A stretch of DNA of 64,000 nucleotides from Deltaproteobacteria bacterium (lineage in GTDB: Bacteria > Myxococcota > UBA727 > VGSZ01): contig JACOUT010000005.1 of the NCBI GenBank assembly GCA_016177705.1, positions 30,374 to 94,373 on the forward strand. The letters run 5' to 3'. Shown piece by piece: positions 1 through 64,000 of the stretch. A program made the position numbers and the translations under genes. Numbering within the stretch: position 1 is the first letter of the stretch; the number at the start of each line of letters is the position of its first letter. Under the pieces are notes generated by a model that was not told the DNA's origin, searched no databases, and saw only the letters and a program-made list of their open reading frames with translations.

Positions 1-482
1 TCTACTTCGCGCGCGTCACGGGCGCGACCGGGGCCTACCTCACAGAGGTGGACAGCGATTGCACCGCAGCGGCACCTTGGCCGGAGATCACGGCGCCGCC
101 CACGGCGCCGTCGACCGTGGTCGGCGGCAACGACATCACCATCAGCGTGCCGGTGAACGCGCTGGTGCAGGGGGGCAGCATCTCGCTCTGGAACGAGCCG
201 AACGCGATGGGCTTGACGGACGGCATCGTGGCAAACGGCGTGCTGACCGCGACGCTGTACACGTACGCGGGCGCCGCCTACCAGGGACCGTGGACCGTGC
301 GGGTGCAGGTGTGGACGCTCGACGGCAGTGGCTTCATCCAACACCGCAGCACGTACCAGCTATCCCCTCCCTATTCGATGACGCAGTACACCCAGATCGA
401 AGAGAACTTCGAGTTCTTTCCGGAGTTGGTGACCACACAGTCCACGCCGTTTGATCTCGTCACCGTCACCGTCACTCCCTGA
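1..482 (+). CDS. 3' fragment of a CDS that starts upstream of the window (codon_start 3); hypothetical secreted protein C-terminus
   Basis: Open frame from nt 3 runs without stops into ORF 48..482. No family recognised. Confidence 0.35.
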   Translation, partial: YFARVTGATGAYLTEVDSDCTAAAPWPEITAPPTAPSTVVGGNDITISVPVNALVQGGSISLWNEPNAMGLTDGIVANGVLTATLYTYAGAAYQGPWTVRVQVWTLDGSGFIQHRSTYQLSPPYSMTQYTQIEENFEFFPELVTTQSTPFDLVTVTVTP

Positions 483-954
483 CCGACGGCTGGCGCGACC
501 GGACGCGCTTTCCAAGCGCCTGCGTCGTCCCGCGCGCGACGTCGCCGCCCCCGGCGATGACGAGAAGGAAGGGCAAGCGGCTGAGCGTGCTGCAGGACGC
601 CGGATCACGGGTGGACGGGCCGGGCGTGAGCGCGTGGGCTCGGATGTGACCGCGCAAGCGAGCGCATGGGTGCTCGGACGTCCGAATCGGCTCCGCCGTG
701 AAATTGAACACCCACGTTCACGTCGCCACCGCCGACGGCGTGCTCGTGCGCGGCGCCGAAGGTCGCGCCGCGCTGTTGCGTCTCCCGGCACCCGATGACG
801 ACGACAGTGACTCGCATGTCGTTTCGAGAGGTGTCCACCAAACCGGGTCAATTTCATACCAGCGCGACGTACCCGTCGAACGCCGACGCCGGCAGATCAG
901 GCTTTGGACGTGTTCGCTTTGCGGGAGGCGGTACGCCACGCCTTGGCGCGTGTG

Positions 955-2208
955 CTACGCGCCGAGCAGCCGCACCGCGGCGGCGACGCCGTCGTCCCCT
1001 CGTAGCCGTACCGCCAGCGCCTCGGCGCGCGCCTTGACGGCCGGGTCGAGTAGCGCGCGCAGGGCGGTGACCAGCCGCTCCGCGTCGACATGGCGGAACG
1101 GCACGCGCGCACCCACGCCGTTGGCGATCAATCGGCGGGCCCAATAGGGCTGGTCCACCAGGAAGTGGCACACGACCGCCGGCAAACCCGCGCGCAGCGC
1201 GGCGTGCGTCGTGCCGGCGCCGCCGTGGTGCACTGCTGCACGACAGCGCGGCAGCACCGCGTCGTGATCGAACGCGGGCGCGACGAACGTGCGCGCCCCG
1301 CGGCCGCCGCTCGGGCGCAGCGCGCTCCAGCCCGCGCCGACGAGGCCGCGTACGTCGAGCTCGGCGCACACGTCGTCGACGATCGCCAGCAGGCGCGAAG
1401 GGTCACGCACCGGCATGCTGCCGAAGCCGAAGAACACCGGCGCGTCGCCGGCGGCGAGCCACTCCTCGAGCCCCGACGGCGGGGCGCCTTCGCCCAGCTG
1501 TGCCCGTGTCGCCGGGTCGAGCACCAGCGCACCGGTGACAATGTGGTGCGACGGCCAGTCTCGCGGTCGCGGCTGCAGCACCTCGCTGTAGAGGTGCAGC
1601 GTCAGCGCCGCCAGCTCCTCGGCGCGCGCGTGCACGTTGCCGCGCGGGGGCGTCACGCCGAGCCTTGCTGCCGTGGCGCACGCGGTCGCGGCGCCGCCGC
1701 GTCCCAGCGTGCCGAGCAGGAACACCGCCGACAACCGGTTCAGCGCCCCACCGAGGTCACCGACGTCGATGAGCGGGAACGGCAGCTCGCGCGTCGGCAC
1801 GGTGGGCCCGAGCGCGACCCGCACCAGGCGCGCGCCGCGCGCCGCCACCACGGCCAGCGCAGGGCCCACCATGAGCGGGTGCGCGATCACCACCTCGGCG
1901 TCTTCGCCGGCGCGCGCGAACGCCTCGACGAGCTGCGGGCGGTGCTCGGCGTCGAGCCGCATCAGCGCGCGCGCGAACGCGAGCAAGCTGCCGTCCTCGA
2001 CGAAGCGCTGGCCGAACTCGCTGTGTAACACCTCTTGCGCGCCGAACGGCAGCGGCACCGCGGCGATGCCACCCGCCTCGGCGAACGCCACCAGGTCCCG
2101 CGGCGTCGTCATGGCGACGGCGTGGCCGCGCTGCGCGAGCGCGGCGCCGAGCGCGACGAGGGGCTGCACATCGCCGCGGGTGCCGGTCGTGAGGATCGCG
2201 ATGCGCAC
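955..2208 (-). CDS. GT1-family UDP-glycosyltransferase (MGT/UGT-like)
   Basis: 417 aa, N-terminal 'MRIAILTTGTRGDVQP', C-terminal 'HHGGAGTT' nucleotide-sugar binding signature typical of GT1 (GT-B) enzymes. Confidence 0.8.
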   Translation of the reverse strand: MRIAILTTGTRGDVQPLVALGAALAQRGHAVAMTTPRDLVAFAEAGGIAAVPLPFGAQEVLHSEFGQRFVEDGSLLAFARALMRLDAEHRPQLVEAFARAGEDAEVVIAHPLMVGPALAVVAARGARLVRVALGPTVPTRELPFPLIDVGDLGGALNRLSAVFLLGTLGRGGAATACATAARLGVTPPRGNVHARAEELAALTLHLYSEVLQPRPRDWPSHHIVTGALVLDPATRAQLGEGAPPSGLEEWLAAGDAPVFFGFGSMPVRDPSRLLAIVDDVCAELDVRGLVGAGWSALRPSGGRGARTFVAPAFDHDAVLPRCRAAVHHGGAGTTHAALRAGLPAVVCHFLVDQPYWARRLIANGVGARVPFRHVDAERLVTALRALLDPAVKARAEALAVRLRGDDGVAAAVRLLGA

Positions 2209-2280
2209 GCGTCCCGCATAGCGCGCCGGCGTAGCGAGCCCAACCTGCTACCGTGTGGCAACCCTCTGGTGGAGGAGCTC

Positions 2281-4857
2281 ATGCGCCGGTTCGTGCTCGC
2301 GCTCGCCCTGGTTGTCCTCGTCGTGCCCGCCTGCTCGTGTGACACGCCGGCGTCGATCGACGACGCGGGCACTTCCGACGACGGAGGCGCGCGCGATGGG
2401 GGCGCGGACGCGGACGCGGGCGAGCAGCAGGATGGGGGCGGCGATCTCGACGCGGGAGCTGACGACGACGCGGGTGGCGGCGGGGAGGACGCTGGCCCCA
2501 CCGACGCGGGGCCGACCGCGCCCGTCATCGCGCAGTTCACGGCGACACCGTCGACGGTCGACCTGCAGGCGCCGACCTCCGTCACGTGGAGCTGGAGCTA
2601 CGCGACGCTGCCCTCGCCGACGCCGAGCTGCACCATCGATCAGGGCGTCGGCGCCGCCGCCAGTGGCGCCAGCACGCAGGTGACGCTGCTCGGCGACACG
2701 ACCTTCACGCTCACCTGCGCCAGCTCGGCGGGCAGTGACACGGCGACGGCGCAGGTCGGCACCGCGATCCGGTCATGGACGCAGGTGTCCGCTGGCTCCC
2801 TGCACGCGTGCGGCCTCAAGGGCGCGGGCGAGCTGTTCTGCTGGGGCGACAACGCGAACGGCGCGCTCGGCACCGGCACCTTCGACGACGGCATCTACCC
2901 GTTGCGGGTGGGGCTCGCCGCAGACTGGACCTCGATCGCCGCCGGCACCGGGCATAGCTGCGGCATCCGCGGCGGTGAGCTGTACTGCTGGGGCGCCAAC
3001 ACGCACGGCAAGCTCGGCGTCGGCATCGCCGTGGGCGTCCCCACCTGGGTGCCGCTGCGGGTTGGCGGCGACAGCGACTGGACCAGCGTCACGGCCGGTG
3101 AGAATCACACGTGCGGTATCAAGGGCGGTGGCGAGCTGTGGTGTTGGGGCATGAATTGGTTCGGGCAGCTCGGCGACAGCTCCATCGGCACGCAGGAGGA
3201 CAAGGACGTGCCGGTGCGTGCGGGCGGCGACAGCGACTGGACGAGCGTGGTCGCCAGTACCTGGCATACCTGCGGCACCAAGGGCACAGGCGAGCTGTAC
3301 TGCTGGGGCTTCAACAGTTTCGGCCAGATCGGCGACAACTCGACCAGCCACAAGAGCGTGCCCACGCAGGTCGGCGTCGACGCGGATTGGCGCGCCGCGG
3401 CGGCCGGCGGCGACATGAGCTGCGCTGTCAAGGGCGCGGGCGAGCTGTTCTGCTGGGGCACGGGCGAGCTCGGTGACGGCGCCACCTACCTCTCGCGCGT
3501 GCCACTACGCGTCGGCAGCGCGACGGACTGGAGCCGCGTGGCGGCCGCCCCGACGCACATCTGTGGCGTGAGGGGCGTAGGCGAGCTGTACTGCTGGGGC
3601 GGCAATAACTCCGGGCAGCTCGGCGACGACAGCGTCGCGCTCCGCCGCACGCCGACGCGCGTGGGCAGCCTCGACACATGGAGCCAGGTCGACGTCGGCT
3701 ACCAGCTTAGCTGCGGCATCCACGACGGTGAGCTCGACTGCTGGGGCAACAACGGCGAGGGACAACTCGGCCTCGACACGCCGGGCTACGCGACCGCCCC
3801 TGAGCGCGTCGGCGTCGACAGCGACTGGAGCGCGGTGGCCGCCGGTGCGCGCTTCACCTGCGGCGTGAAGAGCGGCGAGCTGTGGTGCTGGGGTGAAAAC
3901 GCGGCGGGTCAGCTCGGCTCGGGCGATCGCGTGCCACTCGCCGAGCCGGCGCGCGTTGGCGCCGCCAGCGATTGGGCGTCGGTGTCGGCAGGCGCGCTCA
4001 CGGCTTGCGCCGTCACCACGCAGCGCGAGCTGTGGTGTTGGGGCGACAACGGCTTCGGCCAGGGTGGCGTGGGCTCGCCGGGGCCGCTGCTCGTGCCGAC
4101 GCGCGTCGGCACCGACAGCGACTGGACCGCGGTGGGCGTCGGTCTGTGGGTGAGCTGCGGCGTCAAGGGCGTCGGCGAGCTGTACTGCTGGGGCAGCGCG
4201 AGCAACGGCGCGCTCGGTGACGGCACCGACGTGAACAAGCCCTCGCCCACGCGCATCGGCAGCGACGACGACTGGATCGAGGTCGTGGGTGGCGGGCACT
4301 GGTTCATGTGCGGGCGTCGCGCCGGCGGCGAGGCGTTCTGCTGGGGCAACGGCGCCTTCGGACAGGTCGGCGATGGCAGCACGCAGCAGCGCAACGTGCC
4401 GACGGCCCTCGACACCGCCAAGCTGTTCTCGTCGCTGGCGGCGGGGCAGGCGCACGCGTGCGGCACCACCACCGACGGCGAGCTGTACTGCTGGGGCGCG
4501 AACGCGGGCATCGGCGCGTCGGGCAACGCCATCCCTGCCCAGAGCCCCGTGCCGGTCGGCCTCGAGACCGACTGGGGCGTGCTCGGCGCCGGCTCCGGCT
4601 TCACCTGCGGCCTGCGTGGCCCCGGCGCGCTCTACTGCCGCGGCGCCAACGACTACGGTCAGCTCGGCACCGGCAGCCGCGATGCCGCGGTCTACGCCGT
4701 GCGCGTGGGGCTCGGCGACGATTGGCAGGACGTCGCCGCCGGCACGTTGCACGCGTGCGGCGTCCGCGCGGGCGCGCTCTTTTGTTGGGGCTCGGACGCC
4801 TCGGGTCAGCTCGGCGTTGGCCGCGGCTGGGTGCAGGTGCCGTCGCGCGTGTGGTGA
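2281..4857 (+). CDS. RCC1-repeat (beta-propeller) lipoprotein with Asp/Gly-rich N-terminal linker
   Basis: Internal ATG at 2281 gives signal peptide + lipobox 'LVVPACSC'; upstream 82 codons of the ORF are R/G-rich junk. At least 14 repeats of the 'GEL(Y/W)CWG.N..GQLG' RCC1 blade signature. Confidence 0.8.
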   Translation: MRRFVLALALVVLVVPACSCDTPASIDDAGTSDDGGARDGGADADAGEQQDGGGDLDAGADDDAGGGGEDAGPTDAGPTAPVIAQFTATPSTVDLQAPTSVTWSWSYATLPSPTPSCTIDQGVGAAASGASTQVTLLGDTTFTLTCASSAGSDTATAQVGTAIRSWTQVSAGSLHACGLKGAGELFCWGDNANGALGTGTFDDGIYPLRVGLAADWTSIAAGTGHSCGIRGGELYCWGANTHGKLGVGIAVGVPTWVPLRVGGDSDWTSVTAGENHTCGIKGGGELWCWGMNWFGQLGDSSIGTQEDKDVPVRAGGDSDWTSVVASTWHTCGTKGTGELYCWGFNSFGQIGDNSTSHKSVPTQVGVDADWRAAAAGGDMSCAVKGAGELFCWGTGELGDGATYLSRVPLRVGSATDWSRVAAAPTHICGVRGVGELYCWGGNNSGQLGDDSVALRRTPTRVGSLDTWSQVDVGYQLSCGIHDGELDCWGNNGEGQLGLDTPGYATAPERVGVDSDWSAVAAGARFTCGVKSGELWCWGENAAGQLGSGDRVPLAEPARVGAASDWASVSAGALTACAVTTQRELWCWGDNGFGQGGVGSPGPLLVPTRVGTDSDWTAVGVGLWVSCGVKGVGELYCWGSASNGALGDGTDVNKPSPTRIGSDDDWIEVVGGGHWFMCGRRAGGEAFCWGNGAFGQVGDGSTQQRNVPTALDTAKLFSSLAAGQAHACGTTTDGELYCWGANAGIGASGNAIPAQSPVPVGLETDWGVLGAGSGFTCGLRGPGALYCRGANDYGQLGTGSRDAAVYAVRVGLGDDWQDVAAGTLHACGVRAGALFCWGSDASGQLGVGRGWVQVPSRVW

Positions 4858-4897
4858 AGCGGCGCATCGCCGAGGGCGCGGTTGCGCCGCCGGGCGG

Positions 4898-5605
4898 TCA
4901 CTGCGGCGCGGCGCAGGCGACGTTGGAGGAGTGCCCGCCGCGATCTTCGGTCCACACCGCCAGCTCGCGATCGACGCGGTCGACGCAGCCGAGCACGACG
5001 ACGGTGCCGGCAGCGGCGTCGCCCGACTGCGACAGCACAGCGTCGATCTGAAAGACGTACGGGAAGCCGACGAAGGACTGGCTCTGCACGAACACCGCGG
5101 CGCCCGAGTCCGTCGCCAGTTGCCACATGTCAGCTTCTCGATCGAGGAACGAATAGCTCACCCGCACACCTTCGAGGTCGGGGTCGCACGGCGAGGTCGC
5201 GATCACTTCCACGTCGAAGATCGCCGGCCCTCCGGCCTGCCGCGGCTGCGCGTTCGAGCCCGCGGCGCAACTGGGCGCCGCGCCACCAACGCACTGGGCC
5301 GCGGCACAGGGAGCCACGTCGCAGCAGAGCCCCGGTGCGCACGACCCATCCGTCGTGCAGGTCGGGTCGCCTTCGCCTTCGCCCTCTCCTTCGCCCTCGC
5401 CCTCTCCTTCGCCTTCGCCTTCGCCGGGTGGCGTGTCTTCTGCGCAGACGCGGTCGACGCAGTACGGCAGCGACTCGGGGCAGTCATCGTCGTCGTCGCA
5501 GCGGACGCGCGCTCCGTCGCAGCCGTCGAGGGCCGCCACACACCCGAGCGCGAGCACGACCGCGGCCACCGGAGACGGCCAGCCTCGGCGCTGCGCGCGG
5601 GTCAT
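4898..5605 (-). CDS. secreted lipoprotein: signal peptide, Cys motif, (GE)n tract (copy 1 of the recurring module)
   Basis: 'VVLALGCVAALDGCDGARVRCDDDDDCPESLPYCVDRVCAEDTPPGEGEGEGEGEGEGEGEGD', then a ~130 aa Cys-containing domain. Overlaps the upstream gene by 4 nt. Confidence 0.7.
   Translation of the reverse strand: MTRAQRRGWPSPVAAVVLALGCVAALDGCDGARVRCDDDDDCPESLPYCVDRVCAEDTPPGEGEGEGEGEGEGEGEGEGDPTCTTDGSCAPGLCCDVAPCAAAQCVGGAAPSCAAGSNAQPRQAGGPAIFDVEVIATSPCDPDLEGVRVSYSFLDREADMWQLATDSGAAVFVQSQSFVGFPYVFQIDAVLSQSGDAAAGTVVVLGCVDRVDRELAVWTEDRGGHSSNVACAAPQ
5368..5426. repeat. GGYGAR hexanucleotide microsatellite encoding (Gly-Glu)n
   Basis: 'gccttcgccttcgccctctccttcgccctcgcc...' read on the + strand; in-frame within 4898..5605. 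Confidence 0.85.
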
Positions 5606-6381
5606 GGGCCACGCTCGACGAGCAGCCCGACGCCGAGCGCGCCCAGGCCGACCACGGCCACGCCCGCCGCGACCAGCGAGAGCGCACCGAGCGGAGCGCC
5701 GTAGTCGAGGAAGCCTTGCTTGAGATTCGGATCGCCGCTCGGATCCTGGGTCGAGCCGTAGAGGATCCCGAGGGTGGCACCGAGCCCCACCGCAGCCACA
5801 GCCCCAACCGCGGCCACTGCGCCCCCTGCGACGGTGAGGGTCGGGAAGCGCGACTCCTGCGATCCGAGTCCCGCGACGGCGCTGGGCGCCTTGTCGACGA
5901 GATCCTCGATGCTCGCGGCCCGCACCGTGGTGCGGCCGAGCGCGCGCGCCGTCGCGGGATCGATGAGCGCGACGCTCAAGACCAGGCCCTCGCCGAGCCG
6001 CACCGCGCTGCCGTGGAGCACGCGGCTCGCGCCAAGCGCGGCGCCGAGCTCGGCCAGGCAGGCGTCGGTTCCCGTGTCGCAGCCGACCAGTTGCCTGCCC
6101 GCCTCAACGTCGAGCACACGCCGCAGGTCCTCCGAGGTGAGCACCTCGGTAGCCGGCGACCGTTGCAACTGTGCGGCGAGGGCGTCACGCACCAACGCGG
6201 CCTCGGCGTTCGACAGCGCGTCGCCAGAGATGTCGAGCACCAGCACGCGCAGCGGCGCTGACGCCGCTAGGAGCGCAAGGAGCGTGACGTGGCCCACGGG
6301 CCCATCCTCGCCTTCCCGTCGTGGTCGGCAAGCGGGCTTGCCGGCACGGCCGACCTTCCTCTTGAAGACCAGCGTTCGCAT
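5602..6381 (-). CDS. module partner protein: N-terminal signal, conserved CxxxxxC domain, C-terminal double Gly/Ala-zipper hydrophobic tail
   Basis: Real coding part starts around 'MRTLVFKRK...VGHVTLLALLAASAP' (ATG at 6381, or GTG at 6297). The N-terminal 87 codons of ORF 5602..6642 are Arg-rich junk. Clear paralog of 45433..46287 ('EVLTSEDLRRVLDVEAGRQLVGCDTGTDACLAELGAALGA' vs 'DVLSSSDVRRAVELEGDKRALGCAEQTSCLAEVAGAMGA'). Ends 'VAAGVAVVGLGALGVGLLVERGP'. Confidence 0.6.
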   Translation of the reverse strand: MRTLVFKRKVGRAGKPACRPRREGEDGPVGHVTLLALLAASAPLRVLVLDISGDALSNAEAALVRDALAAQLQRSPATEVLTSEDLRRVLDVEAGRQLVGCDTGTDACLAELGAALGASRVLHGSAVRLGEGLVLSVALIDPATARALGRTTVRAASIEDLVDKAPSAVAGLGSQESRFPTLTVAGGAVAAVGAVAAVGLGATLGILYGSTQDPSGDPNLKQGFLDYGAPLGALSLVAAGVAVVGLGALGVGLLVERGP

Positions 6382-6433
6382 CGTCCACGCCACAGGGCGC
6401 AGGCGCGACCGCCTGCTGGCGAGCTTCGACCAG

Positions 6434-8086
6434 TCACGCTCGTGGCGCGGCGGCGTAGTCGGGATAGGCTGGCGACCACAGCAGCGATCGGACGTGGGCG
6501 TCGAGGTCGTGCGGAGGCGGCGCGGTCGCCAGCCCGCGCGCGAACGCGACCTGCGCGACCGCGCAGGCGACGCGCACCGACACCTCGCGCACGCGCGACA
6601 GCCTCGGGAAGACGCGCCCAACCGCGAGATCGTCGTCGCCAACCTCTGCCGCCAGCGCCCGCGCCGCAGCCAGGAACATCTCGTCGGTGACTAGACGGCT
6701 GCGCGCGGCCACCACGCCAAGGCCGATTCCCGGGAAGACGTACACGTTGTTGCCCTGACCCGGCTCGATGCGCCGCCCCCCGAACGTGAGGGGCGGAAAT
6801 GGGCTGCCGCTGGCGAAGATCACGCGGCCGCCGGTGGCGTTCACCGCGGCCTCGGCGGTGCACTCGGCCTTGGCGGTCGGGTTGGAGAGCGCGAACACGA
6901 TCGGCCGCTGGTTGAGGGAAGCCATGCGCGACAGCACCTGGTCGCTGAAGGCGTTGGCCTGCGTGGAGGTGCCGATCAGCGCGGTAGGCCGCAGCGCCTC
7001 CACCGCGTCGAGCAAGGTCGAAGCCGGAGCGTGCTCGTGCGCGAAGTGCACCTTGTGGCCGGCCAGCGTGCCGTCGTTGCGAGCGCTCGTGACCAGCCCT
7101 CGCGAGTCGAACAGCCAGCATTGGCGTCGCGCGTCGCTCTCGGCCATCCCGTCTTGGACCGCGGCCGCGACGAACAGCTCGGCGATCCCGGTACCCGCCT
7201 CGCCCGCACCGAAGAACAGCAGGCGCTGCTCGCGCAACGACGTACCGCTGAGACGCAACGCGGCAACCAGCCCGGCGACGGCGACGGCGGCAGTACCTTG
7301 GATGTCGTCGTTGAAGGTGAGCACGCGACCGCGATAGCGCTCGAGCAAGCGGAACGCGTTGTTGTTGCCGAAGTCTTCGAATTGGATCAGCAGGCCCGGC
7401 CAGCGTTTGTTGAGTGCGCCGACCAGCTCCTCGACGAGCGCATCGTAGCGTTCGTCGCGTGTGCGACGACGCTTGAGGCCGAGGTAGAGCGGATCGGCGA
7501 GCAGCGCCTCGTTTTCGGTGCCGACGTCGAGCGTGATGGGCAAGCAGCGCAGCGGGTCGAAGCCGGCGCACGCGGTGTAGAGGGCGAGCTTGCCCACCGG
7601 GATGCCCATACCGTTGGCACCGAGATCGCCGAGCCCGAGGATGCGCTCCCCGTCGGTCACGACCACCACAGATGCGTCATCCTGCCAGTTGTCGACGATG
7701 CGCCCCACCCGACCTGCGTCTTCGATGGTCACGTAGAGGCCGCGGGGTCGGCGGAAGATCTGCCCGTAGCGCTCGCAGGCGAGGCCGACCGTGGGCGTGT
7801 AGACGATCGGCATCATCGTCTCGAGGTGCTCGGCCAGGAATCGGTAGAACAGGCGCTCGTTGCGGTCCTGCAGACCGATGAGCGCGATGTACTTCTCGAG
7901 GTCGTTGGGCTTGCTGTCGAGATTGTGCTTCACGCGCGCGACTTGCTGCTCCGCCGTCTGCACGCGGGGCGGCAACAGGCCGCGCAGGCCGAGCAGATCG
8001 CGCTCCTCTTCCGTGAAGGCGGTCCCCTTGTTGAACGCCGGATCGTGCAGCAGTGCGATGCCGGTCGGGAGCTGGTGGGGGCTCAT
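6434..8086 (-). CDS. maeA: NAD(P)-dependent malic enzyme
   Basis: 550 aa; 'IVYTPTVG', 'FNDDIQGTAAV', 'FGAGEAG', 'FALSNPT' malic-enzyme signatures. No C-terminal PTA domain. Confidence 0.9.
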   Translation of the reverse strand: MSPHQLPTGIALLHDPAFNKGTAFTEEERDLLGLRGLLPPRVQTAEQQVARVKHNLDSKPNDLEKYIALIGLQDRNERLFYRFLAEHLETMMPIVYTPTVGLACERYGQIFRRPRGLYVTIEDAGRVGRIVDNWQDDASVVVVTDGERILGLGDLGANGMGIPVGKLALYTACAGFDPLRCLPITLDVGTENEALLADPLYLGLKRRRTRDERYDALVEELVGALNKRWPGLLIQFEDFGNNNAFRLLERYRGRVLTFNDDIQGTAAVAVAGLVAALRLSGTSLREQRLLFFGAGEAGTGIAELFVAAAVQDGMAESDARRQCWLFDSRGLVTSARNDGTLAGHKVHFAHEHAPASTLLDAVEALRPTALIGTSTQANAFSDQVLSRMASLNQRPIVFALSNPTAKAECTAEAAVNATGGRVIFASGSPFPPLTFGGRRIEPGQGNNVYVFPGIGLGVVAARSRLVTDEMFLAAARALAAEVGDDDLAVGRVFPRLSRVREVSVRVACAVAQVAFARGLATAPPPHDLDAHVRSLLWSPAYPDYAAAPRA

Positions 8087-8262
8087 GGCGCTCCTCGCGG
8101 GGGTGATGCTGACCCCCTTCGTTGGACGGTCGGTCTACGCCGCACGGCTCATGCGCGCGACTCCTTCCTAGTCCGCCAGGCCTTTGCGTCCCAGCGAGTC
8201 CTGCCCGGTTCTTCGGCCCAGTGCTCGTTTGGCGCGGTCGCCGTGTGTGCCTGTTCGCAGCG

Positions 8263-10737
8263 CTACTCGGGGTCCACGGTAAACGTCCAGCTGGTCGTGA
8301 CCGACCACCCCGGGCCTTGCATGGTCACGGTGTCGCTCAGGTTGGTCAGGTCCCCTGCGGCGGTGCCTTCGCCGGCGATGTCGTCGATCGCGAGCACTAC
8401 GGCCTCCTCGAGTGGATCGTCGACGTTGGTGGCGCAGGTGTCCAGCGTGCCGAGGAACTCGTAGCGGGCCGTGAAGGCGCCCCGCCTCGTGCCGTCGACG
8501 GTCGTGCCCACGCTGGGCTCGACGCCGTAGCCGTTGTCCTCGGGGTCGTGGCCGAACAGAAAGGTACCGCCGGTCACCGACCCGCTGCCTTGCGTCGTCT
8601 CATGGGTCTCGAGCGTCTCGTGGTAGGTGCATTCCCCGCTGCCCAGGTCGGTGTTGCGCTCCACGTAGTCGTAGGTCTCGTCATAGGACGCGGTGCCACC
8701 GGTGACCAGGAACTCCTTGGCGTAGGCCGTGCTCGAGACCAGGCGCAGCGAGTAGCTCACCTGCTGCGTGCGTACGGTCCGGCTCGTCGCCGTCGAGGTC
8801 GCGGTCACGACCGACGACTCGTTCTCGTCGCGCCGGGTCGCCGTATAGCTGCCCAAGCGAACGCTCGTCGACGTCGCGTCAGCGAGCTCGAAGCGATAGC
8901 TCGGCGTCAGCACGGTCTCCACGAAGGCGACGAAGTTGCCCGGGATGGTGCCGGTCTCCGAGGCAGTCCAGCGCAGATTGAAGTCGGTCTGTCCTGGCGA
9001 CGCTTGCACCTCGTTCGCCAACTGCAGGTTGCCGCCGACGCGTCGATAGAGGCGTACGACCGTGACGTTGTAGCCGATGACCGGGAACACCGTGCTGCCA
9101 GGATCGAGCTTGACCTCGAAGGTGACCTCGTCGGCGGGCTCGAAGGCCTCGCGATCCGCAGTGACGCTGGTGGCCACGGGGGAGCTGGCGAGCGGGTGCT
9201 TGAGCTCGAGCGCGAGCGAGAAGACGTTGACGTGCATCGAACCGAGGAAGGCGGCGAAGTCGCGGCCCGCCTCGGCGCTGGCGAACAACGACAGCTGATA
9301 GTCGCCCTTGAAGTCGACATCAGCGGCCTGGCTCTGGTCGGGCGCCAGCACGGCGTCGAGCTCGATCCCCGCCTTGCACTCGATGGCGCGCACGCGCCAG
9401 CGGCGCCAGAAGCGCGCGCCTCCTTCGATGTCGGCGAACACGAACGCCGACAATTGCGCCTCGACGGTCAGGTCGGTCGAGGGCAGGCTCGCCGGGTAGA
9501 CGGGCTTGGCCTTGCCCGTGGCGACGCCGTCGAGCTCGGTCACCGCCTCGCAGTCCGGATCGCAGATGAAGCCGACGCGCGCGTTGACGCCGACCTCGCT
9601 GGTGGCTTCGAGTCCGACGTCAGCGAACGGGATCTCGCCCGCCAGCTCGAAGCCCGCGCCGAGCGGCACGGTGGCGCCGACGACGAACCCGATCACGCCC
9701 GGCACGCCGATGTAGAGCTTGGCCAGCTCGAGCTTGCACGTCACGGAGCCCGCCAGGGCCACGCCGGCCACCGGTGTGACCTCGAGGGTGGCGCGCGGCT
9801 CGCCGACCAGCAGCATCTTCTTCAGCTGGTCGTTCCAGGTGATCTCGTAGGAGAGGCCGGTGGTGATGGTGAGGTTCGACGTGAGCAGGTTGATCTCCAC
9901 GGCGGAGAGGTCGGCCTCACACGCAAAGGGGCCGAGCGGGAACTCGGCGGCGTAGGCGTTCGAGATCGGCGCCTCGCGCGGCGTGAACCGCAACGAGCCG
10001 TCCGGCAAGCGCTCCCACGTGAAGGCCTGCTGCACCTCGACCGGCACCTCGAACGGCGCGCGCGAGAGGTCGAGCGTTGCGTCGATGTCGAGCGAGGCGA
10101 ACAGCTCGTCGAGCGGCACCAGCTCGAGCGTGACGCGCGCGCCGTCGACCGCCACCACGCGACCGCTGACCAGCTTGTCGCCGGTGCCGAGCAGCAGCGT
10201 GCCCACCGCCGGTGGCGACACGCCGGTGAGCGTGATCGCGTAGCGCGAGCCCACGTGCGGCGCCTCGTCCGGCAGCTCCGGCTCGAAGCCGTCGATCACG
10301 TCGTCGTCGTTGATGACGACGGCGCCCGCGGCGGGCACTGCCGCGACAGCGAGCACCTCGCCGGTGAGCATGGTGCCGTCGGCGCTGGTGACGGTGGCGG
10401 TGATGAGCGCGCTGCCGGCCTCGACGAGCGCGCTGACCGTGCCTTGCTCGTCGACGGCGACCACGTCCGGCTTCGCCGAGGCCCACTGCACGGCGGCCTC
10501 GAGCTCCGTGCCGGCCGCGTCGAGCAGGCGCGCGCGCAGCTCTTGGCTGGGCATCGAGGGTGTGAGCAGCACGCCGCTCGGCGTGATGACGACGCTGATG
10601 GGCGGCCCGGGCGGCGTTTCGCCTTCCCCTTCGCCCTCACCCTCGGCGGGGCCGGGCGGTGGCTCGACGCAGGCGACACCGGCGAGCGCGAGCGAAAGGG
10701 CGGCGGGCAGAAGCGCGGAGGTTAATCGACCGATCAT
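8263..10737 (-). CDS. large secreted lipoprotein with a short (GE)n tract, otherwise uncharacterised
   Basis: Internal ATG at 10737 gives 'MIGRLTSALLPAALSLALAGVACVEPPPGPAEGEGEGEGETPPGPP'. The 824 aa frame has balanced composition, unlike the antisense frame 8122..10725. Confidence 0.7.
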   Translation of the reverse strand: MIGRLTSALLPAALSLALAGVACVEPPPGPAEGEGEGEGETPPGPPISVVITPSGVLLTPSMPSQELRARLLDAAGTELEAAVQWASAKPDVVAVDEQGTVSALVEAGSALITATVTSADGTMLTGEVLAVAAVPAAGAVVINDDDVIDGFEPELPDEAPHVGSRYAITLTGVSPPAVGTLLLGTGDKLVSGRVVAVDGARVTLELVPLDELFASLDIDATLDLSRAPFEVPVEVQQAFTWERLPDGSLRFTPREAPISNAYAAEFPLGPFACEADLSAVEINLLTSNLTITTGLSYEITWNDQLKKMLLVGEPRATLEVTPVAGVALAGSVTCKLELAKLYIGVPGVIGFVVGATVPLGAGFELAGEIPFADVGLEATSEVGVNARVGFICDPDCEAVTELDGVATGKAKPVYPASLPSTDLTVEAQLSAFVFADIEGGARFWRRWRVRAIECKAGIELDAVLAPDQSQAADVDFKGDYQLSLFASAEAGRDFAAFLGSMHVNVFSLALELKHPLASSPVATSVTADREAFEPADEVTFEVKLDPGSTVFPVIGYNVTVVRLYRRVGGNLQLANEVQASPGQTDFNLRWTASETGTIPGNFVAFVETVLTPSYRFELADATSTSVRLGSYTATRRDENESSVVTATSTATSRTVRTQQVSYSLRLVSSTAYAKEFLVTGGTASYDETYDYVERNTDLGSGECTYHETLETHETTQGSGSVTGGTFLFGHDPEDNGYGVEPSVGTTVDGTRRGAFTARYEFLGTLDTCATNVDDPLEEAVVLAIDDIAGEGTAAGDLTNLSDTVTMQGPGWSVTTSWTFTVDPE

Positions 10738-10948
10738 CCTGTTTTTTCTAGGGGAGCCACAGGGGGAGGGCAAGGCGGAGCCGGCCGATCGGTCGTCCAG
10801 GTCACACGACGAGGGTCACCTGCTTCTCGCCGCGGAATGGCGCCCCAAGGACCCCGTTCGATCCTTGTCTGCCAGGGAGAAGCGCAACTCAGGAAATGTG
10901 GGACCGATAACCACCTGGCCCTACAGAACCTGCAACAAGGAAGCGCCC

Positions 10949-12016
10949 ATGCCCGTCAGCGTCACCGCCCCCGCGTCCCCGGCTCCCACCGCGCTCATCA
11001 CCCGCCAGCCGCCGCCGGGCTACGCCATCGCGCCCGCCTGCGGGATCGTGCCGCTCGGCGACAAGGACGTCTGGGACACCAAGGTGGGCCGCGCCGGTCA
11101 CGCGCTCGACACCGCCAGCCGCGGCGTGGGCAAGGCCGAGCTCGAGGGTCTGTTGGCCGTGATGACGCGTTCGCCCGCCGAGTTCCTCTCGCGCCTGGCG
11201 GCCGACTCGGAGAACGGCACGCCGGTGGCGTACACCATCAAAGCGAAGAAGATGAAGGACTTCGGCATCGCGCAGCTCGACGTCAAGGTCGAGAACCGGA
11301 AGCTCGAGGCCACCGTGACCTTCCAAGTCACCAACAAGGCGGTCAACTCGGTGACGGCGCAGTACGCCGACAAGAAGACCGGCCCGCGCCTCACCGCCGC
11401 GCTCAAGATCACGGGCGAGATCGATCCGGCCACCGCCAGCATCAACAACTTCTCGGTCGGCCTCGACGTCAAGAACCTGCTGAGCTTCGACGCTGCCGCC
11501 ATCGACCAGACCAAGCAGAAGCTGAAGGAATTCAGCGACGCGCTCAAGAAGCTCGACAAGAAGGACCCGCAGGCGCAGACCGTGGCGGCCACCGCCGACG
11601 CCCTCACCAAGGCGCTGCAGGAGGCCTCGCTCGTGGCCGTGCTGATGGAGGTCGCGCACGACGACAAGAAGACCACCATGCGCATCAGCCGCGAGGGAGA
11701 AGCGGTGCGCGCGAAGGTCGAGCTCGGCGACGACAAGTTCTCCGTCGATCTCGAGAACGTGCTCGGCAAGGTCGGCCCCGGCTACCCGAAGACGCACCTG
11801 GTCATCGCGGGCGGCACCGACAGCGCCAAGAACAAGGTCGCGCTGCAGTCGATCCGCTTCTTCCACAACGACAAGCTCTCGCTGTCGTTCGAGGGCGGTC
11901 CGATCCCCACGCTGTACAAGATGAACAAGGACGGCACGCGCACCGAGCTCAAGGGCGACGCCGGCATGCTCATCGCGGGCGCCGGCGCCCTGCCGATGCT
12001 GCTGAACCGGCCTTGA
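10949..12016 (+). CDS. lysine-rich hypothetical protein without a signal peptide
   Basis: ATG at 10949 after the intergenic gap; the upstream part of ORF 10310.. overlaps gene 8263..10737 and is discounted. 355 aa, K/E/D-rich, very different composition from neighbours. Confidence 0.6.
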   Translation: MPVSVTAPASPAPTALITRQPPPGYAIAPACGIVPLGDKDVWDTKVGRAGHALDTASRGVGKAELEGLLAVMTRSPAEFLSRLAADSENGTPVAYTIKAKKMKDFGIAQLDVKVENRKLEATVTFQVTNKAVNSVTAQYADKKTGPRLTAALKITGEIDPATASINNFSVGLDVKNLLSFDAAAIDQTKQKLKEFSDALKKLDKKDPQAQTVAATADALTKALQEASLVAVLMEVAHDDKKTTMRISREGEAVRAKVELGDDKFSVDLENVLGKVGPGYPKTHLVIAGGTDSAKNKVALQSIRFFHNDKLSLSFEGGPIPTLYKMNKDGTRTELKGDAGMLIAGAGALPMLLNRP

Positions 12017-12135
12017 GTCACGCCGCCTCGCACTCGGCTGCACCGGCTCATCGGACCCGCGGGCCTGGTGGGCGGGCGCTAGTCGGTGGGCGGTGCCCGG
12101 TTGAGTTGCCGACGTGATTTGGACAGCCTGACGCT

Positions 12136-12363
12136 ATGGCCGGCTTGAGCCCCGAGGAGATCGAGCGCATTCGCGAAGAGGAGCGCGTGCGCGCACAGGT
12201 GCGGGCCGAGGTCGCCGCCGAACAGGCGACGCGTCTTCGCCGCGGCACCTTCGCCAAGACGCTGGTGCTGTGGGCGCTGCTGATCGTCGTCATGTTCGGC
12301 ATCTGGCGCGTGTTCGCGACGTCCCCTGGAGAGCCGCAAAGCACGCAGCAGGACGCGCGGTAG
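12136..12363 (+). CDS. small membrane protein
   Basis: 75 aa, charged coiled N-terminus then one TM helix 'TLVLWALLIVVMFGIW'; abuts the next gene. Confidence 0.45.
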   Translation: MAGLSPEEIERIREEERVRAQVRAEVAAEQATRLRRGTFAKTLVLWALLIVVMFGIWRVFATSPGEPQSTQQDAR

Positions 12364-12882
12364 ATGCGACCATGGGCGGCCTGCCTTTGGACCGCGCGCA
12401 ACAGCCTCGTGCGCACCGTTGGTCCCTGCGCGCTTCTGATGCTGCTCGCGGGCTGCCAGGGCGGTCCTGCCGAGGGGACCTGGAGCGGGATCGGCAACCT
12501 CGATCCCCTCGACGCGCCCGGCGGGTTCGAGGGCACCGTCGTGGTCATGGGGTTGCAGGTCGGGGAGGCGGACGAGGACTGGCCGCTTCAGCCCTGCGGC
12601 GTCGTGCCGGCCGAGGCTCGCGCGGAAGACCCGAACGCCTTCGCCATCGAGGACGCGAGGTGCACCTTCGAGGACCTCCCCGGCACCTGGCTGTTCACCG
12701 CGCCGCGCTTGGAGGTGCTCTTCGTAGCGTCCGATCCCATCGAGCGCACGGGGACGTTGCAGGTCGGTGGCGAGGGCGAGGTGAGCTTCAACGGCGCAGC
12801 GCCGGTCGCGGCGCTGCTGCAGGCGTCGCTCTCCTTGGAGCAGCCGCGTGCCTACGGCGACGCCGGGGCACTCGCCCCTTGA
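12364..12882 (+). CDS. lipoprotein
   Basis: Lipobox 'LLMLLAGCQGG'; 172 aa. Confidence 0.55.
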   Translation: MRPWAACLWTARNSLVRTVGPCALLMLLAGCQGGPAEGTWSGIGNLDPLDAPGGFEGTVVVMGLQVGEADEDWPLQPCGVVPAEARAEDPNAFAIEDARCTFEDLPGTWLFTAPRLEVLFVASDPIERTGTLQVGGEGEVSFNGAAPVAALLQASLSLEQPRAYGDAGALAP

Positions 12883-12967
12883 GCGCGAGCTCCAAGCAGC
12901 TCAACTCCGGCGGTCGGCACGGCCCACGTCAGGCCCAATCGAGGTGCGTCGGGATAGACTGGGCGTG

Positions 12968-13735
12968 ATGCGGACGCCGTTCTCCTCGATCATCGCGGGC
13001 ATGGGGTGCGCAGCGTGCACGCTGATCCCGCCGGCCCCGCCCGAGGAACCACCGATCCTCGATGACGCAGCTGCGGCGCGTAGCTTCTGTGGGCGCTACG
13101 TCGACTGCGCCGATGCGCCCGCCAGCTACGTCGGCACGTGTGAGATCGATCTCCGTAACTCGCTCATCCGCCTCCACAACAAGCAAACGCAGGAGTGCGA
13201 CGCCGCCGCGACGACGCTTGCGAGCGCGTTCATCTGCCTCGGTGATCAGGCCTGCGAGGTCGTGCAAAACAGCTCGCAGTGGGAGAGCGCGTGCGACGAG
13301 TGGCGCATCGCCCGTGAGCAGAGCGACGTCTGCGAAGGTCGGCAGCAGCAGCCCGTCGAGGAAGGTCCGGAGTACCCGTGCGACGCGGCGCAGGTCTTCG
13401 AGTCGATCGATGGCGATCAGGAAGACGTCACCTTTGAGCGCCTGGCCGGGTCGTTCGACGCCGAGCCGCTCGCCGCATGTGAGACCGACCTTGGCCGCCC
13501 TGCCTCGGCGACCGTCACGATGGATGTGACCGGCGACGCGAGCCTGGTGGTGGCCGCGATGTCCGGCTTCGACGGCAACAGCGCGACGACGGTGCTGAAC
13601 CTCGCGACCACCGACGCTGACACGCTCACGGCGACGATCTGCGCCGAGAGCACCTCGCTCGCCGAGGTTGCCGTGCAGCTCTACACCGAGAGCGGCGCGA
13701 CGCGTGTGCTCTGTGCGATGCTCGACGGGTCGTGA
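12968..13735 (+). CDS. Cys-rich lipoprotein
   Basis: ATG at 12968: 'MRTPFSSIIAGMGCAACTL' lipobox; about 14 Cys. Confidence 0.6.
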   Translation: MRTPFSSIIAGMGCAACTLIPPAPPEEPPILDDAAAARSFCGRYVDCADAPASYVGTCEIDLRNSLIRLHNKQTQECDAAATTLASAFICLGDQACEVVQNSSQWESACDEWRIAREQSDVCEGRQQQPVEEGPEYPCDAAQVFESIDGDQEDVTFERLAGSFDAEPLAACETDLGRPASATVTMDVTGDASLVVAAMSGFDGNSATTVLNLATTDADTLTATICAESTSLAEVAVQLYTESGATRVLCAMLDGS

Positions 13736-13747
13736 GCGGCCCGAACG

Positions 13748-14935
13748 TCATTCGACGAGATCGACGAACACGTCCCGCGAGAACAGGTGTAGTTCGAACG
13801 CCGCGAGCTGGAGCGGTTGCTCGACGCCAGCGACGTCGACGACGTCGAAGGGCTCGTGCATGTCGACGTGGAAGCCCTCGAGATCGTTGACCGCGCCGAT
13901 GCGCGTTCGTTGCGGAAGGGTGCCACGAAAGGTGGCGGCCCCTCCGATGTCGAGCTCGGCGACGTCGTCATCGCCGAACCGTAAGCGCAGCGCCGTCACG
14001 GCGAGGCGGGCGGGCGCGTCAGGATCGGCCTGCTCGAGCTCCGCATCGATGGCGACGACTTCGCCGTCGGTGTTCGCGCGCGCGTCGACGACGTGCAGGC
14101 GCGGATGCGCCTCGTCTCCACCCTCGGCTATCTCCAAGGACAGCGACACGTCGAGCAGCGGCACCGACAGCGTGCCGTCGCCGTTGGCGGTCGCCGACAC
14201 GACCCGATTGAGCGCCTCGAACTGATGCCAGACGCGCGCCGTGCCGATGGCGCTGTCGATGGTGGTCACGAGCTTGATCGGGAAGGCGTAGCCAAAGCCG
14301 AAGTCCCGCTGGGTCCAGTCGTCGGGTACGAACAGCTCCGCGGACGGGGCTTCGCCGCACGCGGTGCCGGAAAAATCGCCGCCGTTGCCGATGACGCGTC
14401 CAACGTCGTCAGCGAGCGCGAGGCGCACGCCGTCCGTCTCGCGTGTCGCGCCGACGATTCGAGGTGCGCGTTCGGGGAAACGCGGCAGCGCGAGCTCGAG
14501 GTCACCGCCGCAGCCGCTCACGTTCAAGGTCAGCTCGTCGACCGCCGGGTTGAGCCCCTCGACGGTCAGCAGGGCGTACGCGACCGAGCCGCCGAACAGC
14601 TCCCAGGTGCGTGGCGGTTCGCTGCTCGTCCGCGTGAGGAACAGCGCGTCGAGGCATGGTGCGGTGCTAATAGGGAAATCCCCGGGGCAATCGCAGACAG
14701 GAACGTCGGACCCGGTCCTGCACACACCGACGTCGGCGAAGGTGCCGTCCTGACAGTCGCACGTGAGCGCCGGATCACGCGCATAGACGAGGACCGCGTG
14801 CGTGGTCACCATCACGTCAATACCGATAGGGGTAACTCCGGCTGGTGGTACCTCAGGCGGCGGCGGGTCCTCGCCCGCGCCGACGCAACCGCCGATGAGG
14901 CCGAGCAAGGTTCCGACGACGAGCGACGCGCGCAT
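13748..14935 (-). CDS. lipoprotein, uncharacterised
   Basis: Internal ATG at 14935: 'MRASLVVGTLLGLIGGCVGAGEDPPPPE'. Confidence 0.6.
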   Translation of the reverse strand: MRASLVVGTLLGLIGGCVGAGEDPPPPEVPPAGVTPIGIDVMVTTHAVLVYARDPALTCDCQDGTFADVGVCRTGSDVPVCDCPGDFPISTAPCLDALFLTRTSSEPPRTWELFGGSVAYALLTVEGLNPAVDELTLNVSGCGGDLELALPRFPERAPRIVGATRETDGVRLALADDVGRVIGNGGDFSGTACGEAPSAELFVPDDWTQRDFGFGYAFPIKLVTTIDSAIGTARVWHQFEALNRVVSATANGDGTLSVPLLDVSLSLEIAEGGDEAHPRLHVVDARANTDGEVVAIDAELEQADPDAPARLAVTALRLRFGDDDVAELDIGGAATFRGTLPQRTRIGAVNDLEGFHVDMHEPFDVVDVAGVEQPLQLAAFELHLFSRDVFVDLVE

Positions 14936-14978
14936 CCCTAGATGATAGCGCGGTGCCGGCACCCGGCAGCCACCGCCG

Positions 14979-15416
14979 TCAGCGCGGCAGCTTCCTCTTC
15001 GCCGCCACCGCGCTGTTGTGAGCGATGGCCGCACGCACGAGCGTGCGGAAGGCTGCGGCATCGACCTGCTCGCCCTCGCGCACGTCGATGGCCCGCCGCG
15101 CGTTGCCCTCGAGGCTGGCGTTGAACAGCCGCTTGGGGTCGGGGAGGCTCGCGCCCGCGGCGAAGGTGAGCTTCACGATCTGCCGGTACGTCTCACCGGT
15201 GCACACGATGCCGTCGTGCGACCACACCGGCACGCCGACCATGCCGTTGGACGGCTTGCGCCACTTGCGCTCCTCGATCATCGCGGGGTCGGCCTCGAGG
15301 ATCAGCGCGCGCATGCGCTCGAGCGTCGCCGCGCGCCAGTCGGGCTGTTCGCCCGGAGGGCTGGCCTCACGAGCCGAGGTGCGCTTCTTCGCGGGAGCGG
15401 ATGCACGTGACGCCAT
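14979..15416 (-). CDS. DUF1801 (YdhG-like) domain protein
   Basis: ATG at 15416 'MASRASAPAKKR...'; the 150 upstream codons of ORF 14979..15866 are Arg/Gly junk. 'ILEADPAMIEERKWRKPSNGMVGVPVWSHDGIVCTGETY' fits DUF1801. Confidence 0.55.
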   Translation of the reverse strand: MASRASAPAKKRTSAREASPPGEQPDWRAATLERMRALILEADPAMIEERKWRKPSNGMVGVPVWSHDGIVCTGETYRQIVKLTFAAGASLPDPKRLFNASLEGNARRAIDVREGEQVDAAAFRTLVRAAIAHNSAVAAKRKLPR

Positions 15417-15451
15417 AAGCACTCCTTCATCGACCTCGGTAGCGCTCCTCC

Positions 15452-15907
15452 TCACGGGCCGAGCTTGGCGAGCGCGAGCGCGACCTTGAGCGCGGCCTCG
15501 TCCTGCTGATGCGTGGGAGAGAGCGACACCACCAGCGCGCCCACCGGCAGGTTGAGGTGACCCGTCAGCACGGCGGCGGCGCCTTCGAGGAACGGCGGAT
15601 CGCCCGGGCGCGGTCCGCGCAGCGTGTAGGCGATCACGGCGTCCGCTTGCTCCGCCTTCCCTGGGCACCAGAAGACGTCGGCCGAGATGCCCTCGAGGGT
15701 CAGACGTCGCGCCAGCTTGGGGATGGGCACGCCGGTCGCGAGCGCCTGGTTGAGGTTGTCGAGCTCCTGCTGCATCACCGAGCCCGCCCCCTTGCGCTCC
15801 GCGACGCGGATGCCCTCGCGCTCGAGCCCCGCCACCAGCTCGTCGACCGACAGCTCGCCCGCGCACGACGTCGCGAACAGCAGGGCCAGGGCGAGCGCGC
15901 GGCTCAT
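15452..15907 (-). CDS. small secreted protein
   Basis: C-terminal 151 codons of ORF 15452..17158: 'MSRALALALLFATSCAGELS...'. Overlaps the upstream kinase-like gene by 4 nt. Confidence 0.55.
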   Translation of the reverse strand: MSRALALALLFATSCAGELSVDELVAGLEREGIRVAERKGAGSVMQQELDNLNQALATGVPIPKLARRLTLEGISADVFWCPGKAEQADAVIAYTLRGPRPGDPPFLEGAAAVLTGHLNLPVGALVVSLSPTHQQDEAALKVALALAKLGP

Positions 15908-17430
15908 CGCGCGTCCCTTCGTGCCATCTCGGCGCGGGCCGTGAGGCGCATGCCGAACTCGTGGCAGCGCGTGCCCATGGGAACCAGCTCGCTCGCCTCG
16001 CCGAGGAGCTGCTGTGCCAGCTCGGCCTCGCCGAGCTGTGCCGCCTGCATCGCCTTGATGAGCACCACGCGCCCGCCGGGCTCGCAGTCGGCGGCGGCCT
16101 GCGCGAGCATACCCATCTGCACGGCGCGGTTCGGGCGTGACCCCGTGCGCTGCGCGACCAAGAGCGCGCCGCTCACGAGCCCGCTGCCGGTGAGCACCAT
16201 GAGGAACAGCCGGGCGCGCGGCTCGAGCCGGCCGTAGGCCTGCCCGAGCGCGCGCAGCACCTGGCCGATCGGCCCCGGCACCTGCTCCTCGTCCGCGGCG
16301 AACGGCGCCTGCGTCGCCGGCGACGCAGGCATCGGCTGGTTCCTGGCAGCCGTCGCTGCGGCGATCGGCGCCAGCACCCACTCGCCACCGACGGCGAAGG
16401 GCGCGTCCACCGCGTCGGGCGCCAGCTCGGCGAGCTGCGCGGCGAGGATGCGGTTGGTTGGCTGCGCGAGCATGACGCGCTTCATCAGGCCGAGCGCCTC
16501 GAGCAGGTTGCCGCAGCCGAGGTGCAGCGTGGCCGCTTTGCGTAGCAGGGCTGGCGATGGGTCGGGCTCCGCCTGCGCGATGTGCGCGTTGGCGTCGGTG
16601 ACCTCCAGCGGCTCGGGCCGCGCGCCGCGGATGAGGCCGGCCGCGGCGGCCTGCCCGAGCAGCTCCACCACCTGCGGCAGGCCGGGGAGCAGCGCCTGCG
16701 CGCGCAGAAGGCAGACGGCGGCCGCGACGCGGGCGCGCGGATCGGCGACCAGCGCGGCGCCGCGCTCTCCCTCGGCGACGGCCTGCGCTTCGTGCAGGTG
16801 GCGGGCCGCGTCCTGCGGTCGATCGACGAGGACGCTGAGCGCGTCGGGGAAACGCGCGCGCAGCGACGCGATGGGCGCCGCGATGGACGCGTGAGCCGAC
16901 GCCGCGTCCGGCGGACGCCGCGCCACGTCGGGGTGCAAGAGCGCGAGCAGCACGTGCTCGAGGAAGCCGGGCGTCGTCGGCCACAGGACCGCGATCGGCG
17001 GCGGCTGCTTGAGCCGTGCCAGCAGGGCGGTCGTCGCCTCGGCGCTGCCGGCGTCGAACACGCGACGCCCGCACAGCAACTCGAGCAGCAACGCGCCGAG
17101 CGCGAACAGGTCCGCCTTGATCGTGGGTGCGCCCGTGGCGCCGCGCTCGGGCGCGCACAGCCAGGGCGCCGGCGTCGTCGCAGGCGCGAGCTGTACCCCG
17201 CCGGCGGTGACCGTGATGGCACCCGGTTGCAGGTCGAGGCCCACCGTGCCGGCGTCGTGCAGCAGCGCCATGCGCTCGAGCAGCGCGTCCGCGAGGAGCG
17301 CGACCGCGGCCGCCGGCAGGCGGCCGAAGGGCGCCACGAGATCGGCGAGGCTCCGCGCACGCTCGTTCACGGCGCCGAGACTAGCGCAGCCCCGGTTCGG
17401 CGGATCGTCCGGGCGTCGGCCGGCGAGCAC
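15904..17430 (-). CDS. degenerate protein-kinase-like domain protein with helical-repeat C-terminus
   Basis: 'GLDLQPGAITV' in place of HRDLKPxN, 'IKADLFALGALLLELLCG' sub-domain IX-like; no Gly-loop or VAIK visible; C-terminal Ala/Leu-rich TPR-like region. Confidence 0.5.
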   Translation of the reverse strand: MLAGRRPDDPPNRGCASLGAVNERARSLADLVAPFGRLPAAAVALLADALLERMALLHDAGTVGLDLQPGAITVTAGGVQLAPATTPAPWLCAPERGATGAPTIKADLFALGALLLELLCGRRVFDAGSAEATTALLARLKQPPPIAVLWPTTPGFLEHVLLALLHPDVARRPPDAASAHASIAAPIASLRARFPDALSVLVDRPQDAARHLHEAQAVAEGERGAALVADPRARVAAAVCLLRAQALLPGLPQVVELLGQAAAAGLIRGARPEPLEVTDANAHIAQAEPDPSPALLRKAATLHLGCGNLLEALGLMKRVMLAQPTNRILAAQLAELAPDAVDAPFAVGGEWVLAPIAAATAARNQPMPASPATQAPFAADEEQVPGPIGQVLRALGQAYGRLEPRARLFLMVLTGSGLVSGALLVAQRTGSRPNRAVQMGMLAQAAADCEPGGRVVLIKAMQAAQLGEAELAQQLLGEASELVPMGTRCHEFGMRLTARAEMARRDAR

Positions 17431-17448
17431 ACGCGCGGAGCGCCGCGG

Positions 17449-18717
17449 CTATCGGCGGGGCTCGAGGTCGCAGGTGCCGACGAGGTCAACGTCTTCATCG
17501 TCGACGTCCACGTCGAAGATGCACGCGAGCGCGAAGGCGCAGGCGTCGTGACTGTCGCAGGGCTCGCCTGGCCCAGCGGGCTGCGTGCAGCGTTCGCGCA
17601 CACAGCGGAGCTCATCACGGCACTCCTCGCTCGTGACGCAGGAGTCGCCTTGGCCACCAGCGAGCGCGCAGGTGCCGTCCCGGCAGAAGGTGGTTCGCAG
17701 AAGGCCCCGGCACCGCGCCTCGTTGTCATCGCACCGCTCGCCGACCTCGGCGTAGCGCACGGGCAAGCAGGCGGGACCGTCAGCGCCGTCGACGCACGCC
17801 ACTCCGTCGCTGTCATTTCGACACGAGCACGGCGGCGGCTCGGCCTCGTGGTGGCCCAGCGGTCGCAGGGCGTCGTTGAGGGCGCGCAGGTCCACGCACA
17901 GTCCCTCGAGGCACCAGTTGTCCTCGTCGCATCGATCGCGGCGCCGGTCGCAGGGCTCGCCGGTACCGACCTGCCTGAACGCCCGGCAGCGCAAGTCGTC
18001 GCCGCACCAATGATCCTCGGCGCACCGGGCGCCGAGCAAGCAGGGCTCGCCCTCGAGCGGGGCGGGGACGCACGTGCTGCTGCCGAGCTCGCCCGCGACG
18101 CAGAACATGCTAGTACCGCAGTCGGCTTTGGTTTCGCACTCGTCGCGCGGCGCGCATCGACCGAGGCGGCACGTCTCCGAGCTGCATTGCCCGTCGACCG
18201 CGCACGCGTCCCCCTCTGCGAGCGTGCCGGCGAACGGCTGCGCGCACGCCTCCCACGACGCTGCCACCTCGGCGCAGGCCGCGCGCGCGAAGGTCGTTTG
18301 GCACCGCTGCATGCGTTCCTCGTCGAGCACCACGCCGTACAGCATGCGCCAGGCGTCCCAGGACGGACGCAGGTCGGGCTTGAGCGCGCGCCAGTCGTCC
18401 TCCAGCTCCAGCAGCACCGCAGGGTCGACGCCCTCGAGCTCGGGGGCGCAGCGCTGGTAGCCGTCGCCGAGCGTCGCGTCGAACGCCGCGAGCCTCTCCC
18501 CCTCGATCTGACCGGTGGACGGCTCGACAGCCCTCGCTGGCGTTGTCCGGAGTAGCTCGTCTTGTGCCTCGATCGTCGCTGCACGCGCGGCGCGCCCGGC
18601 GACGCGCACCCGTGCGGTCGACGTCACCTGGGCATCGCCTCGTGCCCAGGTCCAGGCCGCCGCGCCGAGCACGCCGGCGACGAGGAGGGCGAACGCAGGA
18701 GCGCGGCGCGACATCAA
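17449..18717 (-). CDS. secreted multi-repeat cysteine-rich protein (about 7 copies of C-x(3,4)-D-C-x2-G-x2-C-x(4,6)-C)
   Basis: Signal peptide 'MMSRRAPAFALLVAGVLGAAAWTWARG'; repeats such as 'CSSETCRLGRCAPRDEC', 'CETKADCGTSMFCVAGELGSSTC', 'CDEDNWCLEGLCV', 'CVTSEECRDELRCVRERC'. Confidence 0.7.
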   Translation of the reverse strand: MMSRRAPAFALLVAGVLGAAAWTWARGDAQVTSTARVRVAGRAARAATIEAQDELLRTTPARAVEPSTGQIEGERLAAFDATLGDGYQRCAPELEGVDPAVLLELEDDWRALKPDLRPSWDAWRMLYGVVLDEERMQRCQTTFARAACAEVAASWEACAQPFAGTLAEGDACAVDGQCSSETCRLGRCAPRDECETKADCGTSMFCVAGELGSSTCVPAPLEGEPCLLGARCAEDHWCGDDLRCRAFRQVGTGEPCDRRRDRCDEDNWCLEGLCVDLRALNDALRPLGHHEAEPPPCSCRNDSDGVACVDGADGPACLPVRYAEVGERCDDNEARCRGLLRTTFCRDGTCALAGGQGDSCVTSEECRDELRCVRERCTQPAGPGEPCDSHDACAFALACIFDVDVDDEDVDLVGTCDLEPRR

Positions 18718-18974
18718 CGCCCGACACCGCCCGGCCCTCGCCGGTTCCGCCTGACGCGCTGTTCCTGTGAAAGAACCTCTCGTCGCCGTCCCGGTGCCGC
18801 TCGTCGAGGTCCATGCCGCTGAGCAGCACCAGGGGCACCACGAGGTGCAGGCTGCGGTCGATCGCGTGAGGCTACCCCCGCGGGATCGCAGGGAATTCCA
18901 GGGCCGCGGTCCGGATCTGCTGGCAGAGCGTCACGGCATCCGTTATAACGGACAGAGCGCAAATCTCGACGTGC

Positions 18975-19448
18975 TTGGGAGCGGAGGAGCTGATGGAGCG
19001 CTGGGAATTCTGGCTGGGCGCGCTGGCGCTCGGTGGCATCGCGGTGGCGACGCTGGCGGCCAGTGGTCGACCGCTCGGCGTCTCGGGCTTCGTCGCGGCC
19101 ACGCTCGGGCGTCGCGCCGCTGCGCCGCGCCTTGGCTCGGCGCTGTTCCTGGTCGGCATCGTCGTCGGCGGCGCGCTGGCGGCGCTTGGTAGCGGCTGGT
19201 CGACGTCGCTGGCGGACGCCGCGCATGCGCGCTTCTTCGGCGCCGGCGCCTCCGGCCTGGCGGCGCTCCTCGTCGGCGGCGCGCTGGTCGGCTTCGGTAC
19301 CTCGTGGGCGGGCGGCTGCACCTCGGGTCACGGGCTGGCGGGAGTGTCGCGCGTGCAGCCGGGCTCGCTGGTCGCCACCGCGGCCTTCTTCGGCACCGCC
19401 GTGGTGGTCTCGCTCGCGCTCGCGCAGCTCTTTGGCGGTGCCGCATGA
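18975..19448 (+). CDS. YeeE/YedE family membrane protein, N-terminal half of a two-gene split pair
   Basis: 'GTSWAGGCTSGHGLAG' signature; 4 TM segments. Confidence 0.75.
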   Translation: MGAEELMERWEFWLGALALGGIAVATLAASGRPLGVSGFVAATLGRRAAAPRLGSALFLVGIVVGGALAALGSGWSTSLADAAHARFFGAGASGLAALLVGGALVGFGTSWAGGCTSGHGLAGVSRVQPGSLVATAAFFGTAVVVSLALAQLFGGAA

Positions 19449-19888
19449 CCCCGACCGCCGTCGTCCCCTCGACGTCGCCGGCGCGCCAGCTCGTGTCGCT
19501 GCCGCTCGGCATCGCACTCGGCTACTCCTTGTCGCGCATCGGCTTCACCGACTACAGCGAAGTGCACCGCATGTTCGTGTTCGCCGACCTGCGCCTGTTC
19601 CTGGTGTTCATGGGCGCCGTGCTGGTCACCGGCATCGGCACCGCGGCGCTCGGCCGCTGGCGCACGCTGCCCAACAAGCGTATCCACCGTGGAGCCGTCG
19701 TCGGTGGCGTGCTGTTCGGCCTCGGCTGGGCGATCGCCGGGGCCTGTCCGGGCGCGGCGTTGGCGCAACTTGGCGAAGGCAAGCTGTACGCGTTGGTCAC
19801 GCTCGTCGGCATCGCGCTCGGGACCACTGCGTTCCACGCCCTCGCCGGGCGCTTCCGGCTGTTGCGCAGCGAGGACGCCTGCGGCTGA
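19445..19888 (+). CDS. YeeE/YedE family membrane protein, second half
   Basis: ATG overlapping the previous stop; 'GLGWAIAGACPGAALAQLG' signature. Confidence 0.7.
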   Translation: MTPTAVVPSTSPARQLVSLPLGIALGYSLSRIGFTDYSEVHRMFVFADLRLFLVFMGAVLVTGIGTAALGRWRTLPNKRIHRGAVVGGVLFGLGWAIAGACPGAALAQLGEGKLYALVTLVGIALGTTAFHALAGRFRLLRSEDACG

Positions 19889-19936
19889 CCGAGGCGCCGG
19901 GTCGCCCCGCGGTGCTGCGCGCCCGACCAGGAGCCG

Positions 19937-20962
19937 CTACTGCGGCGCGGCGACGAGCGCGCGCACCGCGTCCCGCAAGGTCTCGAGCGCTGCGTAGTCG
20001 GCGCCCGAGGTGTCTCCTTCGACGCGCGCGACGCAGCGTGGTTTGCCCTTCATGACCTCGAGGCAGGTCTCGCTTGCCGGTGAGCCCTTCCTGCGAGGCA
20101 CCGCCGGGCGCGACGCCTTGGTCCGCTGGAACGCCTTGAGCAGGCCCTCAACCTCGGCGGGGTTCGTCAGCACGCCCGCGGCCTTTCGTTGTGGTGTGGT
20201 CTGCTCGACGCGCGTGCCGACGACGTTGAACGCCTCGATGGCGGCAGCGCCGGCGCCGGCGCTGCGCGTCGTCAGCGTGAAGCACAGCGCGGGCGCGTCC
20301 TTCTTGCTCAGCTCGATGGCGAGTGACCAGGCGTCGACGTTGGCCGCGGCACGCGCGATCAGGCGCTGCAGCGCCGGGGCATCCGCGCTCAGCACGGTCT
20401 CCTTCAGCGACTGCCGCTCGCCATCTCGTGCGTCGCCGTAGCCGCGCACCAGCTCGACCACGGGCAGGCTGCCCGGGTCGCGCGCGATCTCGGCGTCGAG
20501 GAAGTCGGCGTCCAGGTATTCGAGCGCGACGCCGTCGGCGGGCGTGCGCACCACCCTGAGGTAGAGATGCTGGGGCAGGCTCATGCCCTTGGCGAGCTTG
20601 CCGGTTTTGCTCAAGTCCTCCGCGACCAGATCGGCGTAGCGCTTGCCCTCGACGTCGAACAGGAACAGGCGCAGCCGCACGTCCTTCAGCTCGGAGGTCG
20701 GGCTCTCGTCGCCGATCACCAACAGGTAGGACGGGCCGTCGGTGGTGTCCTCGCGCTTGATGGTCGAGGTCGGGAAGGTGCCGGGCCGCTTCTTCGACGG
20801 CTCAGCCGACACCGTCACCCAGCTTCCGACCAGGGAGTCGTCGGCGACGACGGTGCCCGGCATGAACGCTGAGTGAAGCCCGGCGGCCGGGCCACAGCGC
20901 TCACCTTGCAGGAGCAGGGCGGCAGGGAGGAAGGCGAGCGGGAACAGGCGAGAGCGGCGCAT
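19937..20962 (-). CDS. secreted hypothetical protein
   Basis: Signal peptide 'MRRSRLFPLAFLPAALLLQGERC'; 341 aa, balanced composition. Confidence 0.55.
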   Translation of the reverse strand: MRRSRLFPLAFLPAALLLQGERCGPAAGLHSAFMPGTVVADDSLVGSWVTVSAEPSKKRPGTFPTSTIKREDTTDGPSYLLVIGDESPTSELKDVRLRLFLFDVEGKRYADLVAEDLSKTGKLAKGMSLPQHLYLRVVRTPADGVALEYLDADFLDAEIARDPGSLPVVELVRGYGDARDGERQSLKETVLSADAPALQRLIARAAANVDAWSLAIELSKKDAPALCFTLTTRSAGAGAAAIEAFNVVGTRVEQTTPQRKAAGVLTNPAEVEGLLKAFQRTKASRPAVPRRKGSPASETCLEVMKGKPRCVARVEGDTSGADYAALETLRDAVRALVAAPQ

Positions 20963-21036
20963 GCGGCCAGGCTACAGCGGTGGTCGCTGCACGTCGCACG
21001 GCGAGAGCCCAGGCCCGCTGCTCACGGCGCCCGGGG

Positions 21037-22578
21037 TCACGGCGGCGTTGCGCCAAACTCGAACGCGCCGGCGTCACATGCGCCGTCAGTGCGCAAGAAG
21101 CCGCGCTGGTCTGCAGGCGGGCAGGTGACGGACGCGGCGGCGCCTCTGGCGGGGCTGGTAGCGGCGATTGACAGCGTCGGGGTCAGGCCGCCCTGGTTCG
21201 CGACATTGGCCGCGAGCTGGGGATCGGCGAAGACGTCGCCGTAGATGATGCTGAGGCCGCAATCTGTGTCGACGGTGGGCGAGACGTTGCCGCCGAGTGA
21301 GAGGAACTGCCCGTCGTTGGCGAAACAGGTGCCGGCCGACGGGTCGTCGATGATGGAGCCGAGCAGCACGACTGAGCCGGGCGGCCCCTCTTGATCGTCG
21401 AGCCGCGCCATCGCGCCGGTGTTGCCGCGGAACGTGGTGTGCACCAGCTCGATGGTCTCGTCGCCGCAGATGAAGATGACCTCCTGGCCGGCGTTGGCGA
21501 AGAAGGTGCTGTTCTCGAAGCGCACCGTGCCCTCGGTGGCGCAATTGACGTCGATGGCGCCGCCGCGGTTGTCGCTGATGTTGCCGATGAACAGCGAGCG
21601 GCGGATCACGACGTTGGCGCCGGGCACCGCCAGGTAGAGTGCGCCGCCGACGTCGCCGGCGCGGTTGCGATCGAGGACGCAGTCCTCGAGCAGCATGGTG
21701 GCGTTGTCGTGCACGCCGATGGCGCCACCGCGGGAGTAGCCCGGCGGCGTCTCGAGCCGGTTCATCACGAACGACGCGTGGTGCCCCTCCAAACGGGCAT
21801 TGCCGAACAGCGCGATGGCACCGCCTTGGTAGTAGACGGTGTCGACCGAGGTGCTGACGTTCTGCCGAACGTCCACGTCCTCGAGCAGCAGGGTCGCGCT
21901 CGTGGTGACCACCGCGGCGGCGGCGTGGGTGGTGGAGACGCCGCCCGCCAGCATCATGGTGCGCAGCCGCAGGCGCACCGTGCCGCTCAGGACGAACAAC
22001 CGGTTCGTGCCGCCGCCCTGCAGCGCGACGCCGTTGCCCTCGATGGTCAGGTCGCCGACGTCGAGGTTGAGGCTCGAGCCGATGCCGATGGTGCTGAGCG
22101 CGGCCTCGATGCAGATGGTGGTCGGCAGCGGCCCGAGCTGGTTCGCCTCGTCGAGCGCCGCTCGCAAGGTACAGCCACCGCTTGGCGCCAGGCACGTGCC
22201 GTCTGGGGCAGCGTCCCCGTCGTCGAGCTCGGAGGTGACCTTGAACGCGCCGACGCAGGCCGGCTCCCCCTCACCTTCGCCTTCGCCCTCACCCTCACCT
22301 TCGCCTTCGCCCTCACCCTCTCCTTCGCCCTCACCCTCGCCTTCGCCCTCACCCTCGCCTTCGCCCTCTCCTTCACCCTCGCCTTCGCCCTCTCCTTCAC
22401 CCTCGCCCTCCCCCTCGCCCTCGCCCTCGGCCGAGCGGCACGCGCCCTCGACACACCGTTGCCCGGCTTCACAGTTCGCATCGCCCTGGCACGGCAGCGG
22501 CGCCAGACCAAAGGACAGGCAACCCGCGACCAGCGCGGCGAGGAGCGCCAGCGCCAGCACCCATCGGCGCCCGCTCAC
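21037..22578 (-). CDS. lipoprotein: Cys motif, ~35x(GE), then right-handed parallel beta-helix domain (copy 3 of the module)
   Basis: GTG start at 22578 overlaps the upstream TGA (GTGA): 'VSGRRWVLALALLAALVAGCLSFGLAPLPCQGDANCEAGQRCVEGACRSAEGEGEG...'. C-terminal beta-helix repeats ('NRLFVLSGTVRLRLRTMMLAGG', 'GGAIALFGNARLEGHHASFVMN', 'GGALYLAVPGANVVIRRSLFIGN', 'GGAIDVNCATEGTVRFENSTFFAN'). The upstream ~380 codons of ORF 21037..23730 are poly-Arg junk. Confidence 0.75.
   Translation of the reverse strand: MSGRRWVLALALLAALVAGCLSFGLAPLPCQGDANCEAGQRCVEGACRSAEGEGEGEGEGEGEGEGEGEGEGEGEGEGEGEGEGEGEGEGEGEGEGEGEGEGEGEPACVGAFKVTSELDDGDAAPDGTCLAPSGGCTLRAALDEANQLGPLPTTICIEAALSTIGIGSSLNLDVGDLTIEGNGVALQGGGTNRLFVLSGTVRLRLRTMMLAGGVSTTHAAAAVVTTSATLLLEDVDVRQNVSTSVDTVYYQGGAIALFGNARLEGHHASFVMNRLETPPGYSRGGAIGVHDNATMLLEDCVLDRNRAGDVGGALYLAVPGANVVIRRSLFIGNISDNRGGAIDVNCATEGTVRFENSTFFANAGQEVIFICGDETIELVHTTFRGNTGAMARLDDQEGPPGSVVLLGSIIDDPSAGTCFANDGQFLSLGGNVSPTVDTDCGLSIIYGDVFADPQLAANVANQGGLTPTLSIAATSPARGAAASVTCPPADQRGFLRTDGACDAGAFEFGATPP
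22268..22428. repeat. GGYGAR microsatellite (~27 units) encoding (GE)n
   Basis: 'ccctcaccttcgccttcgccctcaccctc...' in-frame within 21037..22578. Confidence 0.85.
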
Positions 22579-23246
22579 GGCTCGCCTCCGGCGGCGACGC
22601 CGACGATGACACCGCCGGCGATGGCGAGCAGCACCCCCGCGCCGGCGCCGACGGCGCTCACCTGCCCGACGGCGCGCAGCGCGCCGCGCTCGGCGCCCGG
22701 TCGCGTCGGATCGGCGAGCGCGCTCTCGGCGTAGGCGAGCCCGCCCGCGCCGCCGACGAGCACCACCGCGCCCGCCCCCGCCACCACCGCGCCCGCCACC
22801 ACCGCAGTCGACGGCCCGTCCTGCTGCGCAGGCGGGACCGGCGCCGGCAGCGCCTCCGGGCGCGGCAGAGCAGGGGCTTGCGCGGCGCGCTCCGCCTCCA
22901 CCTCCTGCCGCACGCTCGCGAAGAACAGCGCCACCTTGGGCGGCGCGTCGGCGTCGAGCGTGGTCTCGGGCGCGCGCAGCAGCACGTAGCGGAAGTTGAT
23001 GCGAGCCTCCAGGTCGCGCCCGAGGATGCGGTGCGCGATGCCGGCGAGCAGGTTGGCGCGCAGCTTCTCGTCGTCGCTGGCCTCGGGAGCGGTGGCCGCG
23101 CGCATCAGCTCGTCCGCCGCGATCTCGTAGTCGAGCGCCGCCATCGCCGCTTCGCCTCGGGCGAGGTGTTGGGCGGGGGTGACGGGCGCGGCGACGGCGA
23201 CGAGCGCGGCGAGCAGCAGCACGGTGGCAGCATACCGTGCGCGCAT
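22575..23246 (-). CDS. module partner (copy 3): signal peptide, TPR-like helical domain, Pro/Ala linker, double Gly/Ala-zipper tail
   Basis: ATG at 23246: 'MRARYAATVLLLAALVAVAAPVTPAQ'. Tail 'VVAGAVVAGAGAVVLVGGAGGLAYAE...VSAVGAGAGVLLAIAGGVIVGVAAGGEP'. Confidence 0.6.
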   Translation of the reverse strand: MRARYAATVLLLAALVAVAAPVTPAQHLARGEAAMAALDYEIAADELMRAATAPEASDDEKLRANLLAGIAHRILGRDLEARINFRYVLLRAPETTLDADAPPKVALFFASVRQEVEAERAAQAPALPRPEALPAPVPPAQQDGPSTAVVAGAVVAGAGAVVLVGGAGGLAYAESALADPTRPGAERGALRAVGQVSAVGAGAGVLLAIAGGVIVGVAAGGEP

Positions 23247-23362
23247 GATCCGGGCGGGGTTGTCGCAGGCGGTGCAGGTGCGCATCCTGGCTCGATGTCC
23301 TTGCGCGAAGACGTGGCGCTGCCGGAGCCGGTGCGGGACGCCCTCGACCGTGCGAGGATGCC

Positions 23363-24790
23363 GTGGTGAGCGCCGCGCGCACCGCCACCGAGACGCGCAC
23401 CTCGACGCGTCCGTCGACCGGCACCTCCACCGGCACTGAGGCGCGTCGCGCGCCCGACATCGTCGCGGGCGTGGTCGACGCCGACAAGCTGGCCGACGAG
23501 ATCGCGGCTACCTCGGTCGACCCGCGCCTGTGGACCGGCGCCTTCGCCACCAACGTCTGGGGCGGCCGCTTCGCCGTCGACGGCGTGCTCGGCGAGGGCG
23601 CGCAGGGCACCACCTTCCAAGGCACCGACCTCAAGACCGGTGGCCGCGTCGCCATCAAGGTCTTCGACGTTGGCCGCGCCAAGGACTGGAAAGCGGTGCA
23701 GCTCTTCGACCGCGAGGCCGAGACGCTCAAGAGCGTCGATCACCCGGGCATCCCCAAGCTGCTCGACGTCATCGTCGACGAGGAGACCGGCGCGCGCGCG
23801 CTGGTGCGCACGCTGGTGCCGGGCGAGAGCCTGGCCGCCGAGATCAAGAGCAAGGGGCCGCTCGCCGAGGCGGCGTTGTGGAGCGTGATCATCGACGTCA
23901 CCGACGTGCTCGGCGCGCTGCACGGCCGCTCCTCGCCCATCGTGCACCGGGACATCAAGCCGGCGAACCTGATCCGCCGGCCCGACGGCAAGGTGTGTCT
24001 GGTCGACTTCGGCGGCGTCGGCAGGATGCGCGAGGCGGCCGGCTCCACGGTGGTCGGCACCTTCGGCTACATGGCGCCCGAGCAGCTCTATGGCGCGCAG
24101 ACGCCGGCCACGGACATGTACGCGTTCGGCGCCACGCTGCTGATGCTCGCAACCGGCCGAGAGCCCGAGGAGCTGCCAAGGAGCGGCCTGTCGCTCGACG
24201 TCGACCAGGCGGCGCCCAAGCTGTCGCCCCAGTTGCGCGCGCTCGTGAAGAAGCTGACCGCGCCCGACCCGAGCGGCCGTCCGGCCGACGCCAAGGCGCT
24301 GCTCGCGGAGCTGCACGCCATCGCTGACGCCAAGGACCGTCCGGCCGTCGAGCCGAGCTGGCCGGAGCCGATGGTCGACAGCCCGTTCGCCGCGCGCGGC
24401 GTCGAGGGCGACTTCCTGGTGGGAATCGTCGGCCTGGTGTTCGGCGTGCTCGGCGTGGTCGGTGCCGTCATCGTCGGGCAGCTGCTCATCCCGCTCGTGC
24501 TCACCATCATCGCCGCCACCGCCGACGGCGCGCAGAAGGAGCGCATCCTGGCGGCGCGCGCGCGCGTCGTCGAGGCGGCGACGTTGGCGCAGCGCTCCTT
24601 CGAGCGCTCGGCGCAGCACGGCGCCAAGAAGCTCGAGAGCGCCTCCGAGCGCGAGCGCGAGCGCGCCGAGGATCGCCGCCGTCGCCGGCGTGAGCTCAAG
24701 CGCCACTGGAAGGAAGAGGAGCGACGCCTCAAGCAGCTCGCCAAGGACGCCAAGCGCTCGGCACGGCGCGACGGTAGGTTCTGGGTGTAG
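23363..24790 (+). CDS. Hanks-type Ser/Thr protein kinase with C-terminal TM helix and coiled coil
   Basis: 'VAIKVF', '[10 protein letters not shown]', 'DFG', 'GTFGYMAPE'; TM '[34 protein letters not shown]'. Confidence 0.85.
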
Positions 24791-24859
24791 CCCTTTCTGG
24801 TCTGAGCACGCCCGCGCCGGGGCTTGTGCGCCCAGCGCGCGTGGGGCAAGAGGAACGCG

Positions 24860-25591
24860 ATGAAGTGGTCGACGATCGCCGCGCTGATGTTCAAGCACCG
24901 CGTGGCCTTCCTGCTCGTGTGGGTGGTGTGTTGGGTCGGCTGCGATCAGGCGAGCAAGATCTGGGCGCAGGGCGCGCTCGCGGAGCAGCGCGAGGTGGTC
25001 AGGCCCAAGGAAGTGGTGGCGCCTGACGGCACCAGCACGCGCACCGAGGAGCGCGTCACCCAGTTCTTCGCCAAGCGCACCATCACGCTGCACGAAAACG
25101 GCCTGTTCGGCCTCGGCTTCAAGTACGCCGAGAACCGCGCCGCTGCCTTCTCGCTCACCGAGTCGATCCCCGAGGGCGCGCGCCGGCCGCTGTTGTTGCT
25201 CGTCAGCGTCGCGGCGTGTGCGCTGATCGCCGTGTGGTACCTGCGCCTCAAGGTGGTCGACGGGCTTCTGATGCTCTCGTTCGCGCTCATCATCGGCGGC
25301 GCGCTCGGCAACTTCTTCGACCGGCTGCGGCTCAGCTACGTCATCGACTTCCTCGACATGTACCTGACCGGGCCGGGCGCGGTCGCCTGGCTGCGCGCGC
25401 CGCACTCGCTGTTCGGCATCGGCTTCCGCCTGTCCGACCACTGGCCGACGTACAACGTCGCCGACGTCGGCATCGTGTCGGGCGCCATCGGGGTCTTGCT
25501 GCGCACCTTCAAGCCGCTGCCGGGCACCTCGACCGACAGCGCCGTCGAGCCGAGCCCGCCGGCGCCCGCACCCGCCAAAGAGGCCGCCTGA
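24860..25591 (+). CDS. lspA: lipoprotein signal peptidase (signal peptidase II)
   Basis: 'GGALGNFFDRLRLSYVIDFL', 'WPTYNVADVGI' LspA motifs; 4 TM segments. Confidence 0.85.
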   Translation: MKWSTIAALMFKHRVAFLLVWVVCWVGCDQASKIWAQGALAEQREVVRPKEVVAPDGTSTRTEERVTQFFAKRTITLHENGLFGLGFKYAENRAAAFSLTESIPEGARRPLLLLVSVAACALIAVWYLRLKVVDGLLMLSFALIIGGALGNFFDRLRLSYVIDFLDMYLTGPGAVAWLRAPHSLFGIGFRLSDHWPTYNVADVGIVSGAIGVLLRTFKPLPGTSTDSAVEPSPPAPAPAKEAA

Positions 25592-25875
25592 TGTACCTGG
25601 CGCGCGTCATCGGCACCGTGGTCGCCACCAAGAAGGCCGACCACATGACCGGCCTCAAGCTGTTGGTGGTCGAGCCCGTCGACCGGGCCAACAAGCCGAA
25701 CGGCGAGATTCATGTCGCGGTCGACGTGGCGCAGGCCGGCGAGGGTGACCTGGTCACCTGCGTCGGCTCGCGCGAGGCGGCGCTGGCCATCGAGCCCTCC
25801 TTCGTGCCGGTCGACGCCGCCATCGTCGGCATCGTCGACCAGACCGACTGGGTGGCCGACCGGGTGCGCGCATGA
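25591..25875 (+). CDS. bacterial microcompartment vertex protein BMC-P (EutN/CcmL/PduN family, PF03319)
   Basis: 94 aa 'MYLARVIGTVVATKK...LKLLVVEPV...VAVDVAQAGEGDLV'; SD 'aagagg'; start overlaps the lspA stop (TGATG). Confidence 0.85.
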   Translation: MYLARVIGTVVATKKADHMTGLKLLVVEPVDRANKPNGEIHVAVDVAQAGEGDLVTCVGSREAALAIEPSFVPVDAAIVGIVDQTDWVADRVRA

Positions 25876-26231
25876 TCCTGTGCGACGTGGTCGGCACGGT
25901 GGTGATGACCGTGAAGCACCCGGCGCTCGCCGGCGAGAAGGTGCTGTGCTGTCAGCCGCTCGACGACGCCAAGGAGCCGGCCGGCGCCGTCATCCTGGCC
26001 GTCGATCGCGCGCAGGCCGGCGTGGGCGACCGCGTGCTGGTGATGCGCGAGGGCAACGGCGTGCGCCAGATCATCGGCCGCGAGCAGGGCAAGCCGCTCG
26101 ACGAGGCCGTCAAGATGGATTGGCCGGTGCGCTCGATGGTGGTGGGTGTGGTCGACCGTGTCGATGTCGCGCCGCGCGGTGCTTCGGTCGGCGGTGCTTC
26201 GCTCGGTAGGGCGCGCGACGCCAAGGCGTGA
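25872..26231 (+). CDS. second BMC-P (EutN/CcmL family) paralog with ~25 aa C-terminal extension
   Basis: '[16 protein letters not shown]...KVLCCQPLD...[17 protein letters not shown]'; ATGA overlap with the preceding gene. Confidence 0.8.
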
Positions 26232-26235
26232 CGAC

Positions 26236-26901
26236 GTGAGCGAGCCGCACAAGCGCCTGCTTGCCGAGGTGTCGCGCCGCATGCACGCCGCCGGCTGGGT
26301 CGCCAACCACGACGGCAACGCCTCGGCGCGCCTGGCCGACGGCAAGCGCTTCCTGGCCACGCCCACGGCCGTCTCCAAGCGACTGGTCGACGCGCACGAG
26401 GTGCTCACCGTCGACGTCGAGGGCAAGGTGCTGTCCGGTCGGAAGCGCCTGTTCTCGGAGTGGCACCTGCACGCCGCCGCCTACCGCGCACGCCCCGACG
26501 CCGGTGCCGTGCTGCACGCGCACCCGCCGCACGCGACCGCCGTCGGCGTGGCGCGCAAGCAGCTCGGCGTGCCGGCGCTGCCCGAGATGGTGGTGAGCCT
26601 CGGCGCCAACGTGCCGACGCTCGACTTCGCGATGCCGAAGAGCGCGTCGCAGGACACCGCCATCGCGCGCGCGCTTTGCGAGGGTGACGCCGACGCGCTC
26701 CTGCTGGCCGGCAACGGCGTGCTGGTGGTCGGCGTCGACCTCGAGCAGGCGTACCTACGCCTGGAGCTGGTCGAGCACTACGCGCGCATCCTGGTGGCGG
26801 CCGCTGCCCTCGGCGGGCCAGCGCCGCTGCCGGCTGACGACGTCAAGAAGCTGCTCGAAGCGCGCACCAAGGCGGGGCTCGGCCGAGCGGCACGGCAGTA
26901 G
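26236..26901 (+). CDS. class II aldolase/adducin-family protein (fuculose/rhamnulose-phosphate aldolase-like)
   Basis: GTG 5 nt after the BMC-P stop; '[11 protein letters not shown]', '[10 protein letters not shown]' metal-binding His pair typical of class II aldolases. Confidence 0.8.
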
Positions 26902-26910
26902 CCCAAGAGC

Positions 26911-28704
26911 TCACGGTGGCGAGCAGGAGCCGTCGATGCGGCAGAGGCCGCCGCCGCACTCGAGGTCCGAAGCGCACCGGTCGAGCACGGCGCCGAAGAT
27001 CTCGGACGCGCGCGCCGCGTCTTGTGCGCGCACCTCGAGCACCAGCCCGTCCCCGCGCACGCAGCCGCACTCGGTGCAGGCCGCCGGGTCGAGCGCGCCC
27101 TCGTGGTCGAGCGACACCGCCGCGAGCTGGTGGCTGGCGAGCGCCCAGGAGAGCACGCCGAGCAGCTCGTCGAGGGAGCCCGGCTCGCCCTGGTAGCCTG
27201 CCTCCTGCCAGGGGTTGGCGCACACGGTCGGCGCCACGCGGAACAGCACGCTGGTTGGGCAGGGCGCGTCGACCAGCATCTCGGTGGCGTTGCCGCACTC
27301 GTCGCGCAGGTCGCAGGAGAGGTGCACGTCGCCGTTGACCGGGTCGCCGGCGGTCGCTGTCTGCGCGCACTGCCGGCAGCTCGCCACCGCCGGCCCGTTG
27401 TCGAGCGTCAGCGACGTGCCGTTGACATCGGCGAGCGCGAAGGCACCGAGCACGGAGCAGCTCTCGCCGTTGCAGCTCGAGTAGATGGGGGCGCCGGTCG
27501 AGGGGTCGTAGCAGATCTCGCAGCCGGCCGTGCCGTCGGCGCCGGGCAGCGTCTCACACGAGGGCGGCGGCGCGCCGCCGCAGTCGCGGTACACCTCCAC
27601 GCCGGTACCGAGGTCGTAGCAGACCGTGCACCGCTGCGTTGGGTCGAGCAGCTCCTCGCACGCGAGCGTCGGCTCGCCGATGCACTGCGTCTCGACGTAG
27701 CCGTCATCGGCCGGGCAGCTCCGGCACAGGCTGCCGTCCTCGGCGTACTCGAACCAGCAGGGCTCGGCCGGCGCGCAAGCGTCGCCGGGAGCACAGTCGT
27801 TGCGCTCGCACGAGGTCGAGCTGACGCCGCCGTATTGGTCGAGGCAGACCACGCAGGTCTGGTCGGTGTAGGCGAGCACCTCGCACTGTTGCGGCGCTGG
27901 CACGTCGGGGCTGCAGCTTTGGTCGACCACGATGCCGTTGGCGTCGACGCAGGTGGTGCACCACAGGCCGTCGACGGTCACGCTCTCGACGCACGACACC
28001 GGCACGGTGGTGTCGGAGCAGCGGTGGCTCAACAGCACGTCGCCGCTCCAGCAGTCGACGCAGCGGCCGACGTCGTTGGCGTAGGCCTCGCACACCTCGG
28101 GATCGAGGCGGTCGTCGCCGGCGCCGGCGCAATCTTGCACCACCACCTCGTTGTCGCGCGTGCAAACCCGGCAGGTGGCGTCGCCGAGCACCTCGGCGTG
28201 GCACTCGTCGCTTGCAGGCTCGCAGCGGTTCTCCACCACCACGCCGCGCTCGTCGCGGCAGACCGCGCACGCCATGTCCGCCGACACCGGGTCGTTCGGG
28301 TCGACGGGCGCGGGCTCGCACGCGAGGTCGCCCTGCGCGCCCGGCACGAAGCAGTCGTCGAACAACACCTCGCCCAGGTCGGTGGCGCAGTAGCGGCACT
28401 GCTGGCCGTCGGCGTCGAAGCGCAGCTCGCACTCGGCGACGGTCGGCTCGCCGCAGATGGTCACGTCGCCGCCGGCGGTCTGGCACGAGGCGCAGGTCTC
28501 GCCCTCGTTGCGCTCGACCGCGGTGCCGTCGCAGCCCGGGCTGGTGACCGCGCATGAGCCGTCCGCGCACGGGTCGCGCTCGGGCCCGCCGTCCTCCTCG
28601 CCGACGCATTGGGGCAAGGTGGGGTCGAAGAAGCAGTCGCAGCCGAGCGCCGTCGCCGCGCCGAGCACGGCGAGCAGGGAGCGCAGGAGCGAGCCGGGCG
28701 CCAT
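26911..28704 (-). CDS. secreted lipoprotein built from ~10 Cys-rich ~22-aa repeats (CxxC-x2-D/N-x2-G-x(5,7)-C)
   Basis: Lipobox 'LGAATALGCDC'; repeats 'QCRYCATDLGEVLFDDC', 'ACAVCRDERGVVVENRC', 'TCRVCTRDNEVVVQDC', 'RCVDCWSGDVLLSHRC', 'WCTTCVDANGIVVDQSC', 'TCVVCLDQYGGVSSTSC', 'LCRSCPADDGYVETQC', 'RCTVCYDLGTGVEVYRDC', 'GCEICYDPSTGAPIYSSC'. Confidence 0.7.
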   Translation of the reverse strand: MAPGSLLRSLLAVLGAATALGCDCFFDPTLPQCVGEEDGGPERDPCADGSCAVTSPGCDGTAVERNEGETCASCQTAGGDVTICGEPTVAECELRFDADGQQCRYCATDLGEVLFDDCFVPGAQGDLACEPAPVDPNDPVSADMACAVCRDERGVVVENRCEPASDECHAEVLGDATCRVCTRDNEVVVQDCAGAGDDRLDPEVCEAYANDVGRCVDCWSGDVLLSHRCSDTTVPVSCVESVTVDGLWCTTCVDANGIVVDQSCSPDVPAPQQCEVLAYTDQTCVVCLDQYGGVSSTSCERNDCAPGDACAPAEPCWFEYAEDGSLCRSCPADDGYVETQCIGEPTLACEELLDPTQRCTVCYDLGTGVEVYRDCGGAPPPSCETLPGADGTAGCEICYDPSTGAPIYSSCNGESCSVLGAFALADVNGTSLTLDNGPAVASCRQCAQTATAGDPVNGDVHLSCDLRDECGNATEMLVDAPCPTSVLFRVAPTVCANPWQEAGYQGEPGSLDELLGVLSWALASHQLAAVSLDHEGALDPAACTECGCVRGDGLVLEVRAQDAARASEIFGAVLDRCASDLECGGGLCRIDGSCSPP

Positions 28705-28876
28705 GCCAGGGTTTTAGCACCCTCCGTGCCAGCGGGCCGGCTTGGTGCCGGCGCGTCGGGACGCCACGATCCGTCGTCCGACCGACCTTGGCGCGGCGGC
28801 TGCGAGGTCGATGCCGCAGGTCCGTGCGATCTCGTCGTCGCGGGGACAGTGGGCCACATGGTACGACAGCCTACAG

Positions 28877-29644
28877 ATGCTACCTCTCGTCGTGGCGCTG
28901 GTTGTGGCGCAGGTCGACGCCGGCCCTGCCGACGCTGGACCTGTCGACGCCGGACAGCCGCCAACGGTCTGCGGCACGCTCAGCGCCGAGGGCGCGTGCT
29001 TCGGCGAGGTCGCCGCCTGGTGCAGCGAGGACAACACGGGCGGCGCCGCCGCCGCCGCCGATGTGCACGTCGAGGACTGCGCGGGCGGCGCCTGCGCCGT
29101 GCTCGACGACGTCGGCGCTTGGTGCTTCGCCGCGGACGGCGCGCGCTGCGCGTTCGCCGCGGGGGCCGGCGCCACCGCGCACGCCTGCGGGCCGGTGCAG
29201 GCCGCGCCCGACCCTGCCTGGGGCTGCGACCTCGTCGACGGCTGCGTGCCGCTCGCGACCGCCGGCTGCGGCGCGGGCTGCGTCGATGCCGAGCGCGTGC
29301 GCCTGGCCTGTTCGCCCTTCGGGCAGCCGGTGATGTTTCGCTGCGCGGGCTTCGGCGGCGCCTGCGTCGGTGAGGGCTGTGTCGACCTTGGCGTCGGCGC
29401 GCCCTGCGACGAGCGCTTCACCTGCGCCGCGGGCCTCGCGTGCATCGTCGGGGCGTGCGTGGCGGACCTGCCGGGCGCGCTCGTCGACGCTGGGCCGGGT
29501 GAGCCGCCGGCACCACCGGCACCGCCTCCCCTGTGCGGCGCCGGCGCCGTCACCTGCCTTGGGCCCGCGGCGCTCTTGCTCGTCGCTGTTCGCCGAGGCA
29601 GCCGGCGCGCGCGCACGACGTCACCGCCCTATCGGTTGACCTGA
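28877..29644 (+). CDS. Cys-rich secreted protein with MYXO-CTERM-like C-terminal sorting tail (array member 1)
   Basis: ATG at 28877 'MLPLVVALVVAQVDAGPADAGPVDAG'; C-terminus 'PPPLCGAGAVTCLGPAALLLVAVRRGSRRA'. Confidence 0.65.
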   Translation: MLPLVVALVVAQVDAGPADAGPVDAGQPPTVCGTLSAEGACFGEVAAWCSEDNTGGAAAAADVHVEDCAGGACAVLDDVGAWCFAADGARCAFAAGAGATAHACGPVQAAPDPAWGCDLVDGCVPLATAGCGAGCVDAERVRLACSPFGQPVMFRCAGFGGACVGEGCVDLGVGAPCDERFTCAAGLACIVGACVADLPGALVDAGPGEPPAPPAPPPLCGAGAVTCLGPAALLLVAVRRGSRRARTTSPPYRLT

Positions 29645-29816
29645 CAGCAGGCCCTGACAAGAGCGTCGCATCGGCCGGGTGTCCGACCGAGCGCGGCGCC
29701 GCCGGCCTTGCGCTCGTCGACGTGTCGGGTACGGTGCCAGGCGTCCCGGACCAACCGGGATCATGCCGGCTCGACCGGCCAGGAACCCGGCCGAACGGCC
29801 CCCCAGGAGAGGTCAC

Positions 29817-30650
29817 ATGCGGAACGTGCTGCTTTGTTGTTCGTTGGCGTTGGTTGCGTCGGGCGCGGCGTTCGCGCAGGGCGAGGGAGAGGGCGAGGGC
29901 GAGGCCTGCGGCGCCGTCACGCTCGAGGGCGAGTGCCAGGGCACGGACGCCGTGTGGTGCCAGGACAATGTCCTGCAGCGCGTGACCTGCGCGGATCTGC
30001 TGGGTGATGGCAGCGTGGTCGGCAGCTGCGAGGTCTACACCGGCTTCGGTTCGTGGTGCGCCTTCAACGACGGCGACCCGTGCGCGTTCCAGACCCAGGA
30101 CGGCAACGCCATCTACTTCGCTTGCGCCAACGACAGCTCGGGCTGCGTCGACGGTCAGTGCACGGCCGGCACTGGCGCCTGCACGCCCGACGCGGATCCG
30201 CAGAACCCCACCGTGACCTGCCTCGACGGCGGCAACCTTCAAATCGGCTGCCAGCCCTGGGCGCAGGCGTTCGTCTACACCTGCGCGGGCATCAGCGCCG
30301 CCTCCACCTGCGCCAACGACGTGTGCGGCAACGTCGGCTCGGGCGATCCGTGCGCTGACGGCATCGCCGAGTGCGGCGGCGGCCTCTCCTGCGGCGCCGA
30401 CAACACCTGCGGTGGCGGCGGCGAGGGCGAGGGCGAGCCCGCCGAAGGCGAAGGCGAGGGCGACAACGGTGAGTGCGCCAGCGACCGCGACTGCGACGAA
30501 GGCGAGATCTGCGACAACGGCGAGTGCACCGGCGGTGGCGAGCAGCCCCCGGTGTGCAGCCACACGGCCACGAGCGCCGGTCTGCCGGCGGCGGGCCTGT
30601 TGGCGCTCGGCGGTCTGGTGATCGGCGTGCGCCGTCGCCGTCGCGCCTGA
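29817..30650 (+). CDS. Cys-rich secreted protein with short (GE)n tracts and MYXO-CTERM-like tail (array member 2, paralog of 28877..29644)
   Basis: SD 'ggagag' then ATG 29817: 'MRNVLLCCSLALVASGAAFAQGEGEGEGEACGAVTLEGECQGTDAVWCQDN' (compare 'CGTLSAEGACFGEVAAWCSEDN'). C-terminus 'PPVCSHTATSAGLPAAGLLALGGLVIGVRRRRRA'. Confidence 0.7.
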   Translation: MRNVLLCCSLALVASGAAFAQGEGEGEGEACGAVTLEGECQGTDAVWCQDNVLQRVTCADLLGDGSVVGSCEVYTGFGSWCAFNDGDPCAFQTQDGNAIYFACANDSSGCVDGQCTAGTGACTPDADPQNPTVTCLDGGNLQIGCQPWAQAFVYTCAGISAASTCANDVCGNVGSGDPCADGIAECGGGLSCGADNTCGGGGEGEGEPAEGEGEGDNGECASDRDCDEGEICDNGECTGGGEQPPVCSHTATSAGLPAAGLLALGGLVIGVRRRRRA

Positions 30651-30674
30651 TTGCTTCGCGCTCGCGCGAGTGAC

Positions 30675-30706
30675 AAAGGGGGCCGCGAGGCCCCCTTTGC
30701 TTTTTC
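30675..30706 (+). terminator. rho-independent terminator hairpin
   Basis: 'aaaGGGGGCCgcgaGGCCCCCtttgcttttt' 25 nt after the stop at 30650. Confidence 0.7.
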
Positions 30707-31233
30707 GCACCAGCGTCCTGCTCGCCGTCGCCGCCGCGCCCGTGCTGTTCGCCGTGCCGGCGCGCGCACAGGCCGACGCAGGTGTTCAGGACGCAGGTGT
30801 CGAGGATGCCGGCACGCCCGACAACCCCTGCGACCCCAGTTGCGACGGCGACACCCTGCGCTTCTGCGACGGCGAGACGCCCCGGGAGCTGCCGTGCGAC
30901 GCGCCGTTTGCGCGCTGCGATGAGCTGTCGGCCGCGTGGGGCGCCGACTGCCTGCTGCCCGAGGGCGCCGCGTGCGATCCCGGCTACGCCTTCGGCGAGT
31001 CGCGCTGCGACCGCGCCGCGTCGCTGTACTGCATCGAGGGCACCTGCCAGGTGGCGAGCGGTCCGGAGGTGCCTGGTCCGTTGTCGCCGAGCCCCGGCAC
31101 CAGCTCGACGTCCGGCACCAGCGCCACCAGCGACCCCTTCGGCTGCTCGTCGTGCGGCTCGGCGTCGGCGCTCGGGCTGCTCGGCTGCGGCGGCGCGCTG
31201 CGACGCCTGCGCCGACGTGCTCGGCGGACCTGA
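30697..31233 (+). CDS. Cys-rich secreted protein with MYXO-CTERM-like tail (array member 3)
   Basis: Probable TTG start at 30697 inside the terminator U-tract gives 'MLFRTSVLLAVAAAPVLFAVPARAQA'; the alternative GTG at 30670 would place the hairpin in the CDS. C-terminus 'GCSSCGSASALGLLGCGGALRRLRRRARRT'. Confidence 0.5.
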   Translation: MLFRTSVLLAVAAAPVLFAVPARAQADAGVQDAGVEDAGTPDNPCDPSCDGDTLRFCDGETPRELPCDAPFARCDELSAAWGADCLLPEGAACDPGYAFGESRCDRAASLYCIEGTCQVASGPEVPGPLSPSPGTSSTSGTSATSDPFGCSSCGSASALGLLGCGGALRRLRRRARRT

Positions 31234-31236
31234 CCA

Positions 31237-31938
31237 GTGCTCACGCCGCGCATCGGCCAGGACGAGGCGACGGACCTGTCGGATCCGAACCTCGCGAGCA
31301 TCCCTCCCGCGGTGCTGCACGGCGGCATCGCCGGCTCGTTTCGTGTCGCCATCGCGGGCGTGCTGCGCACCATCGCGGCGCAGCGCAACATGAAGATCCA
31401 CGTGCTGTCGGGTCTGATGGTGCTGATCGTCGGCATGACGTTGCCGCTCGGGCTCGAGGTGCGGGTGGCGCTGATCTTCGCCGTCGCCATCGTCTGGTTC
31501 GCCGAGATCCTGAACACCGCGCTCGAGGCGTTCGTCGACCTGCACATCCGCACGTACCACCGCCTCGCCATGATGGCGAAGGACGCGGCCGCGGCCGGCG
31601 TGCTCGTGCTCGCCAGCGCCACCGTCGTGGTGCTCTGCGAGATCCTCTACACCCAGTGGCACTTGGTGACCGACAACCTGCCGGCGGTGCAGCGCGCGGT
31701 GCTGTTCGGCGTCCCCTGTGTGGCGCTCGAGGCCGTTGGCTTGTTTGCCGTGCGACGCGGCGCGCTCGCCGTGGTGCGCTTGCTCGCGTCGCTCGGGTTG
31801 TTGGCGCCGCTCGTCGTGGCCACGCACGATCCGTTCTTCGCCGGCCTGGCGGTGGTGCTGGTGCTGGTGGCCGCCTACGCGCGTTGGTCGTTCCCCCTCA
31901 TGCCTCGCGCGGGCAGCGTGCGCATCGACGCCGCGTGA
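31237..31938 (+). CDS. dgkA: diacylglycerol kinase (DgkA/prokaryotic DAGK) family membrane protein with ~100 aa extra C-terminal TM extension
   Basis: 'AVAIVWFAEILNTALEAFVDL' matches the DgkA 'EILNSAIEAVVD' core; 3 + 3 predicted TM segments. Confidence 0.65.
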   Translation: MLTPRIGQDEATDLSDPNLASIPPAVLHGGIAGSFRVAIAGVLRTIAAQRNMKIHVLSGLMVLIVGMTLPLGLEVRVALIFAVAIVWFAEILNTALEAFVDLHIRTYHRLAMMAKDAAAAGVLVLASATVVVLCEILYTQWHLVTDNLPAVQRAVLFGVPCVALEAVGLFAVRRGALAVVRLLASLGLLAPLVVATHDPFFAGLAVVLVLVAAYARWSFPLMPRAGSVRIDAA

Positions 31939-32788
31939 GCGCGGGCAGCGCCGTCACCATCGACGTCGACGGCGTGCGCCACTACCACGCCATCCACGGC
32001 CTGCCGCCGCCGCGCGGCCCCGATCCGATCTGGCGCGCGGGCGTGCCGCGCGTGCTCGAGCTGTGTGCCGAGCACCGGGTGCGCGCGACGCTCTTCATCG
32101 TCACCGAGGACCTCGAGGACGAGACGGCGCGAGAGCTGGTACGGCGCGCGCACGTCGCCGGTCACGAGATCGCGAGCCACAGCCACCGTCACCGCTACGA
32201 GCTGAGCACGCTCGCGCCCGCCGAGATCGACGCCGAGCTGCGCCGCTCCATCGACGTCATCACCGCGGTGACGGGCGAGCCGCCGCGCGGCTTCCGTGCG
32301 CCCGGCTACACGTTGTCGGCGCCGCTCGTCGACGCGCTGGTGCGGCTCGGCTTCCGCTACGACTCGAGCGTGATGCAGGCGCCGGCCTATTGGGCGGCGC
32401 GCGCGGCCGCGCGCCTGGCGCTGCGCGCCCGCGGTCGCCGGAGCGCGTCGCTGCTCGGCGACCTCCGACAGTTCCTGCCCGGCTATGCCCCGCGCGGTCT
32501 CGTCGAGCTGCCGATCAGCAGCGCGCTCGGCTGGCCGTGGCTCGGCACCACGCTCGCGTTGCTGCCGGCGCCGCTCGGGGCCATGGAGACCGCCGTCGCG
32601 CGCGCGACCCCGCGGCGCGGGCCCGTGGTGCTCGAGTTGCACGCCGTCGACCTATGCGACGCCGGCGACGGCTTCGAGGGCGCGCTGGTGCAAGCGCAAC
32701 GTGATCTCGCCGTGCCGCTCGCGCGCAAGCGCGGACGCCTGGGCCAAGCGGTGGCGGCGCTCGCCAAAGACGCCCGCCCGCTCGCCGA

Positions 32789-32798
<10 letters not shown>
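31935..32798 (+). CDS. polysaccharide deacetylase (NodB homology domain, CE4)
   Basis: GTG overlapping the dgkA TGA; 'RATLFIVTED', 'HEIASHSHRHR' (H-S-x-x-H zinc motif), 'RGFRAPGY'. Confidence 0.8.
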
Positions 32799-35017
<2,219 letters not shown>

Positions 35018-35038
35018 CCGAGCTCCCAGGAGCTGGCG

Positions 35039-36406
35039 TCACTGCACCTCGCCGTCCCCGTCGTCGTCGTCGAGCGGCTCGTGTTCGCAGCCGCCACCGC
35101 CGGGCTCGCCCTGCGCGCCGTCGTCACCCTCGCCGGTGGGCTTGGCCGCGGCGGCAGGCTTTCCCGATGCGGCCATCAGTGCGGGGATCGTGCTCGGGTC
35201 GAGCGGCGGTAACGACGCATGCGGCGGCACGGCCATTCCCTCGATGGGCCAGCCCTTGGTGCGATCGGGCAGGTTGCCGCGCTCGTCGAGCAAGAGCCAC
35301 CGCGCCGGGTTCTTCTGGTAGATGCGCGACAGCACGTCATCATCGAGGTGCATGCCGTGCATGGTGTAGCCGGGGGCCAGGAAGAAGCGCCAGCGCTCCA
35401 TCTCGAGGAACTGCAGGTAGCTGCGCAGCGTGTTCTCGACGTAGGGCTGGTCTTTGGTCGGCTCGAGCACCATGTCCGAGGCGTAGAGCACCTTGTCTTG
35501 GTTGGTGGCGAACCACTCGCGGCTGCGCGAGCGCCAACGGGCAAGCTGCTCGAAGCCCTCGATCTGGAACGTGTAGAAGCCGAAGCTGACGTCGGTGTAG
35601 ACGTTCGGGTATCGCTGCAGCAGCCACGCCATGCGCTTGAGCTTGCCCTCGGAGTTCTTGTGCAGCCCGAAGTGCGGGACGTTCAAGCGCAGGTACGGGT
35701 GCTTCTCGAGCAGTCGTACCGTCTCGTCCCAGTACTTGTTCAGGTTGATGTGGACCACCAGCGGTAGCTGCGTCTCCTCGGCGTAGGCCCAGAACGGCTC
35801 CATGCGCGGATCGTCGAGCGGCATGACGTGGAACGGCCCCTTGCCGGTCTTCTCGCCGTGGCCGAGGTAGAGCTTGACCCCGTCGGCGCCGCGCGCCACG
35901 TAGTCCTTGACCAGCTCGAGGTTGCCCTCGTCGAGCGGGTTGAAGGTGACGAACGCCGCGAAGCGGTCCGGCCACTTCTTCTCCACGGCCAGGATCGACT
36001 CGTTGTTCTCCTTGAACCCCTCGAAGCCGTAGACGGGGTTGAGCGTCAGCGTGTAGATGGTCGATGCCATCAAGATGGTGCGCTTGATGCCGAGCTTGTC
36101 CATCTCGGCGATCAGCACCTTGGCCTCGTCCTCGCCCTTGAGGTGCTCGTGCACGTCGATGATGGCGAAGCGCCGCGCGGGCAGCGAGTCGACCTTGAGC
36201 GTGAGGTCATCCTCGGACAGGTACGCGTTCTTGCTCTTGGCCGACGGCTTGTGCCCGAGCAGCGGCTGGTTGCCCATCGACGGCAGCGGCGGCGGTGACA
36301 CCACGCCGAAGCGGCTGGCGATGGTCCAGCCGACCAGCGCGAGCGCCACCACCAACAGCAGCCACCACGCGAGCTGCAGGACGCGGTTCTTCGTCGACGG
36401 CGCGGG
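35039..36406 (-). CDS. membrane-anchored amidohydrolase-family (TIM-barrel metal-dependent hydrolase) protein
   Basis: ATG at 36406 'MSDPAPSTKNRVLQLAWWLLLVVALALVGWTIAS' (TM anchor); 'AIIDVHEHL' metal-ligand motif; acidic C-terminal tail. The upstream 146 codons of the ORF are junk. Confidence 0.7.
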   Translation of the reverse strand, partial: PAPSTKNRVLQLAWWLLLVVALALVGWTIASRFGVVSPPPLPSMGNQPLLGHKPSAKSKNAYLSEDDLTLKVDSLPARRFAIIDVHEHLKGEDEAKVLIAEMDKLGIKRTILMASTIYTLTLNPVYGFEGFKENNESILAVEKKWPDRFAAFVTFNPLDEGNLELVKDYVARGADGVKLYLGHGEKTGKGPFHVMPLDDPRMEPFWAYAEETQLPLVVHINLNKYWDETVRLLEKHPYLRLNVPHFGLHKNSEGKLKRMAWLLQRYPNVYTDVSFGFYTFQIEGFEQLARWRSRSREWFATNQDKVLYASDMVLEPTKDQPYVENTLRSYLQFLEMERWRFFLAPGYTMHGMHLDDDVLSRIYQKNPARWLLLDERGNLPDRTKGWPIEGMAVPPHASLPPLDPSTIPALMAASGKPAAAAKPTGEGDDGAQGEPGGGGCEHEPLDDDDGDGEVQ

Positions 36407-36467
36407 ATCGCTCATGCGCCGGAGCACAGCAATTGCGCCGGCGGCGCGCAATCCCGTGCTGCCGTCG

Positions 36468-38288
36468 TCAGCCGGCGAGGCCGAGGCGCTCGGCGATGGC
36501 GCGCGGCACGCAGAAGTGGTTCGCGCTGATCGAGGGGTTGTGGCCGTGGTGCGGCGCCGTCGGGTAGATGGTGCGGCTCCTCGACGAGTACCGCTCCGCC
36601 CGCAGGTAGCCGGCCAGCGCCGTGCACTCGTGCCAGCTCTTGGCCAATGGGAAGCGTGACGGCGGCGGCGCCTCCGCCGGCCGCAGCCCCTGGCCGCTCT
36701 TCTCGTGCACGTAGCGGAACCCCGCATGGTAGGTGTTCCAGGCGGTGGCGAGCAGGTCATCGATGGAGAGCGCGCTCTCCTCGGTGAAGGACAAGATGAT
36801 GCCCGCGTCGGCGTAGCCGCGCAGCACCTCGACCATCCGCTCATCGGTCTGGCCGCGCACCTCGTGAAAGCCGTTGCCGACGATCATGACGGCGCCTTGT
36901 GGGTCGGCGCCGGCGGCGCGGATGGCGTCGATCAGGCGTGCGGGCTCGCCGATGTCGGCGTTGCGCACGAACACCATGCCGGCCGGCAAGCGGCCCGCGC
37001 GCTGCTCTTCGAGACACGCGTCGATGGCGGCGTCCTCGAGGTCGGCGCCGAAGTAGCGCAGCTCGCGGCCACCGGGCCGCGAGTAGCGCTGGCGAGTGGC
37101 TTCGCCGCGGCCGATGGCGTGCTCGATGAACACGCGCGGCGTGAAGCCGGTGTCTTTGCAGAAGGCGTCGAGCGCGTCGTTGGCGCGGGTGAAGCTCTCG
37201 CGGTTGGCGTCTTGGCTGGCCGCGATGTTGGCGCCGCGCGTCACCCACGAGCCGCCCTGGCCGTCGATCAAAATGGTGTCGAGCCTCGCCAGGTACGGGT
37301 GGTAGGCCTCGATGATGCCCATCGGCCCGGCGCCCTTGTCGCCGATGCGTCTCCCGCAAGCGGTGGGTGCGGCGGCCTCGCCATCTCGAACCGCGACGCC
37401 AGTGGCCACGAGGATGGTGAGCGCCGCTTCCCCGACTTCGCGGTCCGCGGGCGAAAGCGAGCGGGCCACCATCTCGATGCCCGAGGCGAGCAGCGTGTGC
37501 TTGCCGGCGGCGCGCAGGCCGAGCACCACCGGCAAGAGGTGCGCGCCCGCCTCGATCTCGTCGCCGGTGGGCAGCCAGCTCCGCGGCCCTGTATCGGGCA
37601 GCGAGGGGCAGCTCCTGCCCAGCGCCACCAGCTCCTTCCGCTCGGGCGCCTCGAGCGACACGCCGGCGAAGGCGCGCGCCCACAGCCGTGAGACGTCGGC
37701 CGGCCACGACGGTGGCGCCGTAAACGCGCCGAGCGCGCCTTGCGCATGCGGGTCCCTCGGGCGCACGAAGCGGCCGGCCTCGTCCTGCTCGAGCAGGCCG
37801 CGCGACAGCACGAAGCCGAGATCGGCCAACAGCTCGCGGCGGTTGGCGGCGATGCGGCGGCCATCGCGCTCGACGTCGGTGGCGGCCGGATCGAGCGCCT
37901 CACCCTCGAGCGCGCGGTGGGTGAGGCCGACCTGCGCCAGCGTGCCGAGCACGTAGCGCAACAGCCACAGGTCCGACGGCGCCGTGATGGCAGCGGTCAG
38001 CACGCAGCCCTTGACCACCTTGGCCGCGGCGTCGACGTCGAGACCGTGTCGGCGCGCGGCGGCCTGCACCAGCTCGAGCGCGTGCAACGCGCGCGGCCCC
38101 ATGGCGAGAATGTGCGGCACGCGATCGCGGAAGCGCGCGTACGCGGACGGCTCGAGGAAGGGGAATCCCTTGGACGAGGTGCCGGTCGGCTCCGCGAGCA
38201 CGTGGGCCAGCTCGAAGGCGATGGGGTCGGCGCGCACCACGTCGTCGCGTGTCAGCGCCGCTTCCGCCGGGTGCACGTGGCCGGACAT
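36468..38288 (-). CDS. hypothetical protein (606 aa), no family recognised
   Basis: Long frame with balanced composition; the alternate frames are Arg-rich. Confidence 0.55.
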   Translation of the reverse strand: MSGHVHPAEAALTRDDVVRADPIAFELAHVLAEPTGTSSKGFPFLEPSAYARFRDRVPHILAMGPRALHALELVQAAARRHGLDVDAAAKVVKGCVLTAAITAPSDLWLLRYVLGTLAQVGLTHRALEGEALDPAATDVERDGRRIAANRRELLADLGFVLSRGLLEQDEAGRFVRPRDPHAQGALGAFTAPPSWPADVSRLWARAFAGVSLEAPERKELVALGRSCPSLPDTGPRSWLPTGDEIEAGAHLLPVVLGLRAAGKHTLLASGIEMVARSLSPADREVGEAALTILVATGVAVRDGEAAAPTACGRRIGDKGAGPMGIIEAYHPYLARLDTILIDGQGGSWVTRGANIAASQDANRESFTRANDALDAFCKDTGFTPRVFIEHAIGRGEATRQRYSRPGGRELRYFGADLEDAAIDACLEEQRAGRLPAGMVFVRNADIGEPARLIDAIRAAGADPQGAVMIVGNGFHEVRGQTDERMVEVLRGYADAGIILSFTEESALSIDDLLATAWNTYHAGFRYVHEKSGQGLRPAEAPPPSRFPLAKSWHECTALAGYLRAERYSSRSRTIYPTAPHHGHNPSISANHFCVPRAIAERLGLAG

Positions 38289-38347
38289 GGCAGCAAGACC
38301 CCCACACCGAAGAGAACCGCTGCCAACCCTGGTAGGTTTGCCGCCGC

Positions 38348-39568
38348 GTGTCCACTGGCAAGAAGCTCGGCCTGCTCGCGACGCTCTACCTGTCCCAGGG
38401 CCTGCCCTACGGCTTCTTCGTCACCGCCGTGCCGGTGTTGCTGCGCAAGCAGGGCTCGTCGCTCGCGCTGGTATCGCTCAGCTCGGTGCTGCTGTTGCCG
38501 TGGGGCTGCAAGCTGTTGGTGGCGCCGTTCGTCGACAAGCACCACGGCAGCCCGCTCGGTGCGCGCCGCGGCTGGATCCTGCCGCTGCAAGTGATGACCG
38601 CGCTGTGCGTGCTGGCGGCCGCGCTCGCCGGTGAGGCGGTCGGTCGCGGCGGCGAGCTGTTGATGGCGGCACTCGCCATCGCCACCGTGCTGACGGCGGT
38701 GCTGGCCGCCACGCAGGACTGCGCCACCGACGGCCTGGCGGTCGAGCTGCTCGAGCACCGAGAGCGCGGGCTCGGCAACGGCGTGCAGGTGGCGGCGTAT
38801 CGGCTTGGCATGATCGTCGGCGGCTCGGCGCTGCTGGTGGTCTTCGACGTCGCCGGCTGGTTGCCGACCTTCGTCGCCATGGCGGCGCTGCTGCTCGTTG
38901 CCACGGTGCCCATCGCGCTGTGGCGCGAGCCCGCCGGTACGCCGCCACCGACGGCGGCAGCGCTCGCCATCTTCCGACGCTTCCTGGCACGGCCGCGCGT
39001 CTGGCCCTGGCTCGCGCTCATCGTGCTCTACAAGGTCGGTGACGCCTTCGGCTCGCCCATGGTCAAGCCGCTGCTGGTCGATCGCGGGTTGTCGCTCGCC
39101 GACATCGGCGTGTTGGTCGGCGGCTTCGGCTCTGCCGCGGCGTTGATCGGCGCGCTGGCAGGAGGCTGGCTCGCCGGGCGTGCCGGGCGCGGCCCCGCCC
39201 TGCTCGGCGCCGGTCTGGTCCACGCGCTCTTGATGGGGGCGTACGCGTTGCCGGTGTACGGCTACGGCGGCACGGCGCTGCTGTCGACGTTGATGGTGCT
39301 CGAGCACCTGACCGGCAGCATGGCCACGGTGGCGCTCTTCACCGTGATGATGGACGCCTCCGACGAGAGCACCGGCGCCACCGACTACACGGTGCAGGCG
39401 AGCGTCATCGTCTGGGCCACCTTCGCCGGCGCGGCGCCCTCGGGCCTGGTGGCGCAGAGCCTCGGCTACGCGGCGCACTTCCTCATCGCCGGGCTGGTGT
39501 GCGCGCTCGGCGCGATCGTGCTTCCCTGGGGCCTGACACGTGGTGCACTGCCGCCACGTGCGCCATGA
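38348..39568 (+). CDS. ampG: MFS transporter, AmpG/muropeptide-permease-like
   Basis: 'LLATLYLSQGLPYGFFVTAVPVLLRKQG' N-terminal signature; 12 TM segments. Confidence 0.7.
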   Translation: MSTGKKLGLLATLYLSQGLPYGFFVTAVPVLLRKQGSSLALVSLSSVLLLPWGCKLLVAPFVDKHHGSPLGARRGWILPLQVMTALCVLAAALAGEAVGRGGELLMAALAIATVLTAVLAATQDCATDGLAVELLEHRERGLGNGVQVAAYRLGMIVGGSALLVVFDVAGWLPTFVAMAALLLVATVPIALWREPAGTPPPTAAALAIFRRFLARPRVWPWLALIVLYKVGDAFGSPMVKPLLVDRGLSLADIGVLVGGFGSAAALIGALAGGWLAGRAGRGPALLGAGLVHALLMGAYALPVYGYGGTALLSTLMVLEHLTGSMATVALFTVMMDASDESTGATDYTVQASVIVWATFAGAAPSGLVAQSLGYAAHFLIAGLVCALGAIVLPWGLTRGALPPRAP

Positions 39569-39806
39569 CGATCGCGATCTAGAGACAGCGTTCGCGGATT
39601 TACGGCGCCGCGCCCGCGTCACGACGCCATGTAGGCGTGGGTGCGCGTGCGCCAAGCACCCGGAAGATCGAGATCACGCACCCTTGATCCGCGTGACGAC
39701 GATCGCCGCGAAGAAAAGCGCCGTCAGGCATGTTTCTCGCTCCGAATCCTTCACGAGCGTCGCGCACGCTCACGACCTGGGCCAACGTGATCCCGCCGGG
39801 GTGCAC

Positions 39807-40002
39807 CATGGCAGAGCCGAATCGGAACCGAGCCCCGCTGCCCGTCGCCCTCGACCGCGACGACGAGCCGACCTCGCCCGACACGCCGGCCGCCCAGACC
39901 GAGTTGGTCGAGGCCATCGAGTGGCTGAAGAAGAAGGGCATCGTCAGCGACTCCAAGCCGCCATTCGCCGGCTTCTACGAAGAGCTGGTCGACGGCGAGT
40001 AG
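39807..40002 (+). CDS. small acidic hypothetical protein
   Basis: Internal ATG of ORF 39730..40002; 64 aa; weak. Confidence 0.25.
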
Positions 40003-40008
40003 CCGAGC

Positions 40009-41322
40009 TCACTCCTCGATGGTCGTGTAGTGCTGCGGCCTCGGCGCCAACGATCCGGCACCGGCGCTGTACTGCTTCCAGCTCACGCTCGGCGCGCCGT
40101 TCTCCACCTTGCGCATGGTGATGCAGCCGGGCACCGGGCACACCAGGCTGCACAGGTTGCAGCCGACGCACATGTCCTCTTTGACCTCGACGAGGCGCTT
40201 GCCGTTCTTGGGCGCGAGCGCGAGCGCCTGGTGCGCGCCGTCTTCGCAGGCGATGAAGCACAGCTCGCAGCCGATGCACTTGTCCTCGTCGATGTGCGCG
40301 CGGATGAAGTGGTTGAGGTCGAGGTTCTCCCACTTCTGGATGCTCGGCACCGCCAGGCCCTGGAAATCCGTCAGACGTGTGTAGCCCTTCTCCGCCATCC
40401 AGTTGGCGAGCCCGTCGATCATGTCCTCGACGATGCGGAAGCCGTAGTGCATCACCGCCGTGCACACCTGCACGTTGGCGCAGCCGACCGCGATGAACTC
40501 GGCGGCGTCCTTCCAGGTGGAGATGCCGCCGATGCCGGAGATGGGCAGGCCCTTCAGCTCGGGGTCGGCGGCGATCGACGAGACGAAGTTGAGCGCGATC
40601 GGCTTGACCGCCGGGCCGCAGTAGCCGCCGTGGCTGCCCTTGCCGGCGACGTTGGGCCGCGGCGCCATCATGTCGAGGTCGACGCCCATCAGCGAGTTGA
40701 TGGTGTTGATGGCGCTGACCGCGTCGGTCTTGGCGCGCTTGGCCGCCTTCGCCGGGTAGGTAATGTCGGCAACGTTGGGCGTGAGCTTGGTGATGACCGG
40801 GATGGTGCTCACCTCTTTCACCCACTCGACGATCTGCTGGCAGTAATCGGGCACCTGACCGACGGCGGCGCCCATGCCGCGCTCGCTCATGCCGTGCGGG
40901 CAGCCGAAGTTCAGCTCGAAGCCGTCGCAGCCGGTCTCGCCATGGGTGCGCTTGACGATCTCGTGCCACACCTCGCGCTTGCTCTCGACCATCAGGGACG
41001 CGATCAAGGAGTGCTTGGGGTAGCGCTTCTTGATGAGCTTCATCTCCCGCAGGTTGTCCTCGATCGGGCGGTCGGTGATCAGCTCGATGTTGTTCAAGCC
41101 GATCAGCTTCTGCGTGCCGGAGTCGATGCCGCCATAGCGCGAGTAGACGTTGACGATGGGCTGGCCGATGGTCTTCCACACCGCGCCACCCCAGCCGCAA
41201 TCGAACGCGCGCGCCACCTGTCCGTAGGTGTTGGTGGGCGGCGCCGAGGCGAGCCAGAACGGGTTGGGCGAGACGATACCCGCGAGGTTGGCGGTGAGAT
41301 CGACGTTGCTGGCAGCGGCCAT
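40009..41322 (-). CDS. preA: NAD-dependent dihydropyrimidine dehydrogenase subunit PreA (DHOD-like FMN domain plus two 4Fe-4S ferredoxin motifs)
   Basis: 'GFELNFGCPHGM', 'CIGCELCFIACEDGAHQA', 'CVGCNLCSLVCPVPGCI'. Confidence 0.9.
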   Translation of the reverse strand: MAAASNVDLTANLAGIVSPNPFWLASAPPTNTYGQVARAFDCGWGGAVWKTIGQPIVNVYSRYGGIDSGTQKLIGLNNIELITDRPIEDNLREMKLIKKRYPKHSLIASLMVESKREVWHEIVKRTHGETGCDGFELNFGCPHGMSERGMGAAVGQVPDYCQQIVEWVKEVSTIPVITKLTPNVADITYPAKAAKRAKTDAVSAINTINSLMGVDLDMMAPRPNVAGKGSHGGYCGPAVKPIALNFVSSIAADPELKGLPISGIGGISTWKDAAEFIAVGCANVQVCTAVMHYGFRIVEDMIDGLANWMAEKGYTRLTDFQGLAVPSIQKWENLDLNHFIRAHIDEDKCIGCELCFIACEDGAHQALALAPKNGKRLVEVKEDMCVGCNLCSLVCPVPGCITMRKVENGAPSVSWKQYSAGAGSLAPRPQHYTTIEE

Positions 41323-41324
41323 GA

Positions 41325-42683
41325 TCAGTGCCCCCTCAGGAAGGTCGAGATGGCGGCGGCGGCGCGCTTGCCGTCGGCGGCGGCGTTGACGATCTCTTTG
41401 CCGCCGTTGACGCAGTCGCCGCCGGCAAAGACCTTGGCGTTGCCGGTGCGTCCAACCTCATCGATGACCACGCGACCGGCGCCGTCGAGCTGCACGCCGG
41501 ACACGCCGCGCAACAGCTCGACCCGCTTGGTCTGCCCGAGCGCCTTGATGACCAAGTCGCAAGGGAGCACGTGCTCGCTGCCGGCGACGGCGCTGACGCC
41601 GCGGCGGCCGCTCGCGTCCGGCGCGCCGAGCGCCATCTTCACGCACGTGAGGCCGGTGACCCGTCCGCCGTCGGCCACGACCTCGACCGGCGCGGTCAGC
41701 CAGTGGAATTCGCAGCCGCTCGCGCGCGCGAGCGCGATCTCGAAGTCGTAGGCCGGCGCCTCGTCTTCCGAGCGCCGATAGACGAAGGCGACGGACGCAG
41801 CGCCGAGCCGCTTGGCCTGCGTGGCGGCGTCGACGGCGGTGTTGCCGCCGCCGATGACCAGCACGCGCGTCGGCGGCGTGAAGGTGCCGTACGGACGCGT
41901 CTTGAGCTGCTCGATGAAGGAGAGCGCGTCGACCACGCCGGCATGTCCCTCGCCCGCGATGCCGAGCGACTGAGTGGCGCCGAGCCCGACCCCGAGGAAG
42001 ACCGCGTCGAAGTCGCGCTCGAGCTGGGCGAACGACAGGTCCGTGCCGACCGTGACGCCGGTGCGTAGCTCGACGCCGAGGTCGAGGATGGTCTTGGCTT
42101 CGGCGAGCGCGGTGTCCGGGCGCAGCTTGTATTGGGCGATGCCGAAGGTGTTGAGGCCGCCGGGTTGCTTGCGCGAGTCGAACATCACCACCGCGTGTCC
42201 CGCGCGGCGCAGCTCCTGCGCACAGGCGAGGCCGGCGGGGCCCGCGCCGACGACCGCGACCTTCTTGCCGGTCGAGGCGCCGGGCGCGAACAGCTTCCAG
42301 CCCTTGGCCAGCACGGCGTCGGTAGCGTGGCGCTGCAGTCGGCCGATGGCGACCGGCCGGCGCTCGGACTGGTTCATCACGCAGGAGCCCTCGCACAAGA
42401 CCTCGACGGGGCAGGCGCGCGCGCACGAGTGGCCGAGCGGGTTGGCATCGAGGATGACGCGCGCGGCACCCTTGAGGTTGTCGTTGGCGATCTTCTTGAT
42501 GAAGGACGGCACGTCGATGTGCGTGGGGCACGCGATGGTGCAGGGCGCGTCGTAGCAGTAGAGGCAGCGCGCCGACTCGGCCACGGCTTCGCTGTCGGTG
42601 AGCGCGGGGTGCAGCTCGGCGAAATTGTGCGCGATGTCGGCAGCAGAGAGCGGCGCGCCGGCGCCGGCGGTGCGGAGACTCAT
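41325..42683 (-). CDS. preT: dihydropyrimidine dehydrogenase subunit PreT (GltD-like NAD(P)H oxidoreductase)
   Basis: 'CLYCYDAPCTIACPTHIDV', 'VAVVGAGPAGLACA', 'VLVIGGGNTAVD'; 2-nt gap to preA. Confidence 0.9.
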   Translation of the reverse strand: MSLRTAGAGAPLSAADIAHNFAELHPALTDSEAVAESARCLYCYDAPCTIACPTHIDVPSFIKKIANDNLKGAARVILDANPLGHSCARACPVEVLCEGSCVMNQSERRPVAIGRLQRHATDAVLAKGWKLFAPGASTGKKVAVVGAGPAGLACAQELRRAGHAVVMFDSRKQPGGLNTFGIAQYKLRPDTALAEAKTILDLGVELRTGVTVGTDLSFAQLERDFDAVFLGVGLGATQSLGIAGEGHAGVVDALSFIEQLKTRPYGTFTPPTRVLVIGGGNTAVDAATQAKRLGAASVAFVYRRSEDEAPAYDFEIALARASGCEFHWLTAPVEVVADGGRVTGLTCVKMALGAPDASGRRGVSAVAGSEHVLPCDLVIKALGQTKRVELLRGVSGVQLDGAGRVVIDEVGRTGNAKVFAGGDCVNGGKEIVNAAADGKRAAAAISTFLRGH

Positions 42684-42785
42684 GGGGCCTTCTCGGACGG
42701 CGCCACCTCGAGGTCAACCGGGACGCGCGCGGCGCGCTGCGGCGGCGAGGTGCGCCGCGGCGGCACCCTGGGGTAGACCTGCCCG

Positions 42786-44150
42786 GTGCTGGTCCCGCTC
42801 TCGTCCTTGCTGATGGTCGGTTGGCTCGCCGCTGCGCCCGGCATCTCCGAGGTCGTGCGCACCAAGAGCGCCAACGCAACCTTCACCGACGCGTTCGAGC
42901 TGCGCTTGGTGGACGGCAAGATCTGGTGGCGCCCGCGCTCGACGACCGCGTCGGCGCTCGAGCCATGGACGCTGTTCCCCAAGGACGGCGTGCCGACGCC
43001 GCCGAGCAAGCTCGCGGCCGTCAAGGAGCGGCTCGGCCTGCGCGGCACCGTCCGCGCCGGCGCCTTCGATGCGGCCGCGCGCCTCGTCGCCATCGCGGCC
43101 GACGGCGACGATCTGGTCGCCGTCGACGAGCGGCAGCGCGTCTACACCACCCGCCTCGACCGGGTGCGCTGGTCCGATCGGTTCGCGCCCGGCCCACGCG
43201 GCGCGCCCTTGCGCGTGCCGAGCGGATCCCGGATCGCGATGAGCGTGCGTCGCCAGCCCTACCTCGACGTTGACGGCAACGCCCACGCGCCCGATGGCGA
43301 GGTCGCGACGCTGTACGCGCTCACCAGCGACGGCGCGCGTCTCTTGTTCAGCGACCGTCGAGACAAGAACCGCCTCGAGGACGAGCTGTGCTTGCCGGAG
43401 CGCGGCGCGTTTCGCGGCGCTGCGCTGGCGGCCACCGCGTCGACCGTCGCCGTGCTTGACGACGCCGGACGCGTGTTCACGCGGCTCGCCGACTACGACA
43501 GCCTCGGTCACGACGGGCACGCGTTCTACTCGTGGCGCCGCGAGCGCCGCACCGGCGCGCGCAGCGAGGTGCGCTCGTTGCCGCCCGAGCCGTGGCGCGA
43601 GCAGCCGCCATTGCCCGGTCCGTTCGCGCGTGAGCTCACGGTGCTGGCCGCCGGCCCGAGCGCGGGCGCGCGCGAGCTGCGCGTGCCGACCGACGGTGGC
43701 TACTTTCACAAGCCGATGCAGGGCGGCGCTTGGGCCAAGGTGGTCACGGGGGTCGCCCGCCACGACGTGGCACCGGCCGCCGCGCTACCGACACGCGGGC
43801 CGAGGCGGACCAAGATGCTTCCCGGCGCCATTTGGCACGGCGCGAGCACGAGGCTGCAGCAGTTCGATCCGGTGTGCCCGCCGGCCGAGGTGGTGGTCGA
43901 GCGCGACGGCGAGCGTGTGATGCTCGAGTTGTGGATGCGCGAGAACCTCGAGCGCCTGGCGCACGGCCGAGAGCTGTCGGGCGCGCTCGTGCTGCCGGCG
44001 TCGGCGAAGGGCGCGCTCGCCACCGACCTGCGCGCGCTGCTCGGCGACACCACGGTCGAGGTCAAGATCGACATCGACGAGCGGCGCGTCTCCGTGCGCT
44101 CCGCCAACCGCACCCGCTCCGAGCCGCGACTGAACTTCACGCGCCGTTGA
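42786..44150 (+). CDS. secreted hypothetical protein
   Basis: Hydrophobic N-terminus 'MLVPLSSLLMVGWLAAAPG'; 454 aa. Confidence 0.55.
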   Translation: MLVPLSSLLMVGWLAAAPGISEVVRTKSANATFTDAFELRLVDGKIWWRPRSTTASALEPWTLFPKDGVPTPPSKLAAVKERLGLRGTVRAGAFDAAARLVAIAADGDDLVAVDERQRVYTTRLDRVRWSDRFAPGPRGAPLRVPSGSRIAMSVRRQPYLDVDGNAHAPDGEVATLYALTSDGARLLFSDRRDKNRLEDELCLPERGAFRGAALAATASTVAVLDDAGRVFTRLADYDSLGHDGHAFYSWRRERRTGARSEVRSLPPEPWREQPPLPGPFARELTVLAAGPSAGARELRVPTDGGYFHKPMQGGAWAKVVTGVARHDVAPAAALPTRGPRRTKMLPGAIWHGASTRLQQFDPVCPPAEVVVERDGERVMLELWMRENLERLAHGRELSGALVLPASAKGALATDLRALLGDTTVEVKIDIDERRVSVRSANRTRSEPRLNFTRR

Positions 44151-44155
44151 TCCGG

Positions 44156-45274
44156 TCAGCGCCGGGCAGGCTCGAGCTTCGGCCCGCGTAGCTCGGTGTA
44201 CGACGACGCCGCCAACAGCAGGTCACCGTCCGGCGACAGGCTGACGCGCCCGTCGCCGCCCACCGGGCCCGCCCTGGCGCCGTGCGGCAGCGTCCAGCGC
44301 GCGGCCACCGGGGAGCCGGTGACCAGCAGCGTACCGTCGCGCGCCAGCGCGATCGAGCGCGTACGACCGCCGACGTCGATGGCGGCGGTGCGTTCGGCGG
44401 AGTCGACGCGCCACACCTCGGCGCGTCCGTCGAATGCGAAGGCGACGCGTTGGCCATCGGCGGTAATGGCCGAGGCGCAGCCGATCCGCTCGCTCACTTC
44501 CTTGGGCGTGAGGCGCGCGGGGAAGCGGAACAGCTCGTTGCCGCGCTCGGCGTCCCACACGACGGCGACGCCGTCGGGGCCGAGCACCGCGATCACCAAC
44601 AAGCCGTCCGAGTGGAAGGCGACGTCGCGCAACGGGCGATCGACGGCCGGCGAGCGCCACAGCGGCACGCCGGTGCCGGCGTCGAGCACCACCGCGAAGC
44701 CGCGTCGCAGCAGCTCCTCGATCAACACGTCGCCGACGACGAGACGGCCGCCGTCGGGCGCGAAGGCGATGGCAGTGACGGCGTGCAGCGACGCGGTCCA
44801 GGCCAAGCTGCCCTTGGTGGTGTCGTAGACGCGCACCTCCGGGTGGCCATGGCTCGCCACCGCCAAGCGTGCGCCGTCGGGGGAGAGCGCGATGCGATCG
44901 GGCACGCCGACCTCGGTGACGCGCAGCACCAGCGCGGCGTGCTCGCCGCGGCGCACCGGCGCGAGATCCCAGACGTGGACCTTGCCCTCGGACGACGTCG
45001 CCAGCCAGCGACCGTCCCTCGAGAAAGCGGAGGCCACCAGCGAGAACTCACCGGCCGCGCGGGCGACACCGGCCGGCGCGCGCTTCGACCGGCGACGCGC
45101 CGCCGGCTTGCGGCGCACGCCGGCTTTGGCCTTGGCCTTCGTTGTGGCCTTGGCCTTGATCTTGGTCTTCTTGCGGGCCACCGGCTTCGCGCGCACCTTC
45201 GCGCGGGCGCGTGGCTTTGGCTTCGCCCTCTTGCGGGTCTTCGCCTTCGCCGTCTTCTTCTTGCGGGACGCCAT
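44156..45274 (-). CDS. WD40-repeat protein with Lys/Ala-rich (histone-H1-like) N-terminal tail
   Basis: 'MASRKKKTAKAKTRKRAKPKPRARAKVRAKP...' then WD-like blades ('VHVWDL', 'VRVYDT', 'VAVVWDA'). Confidence 0.7.
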   Translation of the reverse strand: MASRKKKTAKAKTRKRAKPKPRARAKVRAKPVARKKTKIKAKATTKAKAKAGVRRKPAARRRSKRAPAGVARAAGEFSLVASAFSRDGRWLATSSEGKVHVWDLAPVRRGEHAALVLRVTEVGVPDRIALSPDGARLAVASHGHPEVRVYDTTKGSLAWTASLHAVTAIAFAPDGGRLVVGDVLIEELLRRGFAVVLDAGTGVPLWRSPAVDRPLRDVAFHSDGLLVIAVLGPDGVAVVWDAERGNELFRFPARLTPKEVSERIGCASAITADGQRVAFAFDGRAEVWRVDSAERTAAIDVGGRTRSIALARDGTLLVTGSPVAARWTLPHGARAGPVGGDGRVSLSPDGDLLLAASSYTELRGPKLEPARR

Positions 45275-45432
45275 GGCCGCCTCGTCGCTGGTGGTGGGCG
45301 CACGGTACTCTGGACCGCCCGCAACGCAACGGGGTCGCCGCGGCGGCGTGGGAATCGGCTCTCACGTCGATCGTCTTGCACCGGCCCCAAACGCCGCCTA
45401 GCCTCGCGCGCGGTCCGCCAGGGGAACCGCCG

Positions 45433-46287
45433 ATGTCGACGCCGCGAAACACCATGGTCTCCCCCCGCCCCCATCGCGCGGTGGTCGCCGCGTTGCTCTG
45501 CTCGGTGCTCGGCTGCGCGCGCGCGGCCGACGCTGCCGAGCTGTCGCCATCGACGTTCGCGACGTTGACCAGCGTCATCACCGTCGCGCTCGGCCGCCAC
45601 GAGAATCTCGACGTGCTCTCCTCGTCCGATGTGCGGCGCGCCGTCGAGCTCGAGGGCGACAAGCGCGCGCTCGGCTGCGCGGAGCAGACCTCGTGCCTGG
45701 CCGAAGTCGCGGGCGCCATGGGCGCTCGGCTGGTGGTGTTCGGTCAGCTCGGCGACCTCGACGGCGAGCTGGTGCTGACGCTCAACCTCTATGACTCGCA
45801 GTCGGCGAGCGCGGTCGGCCGAGCGCTCGAGCGCGCCCCCGACTCGCGGCGCTTGGCGGCACAGCTCGAAGGAGCCGTCGACCGGCTACTCGCGCGCACG
45901 CTCTCCTCGCTCAAGGCGGGCGAGCGCCTGCGCATCCTGGTGCTCGACCTCGAGCCAGGCGCGCCGACAGCAGCGCCTGGGCCTGCCGAGGCGGCGGCCG
46001 CGACCACCTCGTCCGACGAGCCAACTCCCTGGCTGCTTTATGGCGCGGGCGCCACCGCGGGCGTCGCGGCGCTGGCGGTCGGCGTTGGTGCCGTGCTCGG
46101 CGGACTCAACGTCGCGGAGCTCGATGCCGGCGCCAAGGAGCCGCTCGCGAAGAAGGCGCTGGAGCACGATCAGGCGGCGCAGGTGCTCGGCCTCGGCGCC
46201 AACGCCTCCTTCCTCACGTCTGCGGCCGCGCTGGTGGTCGCCGCCAGTCTCGGCGCTGCGCACCTCGTCGTCGGAGGGCCGGAATGA
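45433..46287 (+). CDS. module partner (copy 2), paralog of 5602..6381
   Basis: ATG near 45433: 'MSTPRNTMVSPRPHRAVVAALLCSVLGCARAADA'. Conserved 'LGCAEQTSCLAEVAGAMGARLVVFGQLGDLDGELVLTLNLYD'. C-terminal zipper 'GAGATAGVAALAVGVGAVLGG...SAAALVVAASLGAAHLVVGGPE'. Confidence 0.65.
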   Translation: MSTPRNTMVSPRPHRAVVAALLCSVLGCARAADAAELSPSTFATLTSVITVALGRHENLDVLSSSDVRRAVELEGDKRALGCAEQTSCLAEVAGAMGARLVVFGQLGDLDGELVLTLNLYDSQSASAVGRALERAPDSRRLAAQLEGAVDRLLARTLSSLKAGERLRILVLDLEPGAPTAAPGPAEAAAATTSSDEPTPWLLYGAGATAGVAALAVGVGAVLGGLNVAELDAGAKEPLAKKALEHDQAAQVLGLGANASFLTSAAALVVAASLGAAHLVVGGPE

Positions 46288-46793
46288 GAATCGTGGCGCT
46301 GCTGGCGTCGATGATCGCGCTCGGCTCGTGCTTCGGCCGCGTCGACCTCGAGGGCAAGCAATGCGGGGCCGACGAGGACTGCGGCGACGGCTACGTGTGC
46401 CGCGACGAAGTCTGTCGCGCGACCGGTGAGGGTGAAGGCGAGGGTGAAGGCGAGGGTGAAGGCGAGGGTGAAGGCGAGGGTGAAGGCGAGGGTGAAGGCG
46501 AGGGTGAAGGCGAGGGTGAAGGCGAGGGTGAGGGCGAGGGTGAGGGCGAGGGTGAAGGTGAAGGTGAGGGCGAAGGCGAGGGTGAGGGTGAAGGCGAGGG
46601 TGAGGGTGAAGGCGAGGGTGAGGGCGAGGGCGAAGGTGAACCGCCCGCCACCGTGCTGCTGGCCGGCATCGAGTCCGGCGGCGGCATGGTCCAAACCGCG
46701 GGGGGCGAGCTGCGGCTCTTCGCGGGCGGCCTGGAGATGCCCACCAGGGCGTGCAGCGGTGTTGTGTGTTTGCTCGGAGGGATCGCGCCATGA
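46284..46793 (+). CDS. lipoprotein: signal/lipobox, Cys motif, ~36x(GE), short tail (copy 2 of the module)
   Basis: ATGA overlap with the partner; 'MRIVALLASMIALGSCFGRVDLEGKQCGADEDCGDGYVCRDEVCRATGEGEGE...'. Confidence 0.7.
   Translation: MRIVALLASMIALGSCFGRVDLEGKQCGADEDCGDGYVCRDEVCRATGEGEGEGEGEGEGEGEGEGEGEGEGEGEGEGEGEGEGEGEGEGEGEGEGEGEGEGEGEGEGEGEGEGEGEGEPPATVLLAGIESGGGMVQTAGGELRLFAGGLEMPTRACSGVVCLLGGIAP
46424..46640. repeat. GE-coding microsatellite containing a perfect 12-bp unit 'ggcgagggtgaa' x~9
   Basis: 'gaaggcgagggtgaaggcgagggtgaa...' read directly. Confidence 0.9.
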
Positions 46794-47734
46794 GGCTGGT
46801 CATCAACGTCTCGAACACCTTGCTGCGCCGCGCGCTCGGCGCCGCTGCCATCAGCGGCCTGCTCGCGGGCGCGTACTTCATCGGCAGCGCGCGCGCCGAT
46901 GGCATCCCGACCGGCAACGCCATCTTCTATTCGGGCCTGCTCGAGGAAAGCGGCGTGCCCGCCGAGGGTGATCGGTCCGTCGTTATTCGCCTGTTCGACG
47001 CGCCCTCGGCTGGCACCGAGCGCTGCACCACCACACTGACGGCGACGTTCACGGCCGGTCGCTTCCGCGTGCCGCTGGTCGGTGCGTGCACGGCCGCCAT
47101 CCACACCTACGCCGATCTGTTCGCCGAGGTGAGCGTGGGCGTCTACACGCTGCCGCGCACCAAGCTCGGCGCCGTTCCCTACGCCGTCGAGGCCGAGCGT
47201 GCGACGCAGGCACAGGTGGCCGACGACGCCAACCTGCTCGGCGGCTCGGCGCCGAGCGCGTTCGCGACTGCCGCGCACAATCACGACACCGGCGCCATCA
47301 CCAGCGGCACCTTGCCGATCAACCGCGGCGGCACCGGCATCAACACCGTCACCGGCAATGCCAACCGCGTGCTCGGCGCCAACTCCGGCGGCACCGGCTA
47401 TGAGCTGAAGGCGATCAACGGCACCTCGGGCCAGATCGCGGTCACGCAGGCACCGGGCGCCGTCGCGCTCAGCCTGGCCGCCGGCGTGCCGCGCGGCTGC
47501 TCCTATGAGAGCAATTCGACCGCCACGCAGCAGACGCAGGTGACCTGCCCAGCCGGCAAGTACGTCGTCGGTGGCGGCGGCGCCTGCGCGCCGAGCAACG
47601 ACCAGGGGCAAGCGACGGAGAACCGTATGAAGTACACGCGGCCGCTGAGCAACCGCACCGGCTGGGAGACCATCTGCACGGTCACCGACGGGTCGAAGTC
47701 GACGTACTCGTATGCGATCTGCTGCACCGAGTGA
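46790..47734 (+). CDS. secreted Gly/Thr-rich fibre-like protein with Cys-rich C-terminal knob
   Basis: ATGA overlap with 46284..46793; signal 'MRLVINVSNTLLRRALGAAAISGLLAGAYFIGSARA'; 'SGTLPINRGGTGINTVTGNANRVLGANSGGTGYELKAINGTSGQIAV'; C-terminus 'CPAGKYVVGGGGACAP...YAICCTE'. The sequence line numbering and the ORF track disagree by 1 nt here. Confidence 0.55.
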   Translation: MRLVINVSNTLLRRALGAAAISGLLAGAYFIGSARADGIPTGNAIFYSGLLEESGVPAEGDRSVVIRLFDAPSAGTERCTTTLTATFTAGRFRVPLVGACTAAIHTYADLFAEVSVGVYTLPRTKLGAVPYAVEAERATQAQVADDANLLGGSAPSAFATAAHNHDTGAITSGTLPINRGGTGINTVTGNANRVLGANSGGTGYELKAINGTSGQIAVTQAPGAVALSLAAGVPRGCSYESNSTATQQTQVTCPAGKYVVGGGGACAPSNDQGQATENRMKYTRPLSNRTGWETICTVTDGSKSTYSYAICCTE

Positions 47735-47769
47735 GCGTGCGCCGCGTGACGATGTAGTGGCGAATCGAG

Positions 47770-49209
47770 CTATCGCAGCAGCTCGCCTGCGCGCGCCCGC
47801 CTGATGAACTGCCCGCCGCCCTTGGCCTGCTGGCTGCCCTTGTCGACGACAATACGGCCGCGCGAGATGACCGTGTCGGGATAGCCCTTGACGGTGAAGC
47901 CCTCGAACGCCGAGTAGTCCACCCGCATGCGGTGCGTCCGCGGGTTGTTGACGCTGATGGTCTCGGTGCGGTTGGGGTCGAAGACCACGATGTCGGCGTC
48001 GGACCCGACCGCGATGGTGCCCTTCCGGGGGAACAGGCCGAAGATCTTGGCCGCGAACGTGGAGGTGACCTCGACGAAGCGGTTGAGCGACAGTCGGCCC
48101 TCGACCACGCCGCCCTGGTACATGAGCGCCATGCGGTTCTCGACGCCGGGAGCGCCGTTCGGGATCTTGTTGAAGCCCGCGCGGCCGAGCTCCTTGCCCG
48201 GGCGTTCGGGCGACGGGTCGCCAGGCTTCCAAGTGCCGTTGAAGAAGAAGGGGCAGTGGTCGGTGGCCACCGAGTGCACGTGGTGGAGCCTGAGCCCCTG
48301 CCACAGCGCGTCTTGGTTCCCCTTCTCGCGCAGCGGCGGCGACATGACCCACTTGGCGCCCTCGAAGCCGCCGTTGCCCTCGCTCAGGTAGGCGCTCTCG
48401 TCGAGGAACAGGTACTGCGGGCAGGTCTCGGCGTGCACGTCGACGCCGCGCATCCTACCGAGCTTGATCTGCTCGAGCCCGTCGGCCGACGACAGGTGCA
48501 CGATGTACAGCGAGGCGCCAGCCAGCTCGGCGATGGCGATGGCGCGGTGCACGCTCTCGGCCTCCATGCGCGTCGGCCGCGTCCTGGCATGCCAGATGGG
48601 TGCGAGCTTCTTGTCCTGCACCGCGCCCTTGATGATCTCGTCGATGACGATGCCGTTTTCGGCATGGAGGCACACGCGCGAGCCGTCGGCGCCGGCCTGC
48701 CGGAAGGCGCGGTAGAGTGTGCCGTCGTCGGCGTAGAGCACGCCGGGGTACGCCATGAACATCTTGTACGAGGTGACGCCGTCGTCGGCGAGCCGCCGCA
48801 TCTCCGAGATGCGCTCCTCCGGCATGTCGGTGAGGATCATGTGGAACGCGTAGTCGATGGCCGCCTTGCCCTCGGCCTTCTTGTGCCAGGCGTCGAGCCC
48901 TTCGAGGGCGCTCTTGCCGCGCGTCTGGATGGCGTAGTCGATGATGGTCGTGGTGCCGCCGAAGGCGGCCGCGACCGTGCCGGTGTCGAAGTCGTCCGAT
49001 GAGAAGGTGCCACCGAAGGGCATGTCCATGTGCGTGTGCGGATCGATGCCGCCCGGGATCACCAGCTTGCCGGTGGCGTCGAGAACGGTTTCGGCCTTGA
49101 CCGCGAGGTCCTTGCCGATCTGCTTGACGGTGCCGCCGTCGACGAACACGTCGGCGAAGTAGTCGTCGGTGGCGGTGATGACGCGGCCATTCTTGATGAG
49201 CAGGCTCAT
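47770..49209 (-). CDS. dihydropyrimidinase / D-hydantoinase (cyclic amidohydrolase)
   Basis: 'IPGGIDPHTHMDMPFGG', 'VHLSS', C-terminal 'GSDADIVVFDP' typical of the family. Confidence 0.9.
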   Translation of the reverse strand: MSLLIKNGRVITATDDYFADVFVDGGTVKQIGKDLAVKAETVLDATGKLVIPGGIDPHTHMDMPFGGTFSSDDFDTGTVAAAFGGTTTIIDYAIQTRGKSALEGLDAWHKKAEGKAAIDYAFHMILTDMPEERISEMRRLADDGVTSYKMFMAYPGVLYADDGTLYRAFRQAGADGSRVCLHAENGIVIDEIIKGAVQDKKLAPIWHARTRPTRMEAESVHRAIAIAELAGASLYIVHLSSADGLEQIKLGRMRGVDVHAETCPQYLFLDESAYLSEGNGGFEGAKWVMSPPLREKGNQDALWQGLRLHHVHSVATDHCPFFFNGTWKPGDPSPERPGKELGRAGFNKIPNGAPGVENRMALMYQGGVVEGRLSLNRFVEVTSTFAAKIFGLFPRKGTIAVGSDADIVVFDPNRTETISVNNPRTHRMRVDYSAFEGFTVKGYPDTVISRGRIVVDKGSQQAKGGGQFIRRARAGELLR

Positions 49210-49281
49210 GGAAGCACCTCGGCGCAGAGGTGACTCCAAAAGCGAAGGCCGCGCAATCAGGCGCGACCGGCGCGACGCGCG

Positions 49282-50181
49282 CTACGACGCTGCGCGTGGC
49301 TCGACGTGGACCTGCACGCCCATCACACCGGGTATGCCCTCCTTGACCGCATCCTCGACCCGGTGAGCAAGCACGTGCGCTGCGGCCACGGTGAGCGCGC
49401 CGTCCACCTCGACGGTCAGGTCGATGAAGATGCCGCCCGGCGTACCGCGCGAGCGTCCATCCTTCGCGGCGCCGACACCGTCGACGCCGCGTGCCAGATC
49501 GAGCACGCGCGCCGGATCGAGCACGCTGGCGTCGAGCAAGTAGCCGGCGTTCTCGCGCAGCACGCGCGACGCCAACAGCACGATATAGACGGCGATGGCC
49601 GCGCCGGCGAGCGCGTCGAGCCAGACCAGCCCCCGCCACACCAACAGCGTCGAGGCGGCGACGCCGACCGTGACCAGGATGTCGCCGCGCGTGTGTGCCG
49701 CGTCCGACAGCAGCCCCGGGCTCATCAACCGCTTGCCGGCGCGCGCCTCGTAGGTCGCCACCACCACGTTCACCAAGAAGGTCACGCCGAGCACCACGAA
49801 CGCGATGGGTTCGATGGCCGGCGCGCCGCCCATGCCGCGCAGCCGATCGACCACGCCCATCAGGACGTTGAAGGCGGCGGCCAGCAGCGACAGCCCGATG
49901 AAGCTCGCTGCCAGCACCTCGAACTTGCGGTGGCCGTAGGGGTGCTCCTTGTCGGGCGGCGCAGCGGCGAGCCAGGTGCCGACCAGCAGCACCACGTTGT
50001 TGAGCCCGTCGGTGGAGGAATGGAATCCGTCCGCACGGATGGAAAGCGAGTCCAACGTCGCGCCCACCACCACCTTGGCGACCGCCACGGCGACGTTGGC
50101 TACCAGCGTGACGATGAGGACGGCGCGGATGCCGCGCGCCCGCTGCGCCTCCTGCTCCTCGCGAGTCATCGCGCCGAGCAT
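49282..50181 (-). CDS. cation diffusion facilitator (CDF) family efflux transporter
   Basis: ATG at 50181 'MLGAMTREEQ'; 'HSSTDGLNNVVLLVG', 'YGHRKFEVLAA', 'DAAHTRGD' CDF motifs. Confidence 0.8.
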   Translation of the reverse strand: MLGAMTREEQEAQRARGIRAVLIVTLVANVAVAVAKVVVGATLDSLSIRADGFHSSTDGLNNVVLLVGTWLAAAPPDKEHPYGHRKFEVLAASFIGLSLLAAAFNVLMGVVDRLRGMGGAPAIEPIAFVVLGVTFLVNVVVATYEARAGKRLMSPGLLSDAAHTRGDILVTVGVAASTLLVWRGLVWLDALAGAAIAVYIVLLASRVLRENAGYLLDASVLDPARVLDLARGVDGVGAAKDGRSRGTPGGIFIDLTVEVDGALTVAAAHVLAHRVEDAVKEGIPGVMGVQVHVEPRAAS

Positions 50182-50262
50182 AGCGTTGCTGCGCCGTCTC
50201 GACCCAGCGCAAGACCGGCCGGATTCTCGCGATGTCGCGCGCCACTCGGTACAACGTGGGAG

Positions 50263-51549
50263 ATGGCCTCCGACGGCCCCCGCGCCGCAACCGTCCTCGG
50301 CATGACCATCGCGCGCAACCGCATCGAGCGGCTGATCGGCGGCGGCGCGATGGGGCGTGTCTTCGTGTGTCGAACCCCCGAGGATCGGGTGGTCGCGGTC
50401 AAGCTGCTGCGCAGCTCGCACGCCGCCATGGGTGATCGGCTGCTCGACAAGCGCGGCGCGCTCGAGAAGGTGCGCTCACCGCACGTCGTCGAGGTGTACG
50501 ACGTCTCGGTCTACAACAACGTGCCCTTCGTGGTGATGGAGCTGGCGGAGGGCGGCACGCTCGCCGACCTGCTCAAGCAGGGCCCGCTGCGCACCGTCGA
50601 CGCGCTCGGCTACGCGGGCGAGATCGCCGAGGGCGCGCGGGCCGCCTGGGCGCAGGGCGTGGCGCACGGCGATCTGCGCCCGCACAACGTCTTGTTGGTG
50701 CAGGACCACGTCAAGCTGGTCGACTTCCTGCTCGCGCCCGCCGTCGAGGGCACGACCTCGGTCCGCGGCACGCCGGCCTACGTCGCACCCGAGTTGTTGG
50801 TAGGCACGCCACCGGACGCGCTCAGCGACATCTACGCCTTCGGCTCGATGCTCGCCGAGTGCTTGACCGGCAGGACCCCGTACCAGGGATCGCCCGGCGC
50901 GGTGCTGCAGCAGCAGAGCGCCGATCGGCCCATCTCCTTCGCGGCGATGATGCCGGGCGCACCCCACTTCCTGGTCGAGCTGGTCGATCGCCTGCTCGAG
51001 AAGGACCGCGCGCGCCGCATGAAGACCTGGGACGAGGTCATCGAGGGCGTCGAGCGCGCAAAGCGCGGCCTGTCGATGAAAGAGGTCAAGCCGCAGTTGC
51101 CCGACGTCGAGCTCGACATCGACACCTCGTTCGACGATGAGCACAAGACCGCCGAGGTGCACACCTCGGCCTCGGCCAAAGACCTGATGGACTCCATCGA
51201 CGACGAGGAGCCCATCATCCCCGCTGCTGCTCCCGCGGCGCCGGCCGCCGCCGCGTCGCCATGGGTCCATCGCGCCGCCGCCAAGCCGGAGCAGGCTCCG
51301 CCGTCGGTGTTGGCGCCGGCGCCGATGCCGATGAGCCTCGAAGAGCTGGAGCTGCCGGAGCTGCCGCCGCCGGCTGCTCTCGACGAGGCCGTCGCCTTCG
51401 ACGTGGACGAGGCGATCGACGATCAGGTGCTCGAGGACGAAGCGACGCGCGTGCAGCCGGGCATCACCTCGGCAGCCGACGCGCTCGGCGACCTGCTCGG
51501 CGACCGATCCGGCGCCGGGCAGGCCAAGCCGAAGCCGAAGAAGCCCTGA
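50263..51549 (+). CDS. Ser/Thr protein kinase with acidic/Pro-rich C-terminal tail
   Basis: ATG 50263; 'VAVKLL', 'HGDLRPHNVLL', 'DFL', 'GTPAYVAPE'. Confidence 0.8.
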   Translation: MASDGPRAATVLGMTIARNRIERLIGGGAMGRVFVCRTPEDRVVAVKLLRSSHAAMGDRLLDKRGALEKVRSPHVVEVYDVSVYNNVPFVVMELAEGGTLADLLKQGPLRTVDALGYAGEIAEGARAAWAQGVAHGDLRPHNVLLVQDHVKLVDFLLAPAVEGTTSVRGTPAYVAPELLVGTPPDALSDIYAFGSMLAECLTGRTPYQGSPGAVLQQQSADRPISFAAMMPGAPHFLVELVDRLLEKDRARRMKTWDEVIEGVERAKRGLSMKEVKPQLPDVELDIDTSFDDEHKTAEVHTSASAKDLMDSIDDEEPIIPAAAPAAPAAAASPWVHRAAAKPEQAPPSVLAPAPMPMSLEELELPELPPPAALDEAVAFDVDEAIDDQVLEDEATRVQPGITSAADALGDLLGDRSGAGQAKPKPKKP

Positions 51550-51555
51550 CCCGCG

Positions 51556-53355
51556 CTACAGCCCGAGCCGCGCGTTCACCTCGGCCTTGGTGCGCTGGCC
51601 TTGCGCCTCGAGCCGCGCGCGCGCCGCCGCGATCTCGCCACGCGCGCTCACCCTCGCCACCAGCTCGTCGTACAGCTTGATCTTGGGCTCTGTGCCCGAG
51701 GGGCGCACCGTCAGGCGCGCGCCGTCCTCGGTGTGCAGCACCACCACGTCCGCCGGGTTGCCGTCCCTCGCCAGATCGTCGACGCGCACCACCTTCTTGC
51801 CGTCGAGCACGGCCGGTGGATCCTTGCGCAACGCCGCCATCGCGCCCTTGATGCGCTCCATGCCCGAGGCGCCGGGCATGGTCACCGACCAGTTGACGGC
51901 GTGCGACAGGCCGTGCGCGACGAACAGCTCCTCGAGCCGGTCGAGCACGGTCTTGCCCTCCGCCTTGAGCGCGCGCGCCAGCTCGGCGAAGCGCACGGCG
52001 GCGCCGATGCCGTCCTTGTCTTTCACCAGCGGGCCCACCGAGTAGCCGAGCGCCTCCTCGTAGCCGCACACGAAGTGCTCGCCGTGCGGCGCCCGCTCCA
52101 TGGCCTTGTTGGCGATCCACTTGAAGCCGGTGAGCGTCTCGGCGTACGCGGCGCCCTTGTCCTTGGCCATGCGTGACAAGAACGTCGACGACACGATGGT
52201 GGTGACGACGAGCTTCTTGCCGGCGCCCACCGGCAGCGGCTGGTGGTCGAGCGCGTCGGCGCACAGCAGCATGCCGATCTCGTTGCCCGACAAGAGCCGA
52301 TAGGCGCCGTCCGTCGCAACGGCGACCGCCAGTCGATCGGCGTCGGGGTCGTTGGCGAGGATCAGCTCGGCGCCGGCCTCCTTGGCGACCGCGATGGCGC
52401 GGTCGAGCGCGCCCTTCTCCTCGGGGTTGGGAAACGCCACCGTGCGGAAGGTGCCGTCGGGATCGGCCTGGGTCGGCTCGTCGATGACGCCGAGAAAGCC
52501 GGCCTCGGCGAGCGCTCGCAGCGCCAGACGATGACCGACGCCGTGCATGGCGGTGTAGACGATGCGCAGCGGCGCGCCGCCGGCCGACGCGCGGTGCCAA
52601 GCCAAGCCGCGCACGGCGTCGAGGTAGGCGCGCTCGACGTCGTCGGCGACCAGCCTGCGCACGCCGCGCGCCGCGGCGTCAGGTGGTGCCACGCGCTCGA
52701 TCGCGTTCGGCGCGGGCGCCTTGGTGATGCAGGCGGCGATGCCGGAGTCGTGCGGCGGGATGATCTGCGCCGCGTTGGCCCAGTAGACCTTGTAGCCGTT
52801 GTCGGCCGGCGGATTGTGGCTCGCGGTCACCATGACACCGGCGGCGGCGCCGAGCTGCTCGACGGCGAACGCGCACAAAGGGGTCGGCACCGGGTCGAGG
52901 AAGACGAGTGCAGGGACGCCCTGCGCCGCCAGCACCGCGCAGGTGTCCTCGGCGAATTGGCGCGACGACAGGCGGCCGTCGAAGCCGACCACCACGCCGC
53001 GCTTGCGGGCGTCGACGCCGAAGCGCGCGCCCTCGTCGAGCAGGTAGCGGCCCACGCCCCAGCTCGCCTGCATGACCACGCTGCGGTTCATGCGGGCGCT
53101 GCCCGCCTCGACGCGCCCGCGCAGGCCCGCCGTGCCGAAGCTCAGCGTGCCGGCGAAGCGCTCGACGAGGTCGGCGCCGGCCGCGTCGTCGCCGGCCTCG
53201 GCGCGAGCGAGCAACGCCGACAGCTCGGCCCTGGTCTCCGGGTCCGGATCCTCGGCGAGGAACTTGCGCGCGCGCGCCAGCGTCTCAGTCAACTTCCCTG
53301 TGCTGGTCCCTGTGCTGGTCCCTGTGCTGGTCCCTGTGGTCGATCCTGCGGCCAT
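51556..53355 (-). CDS. alpha-D-phosphohexomutase (phosphoglucomutase/phosphomannomutase family, PgcA-like)
   Basis: 'VTASHNPPADNGYKVY' active-site loop (phosphoserine), 'GFDGR', C-terminal domain conserved. Confidence 0.85.
   Translation of the reverse strand: MAAGSTTGTSTGTSTGTSTGKLTETLARARKFLAEDPDPETRAELSALLARAEAGDDAAGADLVERFAGTLSFGTAGLRGRVEAGSARMNRSVVMQASWGVGRYLLDEGARFGVDARKRGVVVGFDGRLSSRQFAEDTCAVLAAQGVPALVFLDPVPTPLCAFAVEQLGAAAGVMVTASHNPPADNGYKVYWANAAQIIPPHDSGIAACITKAPAPNAIERVAPPDAAARGVRRLVADDVERAYLDAVRGLAWHRASAGGAPLRIVYTAMHGVGHRLALRALAEAGFLGVIDEPTQADPDGTFRTVAFPNPEEKGALDRAIAVAKEAGAELILANDPDADRLAVAVATDGAYRLLSGNEIGMLLCADALDHQPLPVGAGKKLVVTTIVSSTFLSRMAKDKGAAYAETLTGFKWIANKAMERAPHGEHFVCGYEEALGYSVGPLVKDKDGIGAAVRFAELARALKAEGKTVLDRLEELFVAHGLSHAVNWSVTMPGASGMERIKGAMAALRKDPPAVLDGKKVVRVDDLARDGNPADVVVLHTEDGARLTVRPSGTEPKIKLYDELVARVSARGEIAAARARLEAQGQRTKAEVNARLGL
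53296..53340. repeat. 12-bp tandem repeat 'ccctgtgctggt' x3.75, encoding (TSTG)n at the N-terminus of the phosphohexomutase
   Basis: Read directly; gives '[13 protein letters not shown]' in the minus frame. Confidence 0.85.
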
Positions 53356-53440
53356 AGCTGCCTCCGTACGCGCGCGTCGCTAGTGAGTTCATCTACACTC
53401 GACAATGCAGGCGCGCTGAACCGCTCACCTCGGAGCCGAC

Positions 53441-54676
53441 ATGAGACGACGGATGAACAGCGTGCCCACCTTCCTGGCGGGCGTCCTCGTCGGGCTGGTC
53501 TTGGCCGCGGGCGGCGGCGTGGCGCTCGCCGCCGGCAACGTCGACGCCGCCTACCAGAAGCTGCGCGTGTTCTCGCAGGTGCTCACCTACGTGCAGCAGA
53601 GCTACGTCGACGAGGTGGACGGCGACGAACTGGTCTACGACGCGGTGGTCGGCATGCTGTCGGGCCTCGATCCGCACACCGTCTTCATGCGCCCCGCCGA
53701 GTACGAGAAGCTGCGCGAGGACACGGTGGGCGAGTTCGGCGGCCTCGGCATCGAGGTCGGCGTGGCCGGCGACGTCATCCAGGTGGAGGTGGTGCACGCC
53801 GAGAGCCCGGGCGCGCACGCGGGGCTGCGCCCGGGTGATCGCATCATCGCGGTCGACAACGAGAGCCTGCGCGGCCAGCCCATCGAGGCGAGCGTGCGGC
53901 TGATGCGCGGGCTGCCGGGCACGCGCGTGGTGCTGACCGTCGAGCGCAAGGGCTGGGAGCGCCCACGCGACATCCCGCTGGTGCGCCGTCAGGTGCGGGT
54001 CCCCTCGGTGGATCTCGAGGATCTCGGTGACGGCGTCGCCTACGTGCGCGTGCGCGCGTTCCAAGAACGCACCGACTTCGAGCTGTCGAAAGCGCTGGCC
54101 GAGGCGCGGCGCAGCGCCAAGGCGGCCGGCCGCGAGCTTCCCGCCGGGCTGGTGCTCGATCTGCGCGACAACCCGGGCGGCCTGCTCGACGAGGGCGTGC
54201 GCGTCGCCGACCGCTTCCTGGCCGAGGGGATCATCGTCACCACCAAGGGGCGCAACCCCCGCAACACCGAGGTGGAGAACGCGCGCCCCGACGGCACCGA
54301 GCCCGGCTACCCCATCGCGATCCTGGTCAACGACGGCACCGCGTCGGCCAGCGAGATCGTCGCCGGCGCCCTGCAGGACCACCACCGCGCGGCCGTGGTC
54401 GGCACGCGCACCTTCGGCAAGGGATCGGTGCAGACCCTGTTCGGCCTAGACGACGGCGCCGGCCTCAAGCTGACCATCGCGCGCTACTTCACGCCGAGCG
54501 GCCGCTCCATCCAGGACGTCGGCATCGAGCCCGATCTGGCGGTGCGTCCCGCCGACGAGCTGCCGGCCGGCCTCAAGGGGGCGGAGCGCGCCAAGCGCGA
54601 TCCCCAGGTGGCGGCGGCGCTCGACGCCCTCCGCCGGGGGCCGAAAAACCTCGCGCGTGGCCAAAAGGACGGATGA
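53441..54676 (+). CDS. ctpA: carboxyl-terminal processing protease (S41A) with PDZ domain
   Basis: Signal anchor, PDZ 'GLRPGDRIIAVDNESL', catalytic 'NDGTASASEIVAGAL', 'GTRTFGKGSVQT'. Confidence 0.85.
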   Translation: MRRRMNSVPTFLAGVLVGLVLAAGGGVALAAGNVDAAYQKLRVFSQVLTYVQQSYVDEVDGDELVYDAVVGMLSGLDPHTVFMRPAEYEKLREDTVGEFGGLGIEVGVAGDVIQVEVVHAESPGAHAGLRPGDRIIAVDNESLRGQPIEASVRLMRGLPGTRVVLTVERKGWERPRDIPLVRRQVRVPSVDLEDLGDGVAYVRVRAFQERTDFELSKALAEARRSAKAAGRELPAGLVLDLRDNPGGLLDEGVRVADRFLAEGIIVTTKGRNPRNTEVENARPDGTEPGYPIAILVNDGTASASEIVAGALQDHHRAAVVGTRTFGKGSVQTLFGLDDGAGLKLTIARYFTPSGRSIQDVGIEPDLAVRPADELPAGLKGAERAKRDPQVAAALDALRRGPKNLARGQKDG

Positions 54677-54687
54677 GGCGCGCGCCG

Positions 54688-54720
54688 CAGTGCCTTCTCA
54701 GTGCCTTCTCAGTGCCTTCG
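54688..54720 (+). promoter_or_regulatory. 3 x 11-bp direct repeat 'cagtgccttct' in the intergenic region upstream of the T3SS block
   Basis: Read directly at 54688-54720, 12 nt after the ctpA stop and ~170 nt upstream of the ATG at 54891. Confidence 0.6.
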
Positions 54721-54890
54721 AAGAGGCTATGGCTATCGTGTGCCGCGTGGCGCAGATCGGATGGCGCTGGCGGTCGATGTAGGACAGCGGCGCCACGCCG
54801 CCGATTGCCTCTTGGCGTCACCCCGCCGACGCGACGTATGATGCCGTTGGACCAACAGCCTCTCCACCCCGGACTCTCGTCGACAGCACC

Positions 54891-56861
54891 ATGGCCGCCT
54901 TCAAGCTGATCATCGAAGACGACGCCGGCAAGCAGATCATCGTGCCGTTCGCCAAGGACGTGATCACGATCGGTCGCAAGGAGGGCAATACCATCCGCCT
55001 GACCGAGCGGAACGTGTCGCGCAAGCATGCGCGGCTCTCCAAGGAGAACGGTCATGTCCTGGTAGAGGACCTGTCGAGCTACAACGGCATCCGGCTGAAC
55101 GGCGAGCGCATCACCGGGCGCGTGCAGGTCGCCGAGGGCGACACCATCCAGATCGGCGACTACCACCTCGCCATCCACGCGCAGGACGGGGCTGCCGCCA
55201 AGCCCGCAGGGTCCGGCGATCCGAACGAGACTGCGCAGATGCGCAGCGTGTCGGCGCCCACCACGATGGCGCCCGAGGATGACGAGTTTGCCGGCGATAC
55301 CCAGCGCTGGGAGGCTCCCGCCGACCTGTCCCCCGTGCCGGTCGGCTCGATGATGACGCAGGAGGAGCCCGCCATCCTGCCGACCGCCACGGCCGAGGAG
55401 ACCGTGCCGGGCCCGCATGCGGCTGGCGCCCCTACCGCCGACGGCAACCCGTTCCTCGGCGGCGGCGACACCGTGCGCGTGCCGTCGCCGTCGTCGCCGC
55501 TGTCGTCGCTCAACGCGGGCGCACCGTCGGCGATGCCCGCGCGCCGGCACGAGGTCGAGCTCGAGCCCACCGTGCGCCAGGTCGCGTCGCCCGCACCGGT
55601 CTCGGTGCCGGGCTCCGGCCATTTGGGAGAAGTCCCACGCCCGTCGTCCGCGCCGCCGGCAGCAGGCTCCGGCCCGAACCCGGCGCTCGCCGAGGACACC
55701 GCCACCGTGCGCGCGCCACCGGCGCCCGACGAGGACGTCGCCCAGCCGCGGCTGGTGGTGCTGAACACCATCTTCGCCGGCAGCGTGTTCCCGCTGCGCT
55801 CCACCGAGCAGGTGATCGGCCGCACCGACGAGAACGACATCACCGTCGAGCACCGCTCGGTGTCGCGCAACCACGCCAAGCTGGTGCGCGAGGGCGACCG
55901 CGTGCGCATCCTCGACCTGAAGAGCGCCAACGGCGTGCTGGTCAACGACGAGGAGGTCGAACAGCAGGTCTTGCAGTCAGGCGACGTCATCGAGCTCGGT
56001 CGCGTGCGATTGCGCTTCGTTCCGGTGGGCGAGCGCTTCGCCGTGCCGGCCGACGAGATCGAGCGCGCGCGCCTGGCGGACGCCGCGGGCGACGACTTCG
56101 AGAGCGACGCCAGCACCGGCATCACCAACCCGGTGCGGCCCAAGAAGAGCCTGCACTCGGACGCCGACCTGGTGCTACCGACGTCTGGCCTGGGCATGCG
56201 CAAGCTGCCGGTGCCGGTGTTGGCAGGCGCCGGGGTGCTTTTGCTGCTGCTCGTCGTCATCGTGGTGCTGTTGGCGCGCGGTGGCAGCGACGAGCAGCCG
56301 GCGGTGACGCCGCTGCCGCCCGGCGACCCACGCGTGGCGGTCATCGACAAGCCGGCCCCACCCACGCCGCCGGCCGACCCCGCGGCGACCGCGCCGACGC
56401 CGACGCCACCGGTCGCCGACCCCGCCGTGCCCGACCCGGTCGCCGCCGACCCCGCCGTGCCGGCGCCGGTCGGCGACCCAACGCCCGATCCCGCGCCGGA
56501 TCCGATCGACGCCACGCCCGATCCCGATCCCGGCGCGACGCGTCCGCCCGACCCGAACCGGGTGCGCAAGCCGCCCCCGGCCGAGCCGCGCATGTCCAAG
56601 GCGGACATCGAGAGCGCCATCACCGAGGCACGCAAGTTCTACGTGCAGGGCAAGCACGACAAGGCGATCGAGACCATCAAGCCGGTGACCAAGGCGGACA
56701 AGAACAACGCCACCGCGTGGAAGCTGCTCGGCATGGCCGCCCAGAAGCTCAACCGCTTGCAGACCATGTGCGGCGCCTACGGTGAGCTGCTGCGCCTGCA
56801 ACCGAGCGGGCCCGACGCCGAACAGGCACGCAGCAACCGCAAGACGGCGAACTGCAAATGA
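54891..56861 (+). CDS. FHA-domain inner-membrane protein, candidate T3SS SctD/YscD-like (2 FHA, TM helix, Pro-rich periplasmic part, TPR)
   Basis: Two FHA cores ('ITIGRKEGNTIRLTERNVSRKHARL', 'VIGRTDENDITVEHRSVSRNHAKL'), TM 'LPVPVLAGAGVLLLLLVVIVVLLA', Pro-rich repeats 'PAVPDPVAADPAVPAPVGDP'; 4-nt overlap with sctN. Confidence 0.65.
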   Translation: MAAFKLIIEDDAGKQIIVPFAKDVITIGRKEGNTIRLTERNVSRKHARLSKENGHVLVEDLSSYNGIRLNGERITGRVQVAEGDTIQIGDYHLAIHAQDGAAAKPAGSGDPNETAQMRSVSAPTTMAPEDDEFAGDTQRWEAPADLSPVPVGSMMTQEEPAILPTATAEETVPGPHAAGAPTADGNPFLGGGDTVRVPSPSSPLSSLNAGAPSAMPARRHEVELEPTVRQVASPAPVSVPGSGHLGEVPRPSSAPPAAGSGPNPALAEDTATVRAPPAPDEDVAQPRLVVLNTIFAGSVFPLRSTEQVIGRTDENDITVEHRSVSRNHAKLVREGDRVRILDLKSANGVLVNDEEVEQQVLQSGDVIELGRVRLRFVPVGERFAVPADEIERARLADAAGDDFESDASTGITNPVRPKKSLHSDADLVLPTSGLGMRKLPVPVLAGAGVLLLLLVVIVVLLARGGSDEQPAVTPLPPGDPRVAVIDKPAPPTPPADPAATAPTPTPPVADPAVPDPVAADPAVPAPVGDPTPDPAPDPIDATPDPDPGATRPPDPNRVRKPPPAEPRMSKADIESAITEARKFYVQGKHDKAIETIKPVTKADKNNATAWKLLGMAAQKLNRLQTMCGAYGELLRLQPSGPDAEQARSNRKTANCK

Positions 56862-58267
56862 TCTCGGCGAAACAGTCGCTCGAGGAGAACCTGGTTGGCG
56901 ACAAGCGGGGCGACCTGCCCGCCGGCAAGGTCATCGAGCTGCGCCGCGCCATCGAGGAGATCCGAGACGCCAAGCCGTACCGCGTGCGCGGCCGTGTCAC
57001 CGAGGTCACCGGCCTGATCATCAAGGCCGCGGTGCCGGGCGTGCGTATCGGCGAGATGTGTTACGTGACGTCGCCCAAAGAGGACACCGCACCGCTCAAG
57101 ACCGAGGTGGTCGGCTTCAAGGACGGCGCCGTCTTCTTGATGCCGCTCGGCGACGCCAAGAACGCCGGCCTTGGCCCCGACAGCGAGGTCATCCCCTCCG
57201 GCAAGCCCTTCCAGGTCAAGTGTGGCTTTGGCCTGCTTGGCCGCACGCTGTCGGGCATCGGCGAGCCCATCGACGGCCTCGGCCCGCTCGACGAGATCGA
57301 GGGCTTGCAGGACTGGGCGGTCGAGCGCGAGTGCCCCGATCCCTACACGCGCCAACCCGTCGACCGCGTCATCTCCTTCGGCGTGCGCGCGTGGGACGGC
57401 CTGCTTACCGTCGGGCGCGGCCAGCGCGTCGGCCTCTTCGCAGGCTCGGGCGTCGGTAAGTCGACCTTGATGGGGCAGATCGCGCGCCAGACCTCAGCCG
57501 AGGTGGTGGTCGTCTGCATGGTCGGCGAGCGCGGCCGCGAGGTGCTCGAGTTCATCCACGACTCGCTCGGCGAGGAGGGTCTCAAGCGCTCGGTGGTGGT
57601 GTGCGCCACGTCCGACCAGCCGAGCTTGGTACGCCTCAAGAGCACCTTCGTCGCCACCGCGGTCGCCGAGTGGTTCCGCGATCAGGGCAAGGACGTGCTG
57701 TTCATGATGGATAGCGCCACGCGCTTTGCGCGCGCGCAGCGCGAGATCGGCCTCGCCCTCGGTGAGCCACCGGCGCGCCAGGGATTCCCGCCCAGCGTGT
57801 TTGCGCTCATCCCCAAGCTGATGGAGCGCACCGGCAACAACCACATCGGCAGCATCACCGCCATGTACACCATCCTGGTGCAGGGCGGCGACATGGAGGA
57901 GCCCATCGCCGACGAGGTGCGCGGTATCCTCGACGGCCACGTCATCTTGAACCGCGACCTCGGCGCCCGAAACCACTGGCCCGCCATCGACGTGCTGCCC
58001 TCGCTGTCGCGCGTCATGAGCGGCATCGCCTCCGATGAGCATAAGAAGGCCGCAGGCATCATGCGGCGCACCATGGCGACCTACGAGAAGAACCGCGATC
58101 TGATCCTGCTCGGCGCCTACAGCTACGGCACCGATCCCAAGGTCGACTACGCCATCGACAAGATCGAGGAGGTCGAGACCTTCTTGAGGCAGGGCACCTA
58201 CGAGTCCTCGCCCTTCGAGGAGACGGTGCAGCGCATGGTCGACATGTTTGCCGACGCGCAGGAGTGA
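56858..58267 (+). CDS. sctN: type III secretion system ATPase (SctN/YscN/FliI family)
   Basis: Walker A 'GSGVGKSTL', 'VLFMMDSATRFARAQREIGLALGEPP', 'SITAMYTILVQGGD'. Confidence 0.9.
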   Translation: MISAKQSLEENLVGDKRGDLPAGKVIELRRAIEEIRDAKPYRVRGRVTEVTGLIIKAAVPGVRIGEMCYVTSPKEDTAPLKTEVVGFKDGAVFLMPLGDAKNAGLGPDSEVIPSGKPFQVKCGFGLLGRTLSGIGEPIDGLGPLDEIEGLQDWAVERECPDPYTRQPVDRVISFGVRAWDGLLTVGRGQRVGLFAGSGVGKSTLMGQIARQTSAEVVVVCMVGERGREVLEFIHDSLGEEGLKRSVVVCATSDQPSLVRLKSTFVATAVAEWFRDQGKDVLFMMDSATRFARAQREIGLALGEPPARQGFPPSVFALIPKLMERTGNNHIGSITAMYTILVQGGDMEEPIADEVRGILDGHVILNRDLGARNHWPAIDVLPSLSRVMSGIASDEHKKAAGIMRRTMATYEKNRDLILLGAYSYGTDPKVDYAIDKIEEVETFLRQGTYESSPFEETVQRMVDMFADAQE

Positions 58268-58650
58268 AGTGCTTCCACCACCCTGACGCGGACGCGGTGG
58301 GCCTGTGCAAAGCCTGCGGCAAGGGCCTGTGCCGGTCGTGCGCCGTCGACATGGGGCAGGGGCTCGCCTGCGCCAACTCCTGCGAGGTCGCGGTGCGCGA
58401 CCTCATCGTGCAGCTCGCCATCAGCAGGAAGGCGCTCGCGACGACGCCGGGCGCCTACAAGACGCAGTCGACCATCGGCTTCGTCACCGGCGGCATCTTC
58501 ATGGCCACCGCCGGGCTGGCGGCGCTCACGCCCGCGTGGTTCGTGGCGCCCCTGCTCGCCCTCTTCGGCTTGCCCATGATCTACCAGGGCGTGCGCGCGC
58601 GGCGGACCTATCGTTCGCTCGTCGCTGCGCACAAGGAACTACCTCCCTAG
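58264..58650 (+). CDS. small zinc-ribbon (B-box-like Cx2Cx5Cx2C) membrane protein embedded in the T3SS block
   Basis: 'MKCFHHPDADAVGLCKACGKGLCRSCAVDMGQGLACANSCE' then 2 TM helices; GTGA overlap with sctN. Confidence 0.5.
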   Translation: MKCFHHPDADAVGLCKACGKGLCRSCAVDMGQGLACANSCEVAVRDLIVQLAISRKALATTPGAYKTQSTIGFVTGGIFMATAGLAALTPAWFVAPLLALFGLPMIYQGVRARRTYRSLVAAHKELPP

Positions 58651-58667
58651 CTTGCTAGGATCGCCTC

Positions 58668-59180
58668 ATGGCCAAGACGCCTGCCTACCGCCTGCAAGTC
58701 CTCTTCGAGATGCGCGAGAAGAAGAAGAAGGAAGCGGAGGAGCTGTACGCCGAGAAGAAGAAGAAGGTCGTCGAGGAGCAGAAGAAGCTCGACGGCATGA
58801 AGCAGACGCTCAAGGAGATGGTGCAGCTCCGCCAGGACAAGAAGCGCGAGTACGCAGAGCGCACCCGCGCGGGCGAGTACACCGTGAGCCAGATCACAGC
58901 GAATGATCGCCACGTCGAGCGTTTGAAGCAGCAGGAGCAGGCCTACCAAGTGGAGATCGACCGTCAGGCGGAGCGTGTGCAGGAAGCCGAGCGCATCGCC
59001 CAGGAGGCGATGGACGCGCTCGTCAAGGCGACGCAGGACCACAAGGCGCTCGAGAAGCACAAGGACAAGTGGCTCAAGGCGGTCAGGCGCGAGGCCGCGA
59101 TGAAGGAGGAGCTGCAGGTCGAGGACATCGCGCAGGCGCAGTACTTCCAGAAGCTCCTCGAAGAGCTGGGCGAGGCGTGA
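58668..59180 (+). CDS. coiled-coil stalk protein, SctO/YscO/FliJ-like
   Basis: 170 aa all-helical K/E/Q-rich, positioned immediately after the ATPase as in T3SS loci. Confidence 0.5.
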   Translation: MAKTPAYRLQVLFEMREKKKKEAEELYAEKKKKVVEEQKKLDGMKQTLKEMVQLRQDKKREYAERTRAGEYTVSQITANDRHVERLKQQEQAYQVEIDRQAERVQEAERIAQEAMDALVKATQDHKALEKHKDKWLKAVRREAAMKEELQVEDIAQAQYFQKLLEELGEA

Positions 59181-59182
59181 CC

Positions 59183-59455
59183 ATGGGGCCCCTGGTCGGC
59201 AAGGTGCTGCTCGAGATCGCCAAGGCGCTCGGCAAGGCCGTCATCGCCGGCGTGGGCGTGGAGCTGGCGCGCGTCGCCTCGGGGCATGTGCAGAAGCGCT
59301 TCGGGCCCAAGACTGGGAAGGACGAGAAGAAGCCCGAAGAGATGACGCCCGACGAGCTGAAGAAAGAAAACGAACGCCTGCGCGCCGAGGTAGAGGAGCT
59401 GAAAGAGCGGCTCGGCACCTCGACCGTGCCGCCGGACGTGGCCATAGGCAGCTAG
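59183..59455 (+). CDS. small T3SS-associated hypothetical protein (hydrophobic N-terminus plus coiled coil)
   Basis: ATG 2 nt after the sctO-like stop: 'MGPLVGKVLLEIAKALGKAVIAGVGVELARV...ENERLRAEVEELKERL'. Confidence 0.35.
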   Translation: MGPLVGKVLLEIAKALGKAVIAGVGVELARVASGHVQKRFGPKTGKDEKKPEEMTPDELKKENERLRAEVEELKERLGTSTVPPDVAIGS

Positions 59456-59540
59456 GCGCCCGCGAGAGACGCATCGCGTCAAGACCGATCGCGGCCGCCG
59501 TCCGATACTTCGACGGTCAACCGCTCTCTCGGGGTTCCCC

Positions 59541-60467
59541 ATGTCCAGCAGAGTCGACGAGCAGAACGCGCAGGCGGCAGCCGAAGCGGAGCGCGTGGCC
59601 CAGAAGGCCGACAAGCAGGCGCGCGAGGCCAAGACCAGCCAAACGAGCCGCGAAGCGTTCTCCAAGCTGGTCAAGGCGAACCAGCAGGGCTCGGACGTGC
59701 ACCGGGGCAAGGCGGAGAAGCAGCAGGGCGAGACGCGGCAGGGGGAGGCGCATGCGCAGAAGCAGGTGAAGGGCTCCGAGCAGGCCGATCGCGCCGCCAG
59801 GATGGCGCGCGGCGGCGTGATGCAGCACTCGCGCGTGATGGAGCAGGCCAAGAGCTTCTCGCAGGTGCTCGGCAAGCAGCAGACCGAGACCGCGCAGGCC
59901 GACGGCCAGCGCGTCGAGGCGCGTGAGCAGGGCAGCACGAAGGATCGGGTGGAGCGCGACGACCGCGACCGCGACGTCGGCGCGACCGAGGTGAAGAGGG
60001 AGAGCGAGCGGGAACAGGCGCGCGTGGAGGCGCGCGACGGCGGCGCACAAGGTGGCCCCGTCGACCCCGACGGCAAGAACCGCGGTGGCGGCGGCAAGCA
60101 GCAAGGCCGTGGCGATGAGGGGGCGGCAGCGCTGGCCGCGCTCAGCAAGCCGTCGACGCCGCAAGCCGCCGCGGGCCCGCAGGGCGCGGTGGGCGTCAAG
60201 CAGATCCCGCCCGAGCTGCTCGAGAAGCTGGTGAGCGCGATCTACCTGGCCGTCAACGACAAGGGACTCAAGGAATTCCAGATCGAGCTGAAGGACGGAC
60301 CGCTCAAGGGCGGCTTCCTCAAGCTCACTGCCGACGGCGGCAAGGTCAGCCTGTCCTTCCTCGGGCTCGCCGGCGATCAGAAGCGGCTGGTGGAGGCGAG
60401 CAAGGGCGAGCTGATGCGCCGGTTGGAGAAAAAGGGCCTCCGTCTGGAACGCCTGTCCGTCGCGTGA
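59541..60467 (+). CDS. T3SS length-control/substrate-switch protein candidate (SctP/FliK-like with T3S4-type C-terminal domain)
   Basis: Q/E/R-rich disordered N-terminus; C-terminus 'FQIELKDGPLKGGFLKLTADGGKVSLSFLGLAGDQKRLVEASKGELMRRLEKKGLRLERLSV' follows the FliK/YscP C-terminal pattern. Confidence 0.5.
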   Translation: MSSRVDEQNAQAAAEAERVAQKADKQAREAKTSQTSREAFSKLVKANQQGSDVHRGKAEKQQGETRQGEAHAQKQVKGSEQADRAARMARGGVMQHSRVMEQAKSFSQVLGKQQTETAQADGQRVEAREQGSTKDRVERDDRDRDVGATEVKRESEREQARVEARDGGAQGGPVDPDGKNRGGGGKQQGRGDEGAAALAALSKPSTPQAAAGPQGAVGVKQIPPELLEKLVSAIYLAVNDKGLKEFQIELKDGPLKGGFLKLTADGGKVSLSFLGLAGDQKRLVEASKGELMRRLEKKGLRLERLSVA

Positions 60468-60522
60468 GCACTGCCGCTGGCCCGGAAAGCTGCTAGAGCC
60501 GTTCGACCTGAACGGAGGCAGC

Positions 60523-61629
60523 GTGCAGTCGATCGGGACACCCGCCTTGTGGGTCGCCTTCACCGCCGTAGTGACGGTGGTGCTGGTCGCCGACCTCTAC
60601 GTCGGCAGCAAGAAGACCGAGCCGATGTCGCGCCGCGCCGCGCTCGGCTGGACCTCGTTGTGGGTGTCGCTCGCGTGCGCGTTCGGCGCCGGTATCTGGT
60701 TGGTGATCGACCACGATCGCTCGCGCGAAGCGGCGATGGAGTTCTTCACCGCCTACATCATCGAGTACTCGCTCTCCGTCGATAACCTCTTCGTCTTCTT
60801 GCTGCTGTTCTCGTCGTTCAAGGTGCCGCAGGCCTGGCAGCACCGCGTGTTGTTCTGGGGCATCTTCGGCGCCGTCATCCTGCGCGCCATCTTCATCTTC
60901 GCAGGTACTGCGCTGTTGCAGCGCTTCCACTTCCTCATCTACCTGTTCGGCGCGTTCTTGCTCTACACCGGCGTCAAGCTGGTATTCGGCGGCGAAGACG
61001 AAGAGGAGGTCGAAGTCAGCGAGAACCGCATCGTGCGCTTCGCGCGGCGCTTCGTGCCGGTGACTGATCATTACGACGGGCACCGCTTCGTCACCGTCGT
61101 CGACGGCGTCAAGAAGGCGACGCCGCTGCTGCTCGTGTTGGTGGCGGTCGAGCTATCCGACGTGGTGTTCGCGCTCGACTCGATCCCGGCGGTGTTCGGC
61201 GTCTCCCTCGATCCCTTCATCGTCTACACCTCGAACATCTTTGCCATCCTCGGCCTGCGCTCGCTCTATTTCTTGCTGGCGGGCGCGCTGTTCGGCCTGC
61301 GCTTCTTGAAGCCGTCGCTCGGCATCGTGCTCGCGTTCGTCGGCGCCAAGATGTGCCTGCCGCTGGTGCATTGGCTCGCGGCCAAAGCGGGTCAGGCGGA
61401 CGCGGTCTCCTGGCTGCCCGAGCACGTACCGACACCGGTGTCCCTTGGCGTGGTGGGCGGGTTCCTCGTCGGTGGCGTCGCGCTGTCAATGCTGTTCCCC
61501 GGCAAGAAGCCCGAGGGCGTCGAGGCCGCCGAGGAGATCAAAGAGGACATCCTCGAGGCGGTCACCGGCGAGCCGCAGCCGCACGAGCCGCCGAGTGGCG
61601 TCCCCCCCGGCGCCGCCGGTCCGGGGTAG
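60523..61629 (+). CDS. terC: TerC/Alx family integral membrane protein
   Basis: 'YIIEYSLSVDNLFVFLL', 'ALDSIPAVFGVSLDPFIVYTSNIFAILGLRSLYF' duplicated TerC motifs. Confidence 0.8.
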   Translation: MQSIGTPALWVAFTAVVTVVLVADLYVGSKKTEPMSRRAALGWTSLWVSLACAFGAGIWLVIDHDRSREAAMEFFTAYIIEYSLSVDNLFVFLLLFSSFKVPQAWQHRVLFWGIFGAVILRAIFIFAGTALLQRFHFLIYLFGAFLLYTGVKLVFGGEDEEEVEVSENRIVRFARRFVPVTDHYDGHRFVTVVDGVKKATPLLLVLVAVELSDVVFALDSIPAVFGVSLDPFIVYTSNIFAILGLRSLYFLLAGALFGLRFLKPSLGIVLAFVGAKMCLPLVHWLAAKAGQADAVSWLPEHVPTPVSLGVVGGFLVGGVALSMLFPGKKPEGVEAAEEIKEDILEAVTGEPQPHEPPSGVPPGAAGPG

Positions 61630-61641
61630 AGTCCGTCCACG

Positions 61642-63090
61642 ATGGCGAAGAAGCTGCGCAAGTACCGGCTGCAAGACCTGCCGCGGCTCACGCGCGAGCA
61701 GGTGCGGGCCACCAACGCGCTCTTGTGCCACCTGCCACAGACGCCGTTCGAACAAGGGTTCAAGAGCCGGCTGCGCGACCTCCTCTCGCAGCTCGTGCAC
61801 GCCGACGTCGACGTCTGGTTCGACGGTGCGCGCGCGCTCGCGCAAGGCGAGCTGAAGCGGGTGCTGGCCGAGCCGACCTGCGTTGCCGTCGTTGGGCTGC
61901 CGCCGCGCACGGACAAGGCGCTGCTCGAGGTCGACCTGACGGTGGCGCAGTTCGCCATCGACAAGATGCTGGGCGGCGGCGCCGAGGACGTCGACGGGCA
62001 GCGACCGCTCTCCGAGATCGAAGACGGCGTGTTCTCCTTCATCCTGCTCAAGGTCTTGCAGCTCGTCACCGCTGACCTCGAGGAGAGCCAGCTCGGCCTG
62101 CGCCTGGAGGCAGTGCACGGCACGCTGGCCTCGCTCAAGGAGCGCTACCCCACGTCGGACGCGTGCCTGTGCCTGAGCTTCAAGGTGTTCTTCAACCAGA
62201 AGGTCGGCTTCGCGCGCATCTACCTGCCGCTCGCCTTGCTGAGCGAGGCGCTGACGGGGGCGCCGCCCGAGGAGGGGCCGGCGCAGCAGCGCGCGTTCGC
62301 GCGCATGCAGCAGCGCATCGATCTGGTGCGGCTCGTCACGGCGCCGCTGGTGGTCGAGGTCGGGCGCATCACGCTGCCGGTGGCCGACGTCGAGGCGCTC
62401 GACACCGAGGACATCATCCTGGTCGAGGACAGCGAGCTGCGCCTCGAGCCCGGCGAGCCGCCCGCCTTGACCGGTCGTGCGCAATGCCGCGTGGGCGACG
62501 GCGCGCATGGCGTCCTGACCGGCACCGTCGTGGTAGGAGAGCGCGGCCGCTACGAGATCCAGGTGGAGGCGATCGCACCGGTGGGCACGCCGCGTCCGCG
62601 CGGCCACCTGTTCCTGGGTACGGTGGGCACGGGCGAGGGAGAGGCGGGAATGGCGAGCGAGCACGCGAGGGAGCTGTCGGCGCCGGGCATCGTCGACGAG
62701 GTGGAGCGGTCACTGCGCGCGCGTCGCGCCGTGGCCGTGCGCGCGCTCGCCGGCTCCACCTCGCCGCTCGGGCACGGCGGCGTCGACGACGAAACGGGTG
62801 CCGAGCACAGCGACAGTCAAGAGGAGCAGGGCGAGGACGACGGCGACAACATGCCGTCGGCGTCGGCCAGCCTGCTCGACGACGTCTCGGTGGCGCTGGT
62901 AGTGGAGCTTGGGCGCGTCTCGGTGTCCGCCGCGGACGTGGTGCAGCTTCGGCCGGGCCACGTCATCGAGCTGTCGAGGAAGCCCGGCGACGCGGTGGAC
63001 CTCGTGGTCGACGGCAAGCGCATCGGCAAGGGTGAGCTGGTCGAGGTCGACGGCGAGCTCGGGGTGCGCATCCTCTCGCTGGCGAAGTAG
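61642..63090 (+). CDS. sctQ: T3SS cytoplasmic sorting-platform protein SctQ (YscQ/FliM-FliN family, C-terminal SpoA domain)
   Basis: C-terminus 'VALVVELGRVSVSAADVVQLRPGHVIELSRKPGDAVDLVVDGKRIGKGELVEVDGELGVRI' matches the SpoA/FliN fold pattern. Confidence 0.7.
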   Translation: MAKKLRKYRLQDLPRLTREQVRATNALLCHLPQTPFEQGFKSRLRDLLSQLVHADVDVWFDGARALAQGELKRVLAEPTCVAVVGLPPRTDKALLEVDLTVAQFAIDKMLGGGAEDVDGQRPLSEIEDGVFSFILLKVLQLVTADLEESQLGLRLEAVHGTLASLKERYPTSDACLCLSFKVFFNQKVGFARIYLPLALLSEALTGAPPEEGPAQQRAFARMQQRIDLVRLVTAPLVVEVGRITLPVADVEALDTEDIILVEDSELRLEPGEPPALTGRAQCRVGDGAHGVLTGTVVVGERGRYEIQVEAIAPVGTPRPRGHLFLGTVGTGEGEAGMASEHARELSAPGIVDEVERSLRARRAVAVRALAGSTSPLGHGGVDDETGAEHSDSQEEQGEDDGDNMPSASASLLDDVSVALVVELGRVSVSAADVVQLRPGHVIELSRKPGDAVDLVVDGKRIGKGELVEVDGELGVRILSLAK

Positions 63091-63404
63091 CGCCGAGGTG
63101 CGGGGCGGAGCGGGGGGCGGGTGGTCGCCGCCGCGCCGCTGGTCCTCGGCCCCTTCACCTTCGTGCCGTGTCGCGCGGCCGCCGCCGGCTCTTGATGGTC
63201 GTGGCGCATGGCTGCGTTCGTGCCGAGGATTGGTTCGGCGTGCCTCTCGGTGGCCGGCGTGCGATCGGCGTCGTCACGCGGGTCGTGGAGGGTAGGGGCG
63301 GAGCTGTGGGCCTGCGGGCGCGGCACGTCGACGACCACCCGCCCCCCGCTCCTGGTGCCACGCTCGAAATCGAGGCGGCGCCGTCCCCCGCCGGTATTCG
63401 CAGT

Positions 63405-63441
63405 CCATGAAATCACATTGATGGGAAACGTAATTTCATGG
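63405..63441. promoter_or_regulatory. AT-rich 9-bp inverted repeat 'ccatgaaat-N19-atttcatgg' overlapping the start codon of the downstream ATPase gene
   Basis: Read directly; a local AT island in a ~70% GC background. Confidence 0.5.
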
Positions 63442-64000
63442 ATGATCGTACCATGGTTGCACGCCCGCGCCACCTCGCCGACGTTCGACGGCTGCTCAAG
63501 TCCAACCCGATCGTCGCCCTGCTCGGCGCGCGGCAGACCGGCAAGACCACGCTCTCCCGTGAGGTCATCGGCGATCGATCGGCAACGCGTTTCGACCTCG
63601 AGTCTCCCCACGACAGCGAGCGGCTGCGCGATCCGACGCTCGCGCTCGCGCCGCTTCGCGGCTTGGTGGTGCTCGACGAGGTGCAGCGGCGACCGGACCT
63701 ATTTCCGGTGTTGCGGGTGCTCGCCGATCGGCCGCGCACCCAGGCGCGCTTCCTCGTCCTCGGCAGCGCCAGCGGCCAGCTGTTGCGGCAGACGTCCGAG
63801 TCGCTCGCCGGCCGCATCGCCTACCACGAGCTGCCGGGCTTCGCGCTCGATGAGGTCATGGCTACCGGCACGGGCGCGCACCTCAGGCTCTGGCGCCGCG
63901 GCGGGTTTCCCCGCTCGTTCCTCGCCAGGAGCGAGGCAGAATCAGCCCGATGGCGCGACGACTTCGTGCGCACCTTCCTCGAGCGCGATGTTGGCACGCT
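63438..64000 (+). CDS. AAA+ ATPase (COG1373/DUF4143-type), 5' part; runs off the window end
   Basis: 'VALLGARQTGKTTL' Walker A, 'VVLDEVQRRPDLFPVLRVL' Walker B region. Confidence 0.7.
   Translation, partial: MDDRTMVARPRHLADVRRLLKSNPIVALLGARQTGKTTLSREVIGDRSATRFDLESPHDSERLRDPTLALAPLRGLVVLDEVQRRPDLFPVLRVLADRPRTQARFLVLGSASGQLLRQTSESLAGRIAYHELPGFALDEVMATGTGAHLRLWRRGGFPRSFLARSEAESARWRDDFVRTFLERDVGT

Follow-up and report, generated by a model that had tools for sequence, protein, structure and literature searches.

The locus

The window, by which is meant the whole stretch of 64,000 nucleotides that was analysed, carries on its minus strand two overlapping genes that had been recognized in the initial annotation, and both open reading frames were found there. 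The first gene (5602..6297, with GTG 6297 as the favoured start and ATG 6381 as the alternative) was delineated from its open reading frame and the N-termini of homologues, and encodes a protein of 231 aa, referred to here as the partner. The second (4898..5605, minus strand) is an open reading frame for a lipoprotein of 235 aa, the homologues of which share its Cys framework. The two genes are joined by an ATGA at 5602..5605 on the minus strand, in which the stop codon of the partner gene overlaps the start codon of the lipoprotein gene, an arrangement read as translational coupling. Directly upstream of the partner gene is that of a malic enzyme, as had been proposed (Pfam Malic_M, 7e-92), while the next gene past the lipoprotein encodes a convergent RCC1-repeat lipoprotein (2278..4857, plus strand). 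A sigma-70 promoter scan of the locus returned no match, a kind of scan that is uninformative for this phylum.

Both genes are real and under purifying selection. Comparison of the partner codons with those of a close relative (L086) revealed 28 synonymous and 16 non-synonymous differences inside the gene; over the 84 nt (28 codons) that separate the two candidate starts, the corresponding numbers in the ATG frame were 0 and 3. A homologue of 92% identity has the called N-terminus MGHVTLLALL, and a ribosome-binding-like GAGGA motif, retained in L086, is situated 8 nt upstream of GTG 6297 (6305..6309, minus strand). Given the homologue N-terminus, the GAGGA motif and the substitution pattern, GTG 6297 is probably the start of the partner gene in preference to ATG 6381.

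The partner protein

The partner begins with a short, signal-peptide-like hydrophobic segment, MGHVTLLALLAASA (6256..6297, minus strand), with a putative cleavage site, and its homologues likewise possess hydrophobic N-termini of 15-25 aa ahead of a conserved RVLVLD strand. A lipobox was found in just one of 133 family members and not in the partner itself; the signal is therefore considered to be of type I. That the partner might itself be a lipoprotein, an idea prompted by the sequence SVLGC in its paralogue elsewhere in the window, was rejected at the level of the family on the same count.

Residues 15-145 (5863..6255, minus strand) constitute a TolB-N/LpoB/CsgG-like alpha/beta domain. AF2 folds the partner into a confident model, in which this domain is an alpha/beta sandwich with the order beta-alpha-beta-alpha-alpha-beta3-alpha, that of the TolB_N-like fold group (TolB_N, PF04052; LpoB, PF13036; DUF3280, PF11684; FlgO, PF17680; CsgG, PF03783). 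The partner had no Pfam match at E<=1 and reached no Pfam or NCBIfam threshold. Among its relatives, matches were obtained to the DUF3280, TolB_N, LpoB, FlgO and CsgG models, with multi-domain members matching the first three, some above threshold, and IMG labels these relatives 'TolB-like protein'. The structures closest to the N-terminal domain are mostly ring-forming and outer-membrane-associated (CsgG, PelC, the FlgO ring, TraT and LptE); a sequence search of the PDB with the partner-family profile gave no significant match. Within the domain, C73 and C80 (GCDTGTDAC; 6058..6081, minus strand) occupy invariant columns in both alignments of the family (A1 and A2) and form a probable disulfide.

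The C-terminus of the partner is a Gly/Ala-rich helical hairpin with a polar tip, QDPSGDPNLKQGFLD (residues 153-228; 5614..5841, minus strand), the helices of which span residues 153-184 and 190-228 in the AF2 model. This architecture is common to 128 family members, and the earlier observation that both the partner and its paralogue end in two Gly/Ala-rich hydrophobic helices was borne out. As read from the sequence, the hairpin glycines are irregularly spaced and form no GxxxG pattern, and the partner has neither the Pfam match nor the lipobox of Gly-zipper outer-membrane lipoproteins of the SlyB/Pcp type. The tip is net acidic (K+R 2.2 versus D+E 3.8 per ~20 aa), with a K+R density slightly greater than that of its flanks; predicted insertion energies on the Hessa scale are borderline and similar to those of a comparator membrane protein.

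An exhaustive profile search recovered 12,469 cluster representatives of the partner family, found almost wholly in Myxococcota. This overturned an impression of rarity gained from a word-index search, which had given nine matches for the partner (and four for the lipoprotein).

The lipoprotein

The lipoprotein opens with a type II signal peptide and lipobox (5519..5605, minus strand). Two lipobox-like sites are present, at C22 and C29, with the sequences LALGC and ALDGC in the window; in L086, the canonical LAGC occupies the C29 position. C29 is invariant across six homologues (alignment A3), and it, rather than the first Cys, is predicted to be lipidated. Close to this anchor lies the head quoted in the initial annotation, CDDDDDCPESLPYCVDRVC, which comprises four Cys residues (C36, C42, C49 and C54; 5444..5500, minus strand) that are invariant in A3 and predicted to form a small knot with two disulfides. 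Amino-acid changes relative to L086 number one in the head and 14 in the signal peptide. The head weakly resembles TIGR04201 (Myxo_Cys_RPT) and knottins: TIGR04201 had no match in this lipoprotein and scored 13.4 bits (E 0.066; cut-off 25 bits) against the second lipoprotein of the window described below, and a PDB search with the lipoprotein-family profile found nothing significant, its marginal knottin match to the head having an E of 0.009.

The head is followed by a polyanionic tether (5366..5425, minus strand). The annotation had put it at 13 GE repeats, where nine (5372..5425) followed by GD were counted. At the DNA level, similarity among the hexamer units is just 84%, too low for a pure microsatellite; matches of the Pfam model Trypan_PARP to it are compositional only. 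Beyond the tether is a second Cys-rich knot (C83, C89 and C105, invariant in A3; 5291..5359, minus strand), and then the cargo, residues 125-235 (4901..5233, minus strand), with C140, C207 and C231. Structure prediction, as the annotation had recommended for this C-terminal domain, returned what reads as an Ig/FN3-like beta-sandwich within a whole-lipoprotein model of low confidence (pLDDT 54). No Pfam or NCBIfam match above threshold was obtained for the lipoprotein, toxin families included. Homologues that share its Cys framework are P0010, P0011, P0013 and two proteins of L004.

Sister modules within the window

A second copy of the module is encoded on the plus strand by a partner paralogue (45433..46287) and a lipoprotein (46284..46793) consisting of the head, 36 GE repeats and a 50-aa tail; ATGA overlaps occur at both ends of this lipoprotein gene, and a third coupled gene comes after it. 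The two partners had been described as about 50% identical over roughly 80 residues, a value that proved too high: identity was 34% over 116 aa, and even the best 80-column and 45-column windows reached 39% and 42%, respectively. The similarity itself is nonetheless significant by BLASTP with compositional adjustment (E 2e-12), and phmmer on the six-frame translation of the window found the two partners as sole matches (2e-11). The annotation had allowed that the relationship would fall if it vanished with low-complexity regions masked; because the alignment is significant in the non-repetitive region, it stands. The C-terminal parts of the two lipoproteins are unlike, as claimed, with BLASTP between the proteins not significant (E 10). 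The similarity of their heads is a motif-level match for which pairwise alignment is not significant.

The third copy, on the minus strand, pairs a partner-like gene (22575..23285), the product of which has another N-terminal domain and a similar terminal hairpin, with a lipoprotein gene (21037..22578) specifying the head, 27 GE repeats and cargo of the CSLREA/beta-helix/choice-of-anchor-Q type. The hhalign match of this partner-like protein was weak (E 1.4e-3, probability 18%), spanned TM1 and the loop only, and did not establish homology. All three partner/lipoprotein junctions in the window are 4-nt overlaps, ATGA in copies 1 and 2 and GTGA in copy 3. A fourth lipoprotein (32789..35017, plus strand) bears the head and 33 GE repeats but has no adjacent partner, its upstream neighbour being a polysaccharide deacetylase. 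The cargo here is a duplicated domain of large size that includes an MXAN_6577-like Cys-rich insert.

Lipobox, 4-Cys head and (GE)n are thus common to four lipoproteins of the window, all matched by the head profile, on cargo that is unrelated: an Ig-like sandwich, a CSLREA type, a large duplicated domain and, in 46284..46793, almost nothing. Outside the window, the gene after the partner homologue of L001 specifies a similar CP.SLP.C head on an 865-aa TIG/FG-GAP protein. The earlier proposal of a repeated module, in which one kind of head serves various cargo domains, is supported by these findings; the term 'shuffling' applied to it is an evolutionary interpretation. In 29814..30650, the same knot and GE spacer adjoin a C-terminal MYXO-CTERM-like anchor, the knot there matching TIGR04201 weakly (E 0.014).

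Conservation of the pair

The two-gene cell-envelope cassette is real and common in myxobacteria, where it occurs in many paralogous copies per genome. The orthologous pair with the same cargo was identified in L086 (94% DNA identity), L004, L006 and L008, while in L005 the lipoprotein orthologue P0010 is without an adjacent partner. Among 31 relatives of the partner that end in the hairpin, a lipoprotein gene follows directly (start between -40 and +60 nt) in 19, with an offset of exactly -4 in 12 of these, and a 4-Cys head is encoded downstream in 12 of the 31; a simple detector found no downstream lipoprotein in the other 12. Control rates at 1272 ORF ends were 3.9% for lipoproteins and 0.4% for heads, and the enrichment after partner genes is ~16-fold for lipoprotein genes and ~100-fold for head-bearing ones. 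The pair is kept between relatives with just 46-58% partner identity, and other lineages carry different repeats in place of (GE)n, among them GGS-like, DAGV and TDGGQ ones. Over 16 pairs, partner similarity correlated with head similarity (Mantel r 0.78, p 2e-4, inflated by near-identical orthologues), and because the one tracks the other, partner and head appear to be inherited as a unit.

Proposed function and alternatives

The cassette has been interpreted as a self-contained, translationally coupled two-gene system of the Myxococcota envelope, and it is, on balance, somewhat more probable than not that its products form a stoichiometric complex, the partner serving to dock or escort a display lipoprotein on its tether. 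The product of gene 1 would be secreted, placing the alpha/beta domain with its Cys pair outside the cytoplasm, and held in the membrane through its C-terminal Gly/Ala-rich hairpin. This membrane is, by parsimony, presumed to be the inner one, given the type I signal, the lack of a lipid anchor and the lack of a beta-barrel. Gene 2, beginning within the stop of gene 1, would then supply a lipidated Cys followed by knot, (GE)9 tether, second knot and Ig/FN3-like sandwich. Made in a fixed ratio, the two proteins would associate, with the partner, embedded in the membrane, docking or escorting the lipoprotein by its anchor-proximal head and either fixing the position of the lipoprotein or aiding its arrival at its destination, and the charged, presumably disordered tether would keep an interchangeable binding domain away from the membrane. 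This reading is favoured by the significant similarity of the two partners, the selection acting on both genes, the AF2 model and TolB-like matches of the partner family, the 4-nt junctions, the conserved pair and the enrichment of lipoprotein genes behind partner genes. Counting against docking or escort, pairing is not obligatory (P0010 in L005; 32789..35017), 12 of the 31 hairpin relatives gave no downstream lipoprotein, the tip of the hairpin has more acidic than basic residues, predicted insertion is borderline, and the pLDDT of the lipoprotein model is 54.

That pairing is not obligatory would equally be expected if the two genes merely shared an operon, their products acting independently and the head with its GE tether serving as a generic stalk that needs no partner. 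The occurrence of knot and GE beside the MYXO-CTERM-like anchor of 29814..30650 does indicate that the stalk is generic, but such an account is unlikely in view of the enrichment of lipoprotein genes and heads after partners, the 4-nt overlap kept in distant relatives and the retention of the pair at 46-58% partner identity. Less likely again is that partners assemble into rings like those of CsgG, PelC and TraT, with hairpins crossing the outer membrane, and export the lipoproteins with knot and (GE)n, or display them on the surface, the export signal being the acidic N-terminal region. The partner family would in that event be the membrane-spanning subunit of an unrecognised Myxococcota surface-display system, with TolB-N-like rings on a hairpin barrel as in TraT, and the Cys knot and polyanionic tether may be the recognition signal, adhesin or enzyme domains being plugged onto a common stalk. 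Most of the top structural matches to the N-terminal domain form rings and associate with the outer membrane, TraT joins the same kind of core to two outer-membrane TM helices (PMC12658005), the tip has an acidic net charge and shows scant positive-inside bias, and choice-of-anchor Q, beta-helix and TIG/FG-GAP cargo is typical of surface proteins. TM helices are, however, very rare among outer-membrane proteins, the partner has no lipid anchor (lipobox in 1/133), the TraT hairpin sits inside the core domain instead of at the C-terminus, and the tip K+R density, slightly above that of the flanks, fits an inner-membrane hairpin.

A polymorphic toxin cassette like SitBAI, in which an accessory protein accompanies a lipoprotein toxin that is passed on through outer-membrane exchange, has the same gene organisation, the upstream accessory gene with its type I signal overlapping the lipoprotein gene (PMC5562445, PMC8546572), and SitA too has a conserved N-terminus and variable C-terminus. 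It is nevertheless a very improbable model here: the cargo is an Ig-like sandwich with no toxin or nuclease domain in Pfam or NCBIfam, in a protein of 235 aa in all; the head is ~25 aa against an escort domain of ~375 aa; the convergent RCC1-repeat lipoprotein is found downstream in place of an immunity gene; and SitB has been predicted to be a beta-barrel without detectable homology (PMC5562445). Finally, a G+C content of 71-73%, with many long overlapping ORFs in all frames and an antisense frame of the repeat that reads (SP)n, might suggest chance ORFs created by a low-complexity repeat in the wrong frame or strand. Such an artefact is scarcely credible, and was refuted by the Cys framework and lipobox kept in homologues, the thousands of partner relatives and the bias of substitutions relative to L086 toward synonymous changes; the confident partner model also argues against it.

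The docking or escort model is of interest since lipoprotein sorting in myxobacteria is poorly understood, and the cassette represents a testable candidate for a positioning or display device. With Myxococcus xanthus, the only rules proposed are +2 Lys for the inner membrane and +7 Ala for the matrix (PMC3222651). The cassette also accounts for the mounting of Ig-like, beta-helix and TIG/FG-GAP adhesin-like domains on a common anchor. If the genes are merely co-transcribed, annotation would still gain from them a large family of TolB-like proteins anchored by a hairpin, as well as a stalk module next to the lipid anchor.

Comparison with known systems

The cassette is apparently undescribed: literature on GE-repeat lipoproteins, DUF3280/COG5616 and TolB-like proteins in myxobacteria does not describe the module, and no described system appears to match it, with SitB/SitA, FlgO/FlgP and TraT offering analogies only. 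TolB has a beta-propeller, which the partner lacks, and LpoB, CsgG and PelC are lipid-anchored, unlike the partner; conversely, the C-terminal helical hairpin of the partner has no counterpart in the TolB/LpoB/CsgG/PelC/FlgO/DUF3280 group. FlgO and FlgP of Vibrio are outer-membrane-associated flagellar ring proteins encoded by one operon, whereas the cassette has no flagellar context and its lipoprotein is unrelated; Myxococcota are not known to have flagella.

The trypanosome procyclins are lipid-anchored coats of acidic EP/GPEET repeats. Like them and other disordered lipoprotein tethers, the lipoprotein has a lipid anchor and then an extended stretch of charged, low-complexity sequence by which a domain is projected from the membrane, but in the cassette a 4-Cys knot precedes this spacer, and a dedicated membrane partner is encoded by the coupled gene. 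TIGR04201 shares with the head the spacing C-x5-C-x5-C-x4-C; it forms a long repeat array, in contrast to the single anchor-proximal copy seen here, the matches of which fall below the curated cut-off.

The likeness to SitB/SitA(I) of Myxococcus is confined to gene organisation, including a pairing that is frequent and not obligatory (PMC5562445). The toxin, the immunity gene and the escort domain of ~375 aa that characterizes SitA-type lipoproteins (PMC8546572) are all absent from the cassette. TraT, the surface-exclusion protein of IncF plasmids (PDB 9E2V), has no sequence similarity to the partner that could be found, and differs from it in being a lipoprotein with an extra beta-hairpin and a helical hairpin that lies within the core and turns on a 4-residue loop. 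The two are alike in combining an LptE/TolB-N-like alpha/beta core with two membrane-spanning alpha-helices, which in TraT reside in the outer membrane, where such helices are very rare (PMC12658005).

Organization and Conservation of the Copy-1 Gene Pair

Both minus-strand ORFs proposed in the initial annotation were present; the longer (5602..6642) contains the gene for the TolB-N-like partner protein (partner 1), and 4898..5605 encodes its lipoprotein (lipoprotein 1). Partner 1 was aligned with its proposed paralog, partner 2 (45433..46287, plus strand), over 116 residues of ordinary sequence without repeats (E 2e-12; composition-adjusted BLASTP). An identity of about 50% over some 80 residues had been claimed, which overstated the values obtained of 34% over the 116 aa and 39% in the best 80-column window. 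A phmmer search of all six-frame segments of the window returned just these two proteins (2e-11 and 3e-10). From both comparisons, their paralogy is real and independent of the Gly/Ala-rich tails. No significant similarity was detected in a pairwise comparison of lipoprotein 1 with the copy-2 lipoprotein (46284..46793, plus strand), and their likeness is one of motif and architecture: a lipobox, four spaced Cys residues, and then (GE)n. Lipoprotein 1 had been credited with 13 GE repeats; the count is nine plus a GD.

The copy-1 region was compared with a metagenomic contig (L086) of 94% DNA identity, in which the order of malic enzyme end, partner, and lipoprotein is preserved together with the ATGA overlap. 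Codon differences in partner 1 numbered 28 synonymous and 16 non-synonymous, with one amino-acid change within residues 1-129; in lipoprotein 1 the signal peptide was highly variable and the 4-Cys head had one change. This substitution pattern therefore reveals purifying selection on both minus-strand genes. Between ATG 6381 and GTG 6297 (28 codons), all three differences were non-synonymous; given also that a homologue is called from MGHVTLLALL and that a GAGGA motif lies 8 nt 5' of GTG 6297, this GTG is the favoured start of partner 1 (5602..6297), a choice resting on few substitutions.

The window has a G+C content of 67-75% throughout. Its products include envelope proteins typical of myxobacteria, namely a lipoprotein with RCC1 repeats, Ser/Thr kinases, and a protein whose tail is MYXO-CTERM-like; at the genomic level, the genes studied have their closest relatives in MAGs of uncultured Myxococcota. 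The large RCC1-repeat lipoprotein (2278..4857, plus strand), with an acidic D/G-rich linker and 13 RCC1 repeats (RCC1-like domain, 7e-113), is convergent with the 3' end of the lipoprotein 1 gene across a gap of 40 nt. A further lipoprotein gene (8263..10773, minus) closely precedes the malic enzyme gene on the same strand; in its 836-aa product, 4x GE immediately follows the Cys of the lipobox, no 4-Cys head is present, and there is a weak Big_2 domain.

Recurrence of the Module within the Window

Six GE-array proteins are encoded in the window, and in four of them a lipobox, head, and (GE)n follow one another, the repeats numbering 9, 27, 33, and 36. Three of these four lie directly downstream of a protein with a terminal Gly/Ala-rich hairpin, and at all three junctions the partner stop and lipoprotein start overlap by 4 nt (ATGA, ATGA, and GTGA). 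The fourth (32789..35017, plus strand; 33x GE) lies after a gene for a polysaccharide deacetylase, without an adjacent partner; in its cargo, a domain of ~250 aa seems to be duplicated internally around a Cys-rich insert that is MXAN_6577-like (8e-13).

The copy-3 partner (22575..23285, minus strand) differs in its N-terminal domain, which is helical and TPR-like, not TolB-like. The terminal hairpin is of the same kind and the junction is the one with the GTGA overlap; likeness to the other partners is only weak and lies in helix 1 and the hairpin tip. Its gene divergently adjoins that of a membrane Ser/Thr kinase (23363..24790, plus strand; Pkinase 1e-36), and a PEGA-containing kinase is found near a partner homologue at another locus, L001. 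At copy 2, a third gene (46790..47734, plus strand) is chained to the pair, its ATG overlapping the lipoprotein stop (ATGA). The product, a secreted protein of 314 aa with a signal ending SARA/DG, had no match in Pfam or NCBIfam; it includes a 'GTLPINRGGTG' stretch, which we take to be reminiscent of phage tail-fibre proteins. Divergent from partner 2 is a WD40 beta-propeller gene (44156..45274, minus strand) whose product bears a Lys/Ala-rich, histone-H1-like N-terminal tail of ~75 aa.

Anatomy of the Lipoprotein and Its Partner

Lipoprotein 1 (235 aa) has a Cys framework that is invariant across six homologues: C29 of the lipobox; C36, C42, C49, and C54 of the head; C83, C89, and C105 of a second knot; and C140, C207, and C231 of the C-terminal domain. 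The GE array, located between the head and second knot, varies in length among them. A secreted Cys-rich protein (29814..30650, plus strand) has 4x GE directly after its signal peptide. Further GE repeats at its C-terminus are accompanied by a knot resembling TIGR04201 (E 0.014) and by a MYXO-CTERM tail scoring just under threshold (18.9 bits, cut-off 20). As its knot and GE spacer are like those of the lipoproteins and are mounted at the opposite end, beside this C-terminal MYXO-CTERM-like anchor, the stalk is considered a general anchor-proximal element.

Partner 1 (231 aa) opens with a short hydrophobic N-terminus and the conserved strand RVLVLD. In its AF2 model (11 sequences, mean pLDDT 79), a domain of beta-alpha-beta-alpha-alpha-beta3-alpha order is followed by a long hairpin of helices (residues 153-184 and 190-228). 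No match reached threshold in Pfam or NCBIfam and a PDB sequence search yielded no relative; multi-domain relatives match DUF3280, TolB_N, LpoB, FlgO, and CsgG, often with PEGA domains alongside, and some carry the IMG name 'TolB-like protein.' The Cys pair C73 and C80, invariant in the family alignment, together with the signal peptide argues for a location outside the cytoplasm. Since a lipobox occurs in just one of 133 family members, the hairpin would be the sole membrane anchor. Among 128 members, the tip between its two hydrophobic helices comprises ~20 residues and is net acidic (K+R 2.2, D+E 3.8), and the C-terminal residue, directly past helix 2, is Glu in 71%. Predicted insertion energies were marginal, with a similar score for a comparator membrane protein from the window. 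The inner membrane is taken as the default location because alpha-helical anchors are rare in outer membranes (PMC12658005).

Partner C-termini (homologues P0014-P0160; 5602..5620, 46270..46287, and 22575..22595 in the window) often end in Glu as G-G-x-E or G-E, and the last codons contain GGAGG-like strings a short way 5' of the overlapping start codon of the lipoprotein; conservation of this C-terminus may thus be due in part to the ribosome-binding site for the lipoprotein gene. Partner 2, the homologue P0008, and that at locus L011 lack the conserved first strand 'RVLVLDL' at the N-terminus and have it after the domain instead (ERLRILVLDLEPG, residues ~170-186 of partner 2, plus strand), which suggests that the TolB-N-like domain is circularly permuted within the family. 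The N-terminus of partner 2 also has a lipobox-like SVLGC beside an AXA site.

Relatives beyond the Window

A word-index search found nine partner relatives. An exhaustive profile search returned 12,469 cluster representatives with E<=1e-3, of which 748 reached E<=1e-30; they are mostly of 230-300 aa with the full-length architecture of partner 1. The 450 relatives from a one-genome-per-species scan came almost exclusively from Myxococcota MAGs, and individual genomes encoded many paralogues. At locus L004, two lipoproteins whose head and cargo match those of lipoprotein 1 stand in tandem after a partner orthologue (51% identity), and L006 and L008 are arranged similarly; at L001 a TIG/FG-GAP protein of 865 aa carries a similar head by fusion. 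In other lineages, low-complexity spacers of other kinds take the place of (GE)n.

With a simple detector accepting gene starts within -40 to +60 nt of the partner stop, a lipoprotein gene followed 19 of 31 relatives with a terminal hairpin, starting at exactly -4 in 12 of the 19, and a 4-Cys head was present downstream in 12 of the 31; at 1272 other long-ORF ends from the same loci, the frequencies were 3.9% (lipoprotein) and 0.4% (head). In a Mantel test of 16 pairs, partner and head similarities were correlated (r 0.78, p 2e-4), a value that is inflated by orthologues and is thus taken to show no more than joint inheritance of the two genes. Pairing is not obligatory; no partner was found within 5.3 kb of the lipoprotein orthologue at L005. 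At L070 and L080, lipoprotein genes lacking the Cys head also lie downstream, at +1 or -4, of PEGA-containing partner relatives that have a single Trp-rich transmembrane helix and no hairpin, and the link between TolB-like proteins and lipoproteins may be wider than the hairpin subfamily.

Proposed Function and Comparison with Known Systems

Anatomy, selection, translational coupling, and conserved adjacency of the pair are established here. The two products would form a stoichiometric envelope complex, in which the hairpin-anchored TolB-N-like protein might dock or escort the anchor-proximal head while the polyanionic tether projects an interchangeable binding domain. A purely operonic association of the two genes is unlikely, being poorly compatible with both the enrichment of lipoprotein genes after partners and the conserved 4-nt overlap. 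The module is solid, widespread, and testable, with a function that we infer.

Domains of the TolB-N-type fold usually serve as docking modules of the periplasm or assemble into rings: TolA is bound by TolB-N and PBP1b by LpoB, and both CsgG and PelC form rings. TraT, of the same fold type, is also ring-forming (PMC12658005). Alternatively, the partner could form a helical ring in the outer membrane that displays lipoproteins on the cell surface. Cargo of a surface type, the acidic tip of the hairpin, and the nature of the partner's structural neighbours agree with such a ring, which we hold to be quite improbable. The gene layout is also analogous to that of SitBAI toxin cassettes (PMC5562445, PMC8546572), but neither a toxin, an escort domain, nor an immunity gene was recognized, making a cassette of this type highly implausible. 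No description of the partner/lipoprotein pair, of GE-repeat bacterial lipoproteins, or of a hairpin-anchored TolB-like family was found in the papers searched; the individual parts, a TolB-N-like fold, a lipoprotein, and a disordered tether, are each of a known kind.

What the first reader, a model, noticed from the sequence alone, without database searches (positions are those of the whole stretch)
21037..23246. Module copy 3: GTGA-coupled TPR/zipper partner and a GE lipoprotein carrying a parallel beta-helix domain
The junction is the same as in the other copies: the stop of 22575..23246 overlaps the GTG start of the lipoprotein. The lipoprotein has the same 'PCQGDANCEAGQRCVEGAC' + (GE)~35 head. 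Here the cargo is a ~380-aa right-handed beta-helix (pectate-lyase/NosD-like repeats) ending in a 'CPPADQRGFLRTDGACDAGAFEF' tail. That would make it a GE-stalked carbohydrate-active or adhesin-type surface enzyme. ORF 21037..23730 as listed is a ~900-aa frame whose first ~380 codons are poly-Arg and antisense to 22575..23246, so it should not be annotated as one protein.
Basis: partly seen in the sequence, partly recalled or inferred. Interest (0 to 1): 0.75.

Follow-up and report, generated by a model that had tools for sequence, protein, structure and literature searches.

The report
Coupled TPR anchor and GE-stalk lipoprotein
Two overlapping genes of an uncultured myxobacterium-like bacterium encode a small membrane-anchored helical-repeat protein and a lipid-anchored protein whose cysteine knot and long acidic Gly-Glu stalk carry a beta-helix binding domain; the pair recurs in related bacteria with different end domains, so it looks like an undescribed cassette for mounting proteins on the cell envelope.

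Summary
On the minus strand, the partner gene (22575..23246) ends in a GTGA overlap with the GTG start (22578) of a 513-aa lipoprotein (21037..22578). A GGAGG sits 6 nt upstream of that start. The lipoprotein has a signal peptide with lipobox LVAGC, a 10-residue tether, a 4-Cys knot (PCQGDANCEAGQRCVEGAC) and E(GE)27, which is 27 repeats rather than about 35. A CSLREA-like cap, a confidently predicted right-handed beta-helix with four Pmp-type GGA[IL]/FxxN repeats, and a tail follow. The tail is the known choice-of-anchor Q domain. The 897-codon ORF is a shadow frame, but it lies on the same strand as the partner, not antisense to it. The partner has a signal peptide, a TPR-like domain, a Pro-rich linker and a Gly/Ala-rich two-helix membrane hairpin. 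It belongs to a sizeable family with no name. In at least nine loci it overlaps a downstream gene by 4 nt. Head identity tracks partner identity, while the cargo is swapped (beta-helix, LamG, FG-GAP, lyase-like). Best reading: an envelope display cassette in which the partner docks the lipoprotein head. The anatomy is solid. Localisation, partner-head binding and cargo activity are inferred. The cargo is a known kind; the cassette has not been described.

The parts
22575..23246 (-). Partner gene, 223 aa as read here. Alternative starts are ATG 23285 (236 aa) and GTG 23222 (215 aa, the NCBI call, MBI1946010.1 / HYS27_09955).
   Evidence: ORF list. GC3 is 0.86-0.98 in this frame. A 100% identical public protein exists. 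The family profile matches only this ORF in the window.
23181..23246 (-). Partner residues 1-22: Arg-containing n-region plus a hydrophobic helix. Read as a Sec signal peptide or N-terminal anchor.
   Evidence: Kyte-Doolittle peak 2.12 at residues 10-20. AF2 helix 2-18. Cleavage was not tested.
22878..23180 (-). Partner residues 23-123: TPR-like five-helix domain carrying most of the family-invariant residues (Y40, R73, G76, D78, R82, F85, R86, P103-K104-V105, F108, R113-Q114-E115).
22809..22877 (-). Partner residues 124-146: Pro/Ala-rich flexible linker.
   Evidence: Sequence. pLDDT 59-77 with no secondary structure. Variable in length and sequence across the family.
22578..22808 (-). Partner residues 147-223: Gly/Ala-rich two-helix hydrophobic hairpin with the conserved turn AE[ST]xLADPxRPGxER. 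It ends in GGEP, whose codons contain the Shine-Dalgarno sequence of the next gene.
   Evidence: AF2 helices 147-177 and 184-220. Kyte-Doolittle peaks 2.21 and 2.23. All three K/R residues of this region (two in the turn proper, 172-195) lie between the two hydrophobic cores and none lie on the outer sides. GxxxGxxxG at 212-220.
22575..22589 (-). Coupling junction: GGAGG (22589..22585), 6-nt spacer, GTG start (22578..22576) overlapping the partner's TGA stop (22577..22575).
   Evidence: Sequence. The same GTGA or ATGA overlap, with GGAGG/GGAGA upstream, is present in L004, L008 and L011; the window's copy 4 has ATGA with GGAGGG upstream; L001 has the ATGA overlap without a GGAG motif.
21037..22578 (-). 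GE-stalk lipoprotein gene, 513 aa plus stop.
   Evidence: ORF and frame analysis. Orthologues with the same start context in L004, L008 and L011. The exact product is absent from public protein collections.
22522..22578 (-). Lipoprotein residues 1-19: signal peptide (n-region RR, h-region LALALLAAL) leading into the lipobox L-V-A-G-C20.
   Evidence: Sequence. AF2 helix 5-18. Lipobox pattern from established knowledge (PROSITE PS51257-type rule).
22438..22521 (-). Head, residues 20-47: lipid-Cys20, tether LSFGLAPLP, then the 4-Cys knot C30-x5-C36-x5-C42-x4-C47.
   Evidence: The four Cys are invariant in 8 aligned heads. The tether motif [FL][GA]Lx[PK]L[PA]C is conserved in all six loci with a TPR-type partner. 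Sub-threshold hits to DUF7107 and Dickkopf_N on this head, and to Myxo_Cys_RPT and the EB module on sister heads.
22264..22428 (-). Polyanionic stalk E(GE)27, residues 51-105, with 28 Glu.
   Evidence: Regex and TRF, 27.7 copies of a 6-nt period at 78% match. AF2 pLDDT 35-43, i.e. disordered. Enriched in rare synonymous codons: GAA 36% against 6% in the rest of the gene.
22141..22263 (-). Residues 106-146: Cys-containing N-terminal cap with the CSLREA-like motif GGCTLRAALDEAN.
   Evidence: TIGR04214 CSLREA_Nterm 17.7 bits, below the cut-off of 25. AF2 helix 138-147. The motif is conserved in homologues P0004, P0011 and L004.
21259..22131 (-). Residues about 150-440: right-handed parallel beta-helix with four GGA[IL] and four FxxN (Pmp-type) motifs.
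21055..21225 (-). Residues 452-508: choice-of-anchor Q domain, containing CPPADQRGFLRTDGACDAGAFEF.
   Evidence: NCBIfam NF041518 53.3 bits against a cut-off of 25. The same domain scores 57-76 bits in homologues.

Best explanation
This is a two-gene, translationally coupled envelope cassette.

Gene 1 encodes a Sec-exported protein. Its TPR-like domain sits in the periplasm on a Pro-rich leash, held in a membrane by a C-terminal Gly/Ala-rich helical hairpin. Counting K/R residues puts the turn in the cytoplasm, which makes this most simply an inner-membrane protein with both ends outside.

Gene 2 starts inside the last codons of gene 1 and encodes a lipoprotein. From the lipidated Cys20 it runs as follows: a 10-residue tether, a membrane-proximal mini-domain of four cysteines (probably two disulfides), a 55-residue disordered polyanionic (GE)27 spacer, and a Pmp/RbtA-like beta-helix capped by a choice-of-anchor Q domain.

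Shown:
- The gene models, the 4-nt overlap and the Shine-Dalgarno sequence.
- The domain anatomy and the beta-helix and TPR-like folds.
- Conservation of the partner plus head across loci, while the domain after the GE tract is exchanged.

Inferred:
- The lipoprotein is processed by Lgt, LspA and Lnt and sorted by Lol.
- The GE tract acts as a charged spacer that holds the cargo some 10-20 nm from the membrane.
- The partner's TPR domain binds the conserved tether and knot, in 1:1 stoichiometry ensured by the coupling, to dock, retain or hand over the lipoprotein.
- The cargo is a binding or adhesin-type module working at or beyond the outer face of the envelope.
For: Gene models:
- GTGA overlap and GGAGG.
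- The GC3 frame switch.
- Lipobox.

Conservation of the pair:
- A 4-nt overlap of a partner homologue with a downstream gene is seen in nine loci. These are the window, L004/L008, L001, L011, L013, L015/L016, and the contigs of P0024 and P0200.
- Where the downstream sequence could be read, it is a lipobox protein. Of these, L001, L004/L008, L005, L011 and L013 carry the same tether, 4-Cys knot and GE tract. L002 and L015/L016 have Cys-containing heads without a GE tract.
- Head identity tracks TPR-domain identity: 75/78, 64/69, 68/59, 50/54 and 50/51 %.
- The cargo is replaced by Laminin_G_3 (E 5.8e-26), FG-GAP (6.4e-08) or a weak Polysacc_lyase-like domain.
- GE length varies among orthologues with the same cargo: 14, 27 and 31 repeats.

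Partner:
- The family is real and large: 275 cluster representatives at E<=1e-10, mostly 200-260 aa matched over the full length.

Cargo:
- Beta-helix, Pmp repeat above threshold, choice-of-anchor Q above threshold.
- One of the closest structures, RbtA, is described as a cell-surface protein of A. baumannii (PMC12643943).

General principle:
- Disordered N-terminal linkers are common in outer-membrane lipoproteins and are needed for Lol sorting (El Rayes et al., bioRxiv 10.1101/2021.01.05.425367).
Against: - There is no direct evidence of a partner-head contact.
- Localisation is unknown for both proteins. The hairpin turn has as many acidic as basic residues, so the topology call is weak.
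- A 4-nt overlap is the commonest gene junction in bacteria, so taken alone it shows only an operon.
- One GE lipoprotein in the window (32789..35017) has no such partner.
- L002 has a small Cys-rich lipoprotein without GE between the partner and the GE lipoprotein.
- The PEGA-containing relative P0099 is not coupled to a downstream gene.
- The other two partner types in the window are not detectably homologous to this one.
- The fold does not separate adhesin from enzyme.
- AF2 gave low confidence for the head and the tail.
- The GE copy number comes from a short-read MAG.
Confidence: 0.55

Rival explanations
1. The cargo is a carbohydrate-active enzyme (a polysaccharide lyase, glycosidase or epimerase) held on the GE stalk. 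The cassette would then be a tethered exopolysaccharide- or matrix-processing enzyme rather than a binding module.
Confidence: 0.3
2. The lipoprotein does not reach the cell surface. It is an inner- or outer-membrane lipoprotein facing the periplasm, and the GE tract works as a periplasm-spanning ruler, as in LpoB. This places the cargo at the peptidoglycan or the opposite membrane. The inner-membrane TPR partner retains or positions it.
For: The K/R distribution puts the partner in the inner membrane with its TPR domain in the periplasm. The 55-110-residue spacers match periplasmic dimensions. TPR periplasmic organisers such as YbgF/CpoB, LpoP, BamD and YfgM are among the structural neighbours. 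No surface-export machinery is encoded next to the pair.
Against: Choice-of-anchor Q, Pmp-type beta-helices, LamG and FG-GAP modules are typically extracellular or surface domains. This rests on the NCBIfam naming and on established knowledge. RbtA is described as a cell-surface protein.
Confidence: 0.2
3. The partner and the lipoprotein are merely operon neighbours with independent functions. The conserved adjacency would reflect shared ancestry of closely related genomes.
For: 4-nt overlaps are generic. Most sampled loci come from one uncultured lineage. One GE lipoprotein in the window lacks a partner, and some partner relatives lack the coupled gene.
Against: The coupling persists down to 51% TPR identity, and also in a member found only at profile E 7e-16. 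It persists while the cargo is exchanged and the head co-diverges with the partner. Two non-homologous partner types in the same window show the same hairpin-then-overlap arrangement with GE lipoproteins.
Confidence: 0.12
4. Artefact: the 897-codon ORF is the real gene, or the GE tract or junction is an assembly error.
For: The ORF is open for 897 codons. Short-read contigs often break at GE tracts.
Against: The long-ORF frame has GC3 of only 0.44-0.64 across the partner region. Its 5' part is the mirror of the kinase gene. The partner is conserved as a protein in many samples. The same junction occurs in independent assemblies.
Confidence: 0.03

Closest known systems
Choice-of-anchor Q domain proteins (NCBIfam NF041518) with a CSLREA-type cap and Pmp-type beta-helix, including rhombotarget A (RbtA, PDB 9CDV) of Acinetobacter baumannii
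   Different: There is no sequence-level match to RbtA: the TIGR04212 RbtA model was not among the hits at E<=1 for this protein, and the profile search against PDB sequences missed it. Anchoring here is N-terminal (lipid, knot and GE stalk) rather than through a C-terminal sorting signal such as GlyGly-CTERM, PEP-CTERM or LPXTG. CSLREA_Nterm scores below its cut-off.
Chlamydial polymorphic membrane proteins (Pmp) and other autotransporter beta-helix adhesins (pertactin, Vag8)
   Different: There is no autotransporter beta-barrel. The protein ends 5 residues after the choice-of-anchor Q domain. It is attached by an N-terminal lipid rather than a C-terminal translocator.
Outer-membrane lipoproteins with long disordered N-terminal linkers (RcsF, LpoB, NlpD, Pal)
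   Same: A lipid anchor followed by a long disordered segment that spaces a folded domain away from the membrane. Such linkers are common and matter for Lol sorting.
   Different: Here a folded 4-Cys knot lies between the lipid and the linker. The linker is a pure alternating polyanion (GE)n of 14-36 units. The lipoprotein gene is coupled to a dedicated membrane partner gene.
Procyclin (EP/GPEET) of Trypanosoma brucei and the TonB (EP)n(KP)n spacer. These are functional analogies recalled from established knowledge.
   Same: Acidic dipeptide repeats form an extended spacer next to a membrane anchor. The low-complexity Pfam hit to Trypan_PARP reflects this.
   Different: There is no homology, and the hit is compositional (19.3 bits against a cut-off of 100). 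The residue chemistry differs (Gly instead of Pro, so more flexible), as do the anchor type and the organism.
Periplasmic or membrane-tethered TPR organisers (YbgF/CpoB, LpoP, PilF/PilW, BamD, YfgM; the TssQ family)
   Different: No family model reaches threshold: TPR_2 13.5 against 27 and TssQ 14 against 65. The C-terminal two-helix Gly/Ala hairpin and the obligate coupling to a knot/GE lipoprotein are not features of those families.

Membership tests
Choice-of-anchor Q domain-containing protein (NCBIfam NF041518) | The domain model scores above its curated cut-off of 25 bits. | tested here: met
   53.3 bits, E 2.4e-14, residues 452-508 matching profile positions 1-57 of 58. The L004 orthologue scores 60.9 bits.
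Bacterial lipoprotein (Lgt/LspA substrate) | A signal peptide with a basic n-region, a hydrophobic h-region and a lipobox [LVI][ASTVI][GAS]C within the first ~35 residues. | tested here: met
   The sequence is MSGRRWVLALALLAALVAG-C20. The pattern was checked by eye against the PROSITE-type rule, and no dedicated predictor was available. Lipidation itself is not testable here.
Right-handed parallel beta-helix (Pfam PF13229, pectin-lyase fold) | The Pfam model scores above its gathering score, or the fold is demonstrated. | tested here: met
Chlamydia-type polymorphic membrane protein (Pmp) autotransporter | Pmp repeats (GGA[ILV], FxxN). | tested here: met
   PF02415 28.9 bits against 20.6. TIGR01376 16.1 bits against 15. 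Four GGA[IL] and four FxxN motifs.
Chlamydia-type polymorphic membrane protein (Pmp) autotransporter | A C-terminal autotransporter beta-barrel. | tested here: not met
   No autotransporter domain was hit, and the protein ends at residue 513, right after the choice-of-anchor Q domain.
CSLREA domain-containing protein (TIGR04214) | The N-terminal domain model scores above its cut-off of 25 bits. | tested here: not met
   17.7 bits at residues 112-146. The motif CTLRAAL resembles CSLREA.
Rhombotarget A (TIGR04212, GlyGly-CTERM protein) | The equivalog model scores above its cut-off (295 bits), and a GlyGly-CTERM sorting signal is present. | tested here: not met
   The model was not among the NCBIfam hits at E<=1 for this protein. 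The distant homologue P0004 gives only 19.7 bits. There is no C-terminal transmembrane sorting signal. The similarity is in fold only.
Polysaccharide lyase or glycoside hydrolase beta-helix enzymes (PL1/PL6/PL9, GH28/GH87/GH110), NosD/CASH | A family model hit and the catalytic residues or Ca2+ site. | tested here: inconclusive
Tetratricopeptide repeat (Pfam TPR clan) | A TPR model scores above its gathering score. | tested here: not met
Glycine-zipper membrane hairpins (Pfam Gly-zipper_Omp / YMGG / Rick_17kDa_Anti; SlyB-like) | A family model hit and a conserved GxxxGxxxG. | tested here: not met
   No Pfam hit at E<=10 for any of the three hairpins. A strict GxxxGxxxG occurs once here, and in only 7 of the 16 aligned family members counting this one.
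TssQ family T6SS-associated lipoprotein (NF038027) | The model scores above its cut-off of 65 bits, and the protein is a lipoprotein. | tested here: not met
   14 bits, E 0.056. The best family member reaches E 5e-4. The partner has no lipobox Cys.
Myxococcales Cys-rich repeat (TIGR04201) / DUF7107 (PF23416) | The model scores above its cut-off (25 and 24.6 bits). | tested here: not met
   DUF7107 gives 12.8 bits on this head and 13.9-16.6 bits on sister heads. Myxo_Cys_RPT gives 13.4-16 bits, on sister heads only. The resemblance is consistent but below threshold.

The most novel reading that the evidence does not exclude
The TPR-hairpin protein and the lipid-tether-knot 'head' together form a previously undescribed, dedicated lipoprotein docking or surface-display system of Myxococcota-like bacteria. 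It would be an N-terminal counterpart of the C-terminal 'choice of anchor' sorting tags. The small membrane partner specifically recognises the head and determines where the lipoprotein ends up (retention, hand-over or surface exposure). The (GE)n polyanion sets the reach, and any extracellular module (beta-helix, LamG, FG-GAP, lyase-like) can be plugged in behind it.
Probability: 0.3. Interest if true: 0.75.

Novelty: new variant of a known kind. Interest (0 to 1): 0.55.

Why it matters
How Gram-negative bacteria other than a few model groups put lipoproteins at defined positions in the envelope or on the surface is largely unknown. The known cases are Slam in Neisseria, the export signal in Bacteroidota, and RcsF with BAM.

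This cassette offers a compact and testable candidate. It has one small partner gene, a 28-residue head, a tunable polyanionic spacer, and cargos that nature has already swapped. If the partner-head interaction is real, it defines a new sorting or docking tag. It would also explain a family of at least 275 unnamed protein clusters, and it would give a portable display scaffold.

There is also a practical annotation lesson. The lipoprotein is missing from the public protein set, probably because of the GE tract and the overlapping shadow ORF. Short-read assemblies also break at these tracts, so this class of proteins is systematically under-counted.

Tried and rejected
- Sequence similarity between the TPR-type partner and the two other partner types in the window was not found. 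BLASTP gave E 0.96. HMMs of the whole partner, of the TPR part and of the hairpin hit only the query ORF. 'Module copy' therefore means shared architecture, not demonstrable homology.
- Pfam and NCBIfam give nothing above threshold for the partner or for the isolated hairpins.
- A profile of the partner against PDB sequences found nothing.
- A profile of the cargo against PDB sequences found only repeat-level hits and did not find RbtA.
- The Foldseek afdb50 library was unavailable.
- Scans of genome and metagenome contigs with the partner profile returned only 3 loci each. The exhaustive HMMER search showed that the family is much larger.
- A head-profile search returned only fragmentary, unnamed proteins.
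- Literature searches for Gly-Glu or GE-repeat lipoproteins, GEGEGEGE, CSLREA and choice-of-anchor found no description of this cassette. 'GE repeats' in the literature refers to the G5-E repeats of SasG, which are unrelated.
- The promoter and terminator scan gave nothing informative.
- Reading the long ORF 21037..23730 as a gene was rejected on GC3 grounds.
Full report
**Source and setting**

The window has 67-75% G+C. The partner protein is 100% identical to MBI1946010.1 (HYS27_09955) from a MAG labelled 'Deltaproteobacteria bacterium', on a 362-kb contig. Related loci come from other uncultured 'Deltaproteobacteria' or Myxococcota MAGs and from metagenomes.

**Gene models**

The partner ORF lies on the minus strand and ends ...GGA GGC GAG CCG TGA. 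Its TGA (22577..22575) overlaps the GTG (22578..22576) that opens a 513-codon frame ending at 21037. A GGAGG (22589..22585) lies 6 nt upstream of the GTG, so the partner's C-terminal GGEP codons double as the ribosome-binding site.

Third-position G+C settles which frames are coding. Over 23350..22601 the partner frame has GC3 0.86-0.98 and the long-ORF frame has 0.44-0.64. From 22150 to 21101 the lipoprotein frame has GC3 0.86-1.00.

The 897-codon ORF 21037..23730 is therefore a composite shadow. Its last 513 codons are the real gene. Only the first ~120 codons (23363..23730) are antisense, and they mirror the + strand Ser/Thr kinase gene at 23363..24790.

The partner start is uncertain among three candidates:
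- ATG 23285, giving 236 aa. This start is supported by an in-frame 'DNPxRI' extension in homologues of about 65-72% identity.
- ATG 23246, giving 223 aa. This has the most canonical signal-peptide n-region.
- GTG 23222, giving 215 aa. This is the NCBI call, and it lacks any basic residue.

**Lipoprotein anatomy**

- Residues 1-19 are a signal peptide leading into the lipobox L-V-A-G-C20.
- Residues 20-47 form the head, CLSFGLAPLPCQGDANCEAGQRCVEGAC. It consists of the lipid Cys, a 10-residue tether, and four further Cys that are invariant in eight aligned heads.
- Residues 51-105 are E(GE)27, with 28 Glu and no basic residue. AF2 gives pLDDT 35-43 here, consistent with disorder.
- Residues 106-146 carry a CSLREA-like cap, GGCTLRAALDEAN. 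It scores 17.7 bits against TIGR04214, below the cut-off of 25.
- Residues 452-508, which hold the 'CPPADQRGFLRTDGACDAGAFEF' tail, are the known NCBIfam domain choice-of-anchor Q. It scores 53.3 bits against 25 and is found in all cargo homologues checked.

**What the cargo is**

By fold it is equally close to three kinds of protein:
- Enzymes: GH110, PL9, GH87, PL6 and RbmB.
- Adhesins or passenger domains: Vag8, pertactin, PfbA and SRRP.

RbtA is described as a cell-surface protein of unknown function (PMC12643943). A CSLREA-domain protein is listed among Acinetobacter T2SS substrates (PMC9245377).

No enzyme family reaches threshold by sequence. The Pmp-type repeats and the choice-of-anchor Q tail argue for a surface binding or adhesin module, but an enzyme cannot be excluded.

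**Partner anatomy**

AF2 gives mean pLDDT 87. The model has:
- An N-terminal hydrophobic helix, residues 2-18.
- Five helices (24-36, 40-52, 58-74, 78-91, 103-123) with pLDDT 96-98.
- A Pro-rich linker, residues 124-146.
- A hairpin of two long helices, 147-177 and 184-220.

No Pfam or NCBIfam model reaches threshold. TPR_2 scores 13.5 bits against 27, and TssQ_fam scores 14 against 65, with weak hits in 9 of 16 family members.

The hairpin helices are hydrophobic, with Kyte-Doolittle peaks of about 2.2, and are 48% Gly plus Ala. All three K/R residues of the region (two in the turn proper) lie between the two hydrophobic cores, so the simplest topology is an inner-membrane hairpin with both ends in the periplasm. 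This is an inference.

A strict glycine zipper, G212xxxG216xxxG220, is present but is not conserved in the family. The label 'zipper' is therefore loose.

**Is the pair a unit?**

An exhaustive profile search shows that the partner family is substantial. There are 275 cluster representatives at E<=1e-10 and 76 at E<=1e-30. Most are 200-260 aa long and match over the whole length. None has a name.

A 4-nt overlap between a partner homologue and the next gene occurs in nine loci: the window, L004/L008, L001, L011, L013, L015/L016, and the contigs of P0024 and P0200. L005 and L002 have other tight junctions.

Where DNA could be read, the downstream product is a lipobox protein. In L004, L011, L013, L005 and L001 it has the same tether motif ([FL][GA]Lx[PK]L[PA]C), the same 4-Cys knot and a GE tract.

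Head identity to the window copy tracks TPR-domain identity, as shown below.

| Locus | Head identity (%) | TPR-domain identity (%) |
|---|---|---|
| L004 | 75 | 78 |
| L011 | 64 | 69 |
| L013 | 68 | 59 |
| L005 | 50 | 54 |
| L001 | 50 | 51 |

The domain after the GE tract, in contrast, is exchanged between loci:
- Beta-helix plus choice-of-anchor Q in the window and L004; L011 (contig ends inside the beta-helix) has the same cap and helix.
- Laminin_G_3 in L001.
- FG-GAP in L013.
- A weak Polysacc_lyase-like domain in L005.

GE length varies among orthologues with the same cargo: 14, 27 and 31 units.

Two further GE lipoproteins in the window are likewise overlapped (ATGA) by upstream genes ending in a two-helix hydrophobic hairpin. 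These are 4898..5605 and 46284..46793. Their partners have a different N-domain and show no detectable homology to this partner. A fourth GE lipoprotein, 32789..35017, has no such partner.

**Mechanism proposed**

What is shown is the coupled expression, a membrane-proximal conserved head, a disordered polyanionic spacer and a modular cargo.

What is inferred is the following. The TPR domain is leashed to the membrane by a 23-residue linker. It binds the tether and knot of the nascent or mature lipoprotein, and docks, retains or hands it over. The GE tract then projects the cargo away from the membrane.

Disordered N-terminal linkers are a known and functionally important feature of outer-membrane lipoproteins. 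The interposed knot, the pure (GE)n chemistry and the dedicated partner are not described in the family libraries or in the literature I could search.

**Caveats**

- No interaction or localisation data exist.
- The lineage is uncultured.
- GE copy numbers from short-read MAGs are provisional, because contigs frequently end at these tracts.
- AF2 was uninformative for the head and the tail.

**Verdict**

The cargo is a new member of a known kind. The partner-head-stalk cassette is an undescribed variant of lipoprotein anchoring that deserves experimental follow-up. Interest is 0.55.

Noticed in passing
window 21037..22578 (-): The lipoprotein seems to be absent from public protein sets. A search with its 409-aa cargo found nothing above 52% identity, and the exact 513-aa product is not in the 15-billion-protein collection. 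The adjacent partner, in contrast, is present as NCBI MBI1946010.1. The gene is probably uncalled or flagged as a pseudogene in the deposited annotation.
   Followed up: partly
window 22264..22428; also 33002..33201, 46428..46640 and the tracts in L004, L005, L011, L013: GE tracts are written with unusual synonymous codons for this high-GC genome. In this tract GAA makes up 36% of Glu codons, against 6% in the rest of the gene, and GGC makes up 52% of Gly codons, against 80%. The same GAA trend appears in 8 of the 9 tracts examined (the GGC drop in 5). The DNA repeat is therefore imperfect (78% match) while the peptide repeat is perfect.
   Followed up: partly
L010 (end), L008, L015/L016; proteins P0031-P0045: Short-read contigs very often terminate at or inside GE tracts. 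Most database members of this lipoprotein class are therefore head-only fragments, and their copy numbers are unreliable.
   Followed up: no
protein P0027 (ENA, 195 aa): This protein is a chimera. It has the partner's N-terminal TPR domain and first hairpin helix fused directly to 'DDGACDAGAFEFGAAQ', the end of a choice-of-anchor Q tail. It is either an assembly collapse or a deletion spanning the lipoprotein gene.
   Followed up: no
window 19937..20962 (-): A 341-aa ORF lies 74 bp downstream of the lipoprotein on the same strand. It has a hydrophobic N-terminus and no Pfam or NCBIfam hit. It is absent from the otherwise syntenic locus L004, where the YeeE/YedE-like genes follow directly.
   Followed up: partly
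window 23363..26231 (+): Divergent from the partner are a Ser/Thr kinase with a C-terminal membrane segment, then lspA (lipoprotein signal peptidase II, 24824..25591), then two EutN/CcmL-like genes. The same order is seen in L010, whose called genes hit the Pfam families Pkinase, Peptidase_A8 and EutN_CcmL x2, followed by Aldolase_II. L005 also has a kinase next to its cassette.
   Followed up: no
L013 2..2705: This is a tandem arrangement. The C-terminus of an FG-GAP-like protein overlaps the partner start by 4 nt. The partner in turn overlaps by 4 nt a knot/GE lipoprotein with FG-GAP cargo. This suggests arrays of cassettes.
   Followed up: partly
L002 6001..10124 (and L003): This is a variant cassette. 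The partner, which has a Cys-containing hairpin, is followed (TGATG junction) by a 125-aa Cys-rich lipoprotein without GE. A separate 992-aa lipoprotein follows, with a short GE tract directly after the lipobox, many thrombospondin-type-3-like Asp-rich repeats and a DxSxS (VWA-like) motif.
   Followed up: no
proteins P0099, P0139, P0146, P0198 (partner-family relatives): The partner family has larger variants. Some have a PEGA domain between the TPR-like domain and a Cys-rich membrane region. One has two TPR-like units. The P0099 locus is not coupled to a downstream lipoprotein.
   Followed up: partly
window 32789..35017 (+): The fourth GE lipoprotein of the window has 33 GE units and a cargo with an MXAN_6577-like Cys-rich region. 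It has no hairpin partner. The upstream ORF reads like a polysaccharide deacetylase, which is my reading of the sequence and was not tested.
   Followed up: no

Follow-up and report, generated by a model that had tools for sequence, protein, structure and literature searches.

The locus described here raises the question of why two genes for microcompartment (BMC) vertex proteins and an aldolase should follow directly on a lipoprotein signal peptidase gene, and to which microcompartment, if any, they belong. It lies in a 64-kb stretch of DNA, all of which was analysed (the window), from a 362,168-bp contig of a metagenome-assembled genome (MAG) of groundwater origin (DNA runs SRR12113421 and SRR12113418) that carries the NCBI name 'Deltaproteobacteria bacterium'. 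The features concerned are the following:

23363..24790, + strand: Ser/Thr protein kinase, with NCBIfam kinase-domain matches (e.g. PknB-like, E 1e-38)
24860..25591, + strand: lspA, lipoprotein signal peptidase II, 243 aa (ATG 24860, TGA 25589-25591; PF01252, 98.8 bits)
25591..25875, + strand: BMC-P1, EutN/CcmL-family pentamer (vertex) protein, 94 aa (ATG 25591, TGA 25873-25875; PF03319, 94.6 bits, E 5e-27)
25872..26231, + strand: BMC-P2, second, divergent BMC-P paralogue, 119 aa (ATG 25872, TGA 26229-26231; PF03319, 72.2 bits, E 5e-20)
26157..26228, + strand: C-terminal Gly/Ala/Arg-rich tail of BMC-P2, 24 aa, variable and predicted to be disordered
26236..26901, + strand: class II (FucA-like) aldolase, 221 aa (GTG 26236, TAG 26901; PF00596, 142 bits)

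The four reading frames from lspA to the aldolase are identical to the NCBI gene calls MBI1946012.1-MBI1946015.1 (lspA is MBI1946012.1, and the 221-aa aldolase MBI1946015.1), and their NCBI annotation is correct in this instance. The two tandem BMC-P genes and the class II aldolase named in the original prediction are genuine, all scoring far above the Pfam thresholds (both BMC-P frames clear the PF03319 cutoff of 25 bits), and lspA does belong to the same tightly packed gene string on the + strand. The junctions were also read correctly at TGATG (lspA-BMC-P1, 1-nt overlap) and ATGA (BMC-P1-BMC-P2, 4-nt overlap), but the gap between BMC-P2 and the aldolase, given as 5 nt, is actually 4 nt (CGAC, 26232-26235). 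Such packing is not exceptional in this DNA, as further 4-nt overlaps are found at 56858/56861 and 58264/58267. A Shine-Dalgarno-like GAGGA motif precedes the lspA ATG, and a similar GAGG motif for BMC-P1 is situated within the 3' end of lspA. Judging from the spacing of the genes, lspA, BMC-P1, BMC-P2 and the aldolase are almost certainly co-transcribed. The transcription unit may begin with the gene of the upstream kinase, a membrane-anchored protein with a charged C-terminus and an uncertain exact start codon. A promoter and terminator consensus scan of 23000-27300 returned none and is uninformative in DNA of 71% GC.

BMC-P1 was assigned to the BMC-P family by sequence alone, through PF03319 and through PDB sequence matches to GrpN (4i7a, E 1.7e-13) and to a BMC-P of the Haliangium ochraceum (HO) shell (5v74, E 4.4e-10); its orthologues, with 49-90% identity, occupy the same position in most related loci. 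For BMC-P2 we found 899 homologues at E<=1e-5, and PF03319 is present in 120/120 of those listed. Its AlphaFold2 (AF2) model, with a pLDDT of 85, was compared by Foldseek with CcmL, EutN, GrpN and HO BMC-P, giving TM scores of 0.75-0.87 (CcmL 4jw0, E 2.7e-7 and TMt 0.77; GrpN 4i7a, TMt 0.87; HO BMC-P 5v74, TMt 0.75), and on this model BMC-P2 is predicted to have the BMC-P fold, an OB-like beta-barrel. A helical insertion at residues ~61-79 is conserved in the alignment (A1). The PF03319 domain spans residues 1-95, and the remaining 24 aa form the C-terminal extension that had been noted beforehand. This extension exists, but it is not a conserved feature: from around residue 101 onwards its pLDDT is ~50, the tails of 120 homologues are 4 to 37 residues long (median 13) and share no sequence conservation, and even the near-identical homologue P0001 differs in the tail by a 5-aa duplication. 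BMC-P2 starts with MILC, and it was considered as an LspA substrate; this was rejected, as BMC-P1, BMC-P2 and the aldolase have neither a signal peptide nor a conserved lipobox, and Cys4 of BMC-P2 is Ala in most homologues.

The claim that no BMC-H or BMC-T gene lies anywhere in the 64 kb was borne out by tblastn, profile and Pfam searches. With PduA, HO BMC-H and CcmK2 as tblastn queries the best E over the 64 kb was only 0.038, an ad hoc BMC-H profile found nothing better than E 1.7 among all six-frame ORFs of 40 aa or more, and a BMC-P profile run against the same ORFs matched BMC-P1 and BMC-P2 only. Pfam searches of 30 other ORFs of the window found none of PF00936, PF00171, PF06130 and PF01791. 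A tblastn match at 62512-62703 (E 0.024) that might have been a third BMC-P was discarded, since it lies in a 482-aa ORF with a FliN/SpoA-like C-terminus, to which the BMC-P profile gives no match.

A shell-poor locus of this kind is already known. The satellite of the Haliangium ochraceum-type (type I HO) BMC, consisting of BMC-P, BMC-P and a PF00596 aldolase, is described in the section 'Satellite loci' and in Supplementary Data 2 of Sutter et al. (2021, Nat Commun 12:3809, PMC8217296). There, a satellite locus with the PF00596 aldolase accompanies 24 of the 30 type I loci, a BMC-P triplet is present in all HO loci, and the type is mostly deltaproteobacterial; a locus counts as a satellite in the catalogue when its genome also has a main locus (PMC8217296). 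In the window, too, a PF00596 aldolase accompanies two adjacent BMC-P genes with no BMC-H nearby, and the Haliangium or myxobacterial type of arrangement that had been proposed for it matches the published satellite (PMC8217296). The arrangement is therefore catalogued and not new, and the window holds an ordinary example of it.

The same order and orientation, BMC-P1-BMC-P2-aldolase, recurs in 76 of 85 related loci, mostly from Myxococcota. The loci with this triad are labelled Kofleriaceae, Archangiaceae, Myxococcaceae, Polyangiales, Nannocystaceae and Bradymonadia, and a P-P-P-aldolase version is found in Planctomycetota. Syntenic orthologues in MAGs labelled Kofleriaceae have identities of 59-71% for BMC-P1, 46-52% for BMC-P2 and 49-53% for the aldolase. 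Across the 85 loci the triad has no other recurrent neighbour beyond clade-specific ones. BMC-P1 and BMC-P2 would represent two of the three vertex paralogues of the 'BMC-P triplet', with the PF00596 aldolase as their habitual companion; the corresponding pair of the H. ochraceum satellite is Hoch_4425/4426.

That the window locus is the satellite of a complete BMC is something we infer from the published catalogue, and the three genes might instead work without a full shell in a genome devoid of BMC-H and BMC-T, either as a complex of pentamers and aldolase or as the remnant of a lost microcompartment. Such a state would agree with the lack of hexamer or trimer genes within 64 kb, with an aldolase that has no encapsulation peptide and is short of one Zn ligand (see below), and with our failure to find a main locus for the source MAG through a search for BMC-H homologues. 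This search, started from HO BMC-H, returned 7,978 matches within a very narrow score range, and no MBI194xxxx accession occurs in 10 NCBI-sourced clusters that were looked up. On the other hand, published satellites have a co-occurring main locus by definition (PMC8217296), the protein collection searched is rich in HO-type main loci (~8,000 close BMC-H relatives), and one metagenome contig (L090) carries the canonical gene set of a type I main locus (BMC-Tdp, BMC-H, BMC-P, AldDh, BMC-T). Moreover, all three genes are evidently under purifying selection in the clade, with 57-90% identity and intact reading frames, so that we regard a shell-less module as distinctly unlikely.

The aldolase is related to E. 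coli FucA (PDB 1fua/1dzw), with which it shares the fold family and nearly the length (221 aa in the window, 215 aa in FucA). It had been suggested that the enzyme might carry an encapsulation peptide at its N- or C-terminus. We found none: residues 17-208 correspond to positions 18-204 of the 215-residue FucA, which is matched end to end, and because the two proteins are co-linear at both termini, with no surplus length at either end, the window enzyme lacks such an extension. Encapsulation peptides are likewise absent from about two-thirds of HO aldolases (Sutter et al. 2021, Supplementary Data 2, PMC8217296). Among 69 orthologues that we collected, 17 are at least 251 aa long, and the long ones inspected (251-286 aa) terminate in an amphipathic helix such as LEDVVREEIVRALRGS. 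A C-terminal extension of 45-60 aa with a terminal amphipathic helix is thus carried by about a quarter of the orthologues (e.g. those of Kofleriaceae) and is not seen in the clade of the window. The presence of an encapsulation peptide on the HO aldolase appears to be lineage-associated, with a peptide in loci labelled Kofleriaceae and in several others, and none here.

Glu73, His92 and His94 of FucA are conserved in the window aldolase, together with most of the phosphate-binding residues (Asn29, Thr43, Ser72), but the third Zn ligand, His155, is replaced by Asn, Tyr113 by Pro and Tyr209 by Ala. The enzyme does not, then, fit the full FucA-type Zn site (His92/His94/His155 with the catalytic Glu73). 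It also passes no NCBIfam equivalog cutoff: the best model, for ribulose-1-phosphate aldolase, scores 104 bits where 300 are needed, and the FucA equivalog models score 73.6-88.8 bits, far under their cutoffs of 264-400 bits. Asn stands at the position of His155 in the window aldolase and in 43 of the 69 orthologues. That most HO-associated aldolases have Asn where FucA has its third zinc-binding His casts doubt on a role of these enzymes as conventional Zn-dependent fuculose- or rhamnulose-phosphate aldolases.

With an EP-like tail in just a quarter to a third of the aldolase orthologues, and the triad intact in 76 of the 85 loci with genes that mostly overlap or almost abut, the aldolase could owe its recruitment to the two special BMC-P paralogues, or act together with them, and not depend on an encapsulation peptide. 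Recruitment through BMC-P1 and BMC-P2 would also account for the near-invariable togetherness of the three genes. The association can be broken: in loci L010-L016 the aldolase adjoins BMC-P2 alone, and the BMC-P1-BMC-P2 pair stands without the aldolase in several others (e.g. L023, L027, L036, L058). We therefore consider recruitment by the vertex proteins unlikely.

The least familiar part of the locus is lspA itself. The encoded protein scores 98.8 bits with PF01252 against a cutoff of 25 and passes TIGR00077 marginally (74.3 bits, cutoff 73.95). Both catalytic Asp motifs are kept: GNFFDR aligns with GNLYDR, and YNVAD with FNLAD, in P. aeruginosa LspA (5dir/9emz), whose catalytic dyad is Asp124 and Asp143. 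Compared with that enzyme, the protein of the window has two insertions.

The co-translation with lspA had been pointed out as an oddity. The operon is real and is conserved within a single clade of uncultured Myxococcota, where we count 13 loci with the linkage; lspA-BMC-P1-BMC-P2-aldolase is the gene order in the window, L001/L003, L004, L006, L008, L009, L017-L020 and L098, and apparently in L096. The linkage is not a general feature of the triad, being absent from more than 60 other BMC-P1-BMC-P2-aldolase triads and also from beside sister LspAs at 43-46% identity. Within the clade the spacing between lspA and BMC-P1 is -1 to +32 nt in 10 of the 11 loci measured, the exception being L019 with 429 nt, and LspA identity drops to 41-47% across the linked loci. 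The kinase found immediately upstream in most of these loci is a conserved neighbour in the clade: the distance from a Pkinase gene to lspA is 54-117 nt in L001, L006, L008, L009, L018 and L020, and 196 nt in L004 if our start call is used. The link is not mentioned by Sutter et al. 2021, where neither a peptidase nor 01252 as a Pfam accession was found on searching text and supplements (PMC8217296). The lspA linkage is, in sum, a local peculiarity of one clade of uncultured Myxococcota, and it appears to have a single evolutionary origin.

Two views of this linkage were weighed. In one, selection keeps lspA and BMC-P1 together as a functional unit, for example with an envelope role, a membrane tether for the microcompartment, or a low stoichiometry fixed to that of LspA. 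The short distance between the two genes is kept in spite of the divergence of LspA, the lspA stop codon overlaps the BMC-P1 start with the GAGG motif inside the lspA 3' end, and in MAG GCA_023248635.1 lspA and BMC-P1 are still adjacent in a new genomic context (L097), with BMC-P2 and the aldolase on another contig (L014). Against it, BMC-P proteins are cytosolic and the three products of the module have no export signal, the linkage has apparently arisen only once and is missing from the many other loci and sister LspAs, the gap in L019 is wide, and dependence on the lspA promoter alone could explain why BMC-P1 stays beside lspA. A functional unit of this kind seems to us very unlikely. A combined reading, in which lspA-BMC-P1 is a selected unit in the clade and the aldolase, without encapsulation peptide and with His155 changed to Asn, acts through the two BMC-P paralogues, is one to which we give little credence.

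The other view is operon hitch-hiking of the vertex and aldolase module on lspA, which is the likeliest explanation; the absence of the link from more than 60 other triads argues for such lineage-specific hitch-hiking and not for a general functional link. The module would have been inserted behind lspA, the housekeeping gene for signal peptidase II, once, in the ancestor of the clade, so that the three genes directly 3' of it would share one transcript with lspA and probably with the upstream Ser/Thr kinase. We propose that it was retained there because BMC-P1 depends on lspA transcription and translational coupling; LspA and the microcompartment would share no biochemical function. A counterweight is that the lspA-BMC-P1 pairing in GCA_023248635.1 is more persistent than expected of a purely accidental neighbour.

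Taken together, we are fairly confident that the window carries an HO-type (type I) BMC satellite of an uncultured member of the Myxococcota, with lspA linked to it by operon hitch-hiking and an aldolase free of encapsulation peptide. The PVM and GRM5 aldolases suggest, by analogy, that this enzyme most likely cleaves a ketose-1-phosphate to DHAP and a short aldehyde, and the aldehyde, again by analogy, would be oxidised inside the shell by an aldehyde dehydrogenase bearing an encapsulation peptide and encoded in a main locus elsewhere in the genome. BMC-P1 and BMC-P2 are predicted to cap the shell vertices. Vertex genes riding on an lspA operon predict a constitutive, low-level expression uncoupled from that of the main locus. 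If, instead, lspA-BMC-P1 were a true unit, it would imply an 'extra' vertex paralogue with an envelope-tied role or with an expression deliberately matched to the low level of LspA, and either this or a vertex-recruited aldolase would offer a first functional handle on the BMC-P triplets and on the role of the HO microcompartment. The HO organelle serves as the main model system for structural work, yet its function is still described as enigmatic. The overall significance of our findings is modest, and the points made here may be useful mainly to microcompartment specialists.

Compared with known systems, BMC-P2 resembles the Hodarchaeales AMC-P2 in being a vertex-protein paralogue with a positively charged disordered extension. 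K/R-rich disordered tails have been described on these archaeal microcompartment pentamers, and the archaeal system is reportedly derived from Myxococcota (bioRxiv 10.1101/2025.11.08.687404). The archaeal tails are 36-137 aa long, whereas that of the window BMC-P2 has 24 aa and a net charge of +3, is not conserved even among close relatives and has no sign of nucleic-acid binding.

A second group for comparison is formed by the PVM/PVM-like and SPU loci, which process fucose/rhamnose or deoxyribose-phosphate. They contain a BMC-P triplet and a class II aldolase, with orthologous P1-like and P2-like paralogues adjacent to each other. In the SPU-type main locus L031 the P1-like and P2-like genes are also side by side, but they lie inside the main locus together with BMC-H/T, AldDh, PTA, RpiB and DeoC. 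The Planctomycetota loci with P-P-P-aldolase (L065, L071, L074, L083-L087) are similar in arrangement, but their aldolases retain His as the third metal ligand.

The closest likeness is to the type I HO satellite, with which the window shares the tandem BMC-P pair followed by a PF00596 aldolase, the lack of BMC-H/T nearby, a host from the Myxococcota/'Deltaproteobacteria', and an aldolase without encapsulation peptide, as in most HO aldolases. It differs from that satellite in that here, in one clade only, the triad is joined to the transcription unit of lspA and, probably, of a Ser/Thr kinase.

The region 24860-26901 (forward strand) carries four back-to-back genes, the identities of which are firmly set by their profile matches. 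By exact-sequence look-up, the four products correspond to the NCBI proteins MBI1946012.1 to MBI1946015.1, with identical start codons:
24860-25591, forward strand: lspA, 243 aa (PF01252, 98.8 bits)
25591-25875, forward strand: BMC-P1 (P1), 94 aa (PF03319, 94.6 bits)
25872-26231, forward strand: BMC-P2 (P2), 119 aa (PF03319, 72.2 bits, domain at residues 1-95)
26236-26901, forward strand: class II aldolase, GTG start, 221 aa (PF00596, 142 bits)

The original prediction placed two tandem EutN/CcmL-family genes between lspA and a class II aldolase, and both indeed contain the PF03319 domain. The 1-nt lspA/P1 overlap (TGATG) and the 4-nt P1/P2 overlap (ATGA) are as described, but the P2/aldolase junction, read as 5 nt, is a 4-nt gap (CGAC). 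The packing had been called extremely tight; the overlaps are real, but others occur elsewhere in the window (e.g. 56858/56861 and 58264/58267), and since they are common in the genome, tight packing alone is unremarkable. GAGG/GAGGA Shine-Dalgarno-like motifs can be read upstream of the lspA and P1 starts, that of P1 within the lspA coding sequence. This internal motif, together with the TGATG overlap, suggests that P1 is translationally coupled to lspA, and the spacing points to co-transcription of lspA with the P1-P2-aldolase triad. A convergent 597-aa Cys-rich ORF ends 9 nt past the aldolase stop, which indicates that the unit terminates at the aldolase. The G+C content is ~71% throughout the window, and consensus scans of this DNA found no promoter or terminator around the cluster.

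The Haliangium ochraceum-type (HO) microcompartment was defined from 41 loci, mostly of Deltaproteobacteria, by Sutter et al. 2021 (PMC8217296). In that catalogue, main loci of type I (that of H. ochraceum among them) hold shell proteins and AldDh only; of the 30 type I loci, 24 have a PF00596 aldolase on a satellite locus, away from the main shell genes; and a BMC-P triplet is common to all HO loci. Our own survey, of 80 loci from GTDB species representatives plus contigs from metagenome look-ups, agrees with it. The triad is found with order and strand unchanged in 76 of the 85 loci surveyed, with the labels Kofleriaceae, Archangiaceae, Myxococcaceae, Polyangiales, Nannocystaceae and Bradymonadia, and Planctomycetota loci have a P-P-P-aldolase arrangement. 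At E ≤ 1e-5, P2 matches 899 homologues; those with names are few and are annotated as Deltaproteobacteria or Myxococcota. Just one surveyed locus has BMC-H/T close by, L031, an SPU-type main locus (BMC-H, two BMC-P, PduS, BMC-T, AldDh, a P1-like/P2-like pair, RpiB, DeoC and PTA), and one metagenome contig, L090, carries a type I main locus of canonical make-up (BMC-Tdp, BMC-H, BMC-P, AldDh and BMC-T). From the published catalogue, and from orthology and synteny with the loci in it, we infer that the window's cluster is a satellite of a complete HO microcompartment. The earlier interpretation as a Haliangium-type satellite was essentially right, and the triad structure is not new, as such satellites are already described in the literature.

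The reported lack of BMC-H and BMC-T genes in the 64 kb was confirmed: tblastn of the window with PduA, HO BMC-H and CcmK2 gave a best E of only 0.038, and a BMC-H profile (60 HO-type sequences plus PduA and CcmK2) run against six-frame ORFs of at least 40 aa gave a best E of only 1.7. A BMC-P profile found no BMC-P in the window beyond P1 and P2, and none of 30 further window ORFs scanned with Pfam has a BMC domain or matches aldehyde dehydrogenase, PduL or DeoC. In a protein collection search the HO BMC-H query returned ~8,000 near-equivalent matches. A third EutN-type gene at ~62.5 kb was rejected, being a weak tblastn match with no BMC-P profile match; its source is a 482-aa ORF (61642-63090, forward strand) with a FliN/SpoA-like C-terminus (type III secretion or flagellar switch-like).

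The linkage to lspA, which had been considered odd, is confined to one clade, but there it is a recurrent, conserved operon. The LspA clears TIGR00077, barely, and both catalytic Asp motifs align with the Pseudomonas aeruginosa enzyme; by sequence, it looks functional. The order LspA-P1-P2-aldolase recurs in the related loci L001/L003, L004, L006, L008, L009, L017, L018, L019, L020 and L098, and apparently in L096, a frameshifted long-read contig, with a Ser/Thr kinase directly upstream of lspA in most cases; in L001, L006 and L098, SecA also lies upstream, a few genes away. Across eleven loci measured (window counted), identity to the window is 41-85% for LspA, 57-90% for P1, 58-90% for P2 and 69-83% for the aldolase, and lspA-P1 spacing stays between -1 and +32 nt in ten of them but reaches 429 nt in L019. 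At 651-3692 in L096 the called genes are an "LspA" of 389 aa and an EutN+Aldolase_II fusion of 622 aa; tblastn reveals frame changes, so both are probably frameshift artefacts of long-read assembly and not real fusions. In L017 (8466-9718), tandem lspA paralogues, 33% and 45% identical to the window LspA, lie directly upstream of the triad.

The most striking lspA-P1 case is GCA_023248635.1, in which the cluster is split between contigs: lspA-P1 stands alone with a 14-nt gap and new flanking genes (JAHFED010000001.1, 5001-6058; P1 72% identical to that of the window), and P2-aldolase alone after an unannotated ~500-aa ORF (JAHFED010000039.1, 10001-11061). This second fragment (L014) is one of the loci L010-L016, which have P2-aldolase and no P1. 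No lspA was found in the flanks of more than 60 other triad loci (tblastn, 1e-4), and sister-group LspAs (43-46% identity) lie in a Pkinase (reverse strand)/AMP-binding/LspA context without BMC-P. We conclude that the linkage has a single origin, in one clade only, and is a genuine conserved operon within it.

In our preferred reading, the triad would have been inserted behind the housekeeping lspA in the clade ancestor and would then have come to depend on lspA expression signals, which would make lspA-P1 the final link to break. A functional connection between LspA and BMC-P seems very improbable to us, as it makes no biochemical sense: BMC-P proteins reside in the cytosol, and neither a signal peptide nor a conserved lipobox is found in P1, P2 or the aldolase; the lspA fusion is an operon curiosity of one clade. 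P1 and P2 would sit at the vertices of a shell whose genes lie elsewhere, and the aldolase, a putative ketose-1-phosphate aldolase if it resembles those of the PVM and GRM5 systems, would supply aldehyde to an encapsulated AldDh. A shell needs only 12 pentamers, so a weakly expressed housekeeping operon is, speculatively, a plausible supply.

Ser/Thr protein kinases adjoin HO main loci and P-P-aldolase satellites alike in several lineages:
window, 23363-24790: Ser/Thr kinase
L090, 12120-13478: Ser/Thr kinase
L091, 4392-6307: Ser/Thr kinase, with FHA
L039, L047, L056, L057, L070 ~8760-9830, reverse strand: Ser/Thr kinases

The window kinase shares only ~30% kinase-domain identity with those beside other HO loci or satellites, and the adjacency may be due to chance, myxobacteria being kinase-rich.

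A check of the aldolase termini for an encapsulation peptide had been proposed; there is none: residues 17-208 align to 18-204 of the 215-aa E. coli L-fuculose-1-phosphate aldolase (FucA), leaving no extra N- or C-terminal segment. The 69 complete orthologues compared fall into two length classes, a short one (212-227 aa) that takes in the window's entire clade, and one of at least 251 aa (17 of 69). Long orthologues inspected (251-286 aa; L038, L039, L047, L056, L057, L059 and L070 of Kofleriaceae, and L024-L026, L049, L052, L073 and L081) have an extra 45-60 aa at the C-terminus, ending in an amphipathic helix, e.g. LEDVVREEIVRALRGS or MEQIVEEEITRALKQG, and these helices are likely encapsulation peptides. 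Their presence appears to be associated with lineage, and the share agrees with the "about a third" of HO aldolases reported by Sutter et al. 2021 (PMC8217296). By FucA numbering, all 69 orthologues share Glu73, His92 and His94. At position 155, the third Zn ligand (His in FucA), Asn stands in the window aldolase and in 43 of the 69 BMC-P-linked orthologues (L001-L087); the remaining 26, including every locus labelled Kofleriaceae or Planctomycetota, keep His. The metal site is thus likely to be changed in the majority of HO-associated aldolases. Tyr113 and Tyr209 are also replaced in the window aldolase. No NCBIfam equivalog threshold was passed, the best model being ribulose-1-phosphate aldolase (104 bits vs a cutoff of 300). 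An aldolase with Asn for His155 and no encapsulation peptide is a minor lead on HO microcompartment function.

Elsewhere in the window, several Cys-rich proteins are encoded in a run; they appear to be secreted and have no Pfam match, and one of them, a beta-helix protein, contains a (Glu-Gly)n repeat that is long and perfect. These and other genes of note are:
21037-~22500, reverse strand: Cys-rich run
26911-28704, reverse strand: Cys-rich run, 597 aa, convergent with the aldolase, no Pfam match, conserved in L001/L003 (594 aa)
28742-29644, forward strand: Cys-rich run
29679-30650, forward strand: Cys-rich run
40009-42683 and 47770-49239, reverse strand: PreA/PreT-like dihydropyrimidine dehydrogenase subunits and amidohydrolase (dihydropyrimidinase-like)
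2035-4857, forward strand: RCC1-repeat protein, 940 aa (PF25390, 377 bits)

The PreA/PreT and amidohydrolase genes make up a set for reductive pyrimidine catabolism, ~14 kb away from P1 and P2, which is noteworthy because nucleic-acid catabolism is one proposed role of HO microcompartments.

P1 is a compact BMC-P, nearest among solved structures to GrpN (4i7a, E 1.7e-13) and HO BMC-P (5v74, E 4.4e-10). P2 has diverged further (CcmL 2qw7, E 6.9e-8), but its BMC-P fold is firm, its AF2 model (mean pLDDT 85) giving TM 0.75-0.87 against CcmL, EutN, GrpN and HO BMC-P. An insertion, conserved in the alignment of P2 with its homologues, is confidently predicted as two helices (residues 61-71 and 76-79), and the tail is disordered from about residue 101 (pLDDT ~50). 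The predicted C-terminal extension is real (24 aa, net charge +3; 26157-26228), yet it is a variable low-complexity tail: across 120 homologues, the segment past the last strand has a median length of 13 (range 4-37), a median net charge of 0 and no sequence conservation. A 5-aa tandem duplication in the window tail is missing from the nearest relative, P0001 (96% identical), a difference that shows a tail changing fast by slippage. A 2025 preprint (bioRxiv 10.1101/2025.11.08.687404) describes disordered, DNA-binding tails, rich in K/R and 36-137 aa long, on archaeal pentamers for which it gives an origin in Myxococcota; according to it, tails of this kind have not been seen in BMCs. The archaeal tails are longer than that of the window P2, which at most echoes them weakly and without conservation.
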